Assembly: GCA_964654535.1 (NCBI GenBank)
Contig: CAZZIZ010000003.1
Coordinates: 1-55,909, forward strand
Length of the DNA: 55,909 nt
DNA from: an uncultured Chitinophagales bacterium
Lineage (GTDB): Bacteria; Bacteroidota; Bacteroidia; Chitinophagales; UBA2359
Direction of reading: 5' to 3'
The translations under genes and the position numbers were made by a program. Positions within the stretch are counted from its first letter, which is position 1. Each line of letters begins with the position of its first letter. Below, one piece after another: positions 1 to 55,909 of the stretch. Below the pieces are notes generated by a model. The model worked only from the letters and a program-made list of their open reading frames with translations. It did not search any database and had not been told where the DNA came from.

Positions 1-48
1 AACATTTTCTAGGCGCGCCGAATTTGAGCGGATAGCCTGTTGCTGCCC
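1..48 (-). repeat. Truncated copy (C) of the left module of a multi-copy intergenic element; other copies start at 13840 and 23104
   Basis: The reverse complement of 1-48 reads GGGCAGCAACAGGCTATCCGCTCAAATTCGGCGCGCCTAG. This matches the first ~40 nt of the elements at 13840 and 23104 (GGGCAGCAACAGGCTATCCGCTTGTACTCGGC...). The copy runs off the window edge. Confidence 0.7.
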
Positions 49-61
49 AAATAATCAATAA

Positions 62-730
62 CTAATTCGCTCCCTTTCTCAAGGACTTCAAATGTGGGCT
101 GTTTTTCATGATGAACTTTATCGATGAAAAACTTTTGGGATAGTAGGATTTGAGGTCAGAGGGCTTAACCCACTTCACATCTTTTATGCCTTCTTCTTTT
201 TGTGGTACAAGTTTTTGATTGCCTTTCAAATGCATGTCGTACCAATGAGTGCGCTTGAGCACGCGCTTGCCATCTTGTTTGTAGGTGTGTAACAAAAAGT
301 CCTGGTTGTACTTTCTAAATCGAACAAGCTCGCCGAGTTTTGGTTTACTTACTCCCGTTTCTTCCATTACTTCTCGAATGGCGGCAGCTTTTATTTTTTC
401 TTTCTTTTCGACTTTGCCTTTTGGTAAGTCCCACTTTCCACGACGGAAGATGAATAAAACTTTGCCCGTGTCTTCGTTGTACACTACTCCACCTGCGGCA
501 TCTACTATCTTGTAGAGACTGCTAAAGTCTTCCCAAACTTGCTTTTTGCTTTCGCCAACTATGTAGACTTTGTTGAGTGCGACTTCGCCTTCTATGTAGG
601 TAAGTATGTCGCTGAGTTCGTCGAGTGAATTGTAAGTCAAACGCACTTTCTTGCGACTTTCTATAAAGTCGCCAACATTCTTTTCTGCGGCAAGGTAAAC
701 CTTGGCTTGGTTGACAAAAATTTTATACAT
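62..730 (-). CDS. NUDIX hydrolase
   Basis: 222-aa ORF with a canonical Nudix box GX5EX7REUXEEXGU, seen as G-KVEKK-E-KIKAAAI-REVMEETGV. Confidence 0.85.
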   Translation of the reverse strand: MYKIFVNQAKVYLAAEKNVGDFIESRKKVRLTYNSLDELSDILTYIEGEVALNKVYIVGESKKQVWEDFSSLYKIVDAAGGVVYNEDTGKVLFIFRRGKWDLPKGKVEKKEKIKAAAIREVMEETGVSKPKLGELVRFRKYNQDFLLHTYKQDGKRVLKRTHWYDMHLKGNQKLVPQKEEGIKDVKWVKPSDLKSYYPKSFSSIKFIMKNSPHLKSLRKGAN

Positions 731-737
731 TCAAACT

Positions 738-1385
738 ATGTTCGGAAACAATTCCACTGCGCAAGATATAGCAAAATCTTTATTAGAAATCAAAGCGATA
801 AAGTTATCTCCTGACGAGCCCTTTACATGGGCTTCGGGATGGAAGTCGCCGATTTACTGCGACAATAGATTGACGCTTTCAATTCCAGAATTGTGCGAGA
901 AAATCAAAAGCCTTTTGTCGATTTTAATTCTGGAAAAATTCGGTAGCGTGAAACAAATTGCTGGAGTTGCAACTGCGGGGATACCGCAAGGAGCATTGGT
1001 AGCCAACCAGTTGTGGATGCCTTTCTGTTACGTACGTTCTAAAGCAAAAGGTCACGGTCGACAAAATCAGATTGAGGGTTCGCTTATTGAAGGTGCGGAT
1101 GTTGTGGTAGTGGAAGACTTGATTTCGACTGGTGGAAGCACGATTCAAGCGGTCGAAGTATTGCGTGCTGCAGGTGCAAATGTCATTGGAGCAGTTGCGA
1201 TATTCACATACGGCTTCCCGCAATCGGTTGATAACTTCGCGAAAATCGACTGCCCGTTTTATACGCTGTCTAACTACGAGGCGATGTTGCCCATAGCAAA
1301 AGAGATGGGTTATATCTCTGATGAACAATTTCCGATACTACAAAGTTGGCGCTCGGCTCCGAGCGAATGGATGCAAGAAGCTTAA
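738..1385 (+). CDS. pyrE: Orotate phosphoribosyltransferase
   Basis: PRPP-binding loop VVVVEDLISTGGST and the conserved N-terminal FTWASGWKSPIYCDNR. I place the start at ATG 738 (MFGNNSTAQD...) rather than the track start 702, which would overlap the divergent NUDIX gene. Confidence 0.9.
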   Translation: MFGNNSTAQDIAKSLLEIKAIKLSPDEPFTWASGWKSPIYCDNRLTLSIPELCEKIKSLLSILILEKFGSVKQIAGVATAGIPQGALVANQLWMPFCYVRSKAKGHGRQNQIEGSLIEGADVVVVEDLISTGGSTIQAVEVLRAAGANVIGAVAIFTYGFPQSVDNFAKIDCPFYTLSNYEAMLPIAKEMGYISDEQFPILQSWRSAPSEWMQEA

Positions 1386-2716
1386 GCGATCGCTTCTACT
1401 TTGTCTACAAACTTAACGTCGTAATTGGCGAGTTCTTTTAAGACTGGTTCGTACACTTCCTTCATTATTGGAATGTGCACTCCACTTAGATTCACTTTTT
1501 CTTCTGTGATAAGGCGCACCATAATTCCTACTGGCAAACCAACTAAACGTGCCACCGAAGTGTCTTCCGAATTGATTCCTTTATGCACCAAGGTTGAAGT
1601 GAGTTTTTCTTTACGCCCGTCGATGGTGTAGTCAAACTCGTGCATCATAACGGTCATATCTTTATCCGCTGGATCGAGTTTCCACTTGCGTTGCAAAAGC
1701 TCGAGGGTTATCTCTGCTGGACTGCCTTCGTTTAATGGAATTTTTTCATCGGAAAATAATCCGAGGTAATTGAATTGATTGACGACTTCCGCGTTTTCTG
1801 AAACGCCAAGCATTTGCAGCGTTGACTTTTCTACATCCGCTACGTTTTGATTGGGCAGGAAGGATTTTATAAAATCTGCGTAGCTAAGATTACTACAGTC
1901 TATTTTGTAAGTGTTGTCGGTTAGTCCGAGTGAGAGGATTGCATTCCAGGCTGTACAGTAGCCTTTGTAACGCATTGTTCCACGCAATAAGGTGGGAACA
2001 TCATCCACGCCATAAGTCTTTCTATAAGGAATAGAGTTTCGATTGGCATAGATTTCAAAGTCGCCCACGCCTTCTACTTTTCTTTCCCAGAGTGTGGTAA
2101 ATAGTCTTCGGTAAGGAATGTACTTAACTTGCTCTTCGTTGAGGTAACGAGAAACACCTTGTCCAGCGAGCACAACATTCATAGGTGCCCAGGTAAACTT
2201 GTAGTGCCAAGGATTGGTATTGGACTCGGGAGAAATAAGCGCTCCGGTAAAGGAATAGATGGCGTCAATTTTATCGCTTTTCTCACGAACCTCCACCAGC
2301 TTTTCCATCATTACCAAATGATCGATGCCAGGATCTAGCCCAATCTCGCCCATAAAAAGCAAGCCTTTCTTTTTAAAGTCGGAGTCGAGTGCTTTGATGT
2401 CTTCACTTACGTACGAAGCGGTAACCATATGCTTGCTATGCTTCAGGCATTGTTCAGCAACCAGAATATGAAACTTGGCTGGTAACATAGAGGCGACAAT
2501 ATCAGCTTGACTTACAAAGTCACTCCGCATTTGTTCGTTTAGAATATCGAACTGAACTGCTTTACCTCGTGGATGGCCATCGATTTTGTCTTCGGCCATT
2601 TTGAGATTCAAATCACCCAGCGTGATTTGCCAATCGTTGGCTTCGGCTTTTTCTAGTAAGTAATCTACAAGTGCACGGGTTGACTTTCCCGCTCCGAGGA
2701 TGAGGATTTTTTTCAT
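1382..2716 (-). CDS. Saccharopine dehydrogenase family NAD(P)-binding oxidoreductase
   Basis: 444 aa with an N-terminal Rossmann motif KKILILGAGKSTRALVDYLL. Length and overall pattern fit the saccharopine dehydrogenase (LYS9-like) family. Confidence 0.75.
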   Translation of the reverse strand: MKKILILGAGKSTRALVDYLLEKAEANDWQITLGDLNLKMAEDKIDGHPRGKAVQFDILNEQMRSDFVSQADIVASMLPAKFHILVAEQCLKHSKHMVTASYVSEDIKALDSDFKKKGLLFMGEIGLDPGIDHLVMMEKLVEVREKSDKIDAIYSFTGALISPESNTNPWHYKFTWAPMNVVLAGQGVSRYLNEEQVKYIPYRRLFTTLWERKVEGVGDFEIYANRNSIPYRKTYGVDDVPTLLRGTMRYKGYCTAWNAILSLGLTDNTYKIDCSNLSYADFIKSFLPNQNVADVEKSTLQMLGVSENAEVVNQFNYLGLFSDEKIPLNEGSPAEITLELLQRKWKLDPADKDMTVMMHEFDYTIDGRKEKLTSTLVHKGINSEDTSVARLVGLPVGIMVRLITEEKVNLSGVHIPIMKEVYEPVLKELANYDVKFVDKVEAIA

Positions 2717-2719
2717 CGA

Positions 2720-4117
2720 TTATTTCGGCAAGGATTTCGGCTGAGTTAACTTCTTTTCAGCTGCCTTTTCCGCTGCCTCGTTCATTGCCTTCTTGATTTC
2801 AGGAGATACGTGCAGTGGCTCAGACTGGTCTTCGCTTGCTGCTTCTGCTGGTGTACCAACTAAACACATTCCTTCTATCAACTCGGTAAACTCCTTTACA
2901 AAGTCATCGTAAGTAGAAGTGGCCGGGCCTGAAAAGCCCGTGTGAATTTTTCGCACGTTGCCTTTCTTATCGAGGACGATGGTCGTTGGGAATGAACTGA
3001 TGCCATTGAGCATGGGGAAATCTTGAGATGCCTTTTTCTTATTGGCTTTGCCTGCAAACAAAACTTCGTAGTCGATACCCATTTCTTGTTTATAGCGATT
3101 GAGCTTCAATGCTTCAGTTGCAAAATCGTCAGAGCGCTCGTACGCAATACCAATGATTTCTAAGCCCTTGTCGTGGTAATCGCTATATAATTTTGAGAGG
3201 AATCTGCTTTCGTCCATACAGTTGGGGCACCAAGAACCAAAAATATTAAGGATAACAACTTTACCCGCATATTCTTCTTTAACAAAATTTCTTCTGTACC
3301 CTTTCATGTCTTGAGCAACATAGTTGATGCTGTCATTACCAGAAGTAAAAAATGTAATCAAGTCCGGATCTGGAAGTTGAGCATTTTCGTTTTTAGTAGC
3401 AACCCAAGGTTCAGACCAGTGATTGCCGCTCCAAAATGTTGCTTTTATTTTATTTCCATCGCTAACTTTTCCTTTGAACAAAAATGCGTGCGAACCATCA
3501 AAGCAAGACATCTTGAATTTATCTTCGTAGACCACACCTTCTAAATAACGGTAATCACCTGTGGCGGTCCTGAAGGTTCCATATAGTTTATTGCCTTCTT
3601 GCTTGAACTCGCCTATCGCTGCGTATTCATCTTCGCTGTCCGGACTAAAAGCAACTTGCCACTTACCATTTATGTCTACAGTTGCATCTGGATGTTCTAT
3701 CTGATCGTCGACATAACGATCTGGGAAAAAGATACTCCAAGAGTTCACAGCGTAAAAAGGCATAGAGTAATCGCCTCGACCTGGAAACTTATTCCATCGT
3801 CCTTCTAGATTGTAAAAGGAATTTTTAGAATCGAACTTGGCAACAATGGTTGAATGAAAAACAGGGATGTCAAAAATGAGATTACCATCAGACATGTTGA
3901 TGGTGTTGATCGCAATGCGCTCATCACCATTTACAATCGTAACGGTTTCGTTTTCACGATCAAGAATTAAGAAAAACTTAACCTTAGTGGTGTCATCGAT
4001 TTCTAGGTACGCATCGTAGAAATGCAAATCGAAATCTTCAAACTTCATTTTCTTTTGCCCAAATACGTTTAGACAAAGGCACATCAATAATAGGAGAACG
4101 GGATATTTATAAATCAT
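2720..4117 (-). CDS. TlpA/ResA-like thiol:disulfide oxidoreductase with an N-terminal domain of unknown function; secreted
   Basis: CxxC active site WCPNC in a C-terminal thioredoxin fold (VVILNIFGSWCPNCMDE). Signal peptide MIYKYPVLLLLMCLCLNVFGQ. Start moved to ATG 4117 because the track extension to 4189 overlaps the SRP RNA gene. Confidence 0.8.
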   Translation of the reverse strand: MIYKYPVLLLLMCLCLNVFGQKKMKFEDFDLHFYDAYLEIDDTTKVKFFLILDRENETVTIVNGDERIAINTINMSDGNLIFDIPVFHSTIVAKFDSKNSFYNLEGRWNKFPGRGDYSMPFYAVNSWSIFFPDRYVDDQIEHPDATVDINGKWQVAFSPDSEDEYAAIGEFKQEGNKLYGTFRTATGDYRYLEGVVYEDKFKMSCFDGSHAFLFKGKVSDGNKIKATFWSGNHWSEPWVATKNENAQLPDPDLITFFTSGNDSINYVAQDMKGYRRNFVKEEYAGKVVILNIFGSWCPNCMDESRFLSKLYSDYHDKGLEIIGIAYERSDDFATEALKLNRYKQEMGIDYEVLFAGKANKKKASQDFPMLNGISSFPTTIVLDKKGNVRKIHTGFSGPATSTYDDFVKEFTELIEGMCLVGTPAEAASEDQSEPLHVSPEIKKAMNEAAEKAAEKKLTQPKSLPK

Positions 4118-4149
4118 AAGCCAGGATTCACTGGGCGAAGACGATATTG

Positions 4150-4258
4150 TAAAAGAAAGGCAGGAACCTGAATCGCACCGCTCAACCATCTACCCTTGCT
4201 TCCTTCCGGACCTGGGGGAGTTCAACAGGAGCTGGTCGTACAAGCCCTACCCGAGGCC
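4150..4258 (-). ncRNA. ffs: Signal recognition particle RNA (small 4.5S-type SRP RNA)
   Basis: The minus strand reads ...CUCCCCCAGGUCCGGAAGGAAGCAAGGGUAGAUGG... This is the conserved SRP domain IV with its GGAA tetraloop; compare E. coli 4.5S CAGGUCCGGAAGGAAGCAGCC. It sits in a 247-nt gap between CDSs and is followed by a U-rich tail (UUUCUUUU). Both ends are approximate. Confidence 0.75.
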
Positions 4259-4364
4259 GAAAATAATTCATTTAGCGTTAATAAGGCGTCGTTCGGAAGG
4301 CTAGTTAATTGTCGGCTGTTCCTTTTAATATCTTTATTTTACAGGACACGATTTTAATTGAACC

Positions 4365-6002
4365 ATGAGTCCGAAGGAAATAGCGAAAAATAGAAATGAA
4401 GACGCCATGCGTCTACTTGTTTCTCAAGTGAATAGTCATCTGGAAACCATAGCACAAGGTGGTGGTCCCAAGCGTATCGAAAAGGAGCATAAAAAGGGGA
4501 AATTTACGGCTCGAGAGCGTATAGAGAAGTTAATTGATCCCAATACTCAATTTTACGAGCTAGGCGCATTTGCCGGGTTTGAGATGTATGAGGAATATGG
4601 CGGATGTCCGGCAGCTGGCGTAGTTACTGGAATTGGTCAGGTGTCGGGAAGGCAATGTATGATTATAGCCAATGACGCTACTGTCAAGGCAGGAGCGTGG
4701 TTCCCAATAGCTGGCAAGAAGAACTTGAGAATGCAAGAGATTGCCATGGAAAATCGTTTGCCCTTAATTTATTTGGTGGACAGCGCGGGGGTGTTTCTTC
4801 CGTTGCAGGATGAGATTTTCCCAGATAAAGAACACTTTGGTAGAATATTTCGAAACAACGCGAGAATAAGCGCAATGGGAATTCCCCAAATCTCGGCGAT
4901 AATGGGAAGCTGCGTTGCTGGAGGCGCTTACTTACCTATTATGTCGGACGAGTCATTGATCGTTGAGGGTACGGGCTCTATATTTTTAGCTGGCCCTTAC
5001 TTGGTAAAAGCAGCGATTGGCGAGGACGTAGATAAAGAAACGCTTGGTGGAGCAACAACTCAAACTGAGCTATCAGGCGTTTGCGATTATAAAATGCCGG
5101 ATGAAAAGACGTGCATAAAAACGATACGTGGCCTGATAGATAAACTGGGACCAACAAAATCGGCCAACTTCAATCGAAAAGAGGCGACTGCTCCTGGTGT
5201 TGATTTGGAATCAATTTACAGTGTGTTTCCTGAAAAGGGCGCCAAGCCCTATGAAATGCGTGATTTGATTGAATGTATAGTCGATGCCACGGAGATAGAG
5301 GAATATAAAAGTGATTACGGCAAGTCGATAGTTTGTTGCTACGCCCGCATTGATGGTTGGGCCGTAGGAATAGTGGCGAACCAAAGAGAGATCATCAAAA
5401 ACGCAAAGGGAGAAATGCAATTTGGCGGAGTCATCTATTCTGACTCGGCAGATAAAGCAGCGCGCTTCGTTATGACTTGTAATCAGAAAAAAATCCCATT
5501 AATCTTTTTACAAGACGTAACAGGTTTTATGGTGGGTTCAAGATCTGAACACGGAGGCATCATTAAGGATGGAGCAAAATTGGTCAATGCGGTTTCAAAT
5601 TCAGTCGTTCCAAAAATCACCATCGTGGTAGGTAATTCTTACGGCGCTGGTAATTATGCAATGTGCGGAAAAGCTTATGATCCAAGGTTTATATTCGCTT
5701 GGCCCACCGCCAAAATTGCGGTAATGGGCGGAGGCGCTGCGGCCAAAACAATTCTTCAGATTCAAAAGGCAAGCTTGAAAAAGCAAGGAAAAACCATTGA
5801 TGAAAAGGAAGAAAGAGCTCTTTTGGACGAAATTACTAACAAGTACGAAAGTCAGACTACGCCTTACTATGCGGCTAGTAGGCTATGGGTTGACTCAATA
5901 ATTGACCCTGCGAAAACAAGAGAATACATTTCAATGTGCATAAGCGCCAGTAATCATGCACCAATTGAGAGAGATTTTAATATGGGCGTATTGCAAACTT
6001 AA
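4365..6002 (+). CDS. Acyl-CoA carboxylase carboxyltransferase (beta) subunit, methylcrotonyl-/propionyl-CoA carboxylase-like
   Basis: 545 aa. Family pattern includes GGGPKRIEKEHKKGKFTARERIEKLIDP, tandem carboxyltransferase halves, and GVIYSDSADKAARFV. Confidence 0.85.
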   Translation: MSPKEIAKNRNEDAMRLLVSQVNSHLETIAQGGGPKRIEKEHKKGKFTARERIEKLIDPNTQFYELGAFAGFEMYEEYGGCPAAGVVTGIGQVSGRQCMIIANDATVKAGAWFPIAGKKNLRMQEIAMENRLPLIYLVDSAGVFLPLQDEIFPDKEHFGRIFRNNARISAMGIPQISAIMGSCVAGGAYLPIMSDESLIVEGTGSIFLAGPYLVKAAIGEDVDKETLGGATTQTELSGVCDYKMPDEKTCIKTIRGLIDKLGPTKSANFNRKEATAPGVDLESIYSVFPEKGAKPYEMRDLIECIVDATEIEEYKSDYGKSIVCCYARIDGWAVGIVANQREIIKNAKGEMQFGGVIYSDSADKAARFVMTCNQKKIPLIFLQDVTGFMVGSRSEHGGIIKDGAKLVNAVSNSVVPKITIVVGNSYGAGNYAMCGKAYDPRFIFAWPTAKIAVMGGGAAAKTILQIQKASLKKQGKTIDEKEERALLDEITNKYESQTTPYYAASRLWVDSIIDPAKTREYISMCISASNHAPIERDFNMGVLQT

Positions 6003-6027
6003 CCGTTCAGGTATATTTTTGGACGTG

Positions 6028-6582
6028 ATGACGAAATACTTCTTTCTTCTTATCCCACTCTTTCTTAATGCTGCTTTTATCTGCGATAATTCTGCTGTTG
6101 AGGAAGAAGAGTCGAAGGAAATTGTTTGGCTAAGTCTGGAAGAAGCCATTTCCTTAAATGAAAAGAGCCCGAAGAAGTTTCTAATAAACGTGGTAACAGA
6201 GTGGTGCGCAGCTTGTAAACACATGGGCAATACGACCTACTCCAGCCCAGAAGTCATTGATTATATCAATAATAACTTCTACGCAGTTACGCTCGACGCT
6301 CAAATGAAAGAACCATTTACCTTTTTGAATAAGCAGTTCTTATACAATGAACAACTCTTAAAAGGAGGCGTTCACGACCTTGCCGTCCATCTCACCAAGG
6401 GCAACCTCACCTTTCCAACAACTGTCTTTTTAGATGAGTATCTTGTTAATCCTCAGCCTATTACGGGCTTTCAGTCCACTGATCAACTGTCCTGTTTGAT
6501 GGCGTTCTTTGGCGAAAACATTCACTACGAGACTGAGTGGAATGTTTTCAAGGACTTTTATAGCAATAAAAAGAGTGATTAA
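6028..6582 (+). CDS. Secreted thioredoxin-fold protein (DUF255/thioredoxin-like)
   Basis: CxxC motif WCAACKHM. Signal-like N-terminus MTKYFFLLIPLFLNAAF. Start taken at ATG 6028, just after the upstream stop at 6002, not the overlapping track start 5956. Confidence 0.65.
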   Translation: MTKYFFLLIPLFLNAAFICDNSAVEEEESKEIVWLSLEEAISLNEKSPKKFLINVVTEWCAACKHMGNTTYSSPEVIDYINNNFYAVTLDAQMKEPFTFLNKQFLYNEQLLKGGVHDLAVHLTKGNLTFPTTVFLDEYLVNPQPITGFQSTDQLSCLMAFFGENIHYETEWNVFKDFYSNKKSD

Positions 6583-6711
6583 CCATACCTTCGAAATCGT
6601 TAAAAGGTGAATAAACCAAGACTTCGAGCATTGGTTGCTTAGACTTAATTGACTAATTTCGAAGTCCTAACAAGGGAAATAAAAGTTAAAAAGACACAAT
6701 AAACACGTACA

Positions 6712-7773
6712 ATGAAGCATTTAAAATTATTTATTTCAGCTGTAATAGTTATGGCTGTTTCAGCTGCATCAATGCAGTTGAATGCACAGTATGGCGATCT
6801 TCCTGCAGATGCAGTTCCAGGAAAATGCTATTCTAAGTGTATGATTCCAGCACAGTATGAAACCGTTTCGGAAGAAATACTTGTAAAGGAAGCATCTACT
6901 GTATTGCAAATTATTCCAGAGCAATACGAAACTGTAACCGAAGAAGTTCTTGTAAAAGAAGCTTACACAGTTTACGAAGTAGTACCACCAAAATTCACAA
7001 CTGTAACTGAAGAGGTTCTTGTAAAAGAAGCTGGTTTGAGATTAGAGTGTGTTGACGCTAACGGAAACGTTGTTGGTTCTGCTCGTCGTGGTGGTGGATG
7101 CCCTGCAGTTTACGAAACAGTTACTGAGGAAATGTTGGTTGCTCCTTCATCTACTAAGTGGGTAAGAGGAAAAGCTGATCCAAACTGTATTTCTGAAAAC
7201 CCGAACGATTGTATGGTTTGGTGTATGAAAGAAGTTCCTGCACAGTATAAAACGATAAGAAAGCAAGTATTAGCTTCTTCTCCTTCTGTTCGTGAAGTGG
7301 CTATTCCTGCTGAGTACAAAACTGTTACAAGAACAGTTATTGAAGCTTGTTCAGCTGGCGAAATGAATGGTAAGTCTGTTATTGAAATCGCTCCAGGTAT
7401 CTGCGGTGTTTCTAGAACTGTTCCTGCTGAGTACAAAACTATTACAAGAAGAGTTTTAAGTAACGCAGCTTCTACTACCCAAACAGTAATTCCTGCTGAG
7501 TACAAGACTGTTACTTCTCGTCAAATGATTAGCTCTGGTTCTGTTACTGATTTCCGTGAAGTATTATGTGAGTCTGATATGACTTCATCTACTATCTCGA
7601 AAATTCAGAGAGCATTACAAGCTGCTGGATACGATCCAGGACCGATTGACAATGTAATGGGTGGTCAAACACGTGATGCTTTACGTGCTTACCAAGAAGC
7701 TAATGGTTTAGAAGTTTCTGTTCAAGGAAACAACATTCCATTGGAAACATTGAAATCTTTAGGCGTTTACTAG
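6712..7773 (+). CDS. Secreted repeat protein with a C-terminal peptidoglycan-binding (PG_binding_1-like) domain
   Basis: Signal peptide MKHLKLFISAVIVMAVSAASMQLNA. There are eight or more copies of a P-x-x-Y-(E/K)-T-(V/I)-(T/S) motif. The C-terminus ISKIQRALQAAGYDPGPIDNVMGGQTRDALRAYQEANGL is typical of PG-binding domain 1. Confidence 0.7.
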   Translation: MKHLKLFISAVIVMAVSAASMQLNAQYGDLPADAVPGKCYSKCMIPAQYETVSEEILVKEASTVLQIIPEQYETVTEEVLVKEAYTVYEVVPPKFTTVTEEVLVKEAGLRLECVDANGNVVGSARRGGGCPAVYETVTEEMLVAPSSTKWVRGKADPNCISENPNDCMVWCMKEVPAQYKTIRKQVLASSPSVREVAIPAEYKTVTRTVIEACSAGEMNGKSVIEIAPGICGVSRTVPAEYKTITRRVLSNAASTTQTVIPAEYKTVTSRQMISSGSVTDFREVLCESDMTSSTISKIQRALQAAGYDPGPIDNVMGGQTRDALRAYQEANGLEVSVQGNNIPLETLKSLGVY

Positions 7774-7798
7774 TAGATAGTAAATCATAAGAATATTT

Positions 7799-7834
7799 AA
7801 GCCCTTGTATCAATGATACAAGGGCTTTCTTTTT
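7799..7834 (+). terminator. Rho-independent terminator after the PG-binding repeat protein
   Basis: Perfect 13-bp stem AAGCCCTTGTATC / GATACAAGGGCTT with a 3-nt loop, followed by TCTTTTT. It lies 26 nt after the stop at 7773. Confidence 0.8.
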
Positions 7835-7862
7835 GCCCGCAAATGTTCTAAATTGAATGTAA

Positions 7863-8315
7863 ATGAAGAAGCATCCAATTATCAAACTATTACAGTTAAG
7901 CGTCTTAATGCTATGCCTGTGCTTGGTCTCCAACGCTCAAACAAACTTTTATTCTGGTTCTATTGAAGATATGAAACGTGTCGCCAATGACGAACACAAG
8001 TCCTATATCGTGGAGTATGTAACGCCGTGGTGTCAGGCTTGTAAGAGGATGGATCGTGAAGTATTTGGAGACGATGAAACTTCGATTTACCTCAATAGAA
8101 ACTTCTACATTAAAAAAGCTGATGCTGAGTCTCCATTGTACGAAAATAGTGCCCGCGAAAATTTAATTGGTGCCTACCCTACATTTATCGTTTACAACGC
8201 AGACGGCCAAGAACAAGGTCGAATCGTAGGGTTTTACTCCAAGTATTCCTTCATGAACAAGGTGAAGGAATTCAAACACAAAGTGCCCAATAATCAATTC
8301 ACCGAATTCCGGTAG
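7863..8315 (+). CDS. Secreted thioredoxin family protein
   Basis: Signal peptide followed by the CxxC motif WCQACKRM. 150 aa. Confidence 0.7.
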   Translation: MKKHPIIKLLQLSVLMLCLCLVSNAQTNFYSGSIEDMKRVANDEHKSYIVEYVTPWCQACKRMDREVFGDDETSIYLNRNFYIKKADAESPLYENSARENLIGAYPTFIVYNADGQEQGRIVGFYSKYSFMNKVKEFKHKVPNNQFTEFR

Positions 8316-9034
8316 GCGTTCTTTTTACTTCCTTTTCGTCGCATTTTCCATACGCCTACAAAGGCTTCATTGAAGATGGCGGTACTCATTTTACTCACTC
8401 CTACGATTCTGTCCTTGAATGTTATAGGGACTTCCTTTATATCATAACCTAAGAGGTGAACGGCATATTTCATTTCTATTTGAAACGCGTAACCGACGAA
8501 TTCGATTTGCTCAAAGTCCATCTCCTCCAAAACGCTACTTCGATAACAAACGAATCCAGCAGTAGTATCTCGAATAGATAACCAAAGAACCATACGCACA
8601 TAAACGGAGGCGAAGTAGCTCATCAAAATTCGGCCGACCGGCCAGTTCTCCACCTTACCTCCACTAGTATACCTTGAACCTACAGACATACCCACTCCTT
8701 CTTTAGAACAAGCGCTAAGCAAAGCGGGCAACATATCGGGCGAATGAGAAAAATCGGCGTCCATCTCAAAAAGGAAATCATAGCCCTTTTCTAGGCCCCA
8801 TTTAAATCCTTCGATGTAGGCAGTGCCTAAACCGAGCTTACCACTTCTTTCTAATAAAAAAACTTCTGGATTGTTGGTAGCAAAAACCTTTACCAATTTT
8901 GCCGTGCCGTCCGGCGAGGCATCATCAACCACGAGGATGTGATATCCTTCATTCAAATCTATAATAGCCTGAAGAATATTCTCAATATTCTCCTTCTCAT
9001 TATAAGTTGGTATGATAACTAAACACTTCGGCAA
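8294..9034 (-). CDS. GT2 polyprenol/dolichyl-phosphate mannosyltransferase-like glycosyltransferase
   Basis: VIIPTYNEKENI, VVDDASPDGT and DADFSH (DxD) motifs. 246 aa. Confidence 0.8.
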   Translation of the reverse strand: MPKCLVIIPTYNEKENIENILQAIIDLNEGYHILVVDDASPDGTAKLVKVFATNNPEVFLLERSGKLGLGTAYIEGFKWGLEKGYDFLFEMDADFSHSPDMLPALLSACSKEGVGMSVGSRYTSGGKVENWPVGRILMSYFASVYVRMVLWLSIRDTTAGFVCYRSSVLEEMDFEQIEFVGYAFQIEMKYAVHLLGYDIKEVPITFKDRIVGVSKMSTAIFNEAFVGVWKMRRKGSKKNAYRNSVN

Positions 9035-9044
9035 AGAAATTGTT

Positions 9045-9806
9045 TTAACCCTCTAGTTCATTCTTAATAGCGGTCAGTTTAGCTTTGGTATCTTGTAGAA
9101 AGTCGCTGCGCATTATCCAAGAATAATATCCTGGATCTTTTTTCAAGACTTCTTTTACTGGCTGCCCTTTAAATTTTCCGAAATTGAAATACGCCACGCC
9201 ATTCTTTCTGACCATTCTTCTTCCCATATCAACAAATCTCGAATCCATCGAGATCTTGTGTAAAGATGAAACGTCATTTTCGAGCTCATCGTATTTATCT
9301 AATTGAGCTAACAACACTTCATACGTAGCCAATACGTCCGCAGAAGCAGAATGCGCATCAACCAGCGTTTTGTTACAGAAGAACTTATAAGCAGAAACCA
9401 AATCTCGGGGCTCCATTTTGGTGAATATTCTGAACACATCCACGGTCTCTACATCGTCAATGGTAAAGTCAATATCTACCCGATGAAACTCCTCCATTAA
9501 CATTGGGATATCGAAGTTGTTTGAGTTATAGCCTCCAATGTCGGCGCCATCAAAAATTTCAAAAACCTTAGGGCCTAACTCTCTGAAGGTCTTTGCATCA
9601 GCTACGTCCTTATCATAAATGCCGTTTACTTCTGAAGCTTCTGCCGAGATAGGCATTTCTGGATTCACTCGGGTGGTCCAGGTTTCTTCGCTTCCATCCG
9701 GCTGAATTTTCAATGTACTGATTTCAACAATTCTGTCCTTGGCTACGTTCGCGCCAGTCGCTTCCAAATCGAAGAATACTATAGGTTTTTTGAGCTTTAA
9801 TTTCAT
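9045..9806 (-). CDS. DEDDh 3'-5' exonuclease (DnaQ-like) with a C-terminal DUF3820-like extension
   Basis: Exo motifs VFFDLEATG, GYNSNNFDIPML and HSASADV. The C-terminal FGKFKGQPVKEVLKKDPGYYSWI pattern suggests the extension. Confidence 0.75.
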   Translation of the reverse strand: MKLKLKKPIVFFDLEATGANVAKDRIVEISTLKIQPDGSEETWTTRVNPEMPISAEASEVNGIYDKDVADAKTFRELGPKVFEIFDGADIGGYNSNNFDIPMLMEEFHRVDIDFTIDDVETVDVFRIFTKMEPRDLVSAYKFFCNKTLVDAHSASADVLATYEVLLAQLDKYDELENDVSSLHKISMDSRFVDMGRRMVRKNGVAYFNFGKFKGQPVKEVLKKDPGYYSWIMRSDFLQDTKAKLTAIKNELEG

Positions 9807-9808
9807 TT

Positions 9809-11176
9809 CTAGGTCTTATTGAAAATAAAGGTAGCGATATCCTCTCGTTTGATACCACCCAACTTGCCCGATGTCATAATCAATAAGTTACTATTTATCC
9901 AGCGCTCTGTTTCCAGGCGATGACGCAACTCATCAACATCTGTATATACATCCAAAGAGCGATGCCCGAAAGCACCTACCACGTCTAGAGCTGATATAGG
10001 CGGCAATTTCTTAATCTCTAATGTATGAGGTGAATAAAAAACGATCGCAGTATCCGCCTCAGATAAAGTCGCTTCAAATTGTGACAAGAAGTCCTTATTC
10101 AGACTGCTGTACGTATGCAACTCCACTAGTGCTACTAACCTTCTATCGGGATACATTTCTTTCAAAGCTCTCGTCGTCGCTTTTACCTTGGAAGGCGCAT
10201 GCGCAAAGTCCATATAGAAGCTACGCTCTTCATCGGCTTCAACCAACTCCATACGCCTTGCGGCACCTTGAAAACTTTGTATAGACTTATAAAATTGTTT
10301 GGCACTAATTCCTAATGACAAACATACTTGAAGCGCCCCATTGAGGTTTTGCAAATTGTGTTTACCAATAATATTTAAGGGATAAAAATCCTCTTCATAT
10401 TCCAATATGAATTGACCATCTTTCACTTCGTATTTTGGTGTATCATAAGGAATAAACGAAATATCCGTTTCACCCTTAGCATCTACTAATTTTTGCAAAT
10501 GTTCATCTCCTGCAAAGTAAGTAAGGACCCCACCCGATTCTATGCTATCGATAAAAATTTTAAACTGCTCTAAGTAATTTTCGAAAGTGGGAAAAACATT
10601 CATGTGATCCCAAGCAATTCCACTTAGTAAAGCAACCTGAGGTTTGTAGAAATGAAACTTTGGCCTCATCTCAATTGCCGATGATAAGTACTCATCGCCC
10701 TCCAAAACTATGAGATCGGCTTTCTTGGTTATAGAGACCATTTGATCGAAGCCTTTGAGGCGTGCACCAACTAAATAGTCGAACTGTCCGATTTTGTCCT
10801 TCAAGACGTGCATAACCATTGATGTAATGGTGGTTTTGCCATGACTACCCCCAATGACCACGCGCTTCTTATGTTTAGAGTGCTCAAAAACGAACTCGGC
10901 GAAGGACTGCACTGGAATACCTAAGTCCTTGGCTTTCAGCAACTCAGGATTATTTTTCTTCGCATGCATTCCCAGAATTACCAAATCCAAAGACTTATGG
11001 ATATTAACCGGAAACCATCCAAAGTTAGCGGGTAATAGCCCATTTTTGTAAAGGACAGATTTAGAGGGGTCAAAAATTTCGTCGTCAGATCCTGTGACGG
11101 TATGTCCTTGATTATGAAGGTCTAAAGCAAGTTGATGCATGATCGCACCACCTATGGCTATAAAATGAATCTTCAA
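9809..11176 (-). CDS. mpl: Mur ligase family, UDP-N-acetylmuramate:L-Ala-D-Glu-mDAP ligase (peptidoglycan recycling)
   Basis: N-terminal MKIHFIAIGGAIMHQLALDL and the ATP-binding loop GGSHGKTTITSM. 455 aa. Confidence 0.7.
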   Translation of the reverse strand: MKIHFIAIGGAIMHQLALDLHNQGHTVTGSDDEIFDPSKSVLYKNGLLPANFGWFPVNIHKSLDLVILGMHAKKNNPELLKAKDLGIPVQSFAEFVFEHSKHKKRVVIGGSHGKTTITSMVMHVLKDKIGQFDYLVGARLKGFDQMVSITKKADLIVLEGDEYLSSAIEMRPKFHFYKPQVALLSGIAWDHMNVFPTFENYLEQFKIFIDSIESGGVLTYFAGDEHLQKLVDAKGETDISFIPYDTPKYEVKDGQFILEYEEDFYPLNIIGKHNLQNLNGALQVCLSLGISAKQFYKSIQSFQGAARRMELVEADEERSFYMDFAHAPSKVKATTRALKEMYPDRRLVALVELHTYSSLNKDFLSQFEATLSEADTAIVFYSPHTLEIKKLPPISALDVVGAFGHRSLDVYTDVDELRHRLETERWINSNLLIMTSGKLGGIKREDIATFIFNKT

Positions 11177-11272
11177 TTAGGGAACAATTTTTGATTAATC
11201 AACATTGAGTCGAATGTAAGGCAATTCAATGCTTAAATTTGCGTTACTATTACTGATTATCAACAAATTAAA

Positions 11273-11410
11273 ATGAAAAGTAACAATTTCAAAGTCTTCG
11301 TGATTGCACTGTGTTTAGTAGGCTTCTCTTTGAGCTCTTGCCACAAGAACGGTTGCCCAGGACAAATCACTCAAGACGTCGAACAAACGGCGGTAGATAA
11401 AAACTGCTAG
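11273..11410 (+). CDS. Possible small lipoprotein (45 aa)
   Basis: An ORF below the track cutoff: MKSNNFKVFVIALCLVGFSLSSCHKNGCPGQITQDVEQTAVDKNC. It has a signal peptide plus a lipobox-like LSSC and fills an otherwise empty gap. Confidence 0.4.
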   Translation: MKSNNFKVFVIALCLVGFSLSSCHKNGCPGQITQDVEQTAVDKNC

Positions 11411-11415
11411 GAAAC

Positions 11416-11751
11416 ATGGTCTGGAGTCAATTAACTCATTCAGCGCAACTCGATGAAATTGTCGAATTGTCTAGTGAGAAAACTGTAGTCATTTTTAAGC
11501 ATAGCACCAGATGCTCTATAAGCTCGATGGCGCTCAATCGTTTTGAAAGAAACTGGTCCTTAGATGAAAAAGTAGGGGCCTACTTTCTTGACTTGATTGC
11601 ACATCGCGATATTAGCAACGCAATAGCGAAACGCTTCGATGTACAACACGAATCGCCGCAGCTGTTAGTTATTAAAAATGGCAAATGCGTTTTCAATAGT
11701 TCGCATAATATGATTAACGCGAGTGATGTTGAAAGCCAGCACGGGGCTTAG
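11416..11751 (+). CDS. ytxJ: Bacillithiol system thioredoxin-like protein YtxJ
   Basis: 111 aa with the monothiol motif KHSTRCSIS, characteristic of the YtxJ family. Confidence 0.75.
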   Translation: MVWSQLTHSAQLDEIVELSSEKTVVIFKHSTRCSISSMALNRFERNWSLDEKVGAYFLDLIAHRDISNAIAKRFDVQHESPQLLVIKNGKCVFNSSHNMINASDVESQHGA

Positions 11752-12149
11752 TATTCGAAAGAAATAGTCTGCTTTAAGTCTGGATGTAAGGACAAGGCCA
11801 CAGGACAATTCCTAGCCGCTCTTTCCAAAGTCGCCCGCTGATCGTCACTGTAACTGGCACTTTTCATTTTAAGCACCACGACGACTTCCTCAATTCGTCT
11901 TGGTTTTGATGTCATTATTTTACTGATTGCGATATCAGCACCCTTAAAATCAATCCCGTGTTTATCAGCACTAATAGCCATAATTGTCAGCATACAGCTA
12001 CCCAAACCGGTAGCTATCAAATCGGTGGGAGAGAAAGCCTCGCCCTTCCCGTGGTTATCAGTGGGAGCATCTGTTATGATGGAAGTTCCCGATTTCAAAT
12101 GGATGGCACTTGTCCGCAAGTTGCCTTCATAGCTAATTTCAGATGTCAT
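11748..12149 (-). CDS. OsmC family peroxiredoxin-like protein
   Basis: 133 aa. Two conserved Cys contexts (GLGSCMLT and ARNCPV) are typical of OsmC/Ohr. Confidence 0.75.
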   Translation of the reverse strand: MTSEISYEGNLRTSAIHLKSGTSIITDAPTDNHGKGEAFSPTDLIATGLGSCMLTIMAISADKHGIDFKGADIAISKIMTSKPRRIEEVVVVLKMKSASYSDDQRATLERAARNCPVALSLHPDLKQTISFEY

Positions 12150-12181
12150 GGAGATTGTATTTTTTGTAAATTTAGTAGTCT

Positions 12182-12946
12182 ATGCGTCCAACATTGAGAA
12201 GTCTATTCTTCATTTTATTATCAACTCTTGTCCCAATAGTTCTCATTGGCCAAAATACGGATAAGTATACCACTCAAGATTTCGTCTACGAGAAAGAATT
12301 TACCGCTGGAATAAAATTGTTATCCAACGGATATGGCGTTGAGTTGAACTTTAAGAAGACGCCAAATATTCGATACAAGACCGTTAAGCAATTTGAATTT
12401 GTAGAGCTAAAAGACCCATCGGAGTTTCGTCAGACTAGCCTAGCTTCTTTCGGAGCGCGCAGTACACCACGTTCTTACATATTTGGCAAGCAGAATAATT
12501 TCTACGCCCTAAACTTTTCTTACGGCCAAGACCGCATTATAACCCGTAAAGGAAGGAAAAATGGTGTCTCGCTTTATTGGTCCTGGAAAGGTGGTCCTTC
12601 ATTGGGTCTACTTAAACCTTACTATTTGTCCCTAAGAGAAGGCGATGGTTCATTTAGTAACGAGCGGTATAGCGAAGAAAATAGGGCTAGCTTTTTGGAC
12701 TTTAACCAAATTGCAGGCGCGTCAGGCTTTTCATATGGCTTGGGAGAGATTAAAATTAAACCAGGAATACAAGCGAGAGTTTCTACCGGCGCAGATTGGG
12801 CCAGCAAAAGAGATTACATAAAGTCAGCCGAAGTAGGATTTGTTCTCAATGTCTACGCCAGTGACATAGATATCATGCTAGAAAGAGACAACTCCTTTTG
12901 GTTTGCCAACCTCTATGTTGGCGTTTTATTCGGGCGAAAAAGATAA
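12182..12946 (+). CDS. Secreted hypothetical protein, possibly outer-membrane associated
   Basis: Signal peptide [24 protein letters not shown]. The sequence is rich in beta-strand-like alternation. No motif that I recognise. Confidence 0.5.
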
Positions 12947-13806
12947 TGGCAAACGTTGAAGTAAAAAAACGCGAACCGAAACCAAAATGGTTACGAGTAA
13001 AGCTGCCCATGGGCGAGAACTATCGCAAAGTCCGCGAGCTCGTCGATAAAAATAATTTGCATACGATTTGTCAAAGTGGCAACTGTCCAAACATGGGCGA
13101 GTGCTGGGGAGCAGGTACCGCCACTTTTATGATACTCGGAAATATTTGCACCCGCTCATGTTCATTTTGCGCTGTCCAAACGGGGCGTCCTACAGAACTC
13201 GATTTAGATGAACCAAACCGCGTTGCAGAAGCCGTAAAACTGATGGGCGTAAAACATTGCGTTATTACATCGGTAAACCGCGATGAACTCAAAGATGGCG
13301 GTGCAAGCGTCTGGGCAGCTACCATAAGAGCCATTAGAAGAGAAAGCCCGAACACAACGCTAGAAACTTTAATACCAGATTTCCGCGCCAAGTGGGACGC
13401 TTTAGAAATAGTCGCCAAAGAAAAACCAGAAGTAGTGTCGCACAATATGGAAACAGTGCCGCGCCTTTATAGACTCGTTCGACCTCAAGCGAAGTACCAA
13501 AGAAGCTTAGAGCAAATACAACGAACAAAAGATATGGGTTGCAGAACCAAGTCGGGCATTATGGTCGGCATTGGTGAAACCCAAGAAGAAGTTTTTCAGG
13601 TAATGGACGATTTGCTTGCCCACGGTTGCGATGTTATTACCATTGGTCAATATCTCCAACCGACGAAACATCATCTTGCAATTGCAGAATACGTCACTCC
13701 AGAAACGTTCGATCTGTATCAAAAAGTTGGTATGGAAAAAGGATTCAACTTTGTGGAAAGTGGTCCGCTAGTTCGTTCCAGTTACCACGCTGAACGACAC
13801 ATCTAG
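12946..13806 (+). CDS. lipA: Lipoyl synthase
   Basis: Radical-SAM CSFCAV (CxxxCxxC context TRSCSFC) plus the N-terminal cluster [23 protein letters not shown] lies near the start. The start ATG 12946 overlaps the upstream stop (ATAATG). Confidence 0.9.
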
Positions 13807-13839
13807 TATTTCATTAGTCATTCATTTTTAAATTGGTTT

Positions 13840-14355
13840 GGGCAGCAACAGGCTATCCGCTTGTACTCGGCGCGTCTATCTTTGGTTCAGCATAGTCGCG
13901 GGTGCGTATTCCCTAGACGGTCATCCACCCCCGCTCCTTGCTTCACACAAAGCTAGCCACACCTCATACCGCTACTATCCTGGCTGCGGGTTTCTATGCG
14001 CACCACCACTTTTTGTTTTCGCGAAAGTTTGAGCCCGCTTAGTTCACTTAACTACGTAGCAGTGGAAAAAATTGGTAAAACTTGTTCATCAAGCGACCAG
14101 ACAAGTACCTGTTGGGCAGCGCCCAACAAGATGGAGGAGATCAACGCGTAAGGGATAGAGGCCTTTGTTTAAGCTCCTGTTGCTGATGAACCTTTGCCCT
14201 TAGCTCCTTGGAGCTAGAGGGGCAATGCGTGAAAGCAGCAGAACAGAGCGAGGGCCGAAAGCCCGACCCCCGCAGCCATTCTGTTGCGACACAGAAAGGT
14301 AAAATTGCGCAGCGCATTACTGTCACAATGTGTAAAGCGGGGGTACGCCCATAAC
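13840..14355 (+). repeat. Copy A of a composite non-coding intergenic element: 155-nt left module, variable core, ~130-nt right module
   Basis: 13840-13994 is about 90% identical by eye to 23104-23258. 14146-14270 matches 23626-23750 (GCGT.AGGGATAGAGGCCTTTGT..GAGCTCCTGTT...CTTAGCTCC.T.GAGCTAGA.GGGC...GCAGAACAGAGCGA.GGCCGAAAGCCCGACCC). The open frames differ between the two copies, so it is not coding. Confidence 0.75.
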
Positions 14356-14481
14356 AAAAGACTGATTATCAGTAAATTCTAGACAAATCTAAATTTCCAA
14401 TTGCATATTTTATTACACTTCTGAGACTGTAGATTATCTCAAATGATATTATCTTAGTTAAATCGAAAATTTAGACTTGAT

Positions 14482-17400
14482 ATGAAAAAATTATTCCTTC
14501 TGGGGTTGGTCTGTTTATTGGCTTTTGCGGCGGTAAATGTTTATGATATTGCTCCGTCCCAAAAGAGCAAAATCGCTCAAGACGAAAGCACGGTTGTAGA
14601 AACCAAAAACAATAGATTAGGCAAGATCCGCTCAGCAGAAGCGGCAGGCGAGTGGATTCACATGAATCGTGGAAACGTGGATGCTTCTACTTATGCAAAA
14701 GTTAGAGCTGATATTGCACAGCGTCGTTTGCTTAAGCAAGATGACCCTCTAGTTTGGGAAGAAATGGGTCCGAACAATGTTGGAGGTCGTACCAGAGGTA
14801 TGGTCTTCGATCAGGACAATCCGGAAAAAATAGTACTCGGCGGTGTCGCCGGCGGTATTTGGATAAGTGATAACTCTGGACAGAATTGGAGATCGGTAGA
14901 AGACTCTTTCGATAAAGGGTGTGTTGCTGTTGTTTGTATGACCCAAGCTTCTAACGGCGATTACTACGCCGGTACTGGTGAAGGGTTTTATGGTTTATCT
15001 GGTGATGGTGTTAGAGGAATTTATGGTTCAGGTATTTTCAAATCGACTGATGGTGGTGAGACCTGGAATGTAAACGCCGGAACTGCCCCGCCTGTTGAAC
15101 CAACAAACACTGGTAGTGGATTTGCTACCGTAGATAAGATAGCTGCTCACTCTACTAACCCTGCTGTTGTTTATGCAGCTGCGCAAGGTGGTATGTATAT
15201 GACCAGCAGTGCTGGCGCAAATTGGAGTCGCATACAAGATACCGACGGTAACGATATTACAACTCCACGAGGTTGGGATATAGCAGCGGCTAGCGATGGC
15301 ACGGTTCACTTTTTTACCGGGACTAGATACTATCGTTCTGTTGCTGGCAGTACTAGTCAATTCGAATTGGTAACAGGAAATAATGTTCCTGGTGCAGGAG
15401 GAAGAAAAGTGATAGCGGCTCAAGAAGCAGATCCAAACATATTATATGTTGCTACAGAAGGTGGAATTTGTATAAGCACGGTAAAACGATCAGATGATGG
15501 AGGTACGACTTGGGAAACGATTGCAATTGGCTCAGAAGTATTTAACCCAGGGAGCAATGGTTTACAATGTCAAGCTGGCTACGATTTAGCAGTTGCTGCT
15601 CACCCTACTAATCCAAACATAGTTTATGTTGCTGGGGTTTCCCTTTTCAGAGGAACTCGTGTTGGCGATGGCTGGGATTGGCAACAAATTGATTCTTTGT
15701 TTGAGGACCCTTCAAATATTAGCTACGTACACGCGGACAAACACGACATAGTATTCAAGCCAGGTGAAGCGGATGAAATGTATGTAATCTCTGATGGTGG
15801 TGTGGCTAGAACTAAAAATGCTAGCGACGAGGTTCCGATTTTTGAACTGCGTAATAGAGGATACAACGTTACTCAGTTCTATACCGTTGGTGCTGATAAT
15901 GACGGATTGGTTTTAGGAGGAACACAAGATAACGGTAGTCAATTTTTGAACTGTTCAACAAACTCTAGCAATACATCTGTAGAAGTCTGGGGTGGAGACG
16001 GTGGTTTCAGTGAAATCTCTAACATCAACCCAAATGCCTTGTTCGTAGGTAACCCTGGTGGTGACTTGTTTAGATCAGGAAATGGTGGTGAAGGATTTGG
16101 TGGAACGCTTCTAGATTGTAACATAGATTGTGAACCGGCAGGAAATATGGGAGAATGCGGAGGTGATGGCACACTAGACGGTGTAGGAGCTTTTGTAACT
16201 CCTTTTTTCCTTTGGGAAGATTCCGAACTTTATCATAAAGTGAGGGAGGTGAGACTTAATCCGAGTGACAATGTTTCAGATCCAATTACCAGCAGTTCTG
16301 CACCTGGTCAGACATTCTTTGTAACTCGTACAGAGGCATTGATTGCAGAAAATGAAGATGAGCTTTATACTGATTTAGCGGCAACTTTGGATGAGTCTCA
16401 GATATTTATCCTTTATAACGAAGACACAAACCAAGCTGTTGACTATGGCCCTGAAGACTTTAGATACAACAGATCTCGTTTATTCATAGGTGATCAAGCT
16501 GGTGGTTTATGGATGACTCAAGACGCTCTTAATTTTCAGACTACTCCTTTTTGGGTTAGAATAGGCGATGCCTTGGGACCAATCCGTTCGATTACTGCAT
16601 CTCTCGATGGAAATACTGTTTGGGCAGGAACCTCAAATGGAACAATACTTCGCGTAAACAATCTCGACAACATTGATGTGAACGATATTAAACTTAATGA
16701 CACTGATTTATGTAATGTGGCTGGTATTGCTGCTTTCGAGGACTTTGCAGAGACAATGGCCGGTAGCGCTACCCAAGTAAGTGGAAGACCTATTACTGGT
16801 ATATCAACTCATCCTTTTGATCCGAACCGTGTTTATTATACTGTTGGTGGATATAATAGTACATCTCACGTTTTTGAAATTAGCAACGCTTCTGATTCTG
16901 ATATAGGAGATGTTGAGGTTGATAATATCTCTGGAAACCTTCCTGCAATTCCTGCTTTTGACATCGTTTCTTCTAATCCTAGCGGAGATTTGGTTGTAGC
17001 AACAGATTTTGGAATCTGGTTAGGCGATATTAGTGCACCGGTAAATTCTATGTGGACTGAAGCAAACGGAGGTGATATACAAGGTATTCCAGTTTTCCGT
17101 GTTCGTGAGGAGCCTATGGCTAGAGTTAACCCAGGAACCAATAGTTTCTGTCGAGTAATCTATGCAGGTACACACGGTCGTGGTGCCTTCAGAACGACTT
17201 CATTAACCAATGGAGGTTGTACTCAAGATGTAATTGGTCGTTGCCAGATTGTATTTAGTGGTATCGAAGAAATTGCTGAGACAGAAGTTTCAGTTTTCCC
17301 TAATCCTGCTACTGATTTCGCAAACGTGAATTTTAGTATCAATGAAGACACGGAATTAGAAGTTTCTGTTTTCTCAGTTACAGGCCAATTGGTAAACCGA

Positions 17401-17535
17401 ATTAATCGTTTCGAAGCAGTTGCCGGAAAGAACGTTGTACAAATCAATGTTGGCGATGTACCTAATGGAAATTACATTGTCGTATTGCGTGCTGGTGATT
17501 ACCAGGCTTCAACTAAATTGAATGTAGCGCACTAA
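14482..17535 (+). CDS. BNR/Asp-box repeat (sortilin/VPS10-like beta-propeller) protein, T9SS cargo
   Basis: Signal peptide and multiple Asp-box motifs S-x-D-x-G-x-T-W (SDNSGQNWR, STDGGETWN, SSAGANWS, SDDGGTTWE). The C-terminal 82 aa form a T9SS type A sorting domain. Confidence 0.8.
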   Translation: MKKLFLLGLVCLLAFAAVNVYDIAPSQKSKIAQDESTVVETKNNRLGKIRSAEAAGEWIHMNRGNVDASTYAKVRADIAQRRLLKQDDPLVWEEMGPNNVGGRTRGMVFDQDNPEKIVLGGVAGGIWISDNSGQNWRSVEDSFDKGCVAVVCMTQASNGDYYAGTGEGFYGLSGDGVRGIYGSGIFKSTDGGETWNVNAGTAPPVEPTNTGSGFATVDKIAAHSTNPAVVYAAAQGGMYMTSSAGANWSRIQDTDGNDITTPRGWDIAAASDGTVHFFTGTRYYRSVAGSTSQFELVTGNNVPGAGGRKVIAAQEADPNILYVATEGGICISTVKRSDDGGTTWETIAIGSEVFNPGSNGLQCQAGYDLAVAAHPTNPNIVYVAGVSLFRGTRVGDGWDWQQIDSLFEDPSNISYVHADKHDIVFKPGEADEMYVISDGGVARTKNASDEVPIFELRNRGYNVTQFYTVGADNDGLVLGGTQDNGSQFLNCSTNSSNTSVEVWGGDGGFSEISNINPNALFVGNPGGDLFRSGNGGEGFGGTLLDCNIDCEPAGNMGECGGDGTLDGVGAFVTPFFLWEDSELYHKVREVRLNPSDNVSDPITSSSAPGQTFFVTRTEALIAENEDELYTDLAATLDESQIFILYNEDTNQAVDYGPEDFRYNRSRLFIGDQAGGLWMTQDALNFQTTPFWVRIGDALGPIRSITASLDGNTVWAGTSNGTILRVNNLDNIDVNDIKLNDTDLCNVAGIAAFEDFAETMAGSATQVSGRPITGISTHPFDPNRVYYTVGGYNSTSHVFEISNASDSDIGDVEVDNISGNLPAIPAFDIVSSNPSGDLVVATDFGIWLGDISAPVNSMWTEANGGDIQGIPVFRVREEPMARVNPGTNSFCRVIYAGTHGRGAFRTTSLTNGGCTQDVIGRCQIVFSGIEEIAETEVSVFPNPATDFANVNFSINEDTELEVSVFSVTGQLVNRINRFEAVAGKNVVQINVGDVPNGNYIVVLRAGDYQASTKLNVAH
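17287..17532 (+). other. T9SS type A C-terminal sorting domain (Por_Secre_tail-like) of the BNR protein
   Basis: VSVFPNPATDFANVNFSINEDTELEVSVFSVTGQLV...NGNYIVVLRAGDYQASTKLNVAH matches the usual FPNPA...L.V.D..G..V...L..G.Y pattern. Confidence 0.8.
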
Positions 17536-17552
17536 AAGCGCGAAAAATATTT

Positions 17553-17585
17553 AAAAAAAAGGGAGGCTTCGCCTCCCTTTTTTTT
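17553..17585. terminator. Bidirectional rho-independent terminator between the convergent BNR gene and tdk
   Basis: An A8 run, the GGGAGGC-TTC-GCCTCCC hairpin, then a T8 run. Confidence 0.85.
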
Positions 17586-17649
17586 GCTCGGTACTTTCCT
17601 ACAAGTTCAATTCACGTTTTAAACTCTTGTGCGCTCGTCCACGCTTTTT

Positions 17650-18237
17650 CTATTTATGATCTTCAGGATTGAAGCGCTCGTAAAAACAGCTGCGACAAGC
17701 AGCTTGGTAGTCCTCTTGCTCACCCAATAAAACTTGATCATCATTTTTTGTAGTCCGCAAAGAGAACGAGGCCAACTTGCCACAGTAAATACAAATGGCG
17801 TGCAGTTTTGTAATGTAATCTCCAATGGCGAGCAAGTTAGGCATTGGTCCAAATGGAACACCGAGATAATCTTTATCCAAGCCCGCTATGATAACCCTGG
17901 AGCCACCTGCAGCAAGCTGCTCACAAACGTTCGGTAACTCTAAATCGAAAAACTGTGCTTCGTCAATACCTACAACTTGAACACCTTGTGCCATTAACAA
18001 AATGTTTTGAGAGTGCGCAACAGGTGTTGAAGGAATTGCCGTTTCATTATGCGAAACGACATCCGTTTCGTGGTAACGGGTGTCTATTTGTGGTTTGAAG
18101 ATTTCTACATTTTGTTTGGCTATTCTTGCGCGGTTTAGCCTACGTATAAGTTCTTCAGTTTTTCCAGAAAACATACTTCCACAGATGACTTCAATCCAGC
18201 CATTTTTCCCTTCACTATTACTCGGTTCTAGAAACAC
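17650..18237 (-). CDS. tdk: Thymidine kinase
   Basis: P-loop GSMFSGKTEELIRRL and C-terminal zinc-ribbon cysteines (CIYCG ... CRSC). 195 aa. Confidence 0.9.
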   Translation of the reverse strand: MFLEPSNSEGKNGWIEVICGSMFSGKTEELIRRLNRARIAKQNVEIFKPQIDTRYHETDVVSHNETAIPSTPVAHSQNILLMAQGVQVVGIDEAQFFDLELPNVCEQLAAGGSRVIIAGLDKDYLGVPFGPMPNLLAIGDYITKLHAICIYCGKLASFSLRTTKNDDQVLLGEQEDYQAACRSCFYERFNPEDHK

Positions 18238-18342
18238 CGCGGCAAGATAAGAAATTAGGTCATTGCATAGAATTAGAGCAAATTTTCAGTGGCAATCCTA
18301 GGGTAGATTTTTCTTCTTAGCAGAAAAGAATGTTATTTTTAA

Positions 18343-20274
18343 ATGGATAACATCAGACATATGAAAGAGCAGCACAAACCAATTGAGATAATGATAGAGA
18401 AGATTAATTATCTCTATTCACAGATGAGTAAAGATTGTGATGATAACAAGCACATCGAGCTTTCTCTACTCAAGAAATATAGCTCTGAACTTTATGATCG
18501 GGTTATTGACTTGGAACTTGCAGTGACTAACAGCTTGGACTCTAAAGACGACTCCAAGGATTTTGAATCGACGCTTGCAAATGCAATTGACCGCGAGGAA
18601 ACTGGCAAAGAAGAAGAAATACTCGAGGGTAATACTGTTGAGGATGTGGTACGCTTAGAATTTGCTGCTGAGGGTAAGCGCATTATGCGTCGTCTGAAAC
18701 GAATCAACAAACTCAATGGTGAGGTTATAGAAGTGCATCAAGATGATGCGCTTGAGGAAGGTACAATGGCGGAATACAAAAAACCGCAAAGCAAATTTCT
18801 AACTGGTTCTGGCCTGGTGGCAGCAAGTGCGCTTACCGCAACAGTTGAAACAAATAATCTTGAAGAAGAAAGTTCAACCGAAATAGAAGAAACGGAAACG
18901 CTAGGGTTTTCAGAAGTTGAGAAAGTGGAACCTGTTACAATCGAAAACGAAGTAGAAGAAACTGTAGAAACTGAAAGTTCGACCGAAATAATTACGGAAG
19001 AAAAAGCAATAGAGCAAGAAACTTTAAGGGAAGAGTTAGAACCAGAAATAGTTGAAGCAACTAGTCTTGAAGAATCTAACATCGTTGAAGAATCAATTTT
19101 AGAAAAAACTGAAACGCCAGAAGAGAAACTTATTGAAGCGGCAACGGAAGAAATAGAAATTGTAGAAGAACCGTCGATTGTTCCTGAGCAAACAAAGGTT
19201 GAAGAAATAGAAATTGTTGAAGCAATAAATACCACTGAAATTCCAGAAGAGACGGTAGAGGTCGTTGAGTCTGTAGAAGAAGTTGGATTGGACGAAGTGC
19301 AAGAGATAGAAGAACCACTGATTGCAGAAGCGAGCGCTCCAGTTGAAGCATCATCTGAAATGGAATCTGTGAAGGACTCCGATTGGGTAAAAGCTGCTGA
19401 GGAAGAAGGAAAGGTAAAGCAAGAGCCTGTAGAAACTACTGAAGCTAGCATGGAAAGTAAAGAAGAGCTAGTGACGGAGGCAAATGATGTCGAAGCAAAT
19501 ACTGAAGTTGAAGCAGATCAAGAGCCAGAGAAACTCACAGTATTAGAGGAGATATTTGGCAAGAACTTTTTCGCAGCTGGGGCAGCAGCAGCTGGAACTG
19601 CTGGAGCAACCAGTATTTTAGGATCTGGCGATACTGACATTATTGATACAATAGAGACAGCAGACAATGATGTGGTCGACGAGGTGGAGCAAGCACTTGA
19701 AAATGCTATTGAGGCGGAAGTAGATACGCCAACTGAAGTACTCGAAATAGATGAAGCCCTAGTGGATGAACCACTAGAAAATATTGAAGAAGCTAAATCT
19801 GCTGAAACAGAAATCTTAAACCCTGAACGAATTGCTGAAGAGCCAGCAGTAGTTGAAGACTCTGCTTTGGAAGAGCCGTTTGTAGAGGAGCCAGTGCTAG
19901 AAAAACCTCTGGTTGAAGCAGAAACACCTGTTTTAGAAAAGGCGGAAGAGCCTGTAGCGGAAATTGCAGAAGTAAACGAAGTAGAAACGGTTGAAGAAGA
20001 AATAGTAGAACCTGTTGAAGAAATTGTTCAGTCAACTGGCGACCTCAACTTTTTCGACATCAACAACAATCAGAAAATTCGTTTCGTGAATGAACTGTTT
20101 GCTGGCGAACAAAACACTTACGACGAAACCTTAAAGGAAATGAGCCTATCCAAAAATGTGATTGAGGCTTATACCTACATCAACTTACATGTTAAAGCAA
20201 AGTACAAATGGGATAGTGAAAACGATACCGTTCGCGAATTTCAAAAGATTGTAAAGGATAAATTCCTTTCCTAG
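18343..20274 (+). CDS. Highly acidic Glu/Val/Thr-rich low-complexity protein with structured N- and C-terminal ends
   Basis: 643-aa ORF. The ~450-aa central region is dominated by E, V, T and I (EEIEIVEE, EEPVxE strings). The non-repetitive C-terminus is DLNFFDINNNQKIRFVNELFAGEQNTYDETLKEM... Confidence 0.6.
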   Translation: MDNIRHMKEQHKPIEIMIEKINYLYSQMSKDCDDNKHIELSLLKKYSSELYDRVIDLELAVTNSLDSKDDSKDFESTLANAIDREETGKEEEILEGNTVEDVVRLEFAAEGKRIMRRLKRINKLNGEVIEVHQDDALEEGTMAEYKKPQSKFLTGSGLVAASALTATVETNNLEEESSTEIEETETLGFSEVEKVEPVTIENEVEETVETESSTEIITEEKAIEQETLREELEPEIVEATSLEESNIVEESILEKTETPEEKLIEAATEEIEIVEEPSIVPEQTKVEEIEIVEAINTTEIPEETVEVVESVEEVGLDEVQEIEEPLIAEASAPVEASSEMESVKDSDWVKAAEEEGKVKQEPVETTEASMESKEELVTEANDVEANTEVEADQEPEKLTVLEEIFGKNFFAAGAAAAGTAGATSILGSGDTDIIDTIETADNDVVDEVEQALENAIEAEVDTPTEVLEIDEALVDEPLENIEEAKSAETEILNPERIAEEPAVVEDSALEEPFVEEPVLEKPLVEAETPVLEKAEEPVAEIAEVNEVETVEEEIVEPVEEIVQSTGDLNFFDINNNQKIRFVNELFAGEQNTYDETLKEMSLSKNVIEAYTYINLHVKAKYKWDSENDTVREFQKIVKDKFLS

Positions 20275-21518
20275 AGTAAACTTGGAATTAAAGACTTTAA
20301 AAAGGCGTAGATCATTTCGGTTGCGCCTTTTTCTTTTTGGAAGTAAGTCTTAAGTTTTTCTCTGGCCTCTTCACGATTTTTACTGGACAAAGCGGTCGTC
20401 GCTGCACGATGCAAACCTTCGACATTATTGATTTCTAGTCCAACTCCCAACTCCTTCAAATCCTGAGCTTCTCTGAATCGCTTGTTCTTGGGGCCAAAAA
20501 TTACTGGAATTCCATAAACTGCAGCCTCCAACACATTATGGATCCCCTCACCAAAACCTCCACCAATATATGCGCAATAGCCGTATTGATACAATGAAGC
20601 CAGCATACCAATGTTGTCAATAAGCAAGACACGCTCATCCTTCAGTGCTTGCCCCTTCAATAAATCAGAGTAGCCAACAAGTAAAGGACCAAACAAGGAA
20701 GCGACTTTAGATAAATGAGATTCTCCGATCTCGTGCGGTGCTAGTACCAATTTGAGCTCAGGCTGCGCTTGAATCAACTCAAACAACAACTGCTCATCCT
20801 TTTCCCAAGTACTCCCCGCCACTATGGTGGGAGCACCCTTCGCAAATGAGTCCACAACAGCATTAGCCTCTGGCTCTCGAGCGCTTTCAATTACCCGATC
20901 AATCCTAGTATCCCCGGCAACACTCGTTTTTTGATAGCCCGCCTTTTCCAGAACGACCTTAGTCGACTCATCTTGCACGAAAATATGGTCAAACTTAAAA
21001 AGCGCTTCCCGTATAAAGCCTCCACCCGCACTGAAATAACGAGCACCTTCATTAAACTTAGCAGAGATAAGAACGGAAGGTATGTTTCTGGCTTTTAAGC
21101 CCGAGAGGTAATTGGGCCAGACTTCGTACTTCACGAAAACGGCAAGAACAGGTTTTACCGCATCCAAAAAGGCTGCAGCGTTCGCACGAGAATCCAAGGG
21201 CAAATAAAACACCCTATCTGCTCGAGCATAATCCTTTCTTATCTCATAACCAGAAGGCGAGAAAAAAGTCAGAACTATTTGTTGCTCAGCATTGGCCTCC
21301 TTAATTTTTTCAATGAGCGGCCTACCCTGCTCAAATTCACCTAGGCTAGCGCAATGAATCCAGATCGGATTATTCAGTCCTTTACTTTCACTAAGCAGTT
21401 TAGAAACAAGTCCACTCTGCCCCGCTAACCATCGTTTAGTCTTAGGGTGAAAAGGAGCAATAACGCGCATCCCCAGCTGCCCTAATCCAATACTGCAGTC
21501 GTAGAGAAATTGCCGCAT
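20271..21518 (-). CDS. waaA: 3-deoxy-D-manno-octulosonic acid (Kdo) transferase
   Basis: 415 aa. N-terminal IWIHCASLGEFEQGRPLIE (HxxSxGE) motif and a GT-B C-terminal half (GGFGEGIHNVLEAAVYGIPVIFGP). Confidence 0.8.
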   Translation of the reverse strand: MRQFLYDCSIGLGQLGMRVIAPFHPKTKRWLAGQSGLVSKLLSESKGLNNPIWIHCASLGEFEQGRPLIEKIKEANAEQQIVLTFFSPSGYEIRKDYARADRVFYLPLDSRANAAAFLDAVKPVLAVFVKYEVWPNYLSGLKARNIPSVLISAKFNEGARYFSAGGGFIREALFKFDHIFVQDESTKVVLEKAGYQKTSVAGDTRIDRVIESAREPEANAVVDSFAKGAPTIVAGSTWEKDEQLLFELIQAQPELKLVLAPHEIGESHLSKVASLFGPLLVGYSDLLKGQALKDERVLLIDNIGMLASLYQYGYCAYIGGGFGEGIHNVLEAAVYGIPVIFGPKNKRFREAQDLKELGVGLEINNVEGLHRAATTALSSKNREEAREKLKTYFQKEKGATEMIYAFLKSLIPSLL

Positions 21519-22264
21519 TAGTTGTAGTAGTAGGTATCGCTTCTGCCATTTCTATAAATTGGCAAGATCCAGCCAGCTCTAATGCCGTAAATCAGATCAA
21601 ATCTATTTTCAATAGGGAAGGTCTGGGTATCAAAATTAAAAACACGACGTTCACCAGTAAATGCAGGAAGCACTTGCAGTCCAACATAAAAGTTCTTCAG
21701 TTTGTTTTCATCCAAGTGCGTTAGTCCAAAGTAGAGTTCAGTATGTATACCATTAGTCAAGCGGTCGTAGCCCTTTAGAAGATCACCAGTTAATTGGGGC
21801 ACCTCCTCCATACTTATACCAAAAGCTATTTTGTGCTCAATAAAACCAAAACCAGCTTTGGCCACCCACATCCAACTCCCGGAGTCAGCCAACTGCCAAG
21901 TCTTGCCCAAATTGAACTGGATTTTGTAACCAAAAAGCGAAGGGTCAACTACTGCCGGAAATCCATTAGCACCAATTACCTGACCGTTACTATTAATAAG
22001 GTTCGCCCCGAGGTTTGGCTCAACAACATCTTGCCCAAAGAAAACACCACCTTCGATACCATAGAGTATCCGCGAAGGCGCCATTATTTCCCAAGACAAG
22101 TTAACTGAGCGACTACCCTCAAACCTATCGGCTAAATCAGCGCCAGTAGCGTGTACACCCATGCCCAAACCAATCAAATGTGTGCTTTTTGGGCGCTGCT
22201 CCTCTTGCGCACAAAGCGCCGCAGAAAAGCAAATGAGGAACAAAAAAAAGTTTACTCTAAACAC
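21518..22264 (-). CDS. Secreted hypothetical protein, probable outer-membrane beta-barrel
   Basis: Signal peptide MFRVNFFLFLICFSAALCAQ, alternating hydrophobic strands, and an aromatic C-terminus (TYYYN). Its stop overlaps the waaA start by 1 nt, suggesting an operon. Confidence 0.5.
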   Translation of the reverse strand: MFRVNFFLFLICFSAALCAQEEQRPKSTHLIGLGMGVHATGADLADRFEGSRSVNLSWEIMAPSRILYGIEGGVFFGQDVVEPNLGANLINSNGQVIGANGFPAVVDPSLFGYKIQFNLGKTWQLADSGSWMWVAKAGFGFIEHKIAFGISMEEVPQLTGDLLKGYDRLTNGIHTELYFGLTHLDENKLKNFYVGLQVLPAFTGERRVFNFDTQTFPIENRFDLIYGIRAGWILPIYRNGRSDTYYYN

Positions 22265-22447
22265 TCTTTAAAGATACCTCAATCAAACCGCCTTTTAGGA
22301 AAATTTAAGTCTCCGAAGCGTAAGGATAAGCGTAAAATCAGTTTTTCATATCGAAATAAGAACCTAATTTCGCGCAGCCGAACTGTTAAACCTTAGGCTC
22401 ATAGGATGTCTAAGTGCAGGAACGAATAAAACATAAACGGAAAAACC

Positions 22448-23065
22448 ATGAAATATCTATTACTCGCGCTTATGCTGGTCACTACAAGTCTTCAAGCGCA
22501 AATCAATACAGAAGAAAAAGCGCTTGCTGCAACATTACAAGATGGTATGTACGCAGTTTTTGAAACCACCAAAGGAAACATCATTTGCAAATTGGACTAC
22601 GAAAAAGTACCGCTTACCGTTGCAAACTTTGTAGGCTTGGTAGAAGGAACACGCAACAATCGCCTACGTCCAACAGGTCAGCCATTTTATGATGGCAATA
22701 CATTTCACAGAGTACTTCCAAACTTTATGATTCAGGGAGGTGCGGTTCTCAATGGCGACGGCGAGGATATCGGATACAAATTTCGCGACGAAATAGATCA
22801 GACCCTACGTCACAACCGTTCGGGCATTTTGTCAATGGCCAATGCCGGACCGGCGACCAACAACACCCAGTTTTTTATCACACACGTTCCAACTCCGTGG
22901 TTGGACAACAAGCACTCAGTTTTTGGATCGGTCATCGCTGGTCAGTACGTCGTGGACAGCATTGCACAAGGAGACACTATGTTGAAAGTGCGCATTATCC
23001 GCGTTGGCAAAACGGCCAAGAAGTTCGACGCAGAAAAGCAATTCAAAAAATTACAGGCGCAGTAG
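22448..23065 (+). CDS. Periplasmic cyclophilin-type peptidyl-prolyl cis-trans isomerase
   Basis: Signal peptide plus FHRVLPNFMIQGG and SMANAGPATNNTQFFIT motifs. Confidence 0.9.
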   Translation: MKYLLLALMLVTTSLQAQINTEEKALAATLQDGMYAVFETTKGNIICKLDYEKVPLTVANFVGLVEGTRNNRLRPTGQPFYDGNTFHRVLPNFMIQGGAVLNGDGEDIGYKFRDEIDQTLRHNRSGILSMANAGPATNNTQFFITHVPTPWLDNKHSVFGSVIAGQYVVDSIAQGDTMLKVRIIRVGKTAKKFDAEKQFKKLQAQ

Positions 23066-23280
23066 AGAAGCGTTTATTGGTATGTTGTTGTTAGATTTAA
23101 TCAGGGCAGCAACAGGCTATCCGCTTGTACTCGGCATGTCTGCGCTTTGTTCGGCATAGTCGCGGGTGCGTATTCCCTAAACGGTCATCCACCCCCGCTC
23201 CTTGCCTCACGTAAGCGCAGCCACACCTCATACCGCTACTATCCTGGCTGCGGGTTCTCCCTAAACCTATAGAAAAGAAA

Positions 23281-23533
23281 GTCATTTCGAAATTGTCGAG
23301 AAATCTCCCGGTCTCAAAGCGAGCGCAGCGATGAAACAGAAATGAAAATCAAAACGCTATGCTTTCCAGTGCTGGCGCGATCGTCTCGCTCGTGTCCGTA
23401 CTAAGCCGTCGCATTGTCAGCCTTTTCGGATAAGTCCTAACTGTAGAGCAATCATACTGTTTCGTATTACCGCTCATTACGCACTACGCGCAATTCGCTC
23501 ATAATCCTCTGATTTCTCGACAAGTTCGAAATG
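23281..23533. mobile_element. Nested MITE-like insert bounded by 25-nt imperfect terminal inverted repeats
   Basis: GTCATTTCGAAATTGTCGAGAAATC (23281-23305) faces GATTTCTCGACAAGTTCGAAATGGC (23511-23535). 23 of 25 positions are complementary. The ~205-nt interior has no consistent ORF. Confidence 0.55.
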
Positions 23534-23751
23534 GCTTTGGGGGTCCATGAAACCGTTTTTACATAACGTTTGAGGGCGAATACACAGATTTCTCGGCTGC
23601 GCTCCAAATGACAAGAGGATGAGATGCGTGAGGGATAGAGGCCTTTGTGGAGCTCCTGTTGGAAAAAGCAAGGAAAGACCTTAGCTCCCTAGAGCTAGAA
23701 GGGCTTTTTGCTTTTTGCAGAACAGAGCGACGGCCGAAAGCCCGACCCAAC

Positions 23752-23785
23752 AAAAAAGCCCCGCACGTTAGTGCGAGGCTTTTTT
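23752..23785. terminator. Bidirectional hairpin terminator, probably ending the minus-strand E2 transcript
   Basis: A6, then AGCCCCGCAC-GTTA-GTGCGAGGCT (10-bp stem, one mismatch), then T6. Confidence 0.6.
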
Positions 23786-23791
23786 GTTGGG

Positions 23792-23861
23792 GCACGCCCA
23801 AATCCTTAGGGCACGCCCAAATCCTTAGGGCACGCCCAAATCCTTAGGGCTCGCCCAAAAT
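23792..23861 (+). repeat. 19-bp direct tandem repeat, 3 full copies plus one degenerate
   Basis: GCACGCCCAAATCCTTAGG occurs at 23792-23810, 23811-23829 and 23830-23848, followed by GCTCGCCCAAAAT. Confidence 0.9.
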
Positions 23862-23870
23862 TTGAATTCC

Positions 23871-25211
23871 TTACACGACTTGACTATCGTCAAACTGCTC
23901 CAGATTATCGGCAACTCTTCTCAAAAATGAGCCACCCAAAAATCCGTCGACCACGCGGTGGTCGTAAGACAAGGACATCATCATCATATGGCGGATGCCG
24001 ATAACGTCGCCATCAATAGTCTCCAGCACGGCTGGTTTTTTAATTATAGCGCCGGTGGCTAAAATCGCCACTTGCGGTTGGTTTATAATTGGCGTTCCCG
24101 ACAGGTTTCCGAAAGTCCCTACATTGGTTAAAGTAAATGTACCTCCCTGAATATCGTCTGGTTTCAAGGCATTGCCTCTCGCCGCACGAACCAAGCGGTT
24201 TGTTTCTTTGGTAATGCCAACCAAGTTTAGCTGATCGGCGTTTTTAATAACTGGAACGATTAGGTTACCACTCGGTAAAGCGGCAGCTATTCCAATATTG
24301 ATGTTTCTTTTGAAAATAATATTGGTACCATCGACGCTAACATTTACGCCAGGAAAATCTTTGATGGCCCGAGCAACGGCCTCCACGAATATTGGCGTGA
24401 AAGTTATATTCTCTCCTTCGCGTTCTTTAAACGGGCCTTTAACTCGGTTCCTCCACTTATACATGTTGGTTACATCGGCTTCTACGAAAGAAGTAACGTG
24501 TGGCGAAGTACTCTTGGACATAACCATGTGATCGGCTATGAGTTTACGCATACGATCCATCTCTACCACTTTGTCTCCGTGTCCGACACTAACCGCCGCG
24601 CTTTGCTTCGCTACAGATTTGTTTACGACCGCTACTTGAGATTCGCTTTGCGCCGGTGCTTGAGCTTGCCCTGCACCATTTCCTCTATTCTGTAAATAGT
24701 TGAGAATATCGCTCTTGGTTACTCTACCCTCTTTGCCTGATCCGTGTATGGCATCTAATTCAGCCATTGCAACGCCTTCTTGGCGGGCTATGTTTAGCAC
24801 AAGTGGACTGTAGAATCTTCCCGATCCACCATTGCTTAAAACGGGCGCTGACTTGACTACTTCTATAGTACTTGTTTGCACCGGGCTCATAGCCTCCTTT
24901 ACAACATTGGGCTGAGCTTTAACCTTTTCAATTACTGGTTCGTCAGCCGGACTGGCTGTATTAGCCGCTCCTACGGTTTCAATTATTGCAATCGCTTTTC
25001 CTACTTCTATAACGTCTCCTTCCTGAAAGAGAATTTTGTGCAGTGTTCCTTCGACTGGAGAAGGCACTTCAGAATCAACTTTGTCGGTAGCAATTTCCAA
25101 CACTGATTCCTCCAAGGCTATACTTTCACCTTCTTTTTTGAGCCACTTGAGTATGGTCGCTTCAACAATACTTTCACCCATTTTGGGCATTATAAGTTCT
25201 ACCTGAGCCAT
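23871..25211 (-). CDS. 2-oxoacid dehydrogenase E2 component (dihydrolipoyllysine-residue acyltransferase)
   Basis: N-terminal lipoyl domain (LEIATDKVDSEVPSP), a peripheral subunit-binding domain (SPLVLNIARQEGV) and the catalytic SLSYDHRVVDG motif. Confidence 0.9.
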   Translation of the reverse strand: MAQVELIMPKMGESIVEATILKWLKKEGESIALEESVLEIATDKVDSEVPSPVEGTLHKILFQEGDVIEVGKAIAIIETVGAANTASPADEPVIEKVKAQPNVVKEAMSPVQTSTIEVVKSAPVLSNGGSGRFYSPLVLNIARQEGVAMAELDAIHGSGKEGRVTKSDILNYLQNRGNGAGQAQAPAQSESQVAVVNKSVAKQSAAVSVGHGDKVVEMDRMRKLIADHMVMSKSTSPHVTSFVEADVTNMYKWRNRVKGPFKEREGENITFTPIFVEAVARAIKDFPGVNVSVDGTNIIFKRNINIGIAAALPSGNLIVPVIKNADQLNLVGITKETNRLVRAARGNALKPDDIQGGTFTLTNVGTFGNLSGTPIINQPQVAILATGAIIKKPAVLETIDGDVIGIRHMMMMSLSYDHRVVDGFLGGSFLRRVADNLEQFDDSQVV

Positions 25212-25265
25212 GTTCTTGTTTAAATTTCCTTAAACGAAAATAAGGCAAATATTGCAAGGTAAGCC

Positions 25266-26510
25266 CTATCCTAATATGCACTTTCTCAAGAAGTTAAGGG
25301 CCAAATTTGATGCTAAAGGAATATTTATCTCCCTACTCTGCGTTAGGTTCAGCAATTTCGTTTTTACCACTGTTTCCTTTGCGGCTTTTTGGGCGACTGC
25401 TAGCCAAACCGTTCCTACAGGTTTATCGGGGGTTCCTCCACCAGGACCAGCTATACCCGAAATAGCTAGTGTGATATCTGCCTTTAGACTATCAATTGCT
25501 CCTCGCGCCATTTCTATAACCGTTTCTTCGCTTACGGCACCCTTAGCGATTATGGTGTTCGGTTCTACAGCTAATAAGTCTGACTTCATTTCATTTGAAT
25601 AGGCGATTACACTTCCGTTGTAGAATCGTGAAGAGCCTGGAATACTGGTTATCAAATGACTGATAAATCCTCCGGTACAGCTTTCGGCCAGGCCAAGTTT
25701 TAAGTTTCGATTAGTTATGAGTTCAGCTATAACTTCTGCTAGTTCTTGCTCGCCTTCTCCAAACACGCAAGGCGCTATGATTTTCTTAATTGACTCTGCG
25801 GTATCATTTACGTGTCTCTCTACTTCGGCTTTGCCTCTTCCACTGACTCTAACCCGCACCTTTCCCATACTAGGCAAATAAGCCAATGAAACTCCATTTG
25901 GTAAATCGCTTTCTTCTTTGGCAATTAGATCAGCAATCTTAGATTCGGGTAATCCTGCGGTAAGTATGGTTCGGTGGTAAATAAAATTGGTGTCGTAGCT
26001 AGCTTCGAGTTTAGGTAATACGACTCGCGTCATCATATCTTTCATTTCGTAAGGAACACCGGGCATTGATACCACAACCTTGTTTTCTCGTTCAAACCAC
26101 ATAGAAGCCGCGGTCCCTTTTTGATTTATAAAGACTTCGCATGCTTCCGGGACTAAACTCATTTGGTAGGCGGTATCGCTCAATGCTCGATTTCGACTGG
26201 CGTAGTACTTTTTGAGGTGCTCTAAGATTTCAGGGTTTTCCACCATTTCGCAGTTATAATACTCCGCTAGGGTGGTTTTGGTGATATCGTCCTTGGTTGG
26301 CCCAAGTCCCCCGGTAATGAGAACTATGCTATAACTCTTAATCAATCGGTCTAGCGCGGCCAAAATCTGAGTTTTTTCATCACTTACGGTTACAATCTCC
26401 TTTAAATCGAATCCTCTAGCATTGAGCTCTTTGGCCATCCAGGCGCTATTTGTATCTATAATTTGGCCAATGAGTATTTCATCGCCAATTGTCATAATTG
26501 CCGTATTCAT
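25266..26510 (-). CDS. cinA: CinA family protein (MoCF-binding domain plus nicotinamide-nucleotide amidase domain)
   Basis: MNTAIMTIGDEILIGQIIDTNS at the N-terminus and LAESCTGG in the C-terminal PncC-like domain. Start placed at ATG 26510 rather than the track start 26558. Confidence 0.85.
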   Translation of the reverse strand: MNTAIMTIGDEILIGQIIDTNSAWMAKELNARGFDLKEIVTVSDEKTQILAALDRLIKSYSIVLITGGLGPTKDDITKTTLAEYYNCEMVENPEILEHLKKYYASRNRALSDTAYQMSLVPEACEVFINQKGTAASMWFERENKVVVSMPGVPYEMKDMMTRVVLPKLEASYDTNFIYHRTILTAGLPESKIADLIAKEESDLPNGVSLAYLPSMGKVRVRVSGRGKAEVERHVNDTAESIKKIIAPCVFGEGEQELAEVIAELITNRNLKLGLAESCTGGFISHLITSIPGSSRFYNGSVIAYSNEMKSDLLAVEPNTIIAKGAVSEETVIEMARGAIDSLKADITLAISGIAGPGGGTPDKPVGTVWLAVAQKAAKETVVKTKLLNLTQSREINIPLASNLALNFLRKCILG

Positions 26511-26588
26511 GTAGATATCTTTTCTGCCTAATAAACCCTTCAAAAGTAAGAAAGTCAAACCTTTGGTCTTTCAACTAAAAACCAAGGA

Positions 26589-27320
26589 ATGAAAAGAATA
26601 ATCATTTTATGTGCTTGTGTTGTCGCGTTTTCTGCATGCTCGGGATCAGGCAATATTTTACAAACCGTAAACGATGTACTCGCTGATGTAGAGGGTACAA
26701 CTGGCGGTGTTACTGACAGAGATGTCTCGAACGGGCTGAAAGAAGCTCTAGTAAGTGGGCTCATTAAAGGAGTAAACGTTGTTTCTAAAGAAAACGGCTA
26801 CTTCAAAAATCCTCAGATTAGAATTCCTTGGCCTGACAATGTGAAAAAGGTTGAGACTCGTCTACGAAGCATTGGGCTTGACAATCAAGTAGACAAGGTA
26901 GTGCTGACCCTTAATCGCGCTGCTGAAGAGGCGGCGTCTAAGGCCAAACCTATTTTCTTAGGCGCCATTAAGCAGCTGACATTTGCTGACGCTATGAATA
27001 TCCTAAAAGGAGAAAATGACGCAGCGACTCAATTCTTAAAGCGTGCCACTACGAGTCAATTGACCGCTGAGTTTACACCAGTAATTGATAATGCGCTGGA
27101 TTCTACACAAGGCACCAAGTACTGGGGAGAAATTATCAATACCTATAACAAAATTCCTCTAGTTGAAAAGGTTGACCCTGATTTAACTGGCTTCGTAACT
27201 GGAAAAGCTATGGACGGTCTTTTTACGATGGTAGCTAAAGAAGAGTTGAAAATTAGAAAAGATCCAGTGGCTAGAACTTCTGAGTTATTGAAGAAAGTTT
27301 TTGCTCTTCAGGATTTGTAG
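26589..27320 (+). CDS. DUF4197-like lipoprotein
   Basis: Lipobox (VVAFSACSGSG). The GLKEALVSGLIKGVNVVSKENGYFKNPQIRIPWP pattern resembles the DUF4197 family. Assigned from memory only. Confidence 0.55.
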   Translation: MKRIIILCACVVAFSACSGSGNILQTVNDVLADVEGTTGGVTDRDVSNGLKEALVSGLIKGVNVVSKENGYFKNPQIRIPWPDNVKKVETRLRSIGLDNQVDKVVLTLNRAAEEAASKAKPIFLGAIKQLTFADAMNILKGENDAATQFLKRATTSQLTAEFTPVIDNALDSTQGTKYWGEIINTYNKIPLVEKVDPDLTGFVTGKAMDGLFTMVAKEELKIRKDPVARTSELLKKVFALQDL

Positions 27321-27352
27321 TTTCAATTGATATTGGGCAAAGAATATTTGAA

Positions 27353-27380
27353 GCGACCTGAAATCAGGTCGCTTTTTTTT
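27353..27380 (+). terminator. Rho-independent terminator after the DUF4197 gene
   Basis: GCGACCTG-AAAT-CAGGTCGC hairpin followed by T8. Confidence 0.85.
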
Positions 27381-27703
27381 GTACAATATGTTTAGGTATT
27401 AAGAATTAATCTTCTGCAATGCCAAAACAAAGTGCCGGCTCGACATGTCAGGTCAAGATTTTAAGAGCTCAGTTGTCAAAACAAAATAAAATCAGGTTCA
27501 ACTCCCTTTGCGGACAAGTCTCGTCGCAATACGGGCTTAGGTGGTACTCTTTTTGCCGAGTAAGCATGTAATCGCCAAGTTACGTCTCTTTAATACATGG
27601 GTTTTCGGACTCATTTCGAATTAGAATATGCAAGCTGGATGCATTGAGCATCCACCCTGTCAATGGTATGTCCATTAGCAAAAAAGCTATTTAACTAATC
27701 GAA

Positions 27704-30700
27704 ATGATACAAACAAGTTCGAATTCTAGACAATGGGGATTGTCTACAATTGTTTTCTTACTATCCTTTTTTGGCCTCACAGTTTTGAATACGCAATCTG
27801 CGCAAGCGCAGTTGAATATTGTAGCCGATGTTACCCATGTAACCTGTAACGGGCTTTGCAATGGTGTGATTGATTTGACGATAACAGGAGGCGTAGGCCC
27901 TTACGAAGTACTATGGCTCGGTAGTTCTAATTCCGGTCTAACGGAATCTGGCTTATGTGAAGGTTCCCACGCGTACAGTGTATCGGATCTTGGAGATCCA
28001 GCTTCAGGCCCAGTATTTCAGCAAGTTTCTGTAATCGAACCCGATGTTTTGGTTGGATTTTTCGTCAATACAGCTATCCCCAGTTGTGATGGACTTTGCG
28101 ATGGATCAGCGACACTTGAAATTGTCGGTGGAACTGAACCGTATAACTTTAGTTGGCCAGCAGGTGCGACTGTCTCAGCAGATGGACTCAGCGCAACTGG
28201 TCTTTGTCCAGGACCTCTGGTGATCCCTATAACCGACGCAAATAGTTGTTCAACTGCCGCATCAAGTCAACTAGATTTTCCTGATCCAATTGTTCTAGCT
28301 ACTACTACGAGTGAAAACGCTACTTGCGCTGGTAATGATGGATCGGCTTCTGTTACAGCATCTGGAGGTAATGGGCCCTACGATTATCTCTGGAGTGACG
28401 GACAAATGGGAACTATGGCAAGTGGCCTCGCACCAGGTGACTATACTGTAGAAATAACAGACATGACAAATTGTATGGCAACAGCTATGGTAACTATTGG
28501 CGGAAGTACAAATACAATGATGGTCTCACTAGACCAAACTACTAATATCACATGCTTTGGCAGTCAAGATGGAACAGGTACCGCATCTGTATCTGGTGGT
28601 ACTCCGCCTTTTACTTACGCTTGGTCTTCTGGAACGGGCGATGGCTCTACTTCAAATACCTCAACTGCAACTGGATTAATTCCGGGTCCTGGCTCAGTGA
28701 CTATTACCGATGCCAATAGTTGCGAGGAGACCTTAATGTTTGATATAATAGAACCACCTGTTTTGGTTCTATCAATAGACGCAACTACGGACGTTTCTTG
28801 TCCTTTGGATGGTAATGGAACTGTTACTGCAAGTGCTACTGGTGGAAGTGGGAGTTATATATTCACATATACCGATGCAGTAAGTGGAGCAGATGTTACT
28901 GCTCAGGCTACATCAAATACACTACCTGGTGGAGATTACATCGCCACGGTTACAGACAGTATGAATCCAAGTTGTACTGATTCTATTCCTTTCTCTATTG
29001 TTGAACCTACTCCTATAACTGGTATGGTTGACAATGCGACAGATCCTACTTGTTTTGGAGCTATTGACGGAACAATAACTGTATCTGCTTCTGGTGGGAC
29101 AGGTAGTTTAAATTATGCTTGGTCGCCTTCTGGAGGTAACGCAGCGACTGCGTCTGGATTAGCGGCTGGAACTTATACAGTAACTATTACTGATGATGCT
29201 GGCTGTTCTATTGAGCTAACAGAAACTTTAATAGCTCCGACGGAGATTATCGCAGTTATCGATCCGCCAACAAACATTGCTTGCTTTGGTGAGACCAATG
29301 GTACCGCAACAGTTGTAGTAACAGGTGGCTCAGGAAACTTCGATTATTCGTGGTCTCCCTCTGGAGCTACTACCGCAACTGCAACAGGGCTGGGTTCAGG
29401 TCTTCACACAGTAACCGTTTCAGAACAAGGAAACCCTTCTTGTTTTGTAACCGATGATGTGACGATTTTTGAACCAAACTTATTAGAGGCTTCGGCAACA
29501 ACCACCGACGTTTCATGTTTTGGTCTTTCAGATGGAACAGCGACTTTAACCATAAGTGGTGGAAACGTTACCACTCCATACACAGAGGATTGGCAAGGTG
29601 TTGATCCGAACGCCTTGGCAGCTGGAAATTATGATGTCATCGTTACCGATGCCTCAAATTGTAGCTTGACCGTAAATGTAGTTATCAACGAACCAACAGA
29701 AATTATGGCATCAGTAGTACCTACTGATGTTTCTTGTTTTGGTGGAAGTGATGGATCTGCGACTGCGACAATAACTGGAGGAACGCCTCCTTACGTGGAA
29801 AACTGGAATGGCGCTGATCCCTTGGCTTTAATTGCAGGGTCATACATTCTTACCGTAACAGATGCTAATATGTGTTCTGTTGACGTCGATGTAGTTATCG
29901 CCGAACCTGCTGAATTTTCTGTTACGATTGTAGCTACGGATGCATTGTGCTTTGGTCAAAGTACTGGAACAGCTGTTCCAACTATAGTAGGTGGTACTGG
30001 ACCATTTACGGAAGATTACGGAAATGGAATTACTAGTGGAACTGCTCTTCCGGCAGGAAACTACACACTCACTGTTACTGATGCAAATTTCTGTACAGCG
30101 ACTACTACTCTTGACATTTTCGAACCAGTAGAATTGACTGGTTCGGTTGCAACTTCGAACGTAAGTTGCTTCGGACTAAGTGATGGTACGGCAGTAGGAG
30201 CAATTTCGGGAGGAACAGAACCTTACACTCTAAATTATGGCGGAGATGAAAACGCTCTCGCTGCTGGAACTTATACTTTACAAGTTACTGATGCTAATGG
30301 CTGTACACTCGATCTTCCATTTGACATCCTACAACCTGATGAAATCGTAGTAACACCTACAACCACTGATGTTTCATGTTTTGGCGGTTCAGATGGAACC
30401 GCTACATTAACAATTACTGGTGGTACTCCAACCTTTACAGAAAACTGGAATGGCGCTGACCCTAGCGCTTTAGCTGTTGGAACCTATCCTGTTACAATAA
30501 CCGATCTTAACGGTTGTTCGGTAGACATCGATGTAGTCATTAACGAGCCTTCTGAATTTTCAGTTACTGTTGTTACTACTGATGTTTTATGTTTCGGAGA
30601 AAGTACTGGAGATGTTGTACCAACAATTGTTGGAGGAACTGGACCCTTTACCGAAGATTACGGTGTTCCGGGTTACGTCGCAGGCCAATGTCCTGCTGGA

Positions 30701-33700
30701 AACTATACCTTAATAGTAACTGATGCGAACGGATGTACAGCAATGGTTGATTTCGAAATACTTGAACCTACAGAATTGACTGGCTCAGTTGTAACTACTG
30801 ACGTTACTTGCTTTGGACTTAGTGATGGTACAGTGGCAGCAACTATCACTGGTGGCACTCCACCTTATACAGAAGACTACGGCGGAGATCAAAATGCACT
30901 TGTTGCTGGTATGTATACTCTTACTGTAACTGATGCTAATGGCTGTTCACTTAATCTTCCATTTGATATCTTACAACCAGATGAAATAATAGTAACTCCA
31001 ACTACTACTGACGTTTCTTGCTTTGATGGTACAGATGGAACTGCGACTTTAACTATTACTGGCGGCACACCACCATTTACAGAAAACTGGAATGGTGCTG
31101 ACCCTGCTACTTTACCAGGTGGAACTTATCCAGTAACCGTTATGGATGCTAATGGATGTACTGTTGATATCGACGTTATCATCAACGAACCAGCAGAATT
31201 CTCAGTTACAGTTGCAACCACAGATGCTTTGTGCTTTGGTGAAAGCACAGGAATTGCAACTCCGACTATTGTCGGTGGTACTGGAATAGTTACAGAAGAT
31301 TACGGTGTAGGAAATGTTGGAACTGCTCTTGCAGCAGGTCCTTATACGCTGACTGTTACCGATGAGAATGGATGTACGGCTAGTACGGATTTTGAAATAT
31401 TTGAAGGACCAGAACTTAGTGCAACAGTTGCAACGACTGACGTGTCTTGTTTCGGATTAGCTGATGGTACAGCGGAAGCAACTATCACTGGCGGAACTGC
31501 ACCTTATACCGAAAACTTCGGTGGCGATCAAAACGCACTCGTTGCGGGGTCATATACATTACAAATAGTAGATACGAATGGATGCACTTTCGATGTTCCA
31601 TTTGACATCACCGAACCAAACGCGATTAACTTAACGGTAACGCCAACAAATGTTGGTTGTTTTGGAGAATCAACTGGATCTGCATTTGCTGAAGCAACCG
31701 GCGGCAACGGTATGTTTACATATACCTTTACCGATGCTACTGGCACTGATGTTGACGAAACTGCATTATCAGCTGGTAACTATACGGTTACTGCAACGGA
31801 CGCATCAGGTTGTTCTTTCACCGAAGACTTTGTCATTGAAGAAGGAGCAGAAATAGTTTTACAAACAAATGTGATCCAAAATGTCTCTTGTGCTGAAGCA
31901 CAAGATGGTCAAGTTGAAGTAACGGTTACAGGAACAACCGCTTTAATAGTTTCGACAGAATGGACAGATGCTACTGGAGGCCCAGTAAATCCTGACGCCC
32001 TTGCGGGTGGTGATTATAATGTATTGGTTACTGACGAAAACAACTGTACGGCAATAGGAACAGTAACGGTAACTGAGCCCGCCCCTCTTGTAGGAGATTG
32101 TACTTCAACAGAAATAAGTGGAGCTGGTCAAACCGATGGTAGCGTTGCTGTTAGTGTAACTGGTGGCGAAGGTACATACGCTTACGTGTGGGACGGCCTT
32201 CCAAACGATACGCCAACTATTGAAAACCTTGGACCTGGATCTTATATGGTTACGGTTACAGATGGCAATAATTGTTCTATTCAAATAGTTTGTGAAATTC
32301 TTGATGCTGACTGCGTTCCATTCACGATTCTAATTGACACAGTTGATGTTCTTTGCTATGGAGATGCGAATGGTTCTGCAACTGCAACGGTGACCGGTGG
32401 AGATGGAAACTATACTTTTGAATGGTTAGATAACCCTTCGACTACAGATCAAGCAGAAAACTACGCAGCAGGCTCTTACACAGTAATGGTTACCGATGGT
32501 GCTGGCTGTACTGGAATTGAAACATTTGACATTGCCGAGCCAGCAGAATTGTTCTGGGCTATTGACTGTGATATCACTCCAGTAAGTGCACCTGGATTAA
32601 CTGACGCTTCTATCACTGTTGAAGCTAGTGGAGGCACTGGTGTAATTACTTACGCTTGGGACAATGGACAAACTACAGCAACCGCTACTGGTTTGGGTGC
32701 TGGACCTCATACCGTCATTGCTACTGACGAAAATAACTGTTCAATAACAACGACTTGCACGATTCAAGATTTGAATTGCGACCCAATTACCTTAACCATA
32801 ACTCCTTCCGATCTGCTTTGTTTCGGAGATACAAATGGCTCCGCTATTGTTGACGTTATGGGCGGCGTAGGACCTTACACTTACGAATGGTCTGCAGATG
32901 CAACCGTAGATGCTGCAGAGATTATGGGGCTTTCGGCTGGACCGATAACAGTTACTGTTACTGATTCACAAAACTGTTCTGAAACTGCATCGAGTGAAAT
33001 CCTTGAGCCAGCTGAATTAATCTGGGCCATCGAGTGTGATATCACTCCAGTAAGTGCACCAGGTCAGACAGATGCTTCTATTAGTGTTGAAGCTATTGGT
33101 GGTACTGGAAACATTGATTACGTATGGGACAACGGGCAAACAACCGCAACCGCTACTGGCCTAGGAGCTGGTTCTCATACCGTAACTGTAACAGACGAAA
33201 ATAACTGTTCAATTACAACAACTTGTACTATTCAGGATTTGGACTGCGATCCAATAACATTAACAATAAACCCTGTAGATGCACTGTGCTTTGGAGATAC
33301 AAACGGCTCAGCAACTGTTGAAGTTGTTGGTGGTACTGCTCCATATATGTACGAATGGTCTACAAATGATTCAGGAACTGAAGAAGTAACTGGACTTTCA
33401 GCAGGACCAATAAGTATTATCGTTACCGATTCGCAAGGATGCTCTCAAACTGCTTCTAGTGATATTTTTGAGCCGGCTCTTTTAGAATTTGTTGGTGCTT
33501 GTGATGTTACCCCAGTTTCATCCGCAGTATCTAATGACGGTGAGATAACAATTTCAGCAATCGGAGGCACTGGTAACCTAACTTACGATTGGACACCAGA
33601 TGTGAGTACAAGTGAAAATGCTACTGGACTAGCACCTGGTTCATACACAGTGCTGGTAACAGATGAAAACAACTGTACAATAGAACAAACTTGTACAGTT

Positions 33701-36358
33701 CCATCAACTGATTGTGATGTATTTACGCTTTCTGCAGTAGAAAATGCAGAGACTTGCTTTGACGCAGCAGATGGCTCGATAAATATAACCATCGATGGTG
33801 GTCTACCTCCTTTCAACTACGACTGGACTCCAACAACGGCAATGATAAGTGGGTCAAACCCTACTGGATTGGCTCCTGGAACTTACGATGTAGTAGTTAC
33901 AAGTTCAGATAACTGTACTCAAACAGCATCTTACGAAATTCTTGCTGCTGACGAATTCATAGCTGAAGCAATTGCTACGCAATTGAATTGCGATGGTACA
34001 GGACAAAATGGAATTACAGTCGCGGTAACAGGTGGAAATGGCCCTGGCTTTGTTTATAGCTGGACACCGAATGTGAGTTCAACTGATTCGGCATCTGATC
34101 TTGATCCTGGTACGTATACCATTGAAGTAACAGACGATTCGAACTGTGTTTCAACGACAACTGCAATAATCAATGATAGTGCAATCCCAACAGCGACTTT
34201 TACAGCTGCACCGCAGCTTTGCGACTCAGAAAACTTGGAACTAGATATAATGGCATTCGGTCAAGGTTCGATTGTTCTAGAATTTACAATAAATGGAGAT
34301 CCTTATACAGTTCCCAATTTGTCGAATGGTCTTGGCTTTACTCAGGCCTATCCATTGTCAACCTTGGATACCTCATCCGGTCAACTCGACATAGAAATGG
34401 TTTCTGTAACTGCAGATGGTTGCCTAAACGACATGGTAAACGAATCTCTTTCAGTTATAGTCGTTTCAGCTATAGAGCTCGAAGCGCTTCCCGTTGAAAC
34501 TTGTTCAACTGACAACATGACCTTTACCGTTGAGTTCGAAATAAGCGGTGGAGATGCTGCAACCTATTCGGTTGATCCAGCAGGTTCAGGTACGCTAAGT
34601 ACTTCCGCTCCATACATCTTTACTTCTAATCCAATTACAAGTGGCGATTCATACTCATTTAATGTTATGGATAACTCAGGATGTGCAGCAATTACTGTGG
34701 ACGGAAGTTTCGATTGTAATTGTGAAACGGTGGTTGGAACAATCGATCTAACGCCAATTGAAATTTGCGATGACCAACAAGCTATGGTAACGATTCTGAC
34801 AGATCCAGTTTCAGACGGCGATGATGCCCAAATTTTCGTACTGCACGATAACAGTGGTGCTTCCATCGGCGACGCAATTCAATTTAGCGCAGATGGCGTG
34901 TTCGCTTTTACTCCTCCAATGGTACACAACACGACCTACTACATCTCAATGGTGATTGGAAATGAAGACACAACTACAGGTGTTGATTTGGCTGATCCTT
35001 GCCTTGATGTAAGTCCAGGAGTACCGGTAACATTCTTTCCATTTCCAGTTGCCCAACCAGGACCAAACGATGCTACTTGTAGCAACGAATACCAGCTTCA
35101 GGCCTTACTTGATACAGGAGCTACTGGTACTTGGGAAATCATTGACGATGGCGGTATCAACTTAACGATCTCAGATCTCAATGATCCTTCTGCTCTTGCA
35201 ACAGTTGACAACTTTGGTACAGTAGAACTCGCTTGGACGAGCGCTATGGGTGATTGCTCAGATACTGCGAACATCATTATTGAGTTCTTAGAAGTCATTA
35301 CTACTACGGTTGAACCAACTGCAGTAGTTTGTAATACTACTGATGGAGGCTCAACGATCGAACTAAGTGATTTGGTTTTATCCGGTGTATCTACTGGAAC
35401 TTGGACTGACGTTGCTTCGAGTGGAGCAAGTGCAACTGGCACTACTTACGACTTTAATGGTTTAAGTGCCGGCACATACACTTTCAACTATCAAACACCA
35501 AATAGCGGCGGCTGTCCTTCAGAATCGTTCGACGTGGAAATTACAGTTAATGATTGTACATCGACATTAGTTTGTCCAACCGTACTGACAATTGCAGAAG
35601 GAACAGAGGCTATTTGTGAGGGAGATTCAGTTGACTTAAGTGTCTACGAGTCATCGATTACTATTGACGATCCTGATGGCACATTCGATGGAATAGAATG
35701 GTTTGCGGATGATGCACACACAACACTTATCTCTGCCACTTTTGCTCCTCAATATACAGGCTCTTGTGATCCTCAAATAATAACTGCATACCCAGGTGTC
35801 CTATGCGACCTATCAGGAACAGTATTATCGGGTGGTGCAATTGAAATAACTGTATATCCAATTGCAACTGGGGAATTAGAGCTCAGCACAAGCGGATGTC
35901 AATTGACTGCGCAACTAGATTGTCCAAACTTCTCATTCGAGGGCACAGGACTTTATCAAACCATACCAGAAGACTTCGAGGAAATAACGCTTGAAATTTT
36001 TAATGAAGATGCAGTAAGTGCAGGGCTTGAGCCTTGTGGCAATACAATATCAAACAGTTTCAACTGTGATGAACTAATCAAATTCATTACGCTTCCAAAC
36101 GCATTTTCTCCTGATGGCGACGGCATGAACGACTTCTTTCATCCACTATTGATGACTGGAGTAAGTGATGTTAGGCTTGCTGTTTTCAATCGTTGGGGAC
36201 AAAAAGTCTTCTCGACAGAAGACATGTTCCACCAGGGATGGGATGGGAAATTCAACGGTGTCGACCAGGAAATAGGTGTATACGCCTACATAATGTCCGC
36301 AACATTTTTTGATGGGAAACAAAAAGTGTTGAAGGGTAACGTCACCTTAATAAGATAA
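27704..36358 (+). CDS. Giant (2,884 aa) SprB-repeat cell-surface protein with a T9SS type B sorting domain
   Basis: Signal peptide (...[10 protein letters not shown]). 28 copies of the ~75-aa SprB-type repeat (C.G..DG.....V.GG..PY.Y.W......GL..G.Y.V.V.D.N.C). A ~630-aa non-repeat region follows, then the C-terminal [16 protein letters not shown]...GVYAY...G.VTLIR domain. Confidence 0.9.
29699..31624 (+). repeat. Higher-order repeat: 3 x 642 bp, each unit being three SprB domains
   Basis: GAAATTATGGCATCAGTAGTACCTACTGATGTTTCTTGTTTTGG at 29699 recurs at 30341 and 30983. Protein units are (…ENWNGADP…)(…EFSVT…[11 protein letters not shown]…)(…LTGSV…YGGD.NAL.AG.YTL…). Confidence 0.85.
32303..33703 (+). 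repeat. Higher-order repeat: 3 units of 465/468/468 bp, each unit being two SprB domains
   Basis: Unit starts at 32303 (DADCVPFT), 32768 (DLNCDPIT) and 33236 (DLDCDPIT). The second halves are almost identical in protein ([28 protein letters not shown]...[36 protein letters not shown]). Confidence 0.8.
36080..36355 (+). other. T9SS type B (gliding-motility-associated, CHU_C-like) C-terminal sorting domain
   Basis: [24 protein letters not shown]...[10 protein letters not shown]...GWDGKFNG...GVYAYIM...GNVTLIR. Confidence 0.85.
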
Positions 36359-36386
36359 AACAAAATTAATCGGAAAATTAATACAA

Positions 36387-39300
36387 ATGATCTCAGTAAC
36401 TTTTTTAAAGAGAGGACTCGGCCGCTGGCCCTTGTTTCTTCTTGTATTCCTTATTGTAGGATTGCAAGACTTAAACGCTCAGCAACCGTCAGAATGTTCG
36501 TGTGACGAATATTTGTACCTAAACGACTTCCAAACGGATGTGATCCATAAGTTTCGTGTAAACCAAGACGGCTCTACGACCGAGATTGGAAATCCATGGG
36601 CTACAGGAATAAATAACCCTCACGGGATTGGTTTAGACCCAAATGGCTTCTTGTATGTAGCTGAACTAGGTGGAGAGACCCATAGATTAAACTGTGATGG
36701 TCAAATTCTTGATTCTAGTGCTACTGATAATTCATCCGGCACGCTTAACCACGTAGTTATTGGAAACCACATCTTCTACAATAGAGCTGGCCAAATTTTG
36801 GCCTATAACCTTTGCTCAGGTAATTTTGTAGGACGACTTTGCTATAACAATAATGGCAGAGCAGCCTGGGGTTTTCAACTTGGTCCGGATGGCATGTTTT
36901 ACGTCACCGATAACTTCGAAGGTGGTATGGCTAATGGCGCTCCAAATGAGGGAAGTGTTTTCAGACTAAGTGCTGACTTAGCAGATTATACAGCCGGCAG
37001 TTGTTCCACAACTTATGCTCCTTTCATTGATGGATTAGGAGGCTTAAGAGGGGTTACAGTTGATAATCAAGGTAACGTTTATGTCGCTCAAAGGGATCCA
37101 GATAACGCTATACTCAAATTCAATAGTGCGGGACAACTTTTAGATACATTAGTAGATAACGCAAATGACCAAGTCGGTTTTAACAATCTCTTCGCACTTG
37201 TTTACGTCGAGTCTGTAGATTTAATTTATCTATCCAGTTGGTTCGACGACTGTATTGGCATAGTTGATCCAAACACATTGACTTACACGGGTGCTGCGGT
37301 TCCGTGGTTTCCCGGTACATCCGCAAAAGCAATGGGCGTAATTACTGAGTGCTGCCCTATTTCTATTCAACCTGATACGACTGTTGCTGTATGCGATAAT
37401 CCTGTTAGCAGATTGATTCTGCGAGAATATCTACCCTGTGACAATGTATGTGCAGGAGATTGGAATAGAACATCAGGTATTGGTGGATTTTTCGATTCTT
37501 GTACTTTAGAATTTATACCTGATGAAAATACGACTGATACGCAATTTTGTTTTTCGCGCCCTGACCACCCAAATAACTTTTGCGGTGGCATTGATTTTTG
37601 TATAAACTTCCAATTACAATGCTGCGAACTAGAAATTGATCAAGAAGCAGTTGACCAGACTGTTCAATGTGACGGGACTCTAGATGATTTCCAGGCCTGG
37701 TTGAACAATAATGGGAACGCTCAACTAGGCGGGAACGCTGCTGCCGACGTACATTGGACCAATAATTACAATGGTAACTTTAACTTTACCTGTGGAGGAG
37801 CTGGAAGCTTTACGGTAACTTTTACAGCCACAGCAAGCTGTGGATCTGAGGTATCTACTGAAGCGACATTTACAATTCTCGATACTAATCCACCAGTTAT
37901 TTCAACTCAAGCAAGCAATCAAGCTGTCAACTGTGATGGCTCTGGTAATACAGCTGCACTCAACGCTTGGTTAAACTCTAATGGAGGCGCATCTGCAACT
38001 GATTTATGCGGAGGAGTTACCTGGACAAACAACTTTAGCGGTAGTACAAACGACTGCGGAGCAACAGGAGTAGCTAATGTTACATTCTTTGCAACAGATA
38101 ACTGCGGAAACACGGCAACAACACACGGGCTATTTACGATAAGAGATAATGCACCGCCAGCTGTAACTTCTCAAGCACAAGACATTTCAGTTGAATGTGA
38201 CGGCAACGGGAATACAGCTGCACTCAACGCTTGGCTATCCTCAAATGGTGGTGCCAATGCTTCGGATGATTGCAGCAATGTAACTTGGACAAACAACTTT
38301 GATGCAAATAATTCATTTGCAATTTGTGATGGAACCGCTGGAACGGCAACAGTTACTTTTACTGGTTCCGACCAATGTGGGAATGCAGTAACTACTCAAG
38401 GTACATTTACAATAGTAGATGCGCTCAATCCAGTAATTACACAAGCACCATCTAATGCATCTGTTCAATGCGACGGTAACGGAAATCAAAATGACCTTGC
38501 CAATTGGCTTGCAAATAACGGAGGAAGCAGCGCTTCTGATCAATGTTCTGGAACGGATTTAATTTGGACAAACGACTATAATCCGAACAACTTCATTCAA
38601 GGCTGTGGAGCGTCAGGAGAGGTTCTAGTTATCTTTACTGCAACCGATGCTTGTGGAAACAACACGACCGCACAAGCTACATTTGAAATAATCGACAATA
38701 CTAATCCAACAATTTCAAGCCCAGCGGTTAGCGCGGTGGTTGAATGTGATGGAAACGGCAACACAACAGACTTAAACAATTGGCTAAACAACAACGGCGG
38801 CGCACAAAGTACCGATCAATGTTCTGGAAGTGAGATAACCTGGACAAACAACTATTCTCCAAATAATTTCAACACAGAATGTGGTGCTGCAGGAAGTGTA
38901 TTAGTAAGATTTACAGCTATAGACGATTGCGGAAATTCAGTATCTTCTACTGCGACATTTACAATAGAAGATACGACTGACCCTGCAATAGGATCAAATC
39001 CTCAGGACTTAGTTGTCGAATGCGACGGTTCTGGAAACACGAATCAGCTTAACAATTGGTTGAATAATAACGGTGGCGCGACCTCTAGTGATAGCTGTAG
39101 CCCGAACAACCAAATTGTTTGGTCAAATGACTATACTCCTGGCAGTTTTCCGTTTGATTGCGGTGCGTCTGGTGTACTTAACGTAACATTTACTGCTACC
39201 GACGATTGCGGAAACGCAACAAGTGCTCAAGCAACATTTACTATCGAAGACACAACTGACCCATTTATTGATGGAAACGGTGCTTTAGACATGACTGTAG

Positions 39301-42300
39301 AATGCGATGGCAACGGAAACCTAGGTGACCTTCAAGCTTGGTTAAACAATAATGGAGGAGCTGATTTCAGTGACGTTTGTAGCGGATCTAGTATTAGTTT
39401 TACGAACAATTACAATCCAAATGGGAATAACGGCGGCAACAACGGTGCTGTCTTTGTCGATTGTAACGGCCTTAGCGTTAATGACCCGAATGCAATTGGA
39501 ATTGGTGGCTCTGTTTTAGTAACCTTTACTGGTTCAGATGAATGTGGTAACTCATTTGACACGCAAGCAACATTTACTATAGAAGATACAATACCTCCGT
39601 CAATTGATACAGAGGCACAAGACCTAACAGTTGAATGTGACGGTGAAGGAAATCTTGATGATTTGGCTGCATTCCTTGCTTCAAATGGAGGTGCGTCAGC
39701 ATCAGACATTTGTTCAGGCTTAGATTCTGATGGCAATGGAAATATTACTTGGACCAACGACTTTAATCCAGGTGACCTTGTTTATGATTGCGGTTCAGCA
39801 GGTGATGTTCTTGTAACTTTCACAGCGACAGACAACTGTGGAAACGCTTCAAATACTCAAGCTACTTTTACAATAGAAGACGATACTCCTCCAACTATTG
39901 ATACACAAGCACAAGATGTAACAGTTGAATGTGATGGAAGTGGAAACACTTCTGACTTAGCAGACTTCCTTAATAGCAATGGTGGAGCAGATGCTTCTGA
40001 TACTTGTTCCGATACTTCATTAGCAGGAACAGGTAATACCGATATTGTCTGGACCAATGATTATAATCCTGCGAATTTTGTTAGAACCTGTGGTGCAGCA
40101 GGAAGCGTTCTTGTAACTTTTACAGCGACTGATGATTGTGGAAACACATCTGACTCACCAGCAACTTTCACAATTGTAGATACAATTGATCCAAGCATTG
40201 ATTCACAACCTCAAGACATTACAGTCGAATGCGATGGCTCTGGCAACACAACTGAACTCAACAACTGGTTGAATAACAATGGTGGAGCTACGGCAAGCGA
40301 CGTTTGTAGTATGAACAGCGATATAGTTTGGAGTCACGATTTCACTCCGGGAACCTTCCCATTTACTTGTGGAGCTTCTGGAAGTTTACTAGTTACTTTT
40401 ACCGCAACTGATGACTGTGGAAATGACACAAGTGCTCAGGCTACTTTTACTATTGAAGATACCACTGCGCCATTTATAGATGGAAACGGCGCATTAGATT
40501 TGACAGTTGAGTGCGACGGTAACGGAAACGTTGGTGAGCTTCAATCATTTTTAAACAGTAACGGAGGAGCCGATATTGATGATCTTTGTAGCGGTTCGAA
40601 TTTAGTATGGACCAATAACTACAACCCGAATGGTAACAATGGTGGAAACAACGGTGCTGTATTCTTTGATTGTAACGGACTAAGTGTAGACAACCCTAAT
40701 GCCATCGGTATAGGCGGATCGGTTCTCGTAACATTTACCGCTACTGATGATTGCGGAAACTCTTTCGACACTGAGGCGACCTTTACTATTGAAGACTCTA
40801 CTCCACCTTCTATCGACACAGACGCTCAGGACTTGACAGTTCAGTGTGACGGTGAAGGGAACCTTGATGACCTAGCAGCATTCCTTGCTTCAAATGGTGG
40901 TGCCTCGGCATCAGATATTTGTTCAGGTCTTGATAGCGACGGAAGTGGAAACGTAACTTGGAGTAACGATTTTAACCCTGGAGATCTAGTCTACGACTGT
41001 GGTTCAGCAGGAGAGGTTCTCGTAACTTTTACGGCAACTGACAACTGCGGAAATGCTTCCGATACACAAGCAACATTTACAATAGAAGACGATACTGCTC
41101 CAACTATTGATACGGAAGCACAAGATGTAACAGTAGAATGTGATGGAAACGGAAACCAATCAGATTTAGCTGACTTTTTAAACAATAACGGAGGAGCAAA
41201 TGCTTCTGACCTATGTTCAGACACTTCATTAGCTGGAACTGGCAACACCGATATTGTTTGGACAAATGATTACAACCCGAACAACTTCAATATTACCTGT
41301 GGTGCTGCAGGAAGTGTTCTTGTAACATTCACTGCTACAGACGATTGTGGCAACACATCAGACACTGAAGCTACTTTCACAATAAGAGATACAATTGACC
41401 CAGTAATTGATGGTGCAGGAGCATCTGACTTAACAGTTGAGTGTGACGGAAACGGAAATACTGGCGACCTTCAAAGCTTCTTAGACTCTAATGGCGGTGC
41501 TACTGCATCGGACGTATGTTCTGGTTCAGATATAGTTTGGACCAATAATTTAGAAGACGGAACAGGCGGATCTAACGGAGTTGGCGTTGTCTACTTCGAT
41601 TGCGATGGTTTAGAAATCAATGATCCTAATGAGCTTACAGCTGGAGGAGCTTTGACAGTAATTTTCACCGCAACGGATGACTGTGGCAACAGCACTAACA
41701 CTGAAGCTACATTTACAATTGAAGACACCACTCCTCCATCAATTGATGGGGAGGCACAAGACTTAACCGTCGAATGTGATGGTGAAGGCAACTTAAGTGA
41801 CCTGCAAGATTTCTTAAATAACAATGGCGGTGCTTCTGCATCTGACATTTGTTCTGGACTAGATTCTGGCGCTGACGCGGGAGTTGTTTGGACAAACGAC
41901 TTTAACCCTGGAGATTTAGTTTACGATTGCGGATTCGCCGGAGATGTTCTTGTGACCTTTACAGCAACAGACAACTGTGGTAACAGCTCAGATACAGAAG
42001 CGACCTTTACTATAGAAGATAGCAATGGACCTACTATTGACGCTGAAGCAACAGACGTGACTGTTGAATGCGATGGCAATGGAAATGCAGACGACTTAGC
42101 AAATTTCCTAAATAGCAATGGTGGAGCTTCAGCTTCCGATGAATGCTCTAACTCTGACGCAGGAGGCAATGGAACAGACGATATCGTTTGGACCAACGAC
42201 TATGTGCCAGGTGCACTAGTCTTTGATTGCGGTGCAGCAGGTTCAATCCTTGTCACCTTTACTGCAACGGACGAGTGTGGAAACTCTACAGATACTCAAG

Positions 42301-45300
42301 CGACATTTACAATTGAAGACACAATTGATCCGGTAATAGACGGAAATGGTGCACAAGACCTCACAGTAGAATGTGATGGTAACGGTAACCTTGGTGAACT
42401 TCAAACATACCTGGACAACAACGGTGGTGCAACTGCTAGTGATATTTGTTCAGGATCGAATGTTACTTGGACGCACGACTACAACCCCGGAGACTTGGTA
42501 TTTGATTGTGGGGCAGCAGGTGATGCTACCATTACTTTCACCGCAACTGATGATTGCGGAAATTCGTCTACAACTTCAGCAACTTTCACTATAGTAGATA
42601 CCTTATCTCCGGTAATTGACGGACCAGGAGCTCAAGATCTTTCAGTAGAATGCGACGGCAACGGAAACTTCAATGAATTGCAAAGTTGGTTAGGTAATAA
42701 CGGTGGAGCAATAGTGACAGACGAATGCAGTGCTGTTACGTGGAGCAATGATTTTACGGCTCTTTCGGACGACTGCGGAGCTTCAGGTTCAGTAACTGTT
42801 AACTTTACTGCACAAGATGATTGTGGCAACTCAGTAAGCACAAGCGCTACATTTACAATTCGCGATACCGTGTCACCAGTTATTCCTGGTGGTGGAGCTA
42901 CTGATCTAGTAGTTGAGTGCGATGGGGCTGGGAATCAGGCTCAGTTGAATGAGTGGTTGAACAACAATGGAGGCGCAACTGCTACCGACGTGTGTAGCAG
43001 TGTTGTATGGACTCACGATTTTGTAGCAAACAACATAGTTTTTGATTGCGGCGGTGCCGGTGATGCAACTGTTACATTTACTGCGACTGACGATTGTGGA
43101 AACAGTTCAACAACCGAAGCTTCATTTATAATTGAAGATACTAGCAGCCCTGAGTTTACATTAGAAGCTGCAGATTTAACTGTCGAATGTGATGGTTCTG
43201 GTAACGGAACTGATTTACAAAATTGGCTTGCCAGCAACGCAGGTGCACAGGTTATTGAAGATTGCGGAGACGTAGCTTGGACTAACAACTTCTCAGCCCT
43301 ATCGGATGATTGCGGCTCATCTGGAAGTGTTAGCGTTACATTCACTGCAACAGATGATTGCGGAAATGCCTCTACTACTTCAGGAGTATTTACTATTGTC
43401 GATACTACCCTGCCTACTATCACAGTATCTCCGACAGATTTAACTGTTGAATGTGATGGAGACGGCAATCTAACCGAACTGAACAACTGGTTAAACAATA
43501 ATGGAGGAGCTAGTGCTTCAGATATTTGCGGTCAGGTTGTTTGGTCAAATGACTTTACGCAAAATAGTATACAACTAGACTGTGGAAACTCAGGATCAGC
43601 AACAATAGTCTTTACGGCTACTGACGATTGCGGCAATTCAGTTACAGATTCTGCAACTTTTACCATCCAAGATTCTTCAAACCCAGTGATTAGTGCGAAT
43701 GCAAACAATGTAACCGTTGAATGCGACGGTGCAGGAAATGCAAGTGACCTACAAAATTGGTTAAACAACAACGGCGGTGCAAGTGCATCGGATGATTGTA
43801 GTGATGTTACTTGGACTAACGACTTTACGGCGCTCTCTGATGATTGCGGTGCAAGTGGTAGTATCCAAGTTACTTTTACAGCGAGTGATGATTGTGGTAA
43901 TTCAACTAGTACTACTGGAGTATTTACAATAGAAGATACTACTGAGCCTACAATTCAAGGGCCTGGTGCACAAGACCTTACTGTCGAATGTGATGGTAAT
44001 GGAAACACCGCTCAATTAAACGAATGGTTAAACAACAATGGTGGTGCTACCGCTACTGATATTTGTGGTGCCATTGTCTGGAGCAACGATTATCAGCCAG
44101 CGAATACAATAACTGATTGTGGAGAAGCTGGCGACGTAACTGTTGTCTTTACTGCTACTGATGATTGTGGAAACAGCTCTAATACTTCAGCTATCTTCTC
44201 AATTGTAGATACGAGTAGCCCAGAATTCACGACAGAGGCAAGTGACCTTACTGTTGAGTGCGATGGTTCTGGAAACTTTAGCGATTTGCAAACTTGGTTA
44301 AGCAACAATGGAGGTGCAACTGTTATCGAGGATTGCGGAAATGTAATCTGGTCTAACGATTTTAGTGCTCTCTCAGATGACTGTGGAGCTTCTGGAAGTG
44401 TTCAGGTAATATTTACAGCAACCGATGATTGCGGAAACAGCGATACAAGCACTGGAGTGTTTAGTATTACAGATACTACTGACCCAACTATTGATACTCA
44501 AGCTTCGGATATAACTTTCGAATGTGACGGTAACGGAAATCAGGATGAAATCAATGCTTGGTTAAACTCAAATGGCGGTGCAGCAGCTACAGATATATGT
44601 GGATCTATTTCTTGGTCAAATGATTTTGACTCAAACCTAATTGAACTTGATTGTGGCAATGCCGGAACAGCACAAGTAACATTTACAGCTACTGACGCTT
44701 GCGGAAATGCAAGTACTTCTCTTGCAACGCTTACAATCTCTGATACAAACGCTCCGCAAATTTCTGTTAATGCTTTAGACGCAACTGCAGAATGCGACGG
44801 TGCTGGAAACTTCACTGAACTTTCTGCTTGGTTAAACAATAATGGTGGCGCTTCTGCGTCAGACGATTGCGGCGATGTAGTTTGGTCTAATGACTTTAGC
44901 GCTCTTTCGGACGATTGCGGTGCTACAGGAAGTGTTCAAGTTACCTTTACAGCTACTGATGATTGTGGAAATGCTGCTAGTACTTCAGGCACATTCACAA
45001 TTCAAGATACTACTCCACCAACAGTTTCTCAGCAAGCTGCTCCTATTACACTTGAATGTGATGGCGCAGGTAATACTGCTGAAGTTCAAGCTTGGCTGAA
45101 CGATAATGGCGGAGCTGTTGTAACTGATATTTGTAGTACAGTAGTTTGGACAAATGATTTTGACGGAAACATCACTGTTGATTGCGGAGCTAGTGGATCA
45201 ACTACAGTAACCTTTACAGCTACTGATGCTTGCGGAAACGTAATTACCTCTATAGCTATTTTAACAATAGAGGATACAACTAGCCCAACTGTAACTATCG

Positions 45301-48300
45301 AAGCTGCTGATGCAACGGTAGAATGTGACGGTGCCGGAAACTTCAATGACCTTCAAGTGTGGCTAAACAACAACGGTGGTGCAGCTGTAGCTGACGACTG
45401 TAGCGACGTTGTTTGGACCAATGACTTTAGCGCATTAAGCGATGAATGTGGTGCGACGGGTAGCGTAAGTGTTTCATTTACTGCTACTGACGATTGTGGA
45501 AACACAACTTCCACAGATGCGACTTTCTCCATAACTGATACATCTGCTCCTTCGATTGACGTTCAAAGTTCTGACCTCACTATAGAATGTGACGGAAATG
45601 GAAATGAATCTGAAATTAACGCTTGGTTAAATTCTAATGGAGGTGCAGCTTCTACTGACATTTGTGGTGCTGTAGCTTGGACCAATGATTTCGACGCTAA
45701 CCTTATACAACTCGATTGCGGAAACGCTGGTTCTGCTCAGGTTACATTTACGGCTACAGATGCTTGTGGAAATGCTAGCACTTCGGTTTCAACTATTACA
45801 ATTGCTGACACAAGTGCTCCGCAAATAACAGTAACTGCACAAGATGCAACTGTTGAATGCGACGGTGCTGGAAACATAGATGATCTTGCCACTTGGCTAA
45901 ATAGCAACGGCGGTGCTGCAGCGGCAGATGATTGTAGCGACGTAGTTTGGTCGAATGACTTTAGCGCTTTATCTGATGATTGCGGTGCAACAGGAAGTGT
46001 TCAAGTAACTTTCACAGCTACCGATGATTGTGGAAATGCTGAAAGCACAACTGGTACATTCACAATTCAAGATACTACTCCACCATCTCTTACTGAGCAA
46101 GCTGCTCCGATTACACTTGAGTGTGACGGTGCGGGTAACACTGCTGAAGTTCAAGCTTGGCTAAACGATAATGGAGGTGCTGTTGTAACTGACCTTTGTA
46201 GCACAGTAATTTGGACGAACGACTTTGATGGAAACATCACTGCTGATTGTGGTAATAGTGGTTCTGCGACAGTTAACTTTACGGCAACTGACGCTTGTGG
46301 AAACGTAATTACTTCTACTACAACTCTTACAATTGAAGATACAACTAGTCCTACTGTAACTATCGAAGCTGCTGATGCAACTGTTGAATGTGACGGTGCT
46401 GGAAACTTTAACGACCTTCAAGCTTGGTTAAACAATAACGGTGGTGCAGCTGTAGCTGACGACTGTAGTAATGTTGTTTGGACCAACGACTTCAGTGCAC
46501 TAAGCGATGAGTGTGGTGCAACTGGTAGTGTAAGTGTTTCATTTACTGCAACTGACGATTGTGGAAACGCAACTTCAACGGATGCGATTTTCTCTATAAC
46601 CGATTCCTCTGCTCCATCTATTGATGTTCAAAGTTCTGATCTTACGTTAGAATGTGACGGTAACGGAAATGAAGCTGAGATCAATGCGTGGTTGAACTCG
46701 AATGGTGGAGCCGCTTCTACTGACCTTTGTGGTGCAGTAGCCTGGACTAATGATTTCGATGCCAACCTTATCCAAATTGATTGTGGCAATGCTGGTTCAG
46801 CTCAGGTTACATTTACGGCTACTGATGCTTGTGGAAATGCAAGCACTTCAGTTGCTACGGTAACTATCGCTGATACAAGCGCTCCACAAATAACTATAAG
46901 TGCTGAAAACACTACTGTTGAATGCGACGGTGCAGGAAACATAGACGACCTTACTATTTGGTTGAATAGCAATGGCGGCGCTGCGGCTGCAGATAACTGT
47001 AGCGACGTAGTATGGTCGAATGACTTTAGTGCTCTCTCTGATGATTGCGGCGCAACAGGAAGTGTACAAGTAACTTTCACAGCTACTGATGATTGTGGAA
47101 ATGCTGAAAGCACAACTGGTACTTTCACAATTCAGGATACTACTCCACCATCTCTTACTCAGCAAGCTGCTCCAATCACACTTGAATGTGACGGTGCAGG
47201 TAATACTGCTGAAGTTCAAGCTTGGCTTAACAATAATGGTGGAGCTGTTGTAACTGATCTATGTAGCACAGTAATTTGGACGAATGACTTTGATGGAAAC
47301 ATCACGGCTGATTGCGGTAATAGTGGATCAAGTACAGTTACCTTTACTGCTACTGACGCTTGTGGAAACGTAATTACTTCTTCTGCTGATTTAGTAATTG
47401 AAGACACAACTAGCCCAACTGTAACTATCGAAGCTGCTGATGCAATTGTTGAATGTGACGGTTCTGGAAATGCTGGCGACCTTCAAGCTTGGCTAAATAA
47501 CAACGGTGGTGCAGCTGTAGCTGACGATTGTAGCAATGTTGTTTGGACCAACGACTTCAGCGCATTAAGCGATGAGTGCGGTGCGACGGGTAGCGTAAGT
47601 GTTTCATTCACTGCCACTGATGACTGCGGAAATACAAGTTCAACGGATGCAACTTTCACTATAGCTGACACTTCTGCTCCATCAATAGATGTTCAAAGTT
47701 CAGATCTTACATTAGAATGTGACGGTAATGGAAATGAAGCCGAAATCAACGCGTGGTTAAACTCAAATGGCGGCGCAGCTTCTACTGATCTTTGTGGCGC
47801 TATCGCTTGGACTAATGATTACGATGCGAACCTTATCCAACTTGATTGTGGAAATGCAGGTTCTGCTCTAGTTACTTTTACTGCTACTGATGCGTGTGGG
47901 AACACAAACACTACAGAAGCAACACTAACAATTGCTGATACTACGGCTCCTCAATTTACTATCGCTGCATCAGATGCAGTTGTAGAATGCGACGGGGCAG
48001 GAAATGCTGGTGATCTGCAAAACTGGTTGAACAACAACGGTGGTGCAGCAGCGGCTGATAACTGTAGTGAAATAATTTGGTCGAATGACTTTAATGCTCT
48101 TTCAGATGACTGTGGAGCAGCTGGAAGTGTTCAAGTAACTTTTACAGCTACTGACGAATGCGGAAATGCAGAAAGCAGTACAGCAACGTTCACAATAGAG
48201 GATACTACTGCTCCGGTTATAGACCAAGAAGCTGACACATTAACAGTGGAATGCGATGGTGCTGGAAATGAAGCGGAAATACAAAGTTGGTTGAACAATA

Positions 48301-51300
48301 ATGGTAACGCTATAGTTTCAGACTTATGCGGTAGCGTTGTATGGACAAACGACTACAACGGGACGATAAACGCTGATTGTGGTCAAAGTGGAAGCATTAC
48401 TGTGAATTTCACAGCGACAGATGATTGTGGAAATCCAGTTTCAACTACTGGTACAATAATAATAGAAGATACGACGAGCCCAGTATTTACAATTGACGCC
48501 TCTGATGTAACCGTAGAATGTGATGGTTCTGGAAACAGTACTGATTTACAAGCTTGGTTAAACAATAACGGTGGCAGTTCGGTTGCAGACGATTGTGGCG
48601 ATGTGGTTTGGAGCAATGATTTCAATGCGCTTTCTGATGGTTGCGGAGCTTCTGGAAGTGTAGAAGTTACGTTTACAGCTACAGACGATTGCGGAAATTC
48701 TGCTTCAGATTCGGCTGTATTTACTATTGAAGACAATACAGCTCCTATAGTTACAACTGACGCCTCTGATATCATATTAGAATGTGGAGCAGATAATGAA
48801 ACTGCCATCAACAATTGGTTGAACAGTAATGGCGGCGCTGTTGCCAATGATGTTTGCGGTGCGATAGAATGGTCAAATGATTATGATGGATCTTTATCCA
48901 ACATTGTTTGTGGTCAATCTGGAAGCGCTACCGTCACCTTCACTGCAACTGATGCTTGTGGCAACCCTATTGAAACTACGGCAACCTTCACATTAGAAGA
49001 CAATACAGCTCCTACAATTTCAATTGTAGCTTCTGACTTAACTGTTGAATGTGATGGCAATGGCAATACTACTGAATTACAAAACTGGTTGGATAGCAAC
49101 GGTGGCTCGGCTGCCGCAGATAGCTGTGGAGATATAGTTTGGTCTAACGATTTCACTTCTTTAAGTGATGACTGCGGGGCCTCTGGAGAGGTTGAGGTGA
49201 CTTTCACTGCAACTGACGAATGTGGAAACTCCGATTCTTCAAGTGCGACTTTCACAGTTCAGGATAGCGCAATACCTGAAGTAACAAGCGACGCAACAGA
49301 CTTAACTGTTGAATGTAACGATGAAGCTGACGCAGCTATTCAAGTTTGGTTAGATAACAACGGAGGAGCAGTTGCTAGCGATATTTGCAGCAATGTTACT
49401 TGGACCAATGACTTTACCACCGTAAGTGGTGGTTGTGGTAACGCTGGGTCCGCAACTGTGAACTTCACTGCAGCAGATGCATGCGGAAACTTAGTTACAA
49501 CTACTGCAGTACTTACTATAGAAGACACAAGCCCACCATTATTAGTTACGCAAGCAAGTGATCTGGTATCAGAATGCTCTGGACCTCTTGATGAAACTGC
49601 TATTAATGCGTGGTTAGATGATAACGGAGGAGCTGACGCAACTGATGTATGTGGTGACGTTACTTGGTCAAATGACTTTACAGGATTAACCGCTGATTGT
49701 GGTGAAACTGCATTCGCTCTCGTTACTTTCACTGCTACCGATGACTGCGGAAATATTGCAACAACTTCTGCGAATTACATAATCGAAGACACGACTTTAC
49801 CAGACTTTGCAATTAATGCAAACGATATTACTGTTGAATGTGACGGTGCAGGTAACGTTACAGAGCTTCAAGATTGGTTAAACAGTAATGGCGGTTCTTC
49901 AGCTAGTGACCTTTGTAGTAACATTGTTTGGACAAACGACTTCAATGAATTAGACGGTGACTGTGGAGCTTCTGGAAGCGTTGAGGTAACCTTTACGGCT
50001 ACTGATGATTGTGGAAACAGCGCTGAATCAACAGCTACCTTTACAATTGTTGACTCTACTCCACCATCTCTAGACACTGAGGCTAGCGATACTACTGTTA
50101 TTTGTGATGGATCTGGAAATGAAACTGAGCTTAACAACTGGTTAGACAACCAAGGTGGAGCTCAGGTTACTGAACTATGTGGAGACATTACTTGGACTAA
50201 CGATTTTGACGGTTTGTCAATCGAATGTGGAAACACTGGAAGTGCAACAGTAACATTTACTGCAACTGACGAGTGTGGCAATGTTGCAAATACAACAGCT
50301 ACTTTCGGAGTTGAAGACACTTCTGACCCAGTATTCAGCATTGAAGCTGAGGATTTAATTGTAGAATGTGATGGATCTGGCAATGCCGATGACTTCGCAA
50401 CGTGGTTAAATGGTAACGGTGGCGCTGCTGCCGCAGATGACTGTGGTTCAATTGAATGGTCTAATGACTTTAACGGATTAAGTGATGAATGTGGAGAGAC
50501 TGGTTCTGCGACTGTAACTTTTACAGCGACAGACGAGTGTGGCAATAGCTCTAGCTCAACTGCAACGATCGAAATAATCGATACAACTCCTCCAGCAATT
50601 TCAGCCGAAGCAACGAGCCTATTAACTGAATGTGAAGCTGATGGAAACTCTGCTGAACTCGACGCTTGGTTAGACTCAAATGGTGGTGCTACCGCCACTG
50701 ATCTATGTGGATCAGTAACCTGGACACACGATTTCACTACATTAACTGATGGCTGTGGTGCTTCAGGAACAGCTACTGTAACATTTACAGCGACTGACGA
50801 TTGTGGTAACGAATCAAGTACAACTACTGAACTTTCTATTGTTGACAACACGCCTCCATTCTTTATTACTGACGCAGCTCCAATCTCATTGGATTGTACT
50901 GACTTGGAAAACTCAAGTCAATTACAAGCTTGGTTAGATAACAATGGTGGGGCCGTAGCAGAAGATAACTGTGGTACAGTTAGCTGGGCTAATGATTTCA
51001 TTGAAGCTAATGTAAGCTGTGATCCATCTCAAGCTGTAACGGTAACATTCGTTGCAACTGATGATTGTGGAAACTCAGCAATTACAAGTGCTGCTGTTTC
51101 TGTTCTTGATAACGATGCTCCAAGTATTACGCTTGAAGCTGTTGATCAAGTTGTTGAATGTGACGGAAATGGAAACATTAATGAATTACAAGCTTGGTTA
51201 GATAATAATGGTGGTGCAAGTGCTAATGATGCCTGCGGCACTGTCACTTGGTCAAACGACTATGACGGTCAAGTAGACACAAGTTGTGACGCATCGCATA

Positions 51301-54300
51301 CAATCAGCTTCACAGCAATGGATGATTGTGGAAACATCGCGACTACATCTGCTACATTTAGTGTAGCAGACACATCAGCTCCTGTTATAAGCAATACACC
51401 TGCAGACATTACGGTTGAATGTGATAATATCCCTGCCGCTAATGATCCAAATGCTCTTGACGTTTGTGGAAACGCAAATGTTACTTTAGATGAGAATAGC
51501 ACTCAAACATCAAATGGAACTTGTTCTGATAACTCATATGTAATAACTAGAACTTGGACAGCAACTGACGAATGTGGAAACACGTCAACTGCTTCTCAAA
51601 CCATTACTGTTGAAGATACAACAGCACCGATATTCGATGCTATTCCAGCAGACATTGCAGTATCAGCGGACAACGTTCCTGACTTTGCAGCTATACCTGC
51701 TTCGGACAACTGCGATAATGATGTTGAAGTTACTTTTGTAACTGAACAAGAGAATATTACTTGTGGATTTGTAACTACTATTACTTGGACTGCAATAGAC
51801 AACTGCGGAAACGCAAGTACAGCTACTCAAGTAGTAACTGTTACTGATGAAATTTCTGCTGAAACAACTGTAGTTGGAACAAACGATTGTTCTGGAACAG
51901 GTGTAGGAAGTGCTTCAGTTACTGTCAGTGGCGGTCAAGCTCCGTATACCTACTTATGGGATAATGGTGAGACTACAGCTACTGCAAGTCAACTTTCAGA
52001 TGGTCCTCATTCTGTAACTGTAACAGACGCTACTGGTTGTGATACCCAAGCAAGTGTAACCATTGAAGCAGCTCCTAGTCTGACAATAAACATTACTGGT
52101 GCCACACCTGTAAACTGTACCCTTAACTCAAATGGTAGCGCAACTGCTGCTCCAGTTGGAGGTGTAGGGCCTTACTCATACTTATGGGATAATGGTGAAA
52201 CTTCGCCAACAGCAATTGCATTATCTCCTGGTGTACATAACGTAACCATTACTGATGCAAACGGTTGTACCGCTGATGGTTCTGTAACTATAATAGTTCC
52301 AGATGCAATAACTGTAGAAGCAATTATGTTGACACCAAGCACTTGTAATAGTGCAACAGGTGCTGTACAAGCAATAGTAAGTGGTGGTAATCCACCTTAT
52401 AGCTACTTGTGGAGCACTGGTGGCACTTCGGATATCGAATCTGACTTAACTAATGGTGTATATACTGTAACAGTAATTGATGCAGCTGGATGTACCGGAG
52501 AAGCAACGGCAAACGTTGGTACTTCTGGAGGTGACATTGGTGTCAATGTAGCCTTGAGCAACGCAAGTTGTGACGGAGGTGGAGTTGTAACTGCAAGTGC
52601 CAACGTTGTTGGAGGCACAGGTCCTTACACTTACTTATGGTCTGATGGTTCAACCAACGCTAATAACAATGGATTGTCAATAGGCAATCACTCTGTGGTT
52701 GTTACTGACGTAAATGGCTGTACCAGTGAAGAATCATTCACTATAAGCGGTATGGAAGCCTTGTCAATCGCATTCACAACTTCGGCGGCCAGTTGTTCTG
52801 GATCTGCCAATGGTGAAGCAATAGTTTCAGTTTCAGGTGGTTCTGGTCCTTACTCATACGTTTGGTCGAATGGCCAAACTGGTCCTATCCTTACTGATGT
52901 TGATGGTGGAACTTTTACGGTGAATGTTACCGATAGTAATGGTTGTACTGGATCAGAGGAGGTAACAATCTCCGCAACTGGTACACTGGAAGCGTCTGTT
53001 TCAACTATTGATGTAACCTGCTGGTCTGGTTCTGATGGTGTTGGTACGATTACCGTAACAGGAGGAACTGCTCCTTACGAGTTCTTATGGCCGAACGAAT
53101 CAACTATCAACGAACTAGCTGGACTAGAAGCAGGAATCTATGATGTTTTAGTAACTGATAGCGAAGGCTGTTCTATGACTGTTCAAGTTGAAATTGTACA
53201 ACCGGATCAGTTAATTGGTCTTATTCCTGAAGTTACAAATGCGAGTTGTTCTGGTGATGCCGATGGTGCTGCAACCGTAACAGCTACAGGTGGTGTAACT
53301 CCTTATTCATTCTTATGGCCGAATGGTTCAACCGAAACAAGTCAATCAGGTTTGCCTGCTGGTGTAACCGTTGTACAGGTTTCTGATGCCAATGGTTGTA
53401 CTACTAACGCAACAGTATTCGTGGCTCAACCAAACAACTTATTTGGAGAAGTGTCCGTGGTTTCAAATGCCGATTGTGGTGTATTGAACGGAGCAGCTTC
53501 TATCGAAATAATTGGTGGAAACGAACCTTTCGAAGTACTCTGGTCTAATGGAAGCACATCTCTGGATGCAACAGGATTCTCTGCTGGATGGCATTCAGTT
53601 GAAGTTTCTGATGATGCCGGATGTACTTCGGTTTCGAACTTCCTGATACCAGGAAACAATGATATCGTAATCGAGGTACTTGCTACAACACCTCCGGGTT
53701 GTTCAGATGCAACTGGCGGTTCTGCATCTATCTCTATCAATGGTGGTTCAGCTCCTTACGATATACTTTGGTCAAACGGTGATACTTCTTTAACAAGTTC
53801 AAACTTGGGAACTGGAATACACACTGTTTTAGTAACAGATGCTCTAGATTGTCAGCAAGGGTTCTTAATCGAATTTGAAGAACTAGCTGAACTAGAACTT
53901 AGTTTATTAAACATTCAACCGGCGAGTTGTGCTGGAGCCAATGATGGTTCGGCAACAGTTACGGTACTCAACGGTAATGACAATTACAACTACCAATGGT
54001 CAAATGGTGACACTAGCGCAAGTTCAGAAGGACTAGCTGCTGGTAATTATACCGTTGAAGTAAGTGATAATACTGGATGCTCTGCATCTATTGATGTTAC
54101 AATTGAAGAATTGGGCTCACTCTTCATTGTTGAAGAAGGAACTCAGTCTACTTGTGATCAACAAGCATTTGGAAGTATTGATATCAACGTAGGTAATGGA
54201 TCAGCTCCGTTCACCTACAGCTGGAGTAACGGAGAAACTACTCAAGACATTAGTGGTCTCGTTTCAGGTGCTTATGAAGTAATGATATCTGATGCCAACG

Positions 54301-55909
54301 GATGTACAGCTTCTCAAGAGTTCATAATTTTCAATGAAAGTTGTGCTACTGACGTTGAACTAAGTATGTCAGTTGATATTACTGAGGTGGCCCCTGGAGA
54401 CATCGTTACTTATACTATTGAAGTATTTAACAACGGTGCTGGTGTTGCACTAGACTTAGAAGTTGAAGATATACTTCCAGCTGGATTAATATTCCAAGCT
54501 CAATCTGCTACCGAAGGTAGTTACGATAGCGCTACAGGAATTTGGACTATTGGTGATCTAGCGATTTCAGCTTCCGAAACCTTAACTATAACTGCTTTAG
54601 TACAATCTATTGATTCTCCTATTATCAACTTTGCTCAAGTATCGGCTCACAGTAATGCTGATGTTGATTCTGAGCCAGGTAATAATACCACGAGCGATGC
54701 AATGGAAGATGATGAAGCAGTAGCGGTAATCTTCCCTAATGGAGAAGTAGGTAGCCAGACTGGCGATTTTGACTTGGCTTTGAACCTGTCAGTCTTCAGT
54801 CAGTCTTCTACACCACTTATAGCTGGTTCAAGTACAGTAACCTTCGCAATAGAAGTATTTAACCAAGGTGGAGTGGATGCATTCGGTATAGAAATTACCG
54901 ATTACATACCAACATCTGGTCTAACACTTAACGATTCAAACTGGACTGTTGGTGCAAATGGTTTTGCTACCTACAACTTCCCAGTAAACGTTCCAGCTGG
55001 AGCTTCTCAACAAATACTAATTACTTTCGATGTTGATGCATCTGCAAGTGGTACTTTCGAAAACTTCGCAGAAATTTCTGCTGGCTCAGATATTACACAA
55101 ACGGCTATCGATATCGATTCTAATCCTGACAATGTCAACAATGATCTATTTGTAGATGATGTATTAACTGATGACGGCACAATCGATGAAGATGATCACG
55201 ATATAGCTTCTGTACAAGTTATTGCAAATGGTGCAGGTACTACCGATGGTTCTGACGACGATACTGGCGGAATGCTAGCATCCGGTACAGATACCGCTGG
55301 AGGTACAGCAACCGATGATGCTACTACTGGAATGGGCATCACCACTGACGGTGGTGATACCGGAGTAACTACCGATGGTGGTGATACTGGTACATTTACA
55401 GACGGCACTGACACAGGTGTTGCTACTGACGGTACTGACACTGGAGTTGCTACTGATGGCACTGACACTGGAACTACAGACGGTGGTGACACTGGAGAAA
55501 ATACAGACGGTGGCGCAACAGACGGAGTAAACACTACAACCGGTGGAAGCGGCACAACTGGTGGCGGCGGAAGCGGTGTATTCGTAGACAGCGATAACGA
55601 CGGTATTTCTGATGAAGATGAAGGAACGGGAGATAGTGATTTCGACGGTATCCCAGATTACCTTGATACTGATAGTGATGATGATGGTTTCTCTGATGCT
55701 CTAGAAGGTACGGGAGATGCAGATAATGACGGCGTTCCTGACTACTTAGATCCAGATCTTGACGACCAAGACGGTGACGGAATCCCTGATTCTGTTGAAG
55801 GTCCAGGTGATGAAGACAACGATGGTATCCCTAACGTCTTGGATACTGATTCAGACGGAGACGGAACACCTGATAGTGTTGAAGGTCTTGGAGATTCAGA
55901 CGGTGACGG
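36387..55909 (+). CDS. Giant multi-domain surface adhesin-like protein, 3' partial (at least 6,507 codons; runs off the window)
   Basis: First ATG after an in-frame TAA at 36351, followed by a signal peptide. I checked the frame by hand at 37611, 44862 and 55851, and it is open to the last base. The ORF is not in the supplied track, presumably because it has no stop in the window. Domain order is NHL-like propeller, ~50 four-Cys modules, 11 SprB repeats, DUF11-like x2, TSP3-like repeats. Confidence 0.9.
36489..37347 (+). other. NHL-repeat-like beta-propeller region of the giant protein
   Basis: Repeated blade motifs [43 protein letters not shown] and [16 protein letters not shown]. Confidence 0.6.
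37630..51835 (+). repeat. Tandem array of ~50 four-cysteine ~90-aa modules (HYR/Ig-like C-terminal half), plus 2 divergent terminal modules
   Basis: The anchor (E/Q/N)CDG(x)GN recurs 50 times at 260-340-nt spacing. Consensus: ECDGNGN...L..WL.NNGGA.A.D.C..V.W.ND......[14 protein letters not shown].....ATFTI.DT..P. Confidence 0.85.
44862..48056 (+). repeat. Higher-order repeat: 3 x 1,065 bp, each unit being four modules
   Basis: GA(C/T)GATTG...GTAGTTTGGTC.AATGACTTTAGCGCT recurs at 44862, 45927, 46992 and 48057. Units are about 85-90% identical by eye. A more diverged 1,071-bp unit precedes at 43791. Confidence 0.85.
51840..54345 (+). repeat. Array of 11 SprB-type repeats in the giant protein
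   Basis: Examples: [17 protein letters not shown]...[26 protein letters not shown]...ITDANGC. Eleven GGxxPYxYxW-type anchors were counted. Confidence 0.8.
54350..55200 (+). other. Two DUF11-like (conserved repeat domain) beta-sandwich domains
   Basis: [45 protein letters not shown]...[18 protein letters not shown], and DLALNLSV...[29 protein letters not shown]. Each is followed by a D.DS.P.N acidic stretch. Confidence 0.65.
55577..55909 (+). repeat. Thrombospondin type 3-like calcium-binding Asp-rich repeats; they continue beyond the window
   Basis: [86 protein letters not shown]. Confidence 0.7.

Follow-up and report, generated by a model that had tools for sequence, protein, structure and literature searches.

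A head-to-head doublet of structured intergenic repeats in an uncultured Chitinophagales bacterium and its sub-threshold resemblance to Flavo-1

Flavo-1 is among the most abundant "small RNA" annotations in Rfam. The motif (RF01705) was described by Weinberg et al. (2010; PMC2864571), and its function is not established. In F. psychrophilum, Flavo-1 matches were found in sense, in antisense or outside the transcribed regions (PMC9723704). Genuine Flavo-1 is itself dispersed through its host genomes: our scans of one genus (g47) scored at least 35 copies per genome. It reads UAGCC-CCGAUAGAAGUGG...CGGAUAGCGGG-AAAUAGCUCC. A second relevant system is found on Acinetobacter plasmids, where pdif (XerC/D) sites, which are 28-bp recombinase binding sites, bound the so-called dif modules. 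Successive pdif sites alternate, so that the module ends are inverted.

The window, i.e., the whole stretch of 55,909 nt analysed here, is contig C3 of the assembly GCA_964654535.1 (3.69 Mb, 366 contigs, 42.6% GC), and its lipA gene is 71-75% identical to those of Saprospiraceae MAGs. The original prediction described the region 13840-14355 as a composite non-coding repeat with copies starting just after stop codons. Its 21-mer GGGCAGCAACAGGCTATCCGC indeed has exactly three matches in the window, at 13840(+), 23104(+) and 48(-), with none expected by chance; they lie 33, 38 and 13 nt from the preceding stop codons (ORFs ending at 13806, 23065 and 62). Copies A and B have 153 nt in common on the left (89.5% identity) and 148 nt on the right (74% identity), while their cores are unrelated, as had been noted. 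The best explanation for this region is that it holds two different members, L and R-ext, of one structured intergenic repeat superfamily, a Saprospiraceae branch of Flavo-1-type elements. The members stand head to head, with their 5' ends facing and their GCCCAAA 3' ends outward. Each is self-contained and folds on one strand, L as a rod and R-ext as a three-way junction, and both carry a conserved non-Watson-Crick GGAUAG/GGAUAGC loop at the centre. We consider it probable that they are dispersed, formerly mobile DNA repeats that fold as single strands, similar to REP/BIME. Coordinates of the individual features are collected in Table 1. Elsewhere in the window, a Bacteroidales-type small SRP RNA gene is located at 4154-4259 (-) and matches Rfam RF04183 over its full length (75 bits).

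Table 1. Repeat features of the window and RAYT-like genes of the assembly (window positions unless a contig is given; for L and R-ext the strand is the folding strand)
Feature	Position	Strand	Remarks
L, copy C	1..48	+	truncated at contig start; written strand minus; 13 nt off NUDIX stop
L, copy A	13840..13989	-	150-nt rod; 98% identity to family consensus
Unique spacer of doublet A	13990..14145	.	BLAST depth 1-2 throughout
R-ext, copy A	14146..14354	+	three-way junction
R-ext copy A, P1	14146-14150 (GCGTA) x 14344-14348 (TACGC)	+	variant is itself a compensatory change
R-ext copy A, P2 rod	14152-14264	+	
R-ext copy A, J2/3 (GAC)	14265-14267	+	
R-ext copy A, P3 variable arm	14268-14343	+	
R-ext copy A, tail (CCCATAA)	from 14349	+	
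L, copy B	23104..23253	-	89% identity to consensus; 38 nt past cyclophilin stop
Nested unrelated MITE with terminal inverted repeats, 255 bp	23281..23535	.	between L and R-ext of copy B
R-ext, copy B	23626..23802	+	154 bits to covariance model R1
R-ext copy B, P1	23626-23630 x 23793-23797	+	
Three perfect tandem 19-nt copies	23790..23861	+	R-ext 3' end plus 7 nt of flank (GGGCACGCCCAAATCCTTA)
RAYT-like Y1 gene	C181:2-667		
RAYT-like Y1 gene	C64:9446-9997		
RAYT-like Y1 gene	C43:19172-19756		
RAYT-like Y1 gene	C189:3922-4395		
RAYT-like Y1 gene	C29:5472-6029		

Across the whole assembly the two modules behave as two dispersed families with about 330 copies, which occupy roughly 1.5% of the genome, have sharp ends and are intergenic, mostly beside stop codons. 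L is about 150 nt long and has 71 copies (about 70 by assembly-wide BLAST), with a sharp 5' boundary and a 3' boundary near position 150. R-ext has 261 non-nested units according to a core regular expression (about 250 by BLAST), is sharply bounded on both sides and is 140-230 nt long (median 172 nt). The right module of about 125 nt in the original prediction is real, but it is merely the long arm of this larger unit: after sorting by downstream flank, every R-ext copy runs via a hairpin of variable length into a conserved GGGGCACGCCCAAA. Since the majority of L and R copies are solitary, the two do not make up one composite element, although they do recur together in 13 pairs. The original prediction is supported in that this is a real non-coding repeat, lacks an ORF and prefers gene 3' ends.

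R-ext consists, in order, of GCGUG (P1), A, the P2 rod, GAC, the variable hairpin P3, G, CACGC (P1') and CCAAA at the 3' end. The P2 rod reads GGGAUAGAGG ... GAGCUCCUGUUG ... apical hairpin ... CAGAACAGAGCGA ... CCGAAAGCCC. About 200 units have a 120-nt rod and 36 have a different one of 143 nt. P1 occurs in the variants GCGTA/TACGC (seven times), GAGTG/CACTC (four) and GCGTT/AACGC (three). Of the 41 pairs that RNAalifold finds in a 92-copy alignment, 25 have changed compensatorily on both sides. Paired cells amount to 97.0%, compared with 83% in shuffled alignments (none of 500 reach the observed value) and at most 48% with slid partners. Because G.U pairs are frequent, two of them invariant, while A.C is almost absent, it is one particular strand of R-ext that folds.

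The strand of L that folds is the complement of the one in which the 21-mer was written. In 54 copies the reverse complement gives an alifold energy of -43.1 kcal/mol with 36 pairs and 136 G.U, whereas the written strand gives -27.2 kcal/mol with 25 pairs and 4 G.U. The closing helix, GCAGC-AA-CAGG / CCUG-GCUGC in the 71 copies, has the compensatory variants CACG/CGTG, GGCCAGC/GCUGG and CTGG/CCAG; in copy A it is GCAGC/GCUGC plus CAGG/CCUG. The inner stem covaries freely, e.g., TTCAAAAACCT/AGGTTTTTGAA, and there are two alternative inner domains. On its folding (F) strand L reads ...CAGGAUAGUAGCGG...CAAGCGGAUAGCCUGUUGCUGCCC-AAA, and therefore has the GGAUAG/GGAUAGC boxes and the GCCCAAA end in common with R-ext. 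The T-rich "upstream flank" of L is accordingly the A-rich tail of the F strand, and in copy A the 3' end (GCUGCCC-AAA, minus strand) lies 33 nt off the lipA stop codon. Compensatory variation is heavy in both modules. A long-range helix between the left and right modules is not needed, since each module closes on itself with such changes, and the left-right helix itself has no covariation.

Other small repeats are found within and around the two families. The spacer of doublet A holds a small hairpin CCTGTTGGGCAGCGCCCAACAAG at about 14108-14131. Several pieces of the copy B core belong to further small repeat families, as found by BLAST against the assembly. The ends of the MITE in copy B (of the CAGATTTCTCGGCTTCGCTCGAAATGAC type) have about 20-40 occurrences across the genome and often immediately precede R-ext or follow L. 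Other MITEs are nested in 14-18 R-ext rods as insertions of 80-160 nt. An element of about 165 nt (..AAATTCCATATTTCTGCGTTAAAAATGCTCGTCATAGC..) is nested inside L copies in both orientations (C7:4120, C111:2556, C2:50481, C2:63634); it is also present within a second small MITE, which itself occupies one fixed site of R-ext rods. P3 arms grow by nested small hairpins ending in AGAAG, e.g., GCCGCTTGCGGCAGAAGC within GCAATGTTGC...GCAAATTGC. Solitary end fragments of the GCCCAAA type trail several other copies (contigs C12, C24, C138 and C234).

Gene context was counted with crude gene calls made in this analysis, according to which the written 5' end of L follows the stop codon of a co-oriented gene in 44 of 70 copies (37 of those within 100 nt); at the opposite end, a convergent stop lies within 100 nt of just 4 copies. 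For R-ext, a convergent gene ends opposite the 3' end in 137 of 227 cases, 61 times with its stop codon within 30 nt, and a gene in the same direction ends ahead of the 5' end in 98 of 206, 36 times within 30 nt. The rule that copies start after a stop codon in the orientation of the upstream gene therefore holds genome-wide for L but not for R-ext, where convergent cases prevail (137 vs 98). In terms of the F strand both families favour placing the GCCCAAA end beside the stop codon of a convergent gene, with a variable, A-rich spacer of 1-40 nt in between; for R-ext this stop-codon rule holds weakly. Genuine Flavo-1 shows the same direction, not significant, at 45 loci (11 antisense vs 5 sense within 30 nt).

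Copies differ from each other in a way that preserves the fold. Between nearest-neighbour copies, whose cores are 93% identical, double compensation accounts for 123 of 206 changed pairs (60%), and another 64 have lost the pairing in one copy. Of the 60 unpaired columns in the core, 24 show conservation of 97% or more, and 54% of the aligned P3 columns differ. Related genera do not share the positions of the elements. Compensatory change maintains the base pairs. Compensated changes together with conserved unpaired columns would be expected of a functional structured RNA no less than of folded DNA. Either the copies are under selection in place, or the arms of the folded strand repair each other. 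The genomes G201 and G212 are 99% identical, too close for showing selection.

The elements could be structured RNAs, either a multicopy family of small RNAs or modules acting in cis in read-through transcripts. In the latter case they would act at the 3' end of the adjacent gene, stabilising it, terminating transcription or regulating it in antisense. We regard the two versions, taken together, as unlikely. Rich covariation, strand-specific G.U pairing, invariant non-canonical loops and the maintenance of pairing even among nearest-neighbour copies all agree with an RNA, as does the listing of Flavo-1 as an sRNA in Rfam. The 3' end of the folding strand abuts a convergent stop in 61 R-ext and at least 21 L copies, so that transcription through the element would give an RNA antisense to the gene end. 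About 25 P3 arms of R-ext genome-wide are bidirectional terminator hairpins, one of them in copy B (AACAAAAAAGCCCCGCACGTTAGTGCGAGGCTTTTTTGTT). However, the Bacteroidota -7 promoter box is present upstream of just 3.8% of copies, compared with 13% of genes, and both orientations relative to genes occur. Copy number varies from 0 to more than 260 among genera, the rods tolerate the nested insertions of 80-160 nt, P3 is hypervariable, and published Flavobacterium transcriptomes have no consistent Flavo-1 transcription. L would be antisense to the sole obvious transcript, which makes the sense 3'-UTR RNA considered in the original prediction unlikely for this family, as its folding strand is antisense to the upstream gene.

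The reading that we prefer, a folded and formerly mobile DNA repeat, also draws on the pairing of neighbouring copies. In F-strand terms, neighbours within 3 kb comprise 34 inverted and no direct pairs, 31 of the 34 being '-+' (5' ends facing); within 10 kb there are 82 inverted and 10 direct pairs (p = 3e-15), and neighbours 6-20 kb apart are mostly '+-'. In each of the 13 L-R pairs within 2 kb, R lies downstream of L and is written on the same strand, which makes the pair an inverted '-+' one in F-strand terms. What looked like a composite is one of many '-+' inverted doublets. Doublets enclose between 30 nt and several kb of DNA, and the insides of 1-4-kb pairs hold single peripheral genes (amylase, HipA, L,D-transpeptidases, T9SS cargo). 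In another genus a '-+' doublet encloses three small hairpins between trxA and rpsP. The alternation is not explained by gene direction. Replication-strand bias judged by GC skew is not significant and is confounded by gene strand. We know of no alternating orientation in REP-type transposition, and the alternation argues against a lagging-strand mechanism like that of IS200/IS605.

These orientation rules raise the question whether the functional unit is the inverted pair, with the outward GCCCAAA ends bounding a mobile or invertible cassette. REPINs, mobile insertion cassettes and the alternating pdif sites of Xer modules would be the models, and the cargo would range from a few hairpins to single accessory genes. 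We find this doubtful on the whole. It would fit the ratios of inverted to direct neighbours (34:0 and 82:10), the switch from '-+' at short range to '+-' over longer gaps, the uniform orientation of the L-R pairs, the single peripheral genes inside the 1-4-kb pairs and the same doublet architecture in another genus. On the other hand, most copies are partnerless within 10 kb, although the division of the assembly into 366 contigs hides many partners. The two members of a pair often come from different families (L with R), and they resemble each other no more than random copies do; we found no duplicated or polymorphic cassette, and no recombinase is linked to the pairs. The preferential deletion of direct pairs could produce the same pattern. 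It is similarly doubtful that Flavo-1-type pairs in general are the ends of an undescribed cassette system, in which a conserved host- or element-encoded protein would recognise the folded units and the pairs would move or invert short stretches of DNA, single accessory genes among them.

Evidence on mobility itself comes from the ends, the flanks and the genes that might act on the elements. The closest pair of copies at different loci is 95% identical, the median is 76%, and no recent copies were found by pairwise comparison across loci. Upstream flanks are unique in 127 of 184 copies. The 5' flank is conserved (T-T-C/T, with G never at -1) and the 3' end is A-rich. A classical MITE is disfavoured, as we found no target-site duplication of 2-5 nt above the shuffled expectation, no long terminal inverted repeats (the ends pair over the 5 bp of P1 only) and no parent insertion sequence. 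The lipA locus has no element in 38 relatives. A search for empty or polymorphic sites via contigs with exact protein matches returned the same strain or nothing, and the plasmid collection gave no match. An upstream hairpin was considered as the insertion target and rejected, its fold energy being equal to that of random intergenic DNA.

The genome has five genes for RAYT-like Y1 (HUH) transposases, about 190 aa in length (Table 1). In the classical REP/RAYT layout, a short hairpin family of its own, with 2-19 copies, flanks each gene on either side. Linkage of L or R-ext to these genes was rejected, because the families flanking all five are other ones; R-ext is found near a RAYT-like gene only on contig C43, as one copy. 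In relatives, model R1 finds no element beside Y1 genes, and no close or linked RAYT was found in element-rich relatives. TnpB (PF07282) is absent from the genome. Contig C114 (locus L108, 1159-2445) carries a single bacterial reverse transcriptase of 428 aa with a YVDD motif, apparently defence- or retron-like and located away from all repeats. An open frame of more than 720 aa on contig C229 (locus L109) encodes a eukaryote-type Ty3/gypsy RT-RNaseH-integrase polyprotein, and the contig is probably a contaminant. A reverse transcriptase was therefore rejected as the mobiliser, one of the two being defence-like and the other eukaryotic.

It is highly improbable that the elements are non-autonomous derivatives of IS200/IS605-type or other transposons (PATE/MITE) or SINE-like retro-elements: the lack of target-site duplications, the conserved 5' flank, the A-rich 3' end, the single-strand-specific folding and the presence of Y1 transposase genes and one bacterial RT gene would suit such an origin, but TnpB was not found, the Y1 genes are flanked by other repeats, the orientation alternates rather than tracks the replication strand, the second RT belongs to a eukaryotic contaminant, and there are neither poly-A tails nor duplications.

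A dispersed DNA repeat is favoured by the sharp ends, the mostly unique upstream flanks, the lack of an element at the lipA locus of relatives, the wide swings in copy number, the tolerance of nested insertions, the rarity of the promoter box, the occurrence of both orientations relative to genes and the scatter of Flavo-1 matches relative to transcripts in F. psychrophilum. Against a simple selfish MITE speak the failure to find a target-site duplication, a parent element, a linked enzyme or recent copies. For the dispersed single-strand-folding DNA repeat we propose the following history. The elements would have spread as DNA, helped by a trans-acting protein that recognised the folded core, in the manner of REP, BIME and REPIN sequences. 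As neither target-site duplications nor recent copies are seen, we infer this mobility rather than observe it. The elements are presumably no longer copying actively, and the copies may stay intact where they are through selection or because one arm of the folded strand templates repair of the other. The neighbouring convergent gene may in some cases already use the P3 arm as its terminator.

To place the elements among relatives, the covariance model R1 was built from R-ext. Related elements turn up with it in 11 of the 33 Saprospiraceae genomes (8 of 20 genera) and in seven other families of the order, in numbers from a single copy up to 47 or more among the matching relatives; across genera the copy number ranges from 0-2 to hundreds (>260). 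L-like end segments match the same relatives as R-like ones. The smallest related forms are 79 nt long. The core GCGUGAGGGAUAG...GAUAGCCCGACCC...GGGGCACGCCCAA is constant, while rods and P3 differ. The original prediction could not match the repeat to any RNA family, and an Rfam scan of the window at gathering thresholds (42 bits for Flavo-1) likewise has no match for it; nor does Flavo-1 have a match in the whole genome at E<=0.01. Scans of copies A and B by E-value gave a lone 17.8-bit Flavo-1 match on the minus strand of the L of copy A. Below the threshold there is nevertheless a relative: Flavo-1 aligns to the P2 arm of two minimal members, at independent loci in other genera, with 27.5 and 27.2 bits (threshold 42). 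Flavo-1 appears to be the closest catalogued relative, one that lies below the Rfam threshold.

Overall, the Flavo-1 type comprises at least two architectures, rod and three-way junction, with one loop module and 3' end in common. The folding strand of the elements is often antisense to the neighbouring gene, they hug stop codons, and their orientation alternates so strictly that they look paired; the orientation rules are the most useful of these new constraints. Taken together, the constraints argue against annotating such matches as ordinary sRNA genes. The elements also explain the fragmentation of this MAG into 366 contigs and supply some genes with terminator-like hairpins. Should the doublets prove to be cassettes, the near-perfect alternation would be explained and the orphan Flavo-1 motif would gain a function after 15 years.

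Among the known systems, the pdif sites resemble our elements in the alternating orientation of successive sites, but ours are large folded chromosomal elements. The likeness to the REP, BIME and REPIN sequences of enterobacteria and pseudomonads is more extensive: hundreds of intergenic copies at gene 3' ends and stop codons, inverted doublets and mosaic clusters with other small repeats, several subfamilies, and strand-specific folding tolerating G.T pairs. Our elements differ in being branched and 80-230 nt long, whereas REPs are hairpins of 20-40 nt with a GTAG head; neither L nor R-ext brackets a RAYT gene, and the copies are old (median 76% identity) instead of forming a cloud around a master sequence. 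Compared with Flavo-1, R-ext has in addition the closing helix, the hypervariable P3 as third arm and the GCCCAAA end, the rods are 2-4 times longer, and the flanks read GCGUGA.../...CACGCCCAAA in place of UAGCC.../...AAAUAGCUCC. Like Flavo-1, L and R-ext are multicopy intergenic elements of Bacteroidota (71 and 261 copies). The internal-loop signature of the Flavo-1 hairpin base, 5'-GAUAG(A)AG / 3'-(C)GGAUAGC, is present in R-ext and in the reverse complement of L, as seen with cmscan and by inspection of genuine copies: the reverse complement of L reads CAGGAUAGUAGCGG...CAAGCGGAUAGCCUG, and genuine Flavo-1 reads CCCGAUAGAAGUGG...UAACGGAUAGCGGG.

Follow-up and report, generated by a model that had tools for sequence, protein, structure and literature searches.

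Giant adhesins exported by a type IX secretion system (T9SS) govern attachment and surface movement of marine Bacteroidota. Giant adhesins of the T1SS RTX/BapA type have no Sec signal and carry C-terminal RTX nonapeptides and a T1SS signal. Among the closest described T9SS cargo is SprB of Flavobacterium johnsoniae, a 669-kDa repetitive gliding adhesin with a C-terminal domain (CTD) of type B, anchored through SprF (PMC9143113). PorP/SprF-like proteins keep type B cargo attached to the cell exterior (PMC9143113, PMC12618676), and the cognate porP/sprF-like gene lies directly downstream (PMC12618676). A porP-porE-like pair has been proposed as a mark of non-mobile cargo (PMC9143113).

Here we describe a giant open reading frame (ORF) of a marine Bacteroidota bacterium, found in a stretch of 55,909 bp (the window) that is an entire NCBI contig. 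Like SprB, its product is a giant repetitive Bacteroidota surface protein with a predicted Sec signal, PF13573 repeats and a similar visible size. Unlike SprB, it holds a minor block of 11 SprB repeats, its bulk being 50 HYR-like modules together with a propeller-like head, DUF11 domains and a TSP3-like stretch, and no sprF-like gene lies in the window. SprB's type B CTD is shared with a 2,884-aa neighbour, whereas the CTD of the giant protein would lie past the contig end. We think it quite probable that this ORF represents the 5′ 19.5 kb of a single intact gene, whose product would be a giant, very acidic, filamentous adhesin brought to the cell surface by the T9SS. What we show is an open frame with a defined domain order, repeats under purifying selection, a first 8.3 kb recovered independently and T9SS cargo genes alongside; the export route, cell orientation, length, adhesive role and operon we infer. 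The features of the locus are:

27350..27375, plus strand: terminator-like hairpin and T-run 3′ of the DUF4197 gene (11-bp stem with 6 GC pairs, then TTTTTTT)
27704..36358, plus strand: upstream partner gene, 2,884 aa, with a signal peptide, SprB repeats (at least 17) and CHU_C at the C-terminus
36387..36479, plus strand: predicted Sec signal peptide, aa 1–31, read from the sequence
36480..37631, plus strand: head domain, aa 32–415, an NHL/SBBP-like beta-propeller that ends in a Cys-rich subdomain (ECCP...)
37632..51383, plus strand: 50 head-to-tail modules, aa 416–4999 (custom module HMM and alignment)
44757..47951, plus strand: super-repeat, three copies of a 4-module, 1,065-nt unit (modules 26–37)
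51384..51866, plus strand: two divergent HYR_4C domains, aa 5000–5160 (PF23237)
51867..54341, plus strand: 11 SprB repeats with a period of ~75 aa, aa ~5161–5985 (PF13573)
54342..55256, plus strand: two DUF11 (B_ant_repeat) domains, aa ~5986–6290 (PF01345)
55257..55577, plus strand: Thr/Gly/Asp low-complexity linker, aa ~6291–6397 (sequence)
55578..55909, plus strand: seven TSP3-like DxDxDGxx(D/N) calcium-binding motifs, aa ~6398–6507, with the frame open at the contig end

Is the giant frame real? Translation of 36387–55907 on the plus strand gave 6,507 codons from ATG 36387 without a stop, bearing out a sequence-only reading that had seen the frame open to the last base. The TAA at 36351 that this reading had placed upstream is indeed the nearest in-frame stop, and ATG 36387, the first start codon after it, was also chosen by JGI gene callers on two other contigs. 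At 43% GC, ~5.8% of codons should be stops, which puts the probability of a stop-free run of this length at ~1e-169. Among the contigs listed for the window's proteins the longest measures 55,909 bp; the window is therefore the whole contig, and it is the assembly that truncates the ORF, at the end of the contig, not the window edge. Its absence from the ORF track, correctly noticed before, arises because the listing omits frames that run off the source. The listing does show three ORFs of 150 aa or more on the minus strand of the same region. We do not take these for real genes, since the frame that contains them is under strong purifying selection. A gene fusion or a pseudogene was rejected too, given the lack of stops, the synonymous SNPs and the low dN/dS. 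The frame is real, then, and covers the first 6,507 residues of what is probably a huge surface adhesin built from repeats; the mature visible part has a mass of 659 kDa and a pI of 4.05.

By inspection, the N-terminus reads as a signal peptide, with a Lys/Arg n-region and a hydrophobic core followed by LNA and QQ, and SPase I is predicted to cut between these two and to expose Gln. Homologues of the head likewise show an A–Q junction, followed by CxC; a Q-rule has been described for Bacteroidetes (PMC5837995). The presence of a Sec-type signal led us to reject a T1SS RTX adhesin: no RTX or BapA family passes threshold in the giant protein, and its genomic context is that of Bacteroidota T9SS. 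Within the N-terminal 420 aa, NHL (PF01436) scored 33.4 bits against a Pfam cut-off of 20 and SBBP (PF06739) 28.7 against 20.5, in agreement with the NHL-like propeller proposed earlier, although two repeats only were detected. A single-sequence AF2 model of the head reached a pLDDT of 37, so the propeller assignment rests on weak repeat matches. The Cys-rich stretch thought to follow as a linker is present but is not a separate linker; it belongs to one conserved head unit of ~385 aa, which can be aligned over its full length in over 100 proteins.

A word-indexed search with the N-terminal 420 aa returned no matches. Exhaustive HMMER search found 1,270 cluster representatives at E≤1e-3, 104 of them at E≤1e-30 (covering query residues ~4–380 at ~35% identity), and the head is therefore not an orphan. 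No curated family model covers the ~385-aa unit. With its pattern CxCxEYxYLN ... ECCP, the head belongs to a large family that is without such a model.

The head is followed by the module array. A custom HMM counted exactly 50 contiguous modules where ~50 of 90 aa had been estimated; each is 87–112 aa long and has four conserved Cys, of which C13, C54 and C70 are invariant in the alignment and C38 nearly so, and the consensus includes ..VECDGxGN... and T.ATFTI.DTT.P. An AF2 model (pLDDT 88.5) predicts an Ig-like sandwich with one inserted helix (WLNNNGGA). No single module passes the threshold of any curated family: 25 of the 50 match HYR_4C (PF23237) at E<0.1, the best at 1.3e-4, none clearly significant. 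The module HMM, conversely, matches the two true HYR_4C domains further on (E=6e-9 and 1e-5; 57.2 bits to PF23237 against a cut-off of 27, in two stretches) and an HYR_4C-rich Saprospiraceae protein, L032. We thus class the modules, on these profile matches, as a divergent sister subfamily of HYR_4C. With the module model, Foldseek returned nothing at E≤0.001, and a PDB sequence-profile search gave weak matches only. The nearest folds were those of Gram-positive adhesin and S-layer stalks (Rib, SraP cadherin-like, SlpX domain II, Big_3, PKD), where tandem Ig-like units hold a binding head away from the cell; these matches are weak (E ~0.01–0.05, TM 0.4–0.54), and the module differs in its four conserved Cys and inserted helix.

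L032 (ORF 6215–19654, at least 4,480 aa) exemplifies giants of the HYR_4C/DUF11/CHU_C kind in Saprospiraceae MAGs, within the same phylum. It shares DUF11, at only 33–41% identity, and the module family, which the module HMM detects at 156.8 bits in 15 domains, and it has a T9SS type B end. It differs in its 14 DUF11 and 12 HYR_4C stretches, and none of the loci retrieved showed a head domain. Three long-read metagenome loci (L141, L143 and L144) contain module-rich giant genes, in which extended arrays of this four-Cys module, scoring up to 1,130 bits, are followed by Por_Secre_tail-like ends. They differ in GC content (55–57% vs 43%), in their frameshift-broken genes, in having no head domain detected and in a CTD of type A, not type B. 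No orthologue of the whole architecture was found in the collections searched.

Could the length of the array be an assembly artefact? Mis-joined, invented or collapsed repeats would imply another number of modules, or two genes. The first ~2,775 codons of the ORF recur on two JGI metagenome contigs that were assembled independently. One of them, L081, is 99.97% identical over window positions 25743–44708, and all three differences from the ORF are synonymous. Both contigs (18,966 and 30,778 bp), which come from short-read assemblies, break at aa 2774 and 2777, exactly where the super-repeat begins; the NCBI contig itself terminates inside repeats, and module-family fragments are common on contigs of 300–700 bp. 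Against an artefact, the super-repeat copies are only 82–86% identical in DNA, without gaps (85–94% protein identity between same-position modules), and exact DNA repeats in the ORF reach 40 nt at most. Moreover, the dN/dS of the super-repeat copies is 0.06–0.10 at a dS of 0.59–0.88: the repeats of the stalk are ancient and purifying selection on them is strong, and for these reasons they are unlikely to be collapsed. No repeat junction interrupts the frame, GC3 is even over the whole ORF, and GC by codon position matches that of the neighbouring gene. An artefact is accordingly very improbable, and an earlier worry about repeat collapse largely unfounded. Tandem Repeats Finder detected none of the long repeats, because of their period above 500 nt and low DNA identity.

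The 3′ end of the gene did not emerge from attempts to extend the contig, as no continuation was found in genome, metagenome or protein collections. The best match in a scan of genome contigs with the DUF11 region had 41% identity and that in a scan of metagenome contigs with the last 378 aa 51–52%, neither extending the sequence. Searching proteins with the same 378 aa recovered a single near-identical match, P0001 (91%), a fragment of 230 aa from a contig of 774 bp, and look-ups of neighbouring proteins led only to the shorter JGI contigs, both ending at aa ~2,775.

C-terminal of the modules, most of the blocks proposed by the sequence-only reading were recovered: (i) 11 SprB repeats, seen as 11 GGxxPYxYxW-type motifs by regular expression and as 10 stretches by Pfam (206.9 bits, cut-off 28); (ii) two DUF11 domains (PF01345, 107.6 bits in two stretches; TIGR01451, 63.1 bits); and (iii) after them the Thr/Gly/Asp linker, with a tandem array at 55397–55472 of period 27 nt and 2.8 copies (TRF). 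For the TSP3-like repeats, the seven DxDxDG motifs stand (aa 6401–6488), but the visible part stays below the gathering score of Pfam TSP_3 (PF02412/PF18884; 14.2 vs 25 bits, E=0.035). Homologues of this stretch are annotated PF02412/PF18884 (TSP_3/TSP3_bac), and we call aa ~6398–6507 TSP3-like by motif only.

The SprB block raises the possibility of a mobile gliding adhesin, a functional SprB equivalent on the gliding track, instead of a static attachment adhesin. Besides the 11 repeats, the visible mass close to that of SprB (PMC9143113) and the adjoining SprB-repeat/CHU_C gene speak for it. However, SprB repeats account for only ~13% of the protein as far as it is visible, no porP/sprF-like gene occurs among the window ORFs scanned, and mobility hinges on the C-terminal region and its shuttle (PMC12618676), both outside the visible part. 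We consider a gliding role unlikely.

The neighbour itself is a T9SS cargo gene. Its 2,884-aa product, an identical copy of which is present on L081, matches SprB with 606.9 bits in 17 stretches, as expected from its description as an adjoining SprB-repeat gene, and ends in CHU_C (PF13585/TIGR04131), a type B T9SS domain (57.8 bits, aa 2796–2880); its SprB array is 30–33% identical to that of the giant protein. As also reported before, 28 nt separate its stop (36358) from ATG 36387 and the two genes fill half of the window (50.4%). No terminator-like hairpin with T-run lies between 36358 and 36387, and this, together with the short gap, suggests that the two genes are probably co-transcribed; these are its only two supports. 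The hairpin at 27350..27375 likely marks the upstream limit of this two-gene unit. A sigma-70 promoter scan gave background level only, and no exact Bacteroidota TAnnTTTG (-7 type) motif occurs upstream of either gene.

How is the giant protein sorted? The visible part contains no CTD-like segment, and the contig carries no core T9SS genes and no tRNAs. Since two other genes of the contig carry T9SS domains, CHU_C in the neighbour and Por_Secre_tail in a 1,017-aa gene at 14482–17535, and a Bacteroidales-type SRP RNA is present (4154–4259), the host indirectly appears to encode and use a T9SS. Among the best 150 head homologues, however, a recognisable T9SS domain is found in 7 and a short Cys-containing tail in ~94 (~63%), of the form CPxPxC-x-x-[ITV]-x-[IV]-x-x-N or CGxFPWxGN and matched by no NCBIfam model. 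The giant protein could be sorted otherwise, with such a tail, in place of an 80–100-aa T9SS domain, anchoring or releasing it by an undescribed mechanism. The tails occur also in multi-domain homologues of 2,000–3,900 aa (P0241, P0262, P0302, P0314), and another protein, P0251, terminates in DEDDYDPAHINICLAGCGTFPWSGN directly after DUF11, where the giant ORF has a matching 12-letter stretch after its second DUF11. Yet the giant chain runs on past this stretch, without Cys, into the linker and TSP3-like repeats. Relatives with TSP3 runs (P0040, P0072, P0100) reach CHU_C 100–170 aa further on, and relatives of the module array end in CHU_C (L032) or a type A Por_Secre_tail (L141, L143, L144), as the immediate neighbour does in CHU_C. 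A Cys-tail ending is thus quite unlikely; if true, it would mean that Bacteroidota possess a C-terminal signal for sorting or anchoring that has yet to be described, with the giant protein as its cargo, adjoining classical T9SS cargo.

What would a T9SS-exported adhesin look like on the cell? The protein would be exported by Sec and cleaved at its predicted SPase I site, then cross the outer membrane via the T9SS, directed by a C-terminal domain past the contig end. Its C-terminus would keep it attached, with a PorP/SprF-like partner if that domain is type B. The part closest to the membrane would hold the TSP3-like run with its Ca-binding motifs, a flexible Thr/Gly/Asp linker, both DUF11 domains and the SprB repeats. 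Beyond them, 52 disulfide-containing Ig-like modules may form a stalk of ~200 nm, at an assumed ~4 nm per module, and the NHL-like propeller with its Cys-rich subdomain would sit at the tip as a ligand-binding head.

The giant gene is of an expected, ordinary kind in Bacteroidota, and its protein class is common in the phylum. Such adhesins are badly under-represented in databases, because repeats break assemblies; the module relatives are mostly fragments of 100–200 aa, many on contigs of 300–700 bp. The contig is among the longer unbroken views available of a gene of this kind, with head, stalk and base in a clean order. Neither the head of 385 aa nor the four-Cys module subfamily with its helix has a curated family model, and both are candidate additions to domain databases.

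Read on the plus strand, the frame that begins at ATG 36387 runs through 6,507 complete codons to the contig end without meeting a stop, which bears out the open frame claimed in the sequence-only reading. At 43% GC, as in the window, ~5.8% of codons drawn at random would be stops, which puts the chance of so long a stop-free run at ~1e-169. The closest in-frame stop upstream is the TAA at 36351, as that reading had it, and no start codon intervenes between it and ATG 36387. This ATG indeed lies 28 nt beyond the end of the upstream gene's stop (36358), and the two genes fill about half of the window (50.4%), both as described. Absence of the giant ORF from the ORF track had been put down to its lack of a stop, and the listing does leave out ORFs that run off the source. 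Since the longest contig found to carry the window's proteins is an NCBI one of 55,909 bp, the window is a complete contig, and the giant ORF is truncated by the assembly and not by the choice of window.

Two independent JGI contigs cover the first part of the giant ORF. LBH17_10000252 (18,966 bp) aligns without gaps to window 25743-44708 at 99.97% identity; of the six differences, the three that fall inside the giant ORF are synonymous. LBH21_10000078 (30,778 bp) has the same gene order as the window. On both contigs the JGI gene caller placed the start identically and called a single gene to the contig end (2,774 and 2,777 aa). The sample names LBH17, LBH21 and BBAY72 may point to macroalgal-surface metagenomes from the Sydney area. 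Both contigs end within window 44700-44760 (aa 2774 and 2777), directly before a super-repeat of 3 x 4 stalk modules. At this site exact repeats reach 21 nt at most; both breaks may stem from strain heterogeneity or from a drop in coverage.

Because both JGI contigs stop just short of this higher-order repeat, we assessed whether repeats might have collapsed. A four-module unit of 1,065 nt occurs three times, as modules 26-37. In DNA its copies share only 82-86% identity, ungapped, whereas corresponding modules share 85-94% identity in protein; among exact DNA repeats within the giant ORF, the longest measures 40 nt. Comparison of the copies by the Nei-Gojobori method gave dS of 0.59-0.88 and dN/dS of 0.06-0.10. 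From this divergence, the shortness of exact repeats and these rates, we infer that the copies are old duplications under strong purifying selection rather than assembly ghosts. The GC content at the three codon positions (0.51/0.51/0.28) stays even across the giant ORF and equals that of the neighbouring gene. We conclude that the giant ORF is real and that its first description was accurate.

The visible protein divides into five parts.

Parts of the giant protein (plus strand, residues numbered from ATG 36387)
aa 1-31: signal peptide, Sec-type, ending in LNA with the cut before QQ (from sequence)
aa 32-415: head, a single conserved unit with NHL and SBBP repeats above Pfam cut-offs
aa 416-4999: stalk, exactly 50 contiguous modules of 87-112 aa (HMM built from the giant protein itself)
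aa 5000-5160: two true HYR_4C domains (Pfam)
after HYR_4C: base, with 11 SprB repeats, two DUF11 domains, a Thr/Gly/Asp linker and seven DxDxDG motifs

Most of the architecture proposed from sequence was recovered: the signal peptide, the NHL-like repeats of a putative propeller, the ~50 tandem 90-aa modules and, in the base, the SprB repeats, DUF11 domains and Thr/Gly/Asp linker. The Gln that the predicted signal-peptide cleavage would expose agrees with the Bacteroidetes Q-rule (PMC5837995). The DxDxDG motifs of the proposed TSP3-like repeats are present, and no Pfam TSP_3 match rose above threshold in the visible base. The proposed Cys-rich linker is Cys-rich and is not a separate linker: it belongs to the head, because homologues share its closing ECCP part within the aligned unit. 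The visible mature protein, of 659 kDa and pI 4.05, contains 247 Cys and hardly any Lys or Arg.

In an exhaustive HMMER search, the head matched 1,270 cluster representatives at E<=1e-3, 104 of them at E<=1e-30, with ~35% identity across nearly all 384 residues. Homologues share an opening CxCx[DE]Y[LI]Y[LV]N[DE] motif besides the closing Cys-rich ECCP part, and in certain of them the unit occurs two or three times. Among Pfam and NCBIfam families, no model covering the head unit was found. The head is expected to fold as a 6-bladed propeller capped by a part rich in disulfides.

Each stalk module carries four conserved cysteines, and an AlphaFold2 model computed from an alignment of the 50 paralogues (pLDDT 88.5) is an Ig-like sandwich with one helix, matching solved structures only weakly (SlpX domain II, Big_3, Rib, SraP, PKD). 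Scanned singly, none of the 50 modules passed a curated-family threshold; weak matches were to HYR_4C (25/50) and to the OmpL47 barrel model (38/50). Since the module HMM also recognises both true HYR_4C domains, the 50 modules are, on profile similarity, a divergent sister of HYR_4C.

Elsewhere on the contig lie housekeeping genes, together with the features listed here.

Other features of the window
4154-4259, minus strand: small SRP RNA, Bacteroidales-type (RF04183, 75.2 bits, full length)
14482-17535, plus strand: T9SS cargo gene, 1,017 aa, with a type A Por_Secre_tail and weak Sortilin-Vps10/BNR-like propeller matches
27350-27375: strong terminator-like hairpin, upstream of the two-gene pair
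27704-36358, plus strand: upstream gene, 2,884 aa, with 17 SprB stretches and a type B CHU_C domain

With its type A tail, the predicted 1,017-aa protein represents a second T9SS cargo class on this contig. No terminator-like hairpin was found between the upstream gene and the giant ORF, and co-transcription of the two is plausible. A 48-aa ORF (27419-27563, plus strand), called on both JGI contigs and without a family match, sits in the 330-nt gap between the hairpin at 27350-27375 and the 2,884-aa gene. The SRP RNA overlaps the listed start of ORF 2720-4189 (minus strand), so the true start must be further in; in agreement, no exact-sequence match was found for that ORF as listed. The same ORF (Redoxin/AhpC) forms a thioredoxin-fold cluster at 2720-8315 with a DsbH-like gene (5956-6582) and a thioredoxin (7863-8315), which may matter to a cell exporting proteins with hundreds of cysteines. 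ORFs 18343-20274 (plus strand, 643 aa) and 21518-22264 (minus strand, 248 aa) had no Pfam match at E<=1e-3; both are conserved on LBH21_10000078.

How does the giant protein end? No continuation past the contig end was found in genome, metagenome or protein collections, and we turned to relatives. A type B ending, which we tentatively favour, is seen in a same-module relative from a Saprospiraceae MAG (L032), which ends in CHU_C, and in three Bacteroidota relatives of the TSP3 run (P0040, P0072, P0100), where CHU_C follows within ~100-170 aa. Only 1 of the best 150 of 1,270 head homologues has a type B domain. Genes for type B cargo are commonly followed directly by a porP/sprF-like gene (PMC12618676); none was found in the window, and if the giant protein is itself of type B, one is therefore predicted past the contig end. 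A type A ending is a serious possibility: another TSP3-run relative (P0115) has such a tail, as do 6 of the same 150 head homologues, and three long-read metagenome loci with module-rich genes (L141, L143, L144) all carry type A-like tails by our own HMM, L144 with a precomputed Por_Secre_tail match as well. L141-L144 are ENA contigs of 0.3-1 Mb, two with 'pilon' in their record names, on which frameshifts split the giant same-module genes into many small called genes. The 90-190-aa database 'proteins' on contigs near or above 1 Mb are in fact pieces of such genes.

About 94 of the best 150 head homologues (P0241-P0390; ~63%) instead close with a conserved tail that is very short and contains Cys, such as CPTPNCGTATIQVNGN, CCPSPNCFGITVTRN, CPPxxCLPVTITRSN or VDCGTFPWEGN, which matched no NCBIfam model. 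Similar tails end ORFs L032:1984-6186, L035:522-4664 and L080:3241-9402 of Saprospiraceae MAG loci, which immediately precede giant CHU_C-type genes. T9SS signals of types A, B and C, as reviewed, are each domains of ~100 aa (PMC10202324). The short tail may be a so far undescribed motif for C-terminal sorting or anchoring. For the giant protein itself such a tail is improbable, and an ending of some further kind, neither type A, type B nor short tail, slightly more so.

What might the giant protein do? Our best reading is a T9SS-exported filamentous adhesin, anchored C-terminally, in which a flexible, Ca-binding base would lie close to the membrane, 52 Ig-like modules would form a stalk ~200 nm long, and the propeller head at its tip would be the binding element. 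SprB, which has a mass of 669 kDa and which SprF holds as type B cargo (PMC9143113), offers a parallel to this proposed design. The adhesin may travel along the gliding track or act as a static holdfast. Giant surface proteins of this class are well known from Bacteroidota; the modest novelty of this one lies in two building blocks without a curated family model, the head and the stalk module, and further in the unusual short C-terminal tails of head relatives, seen outside the window.
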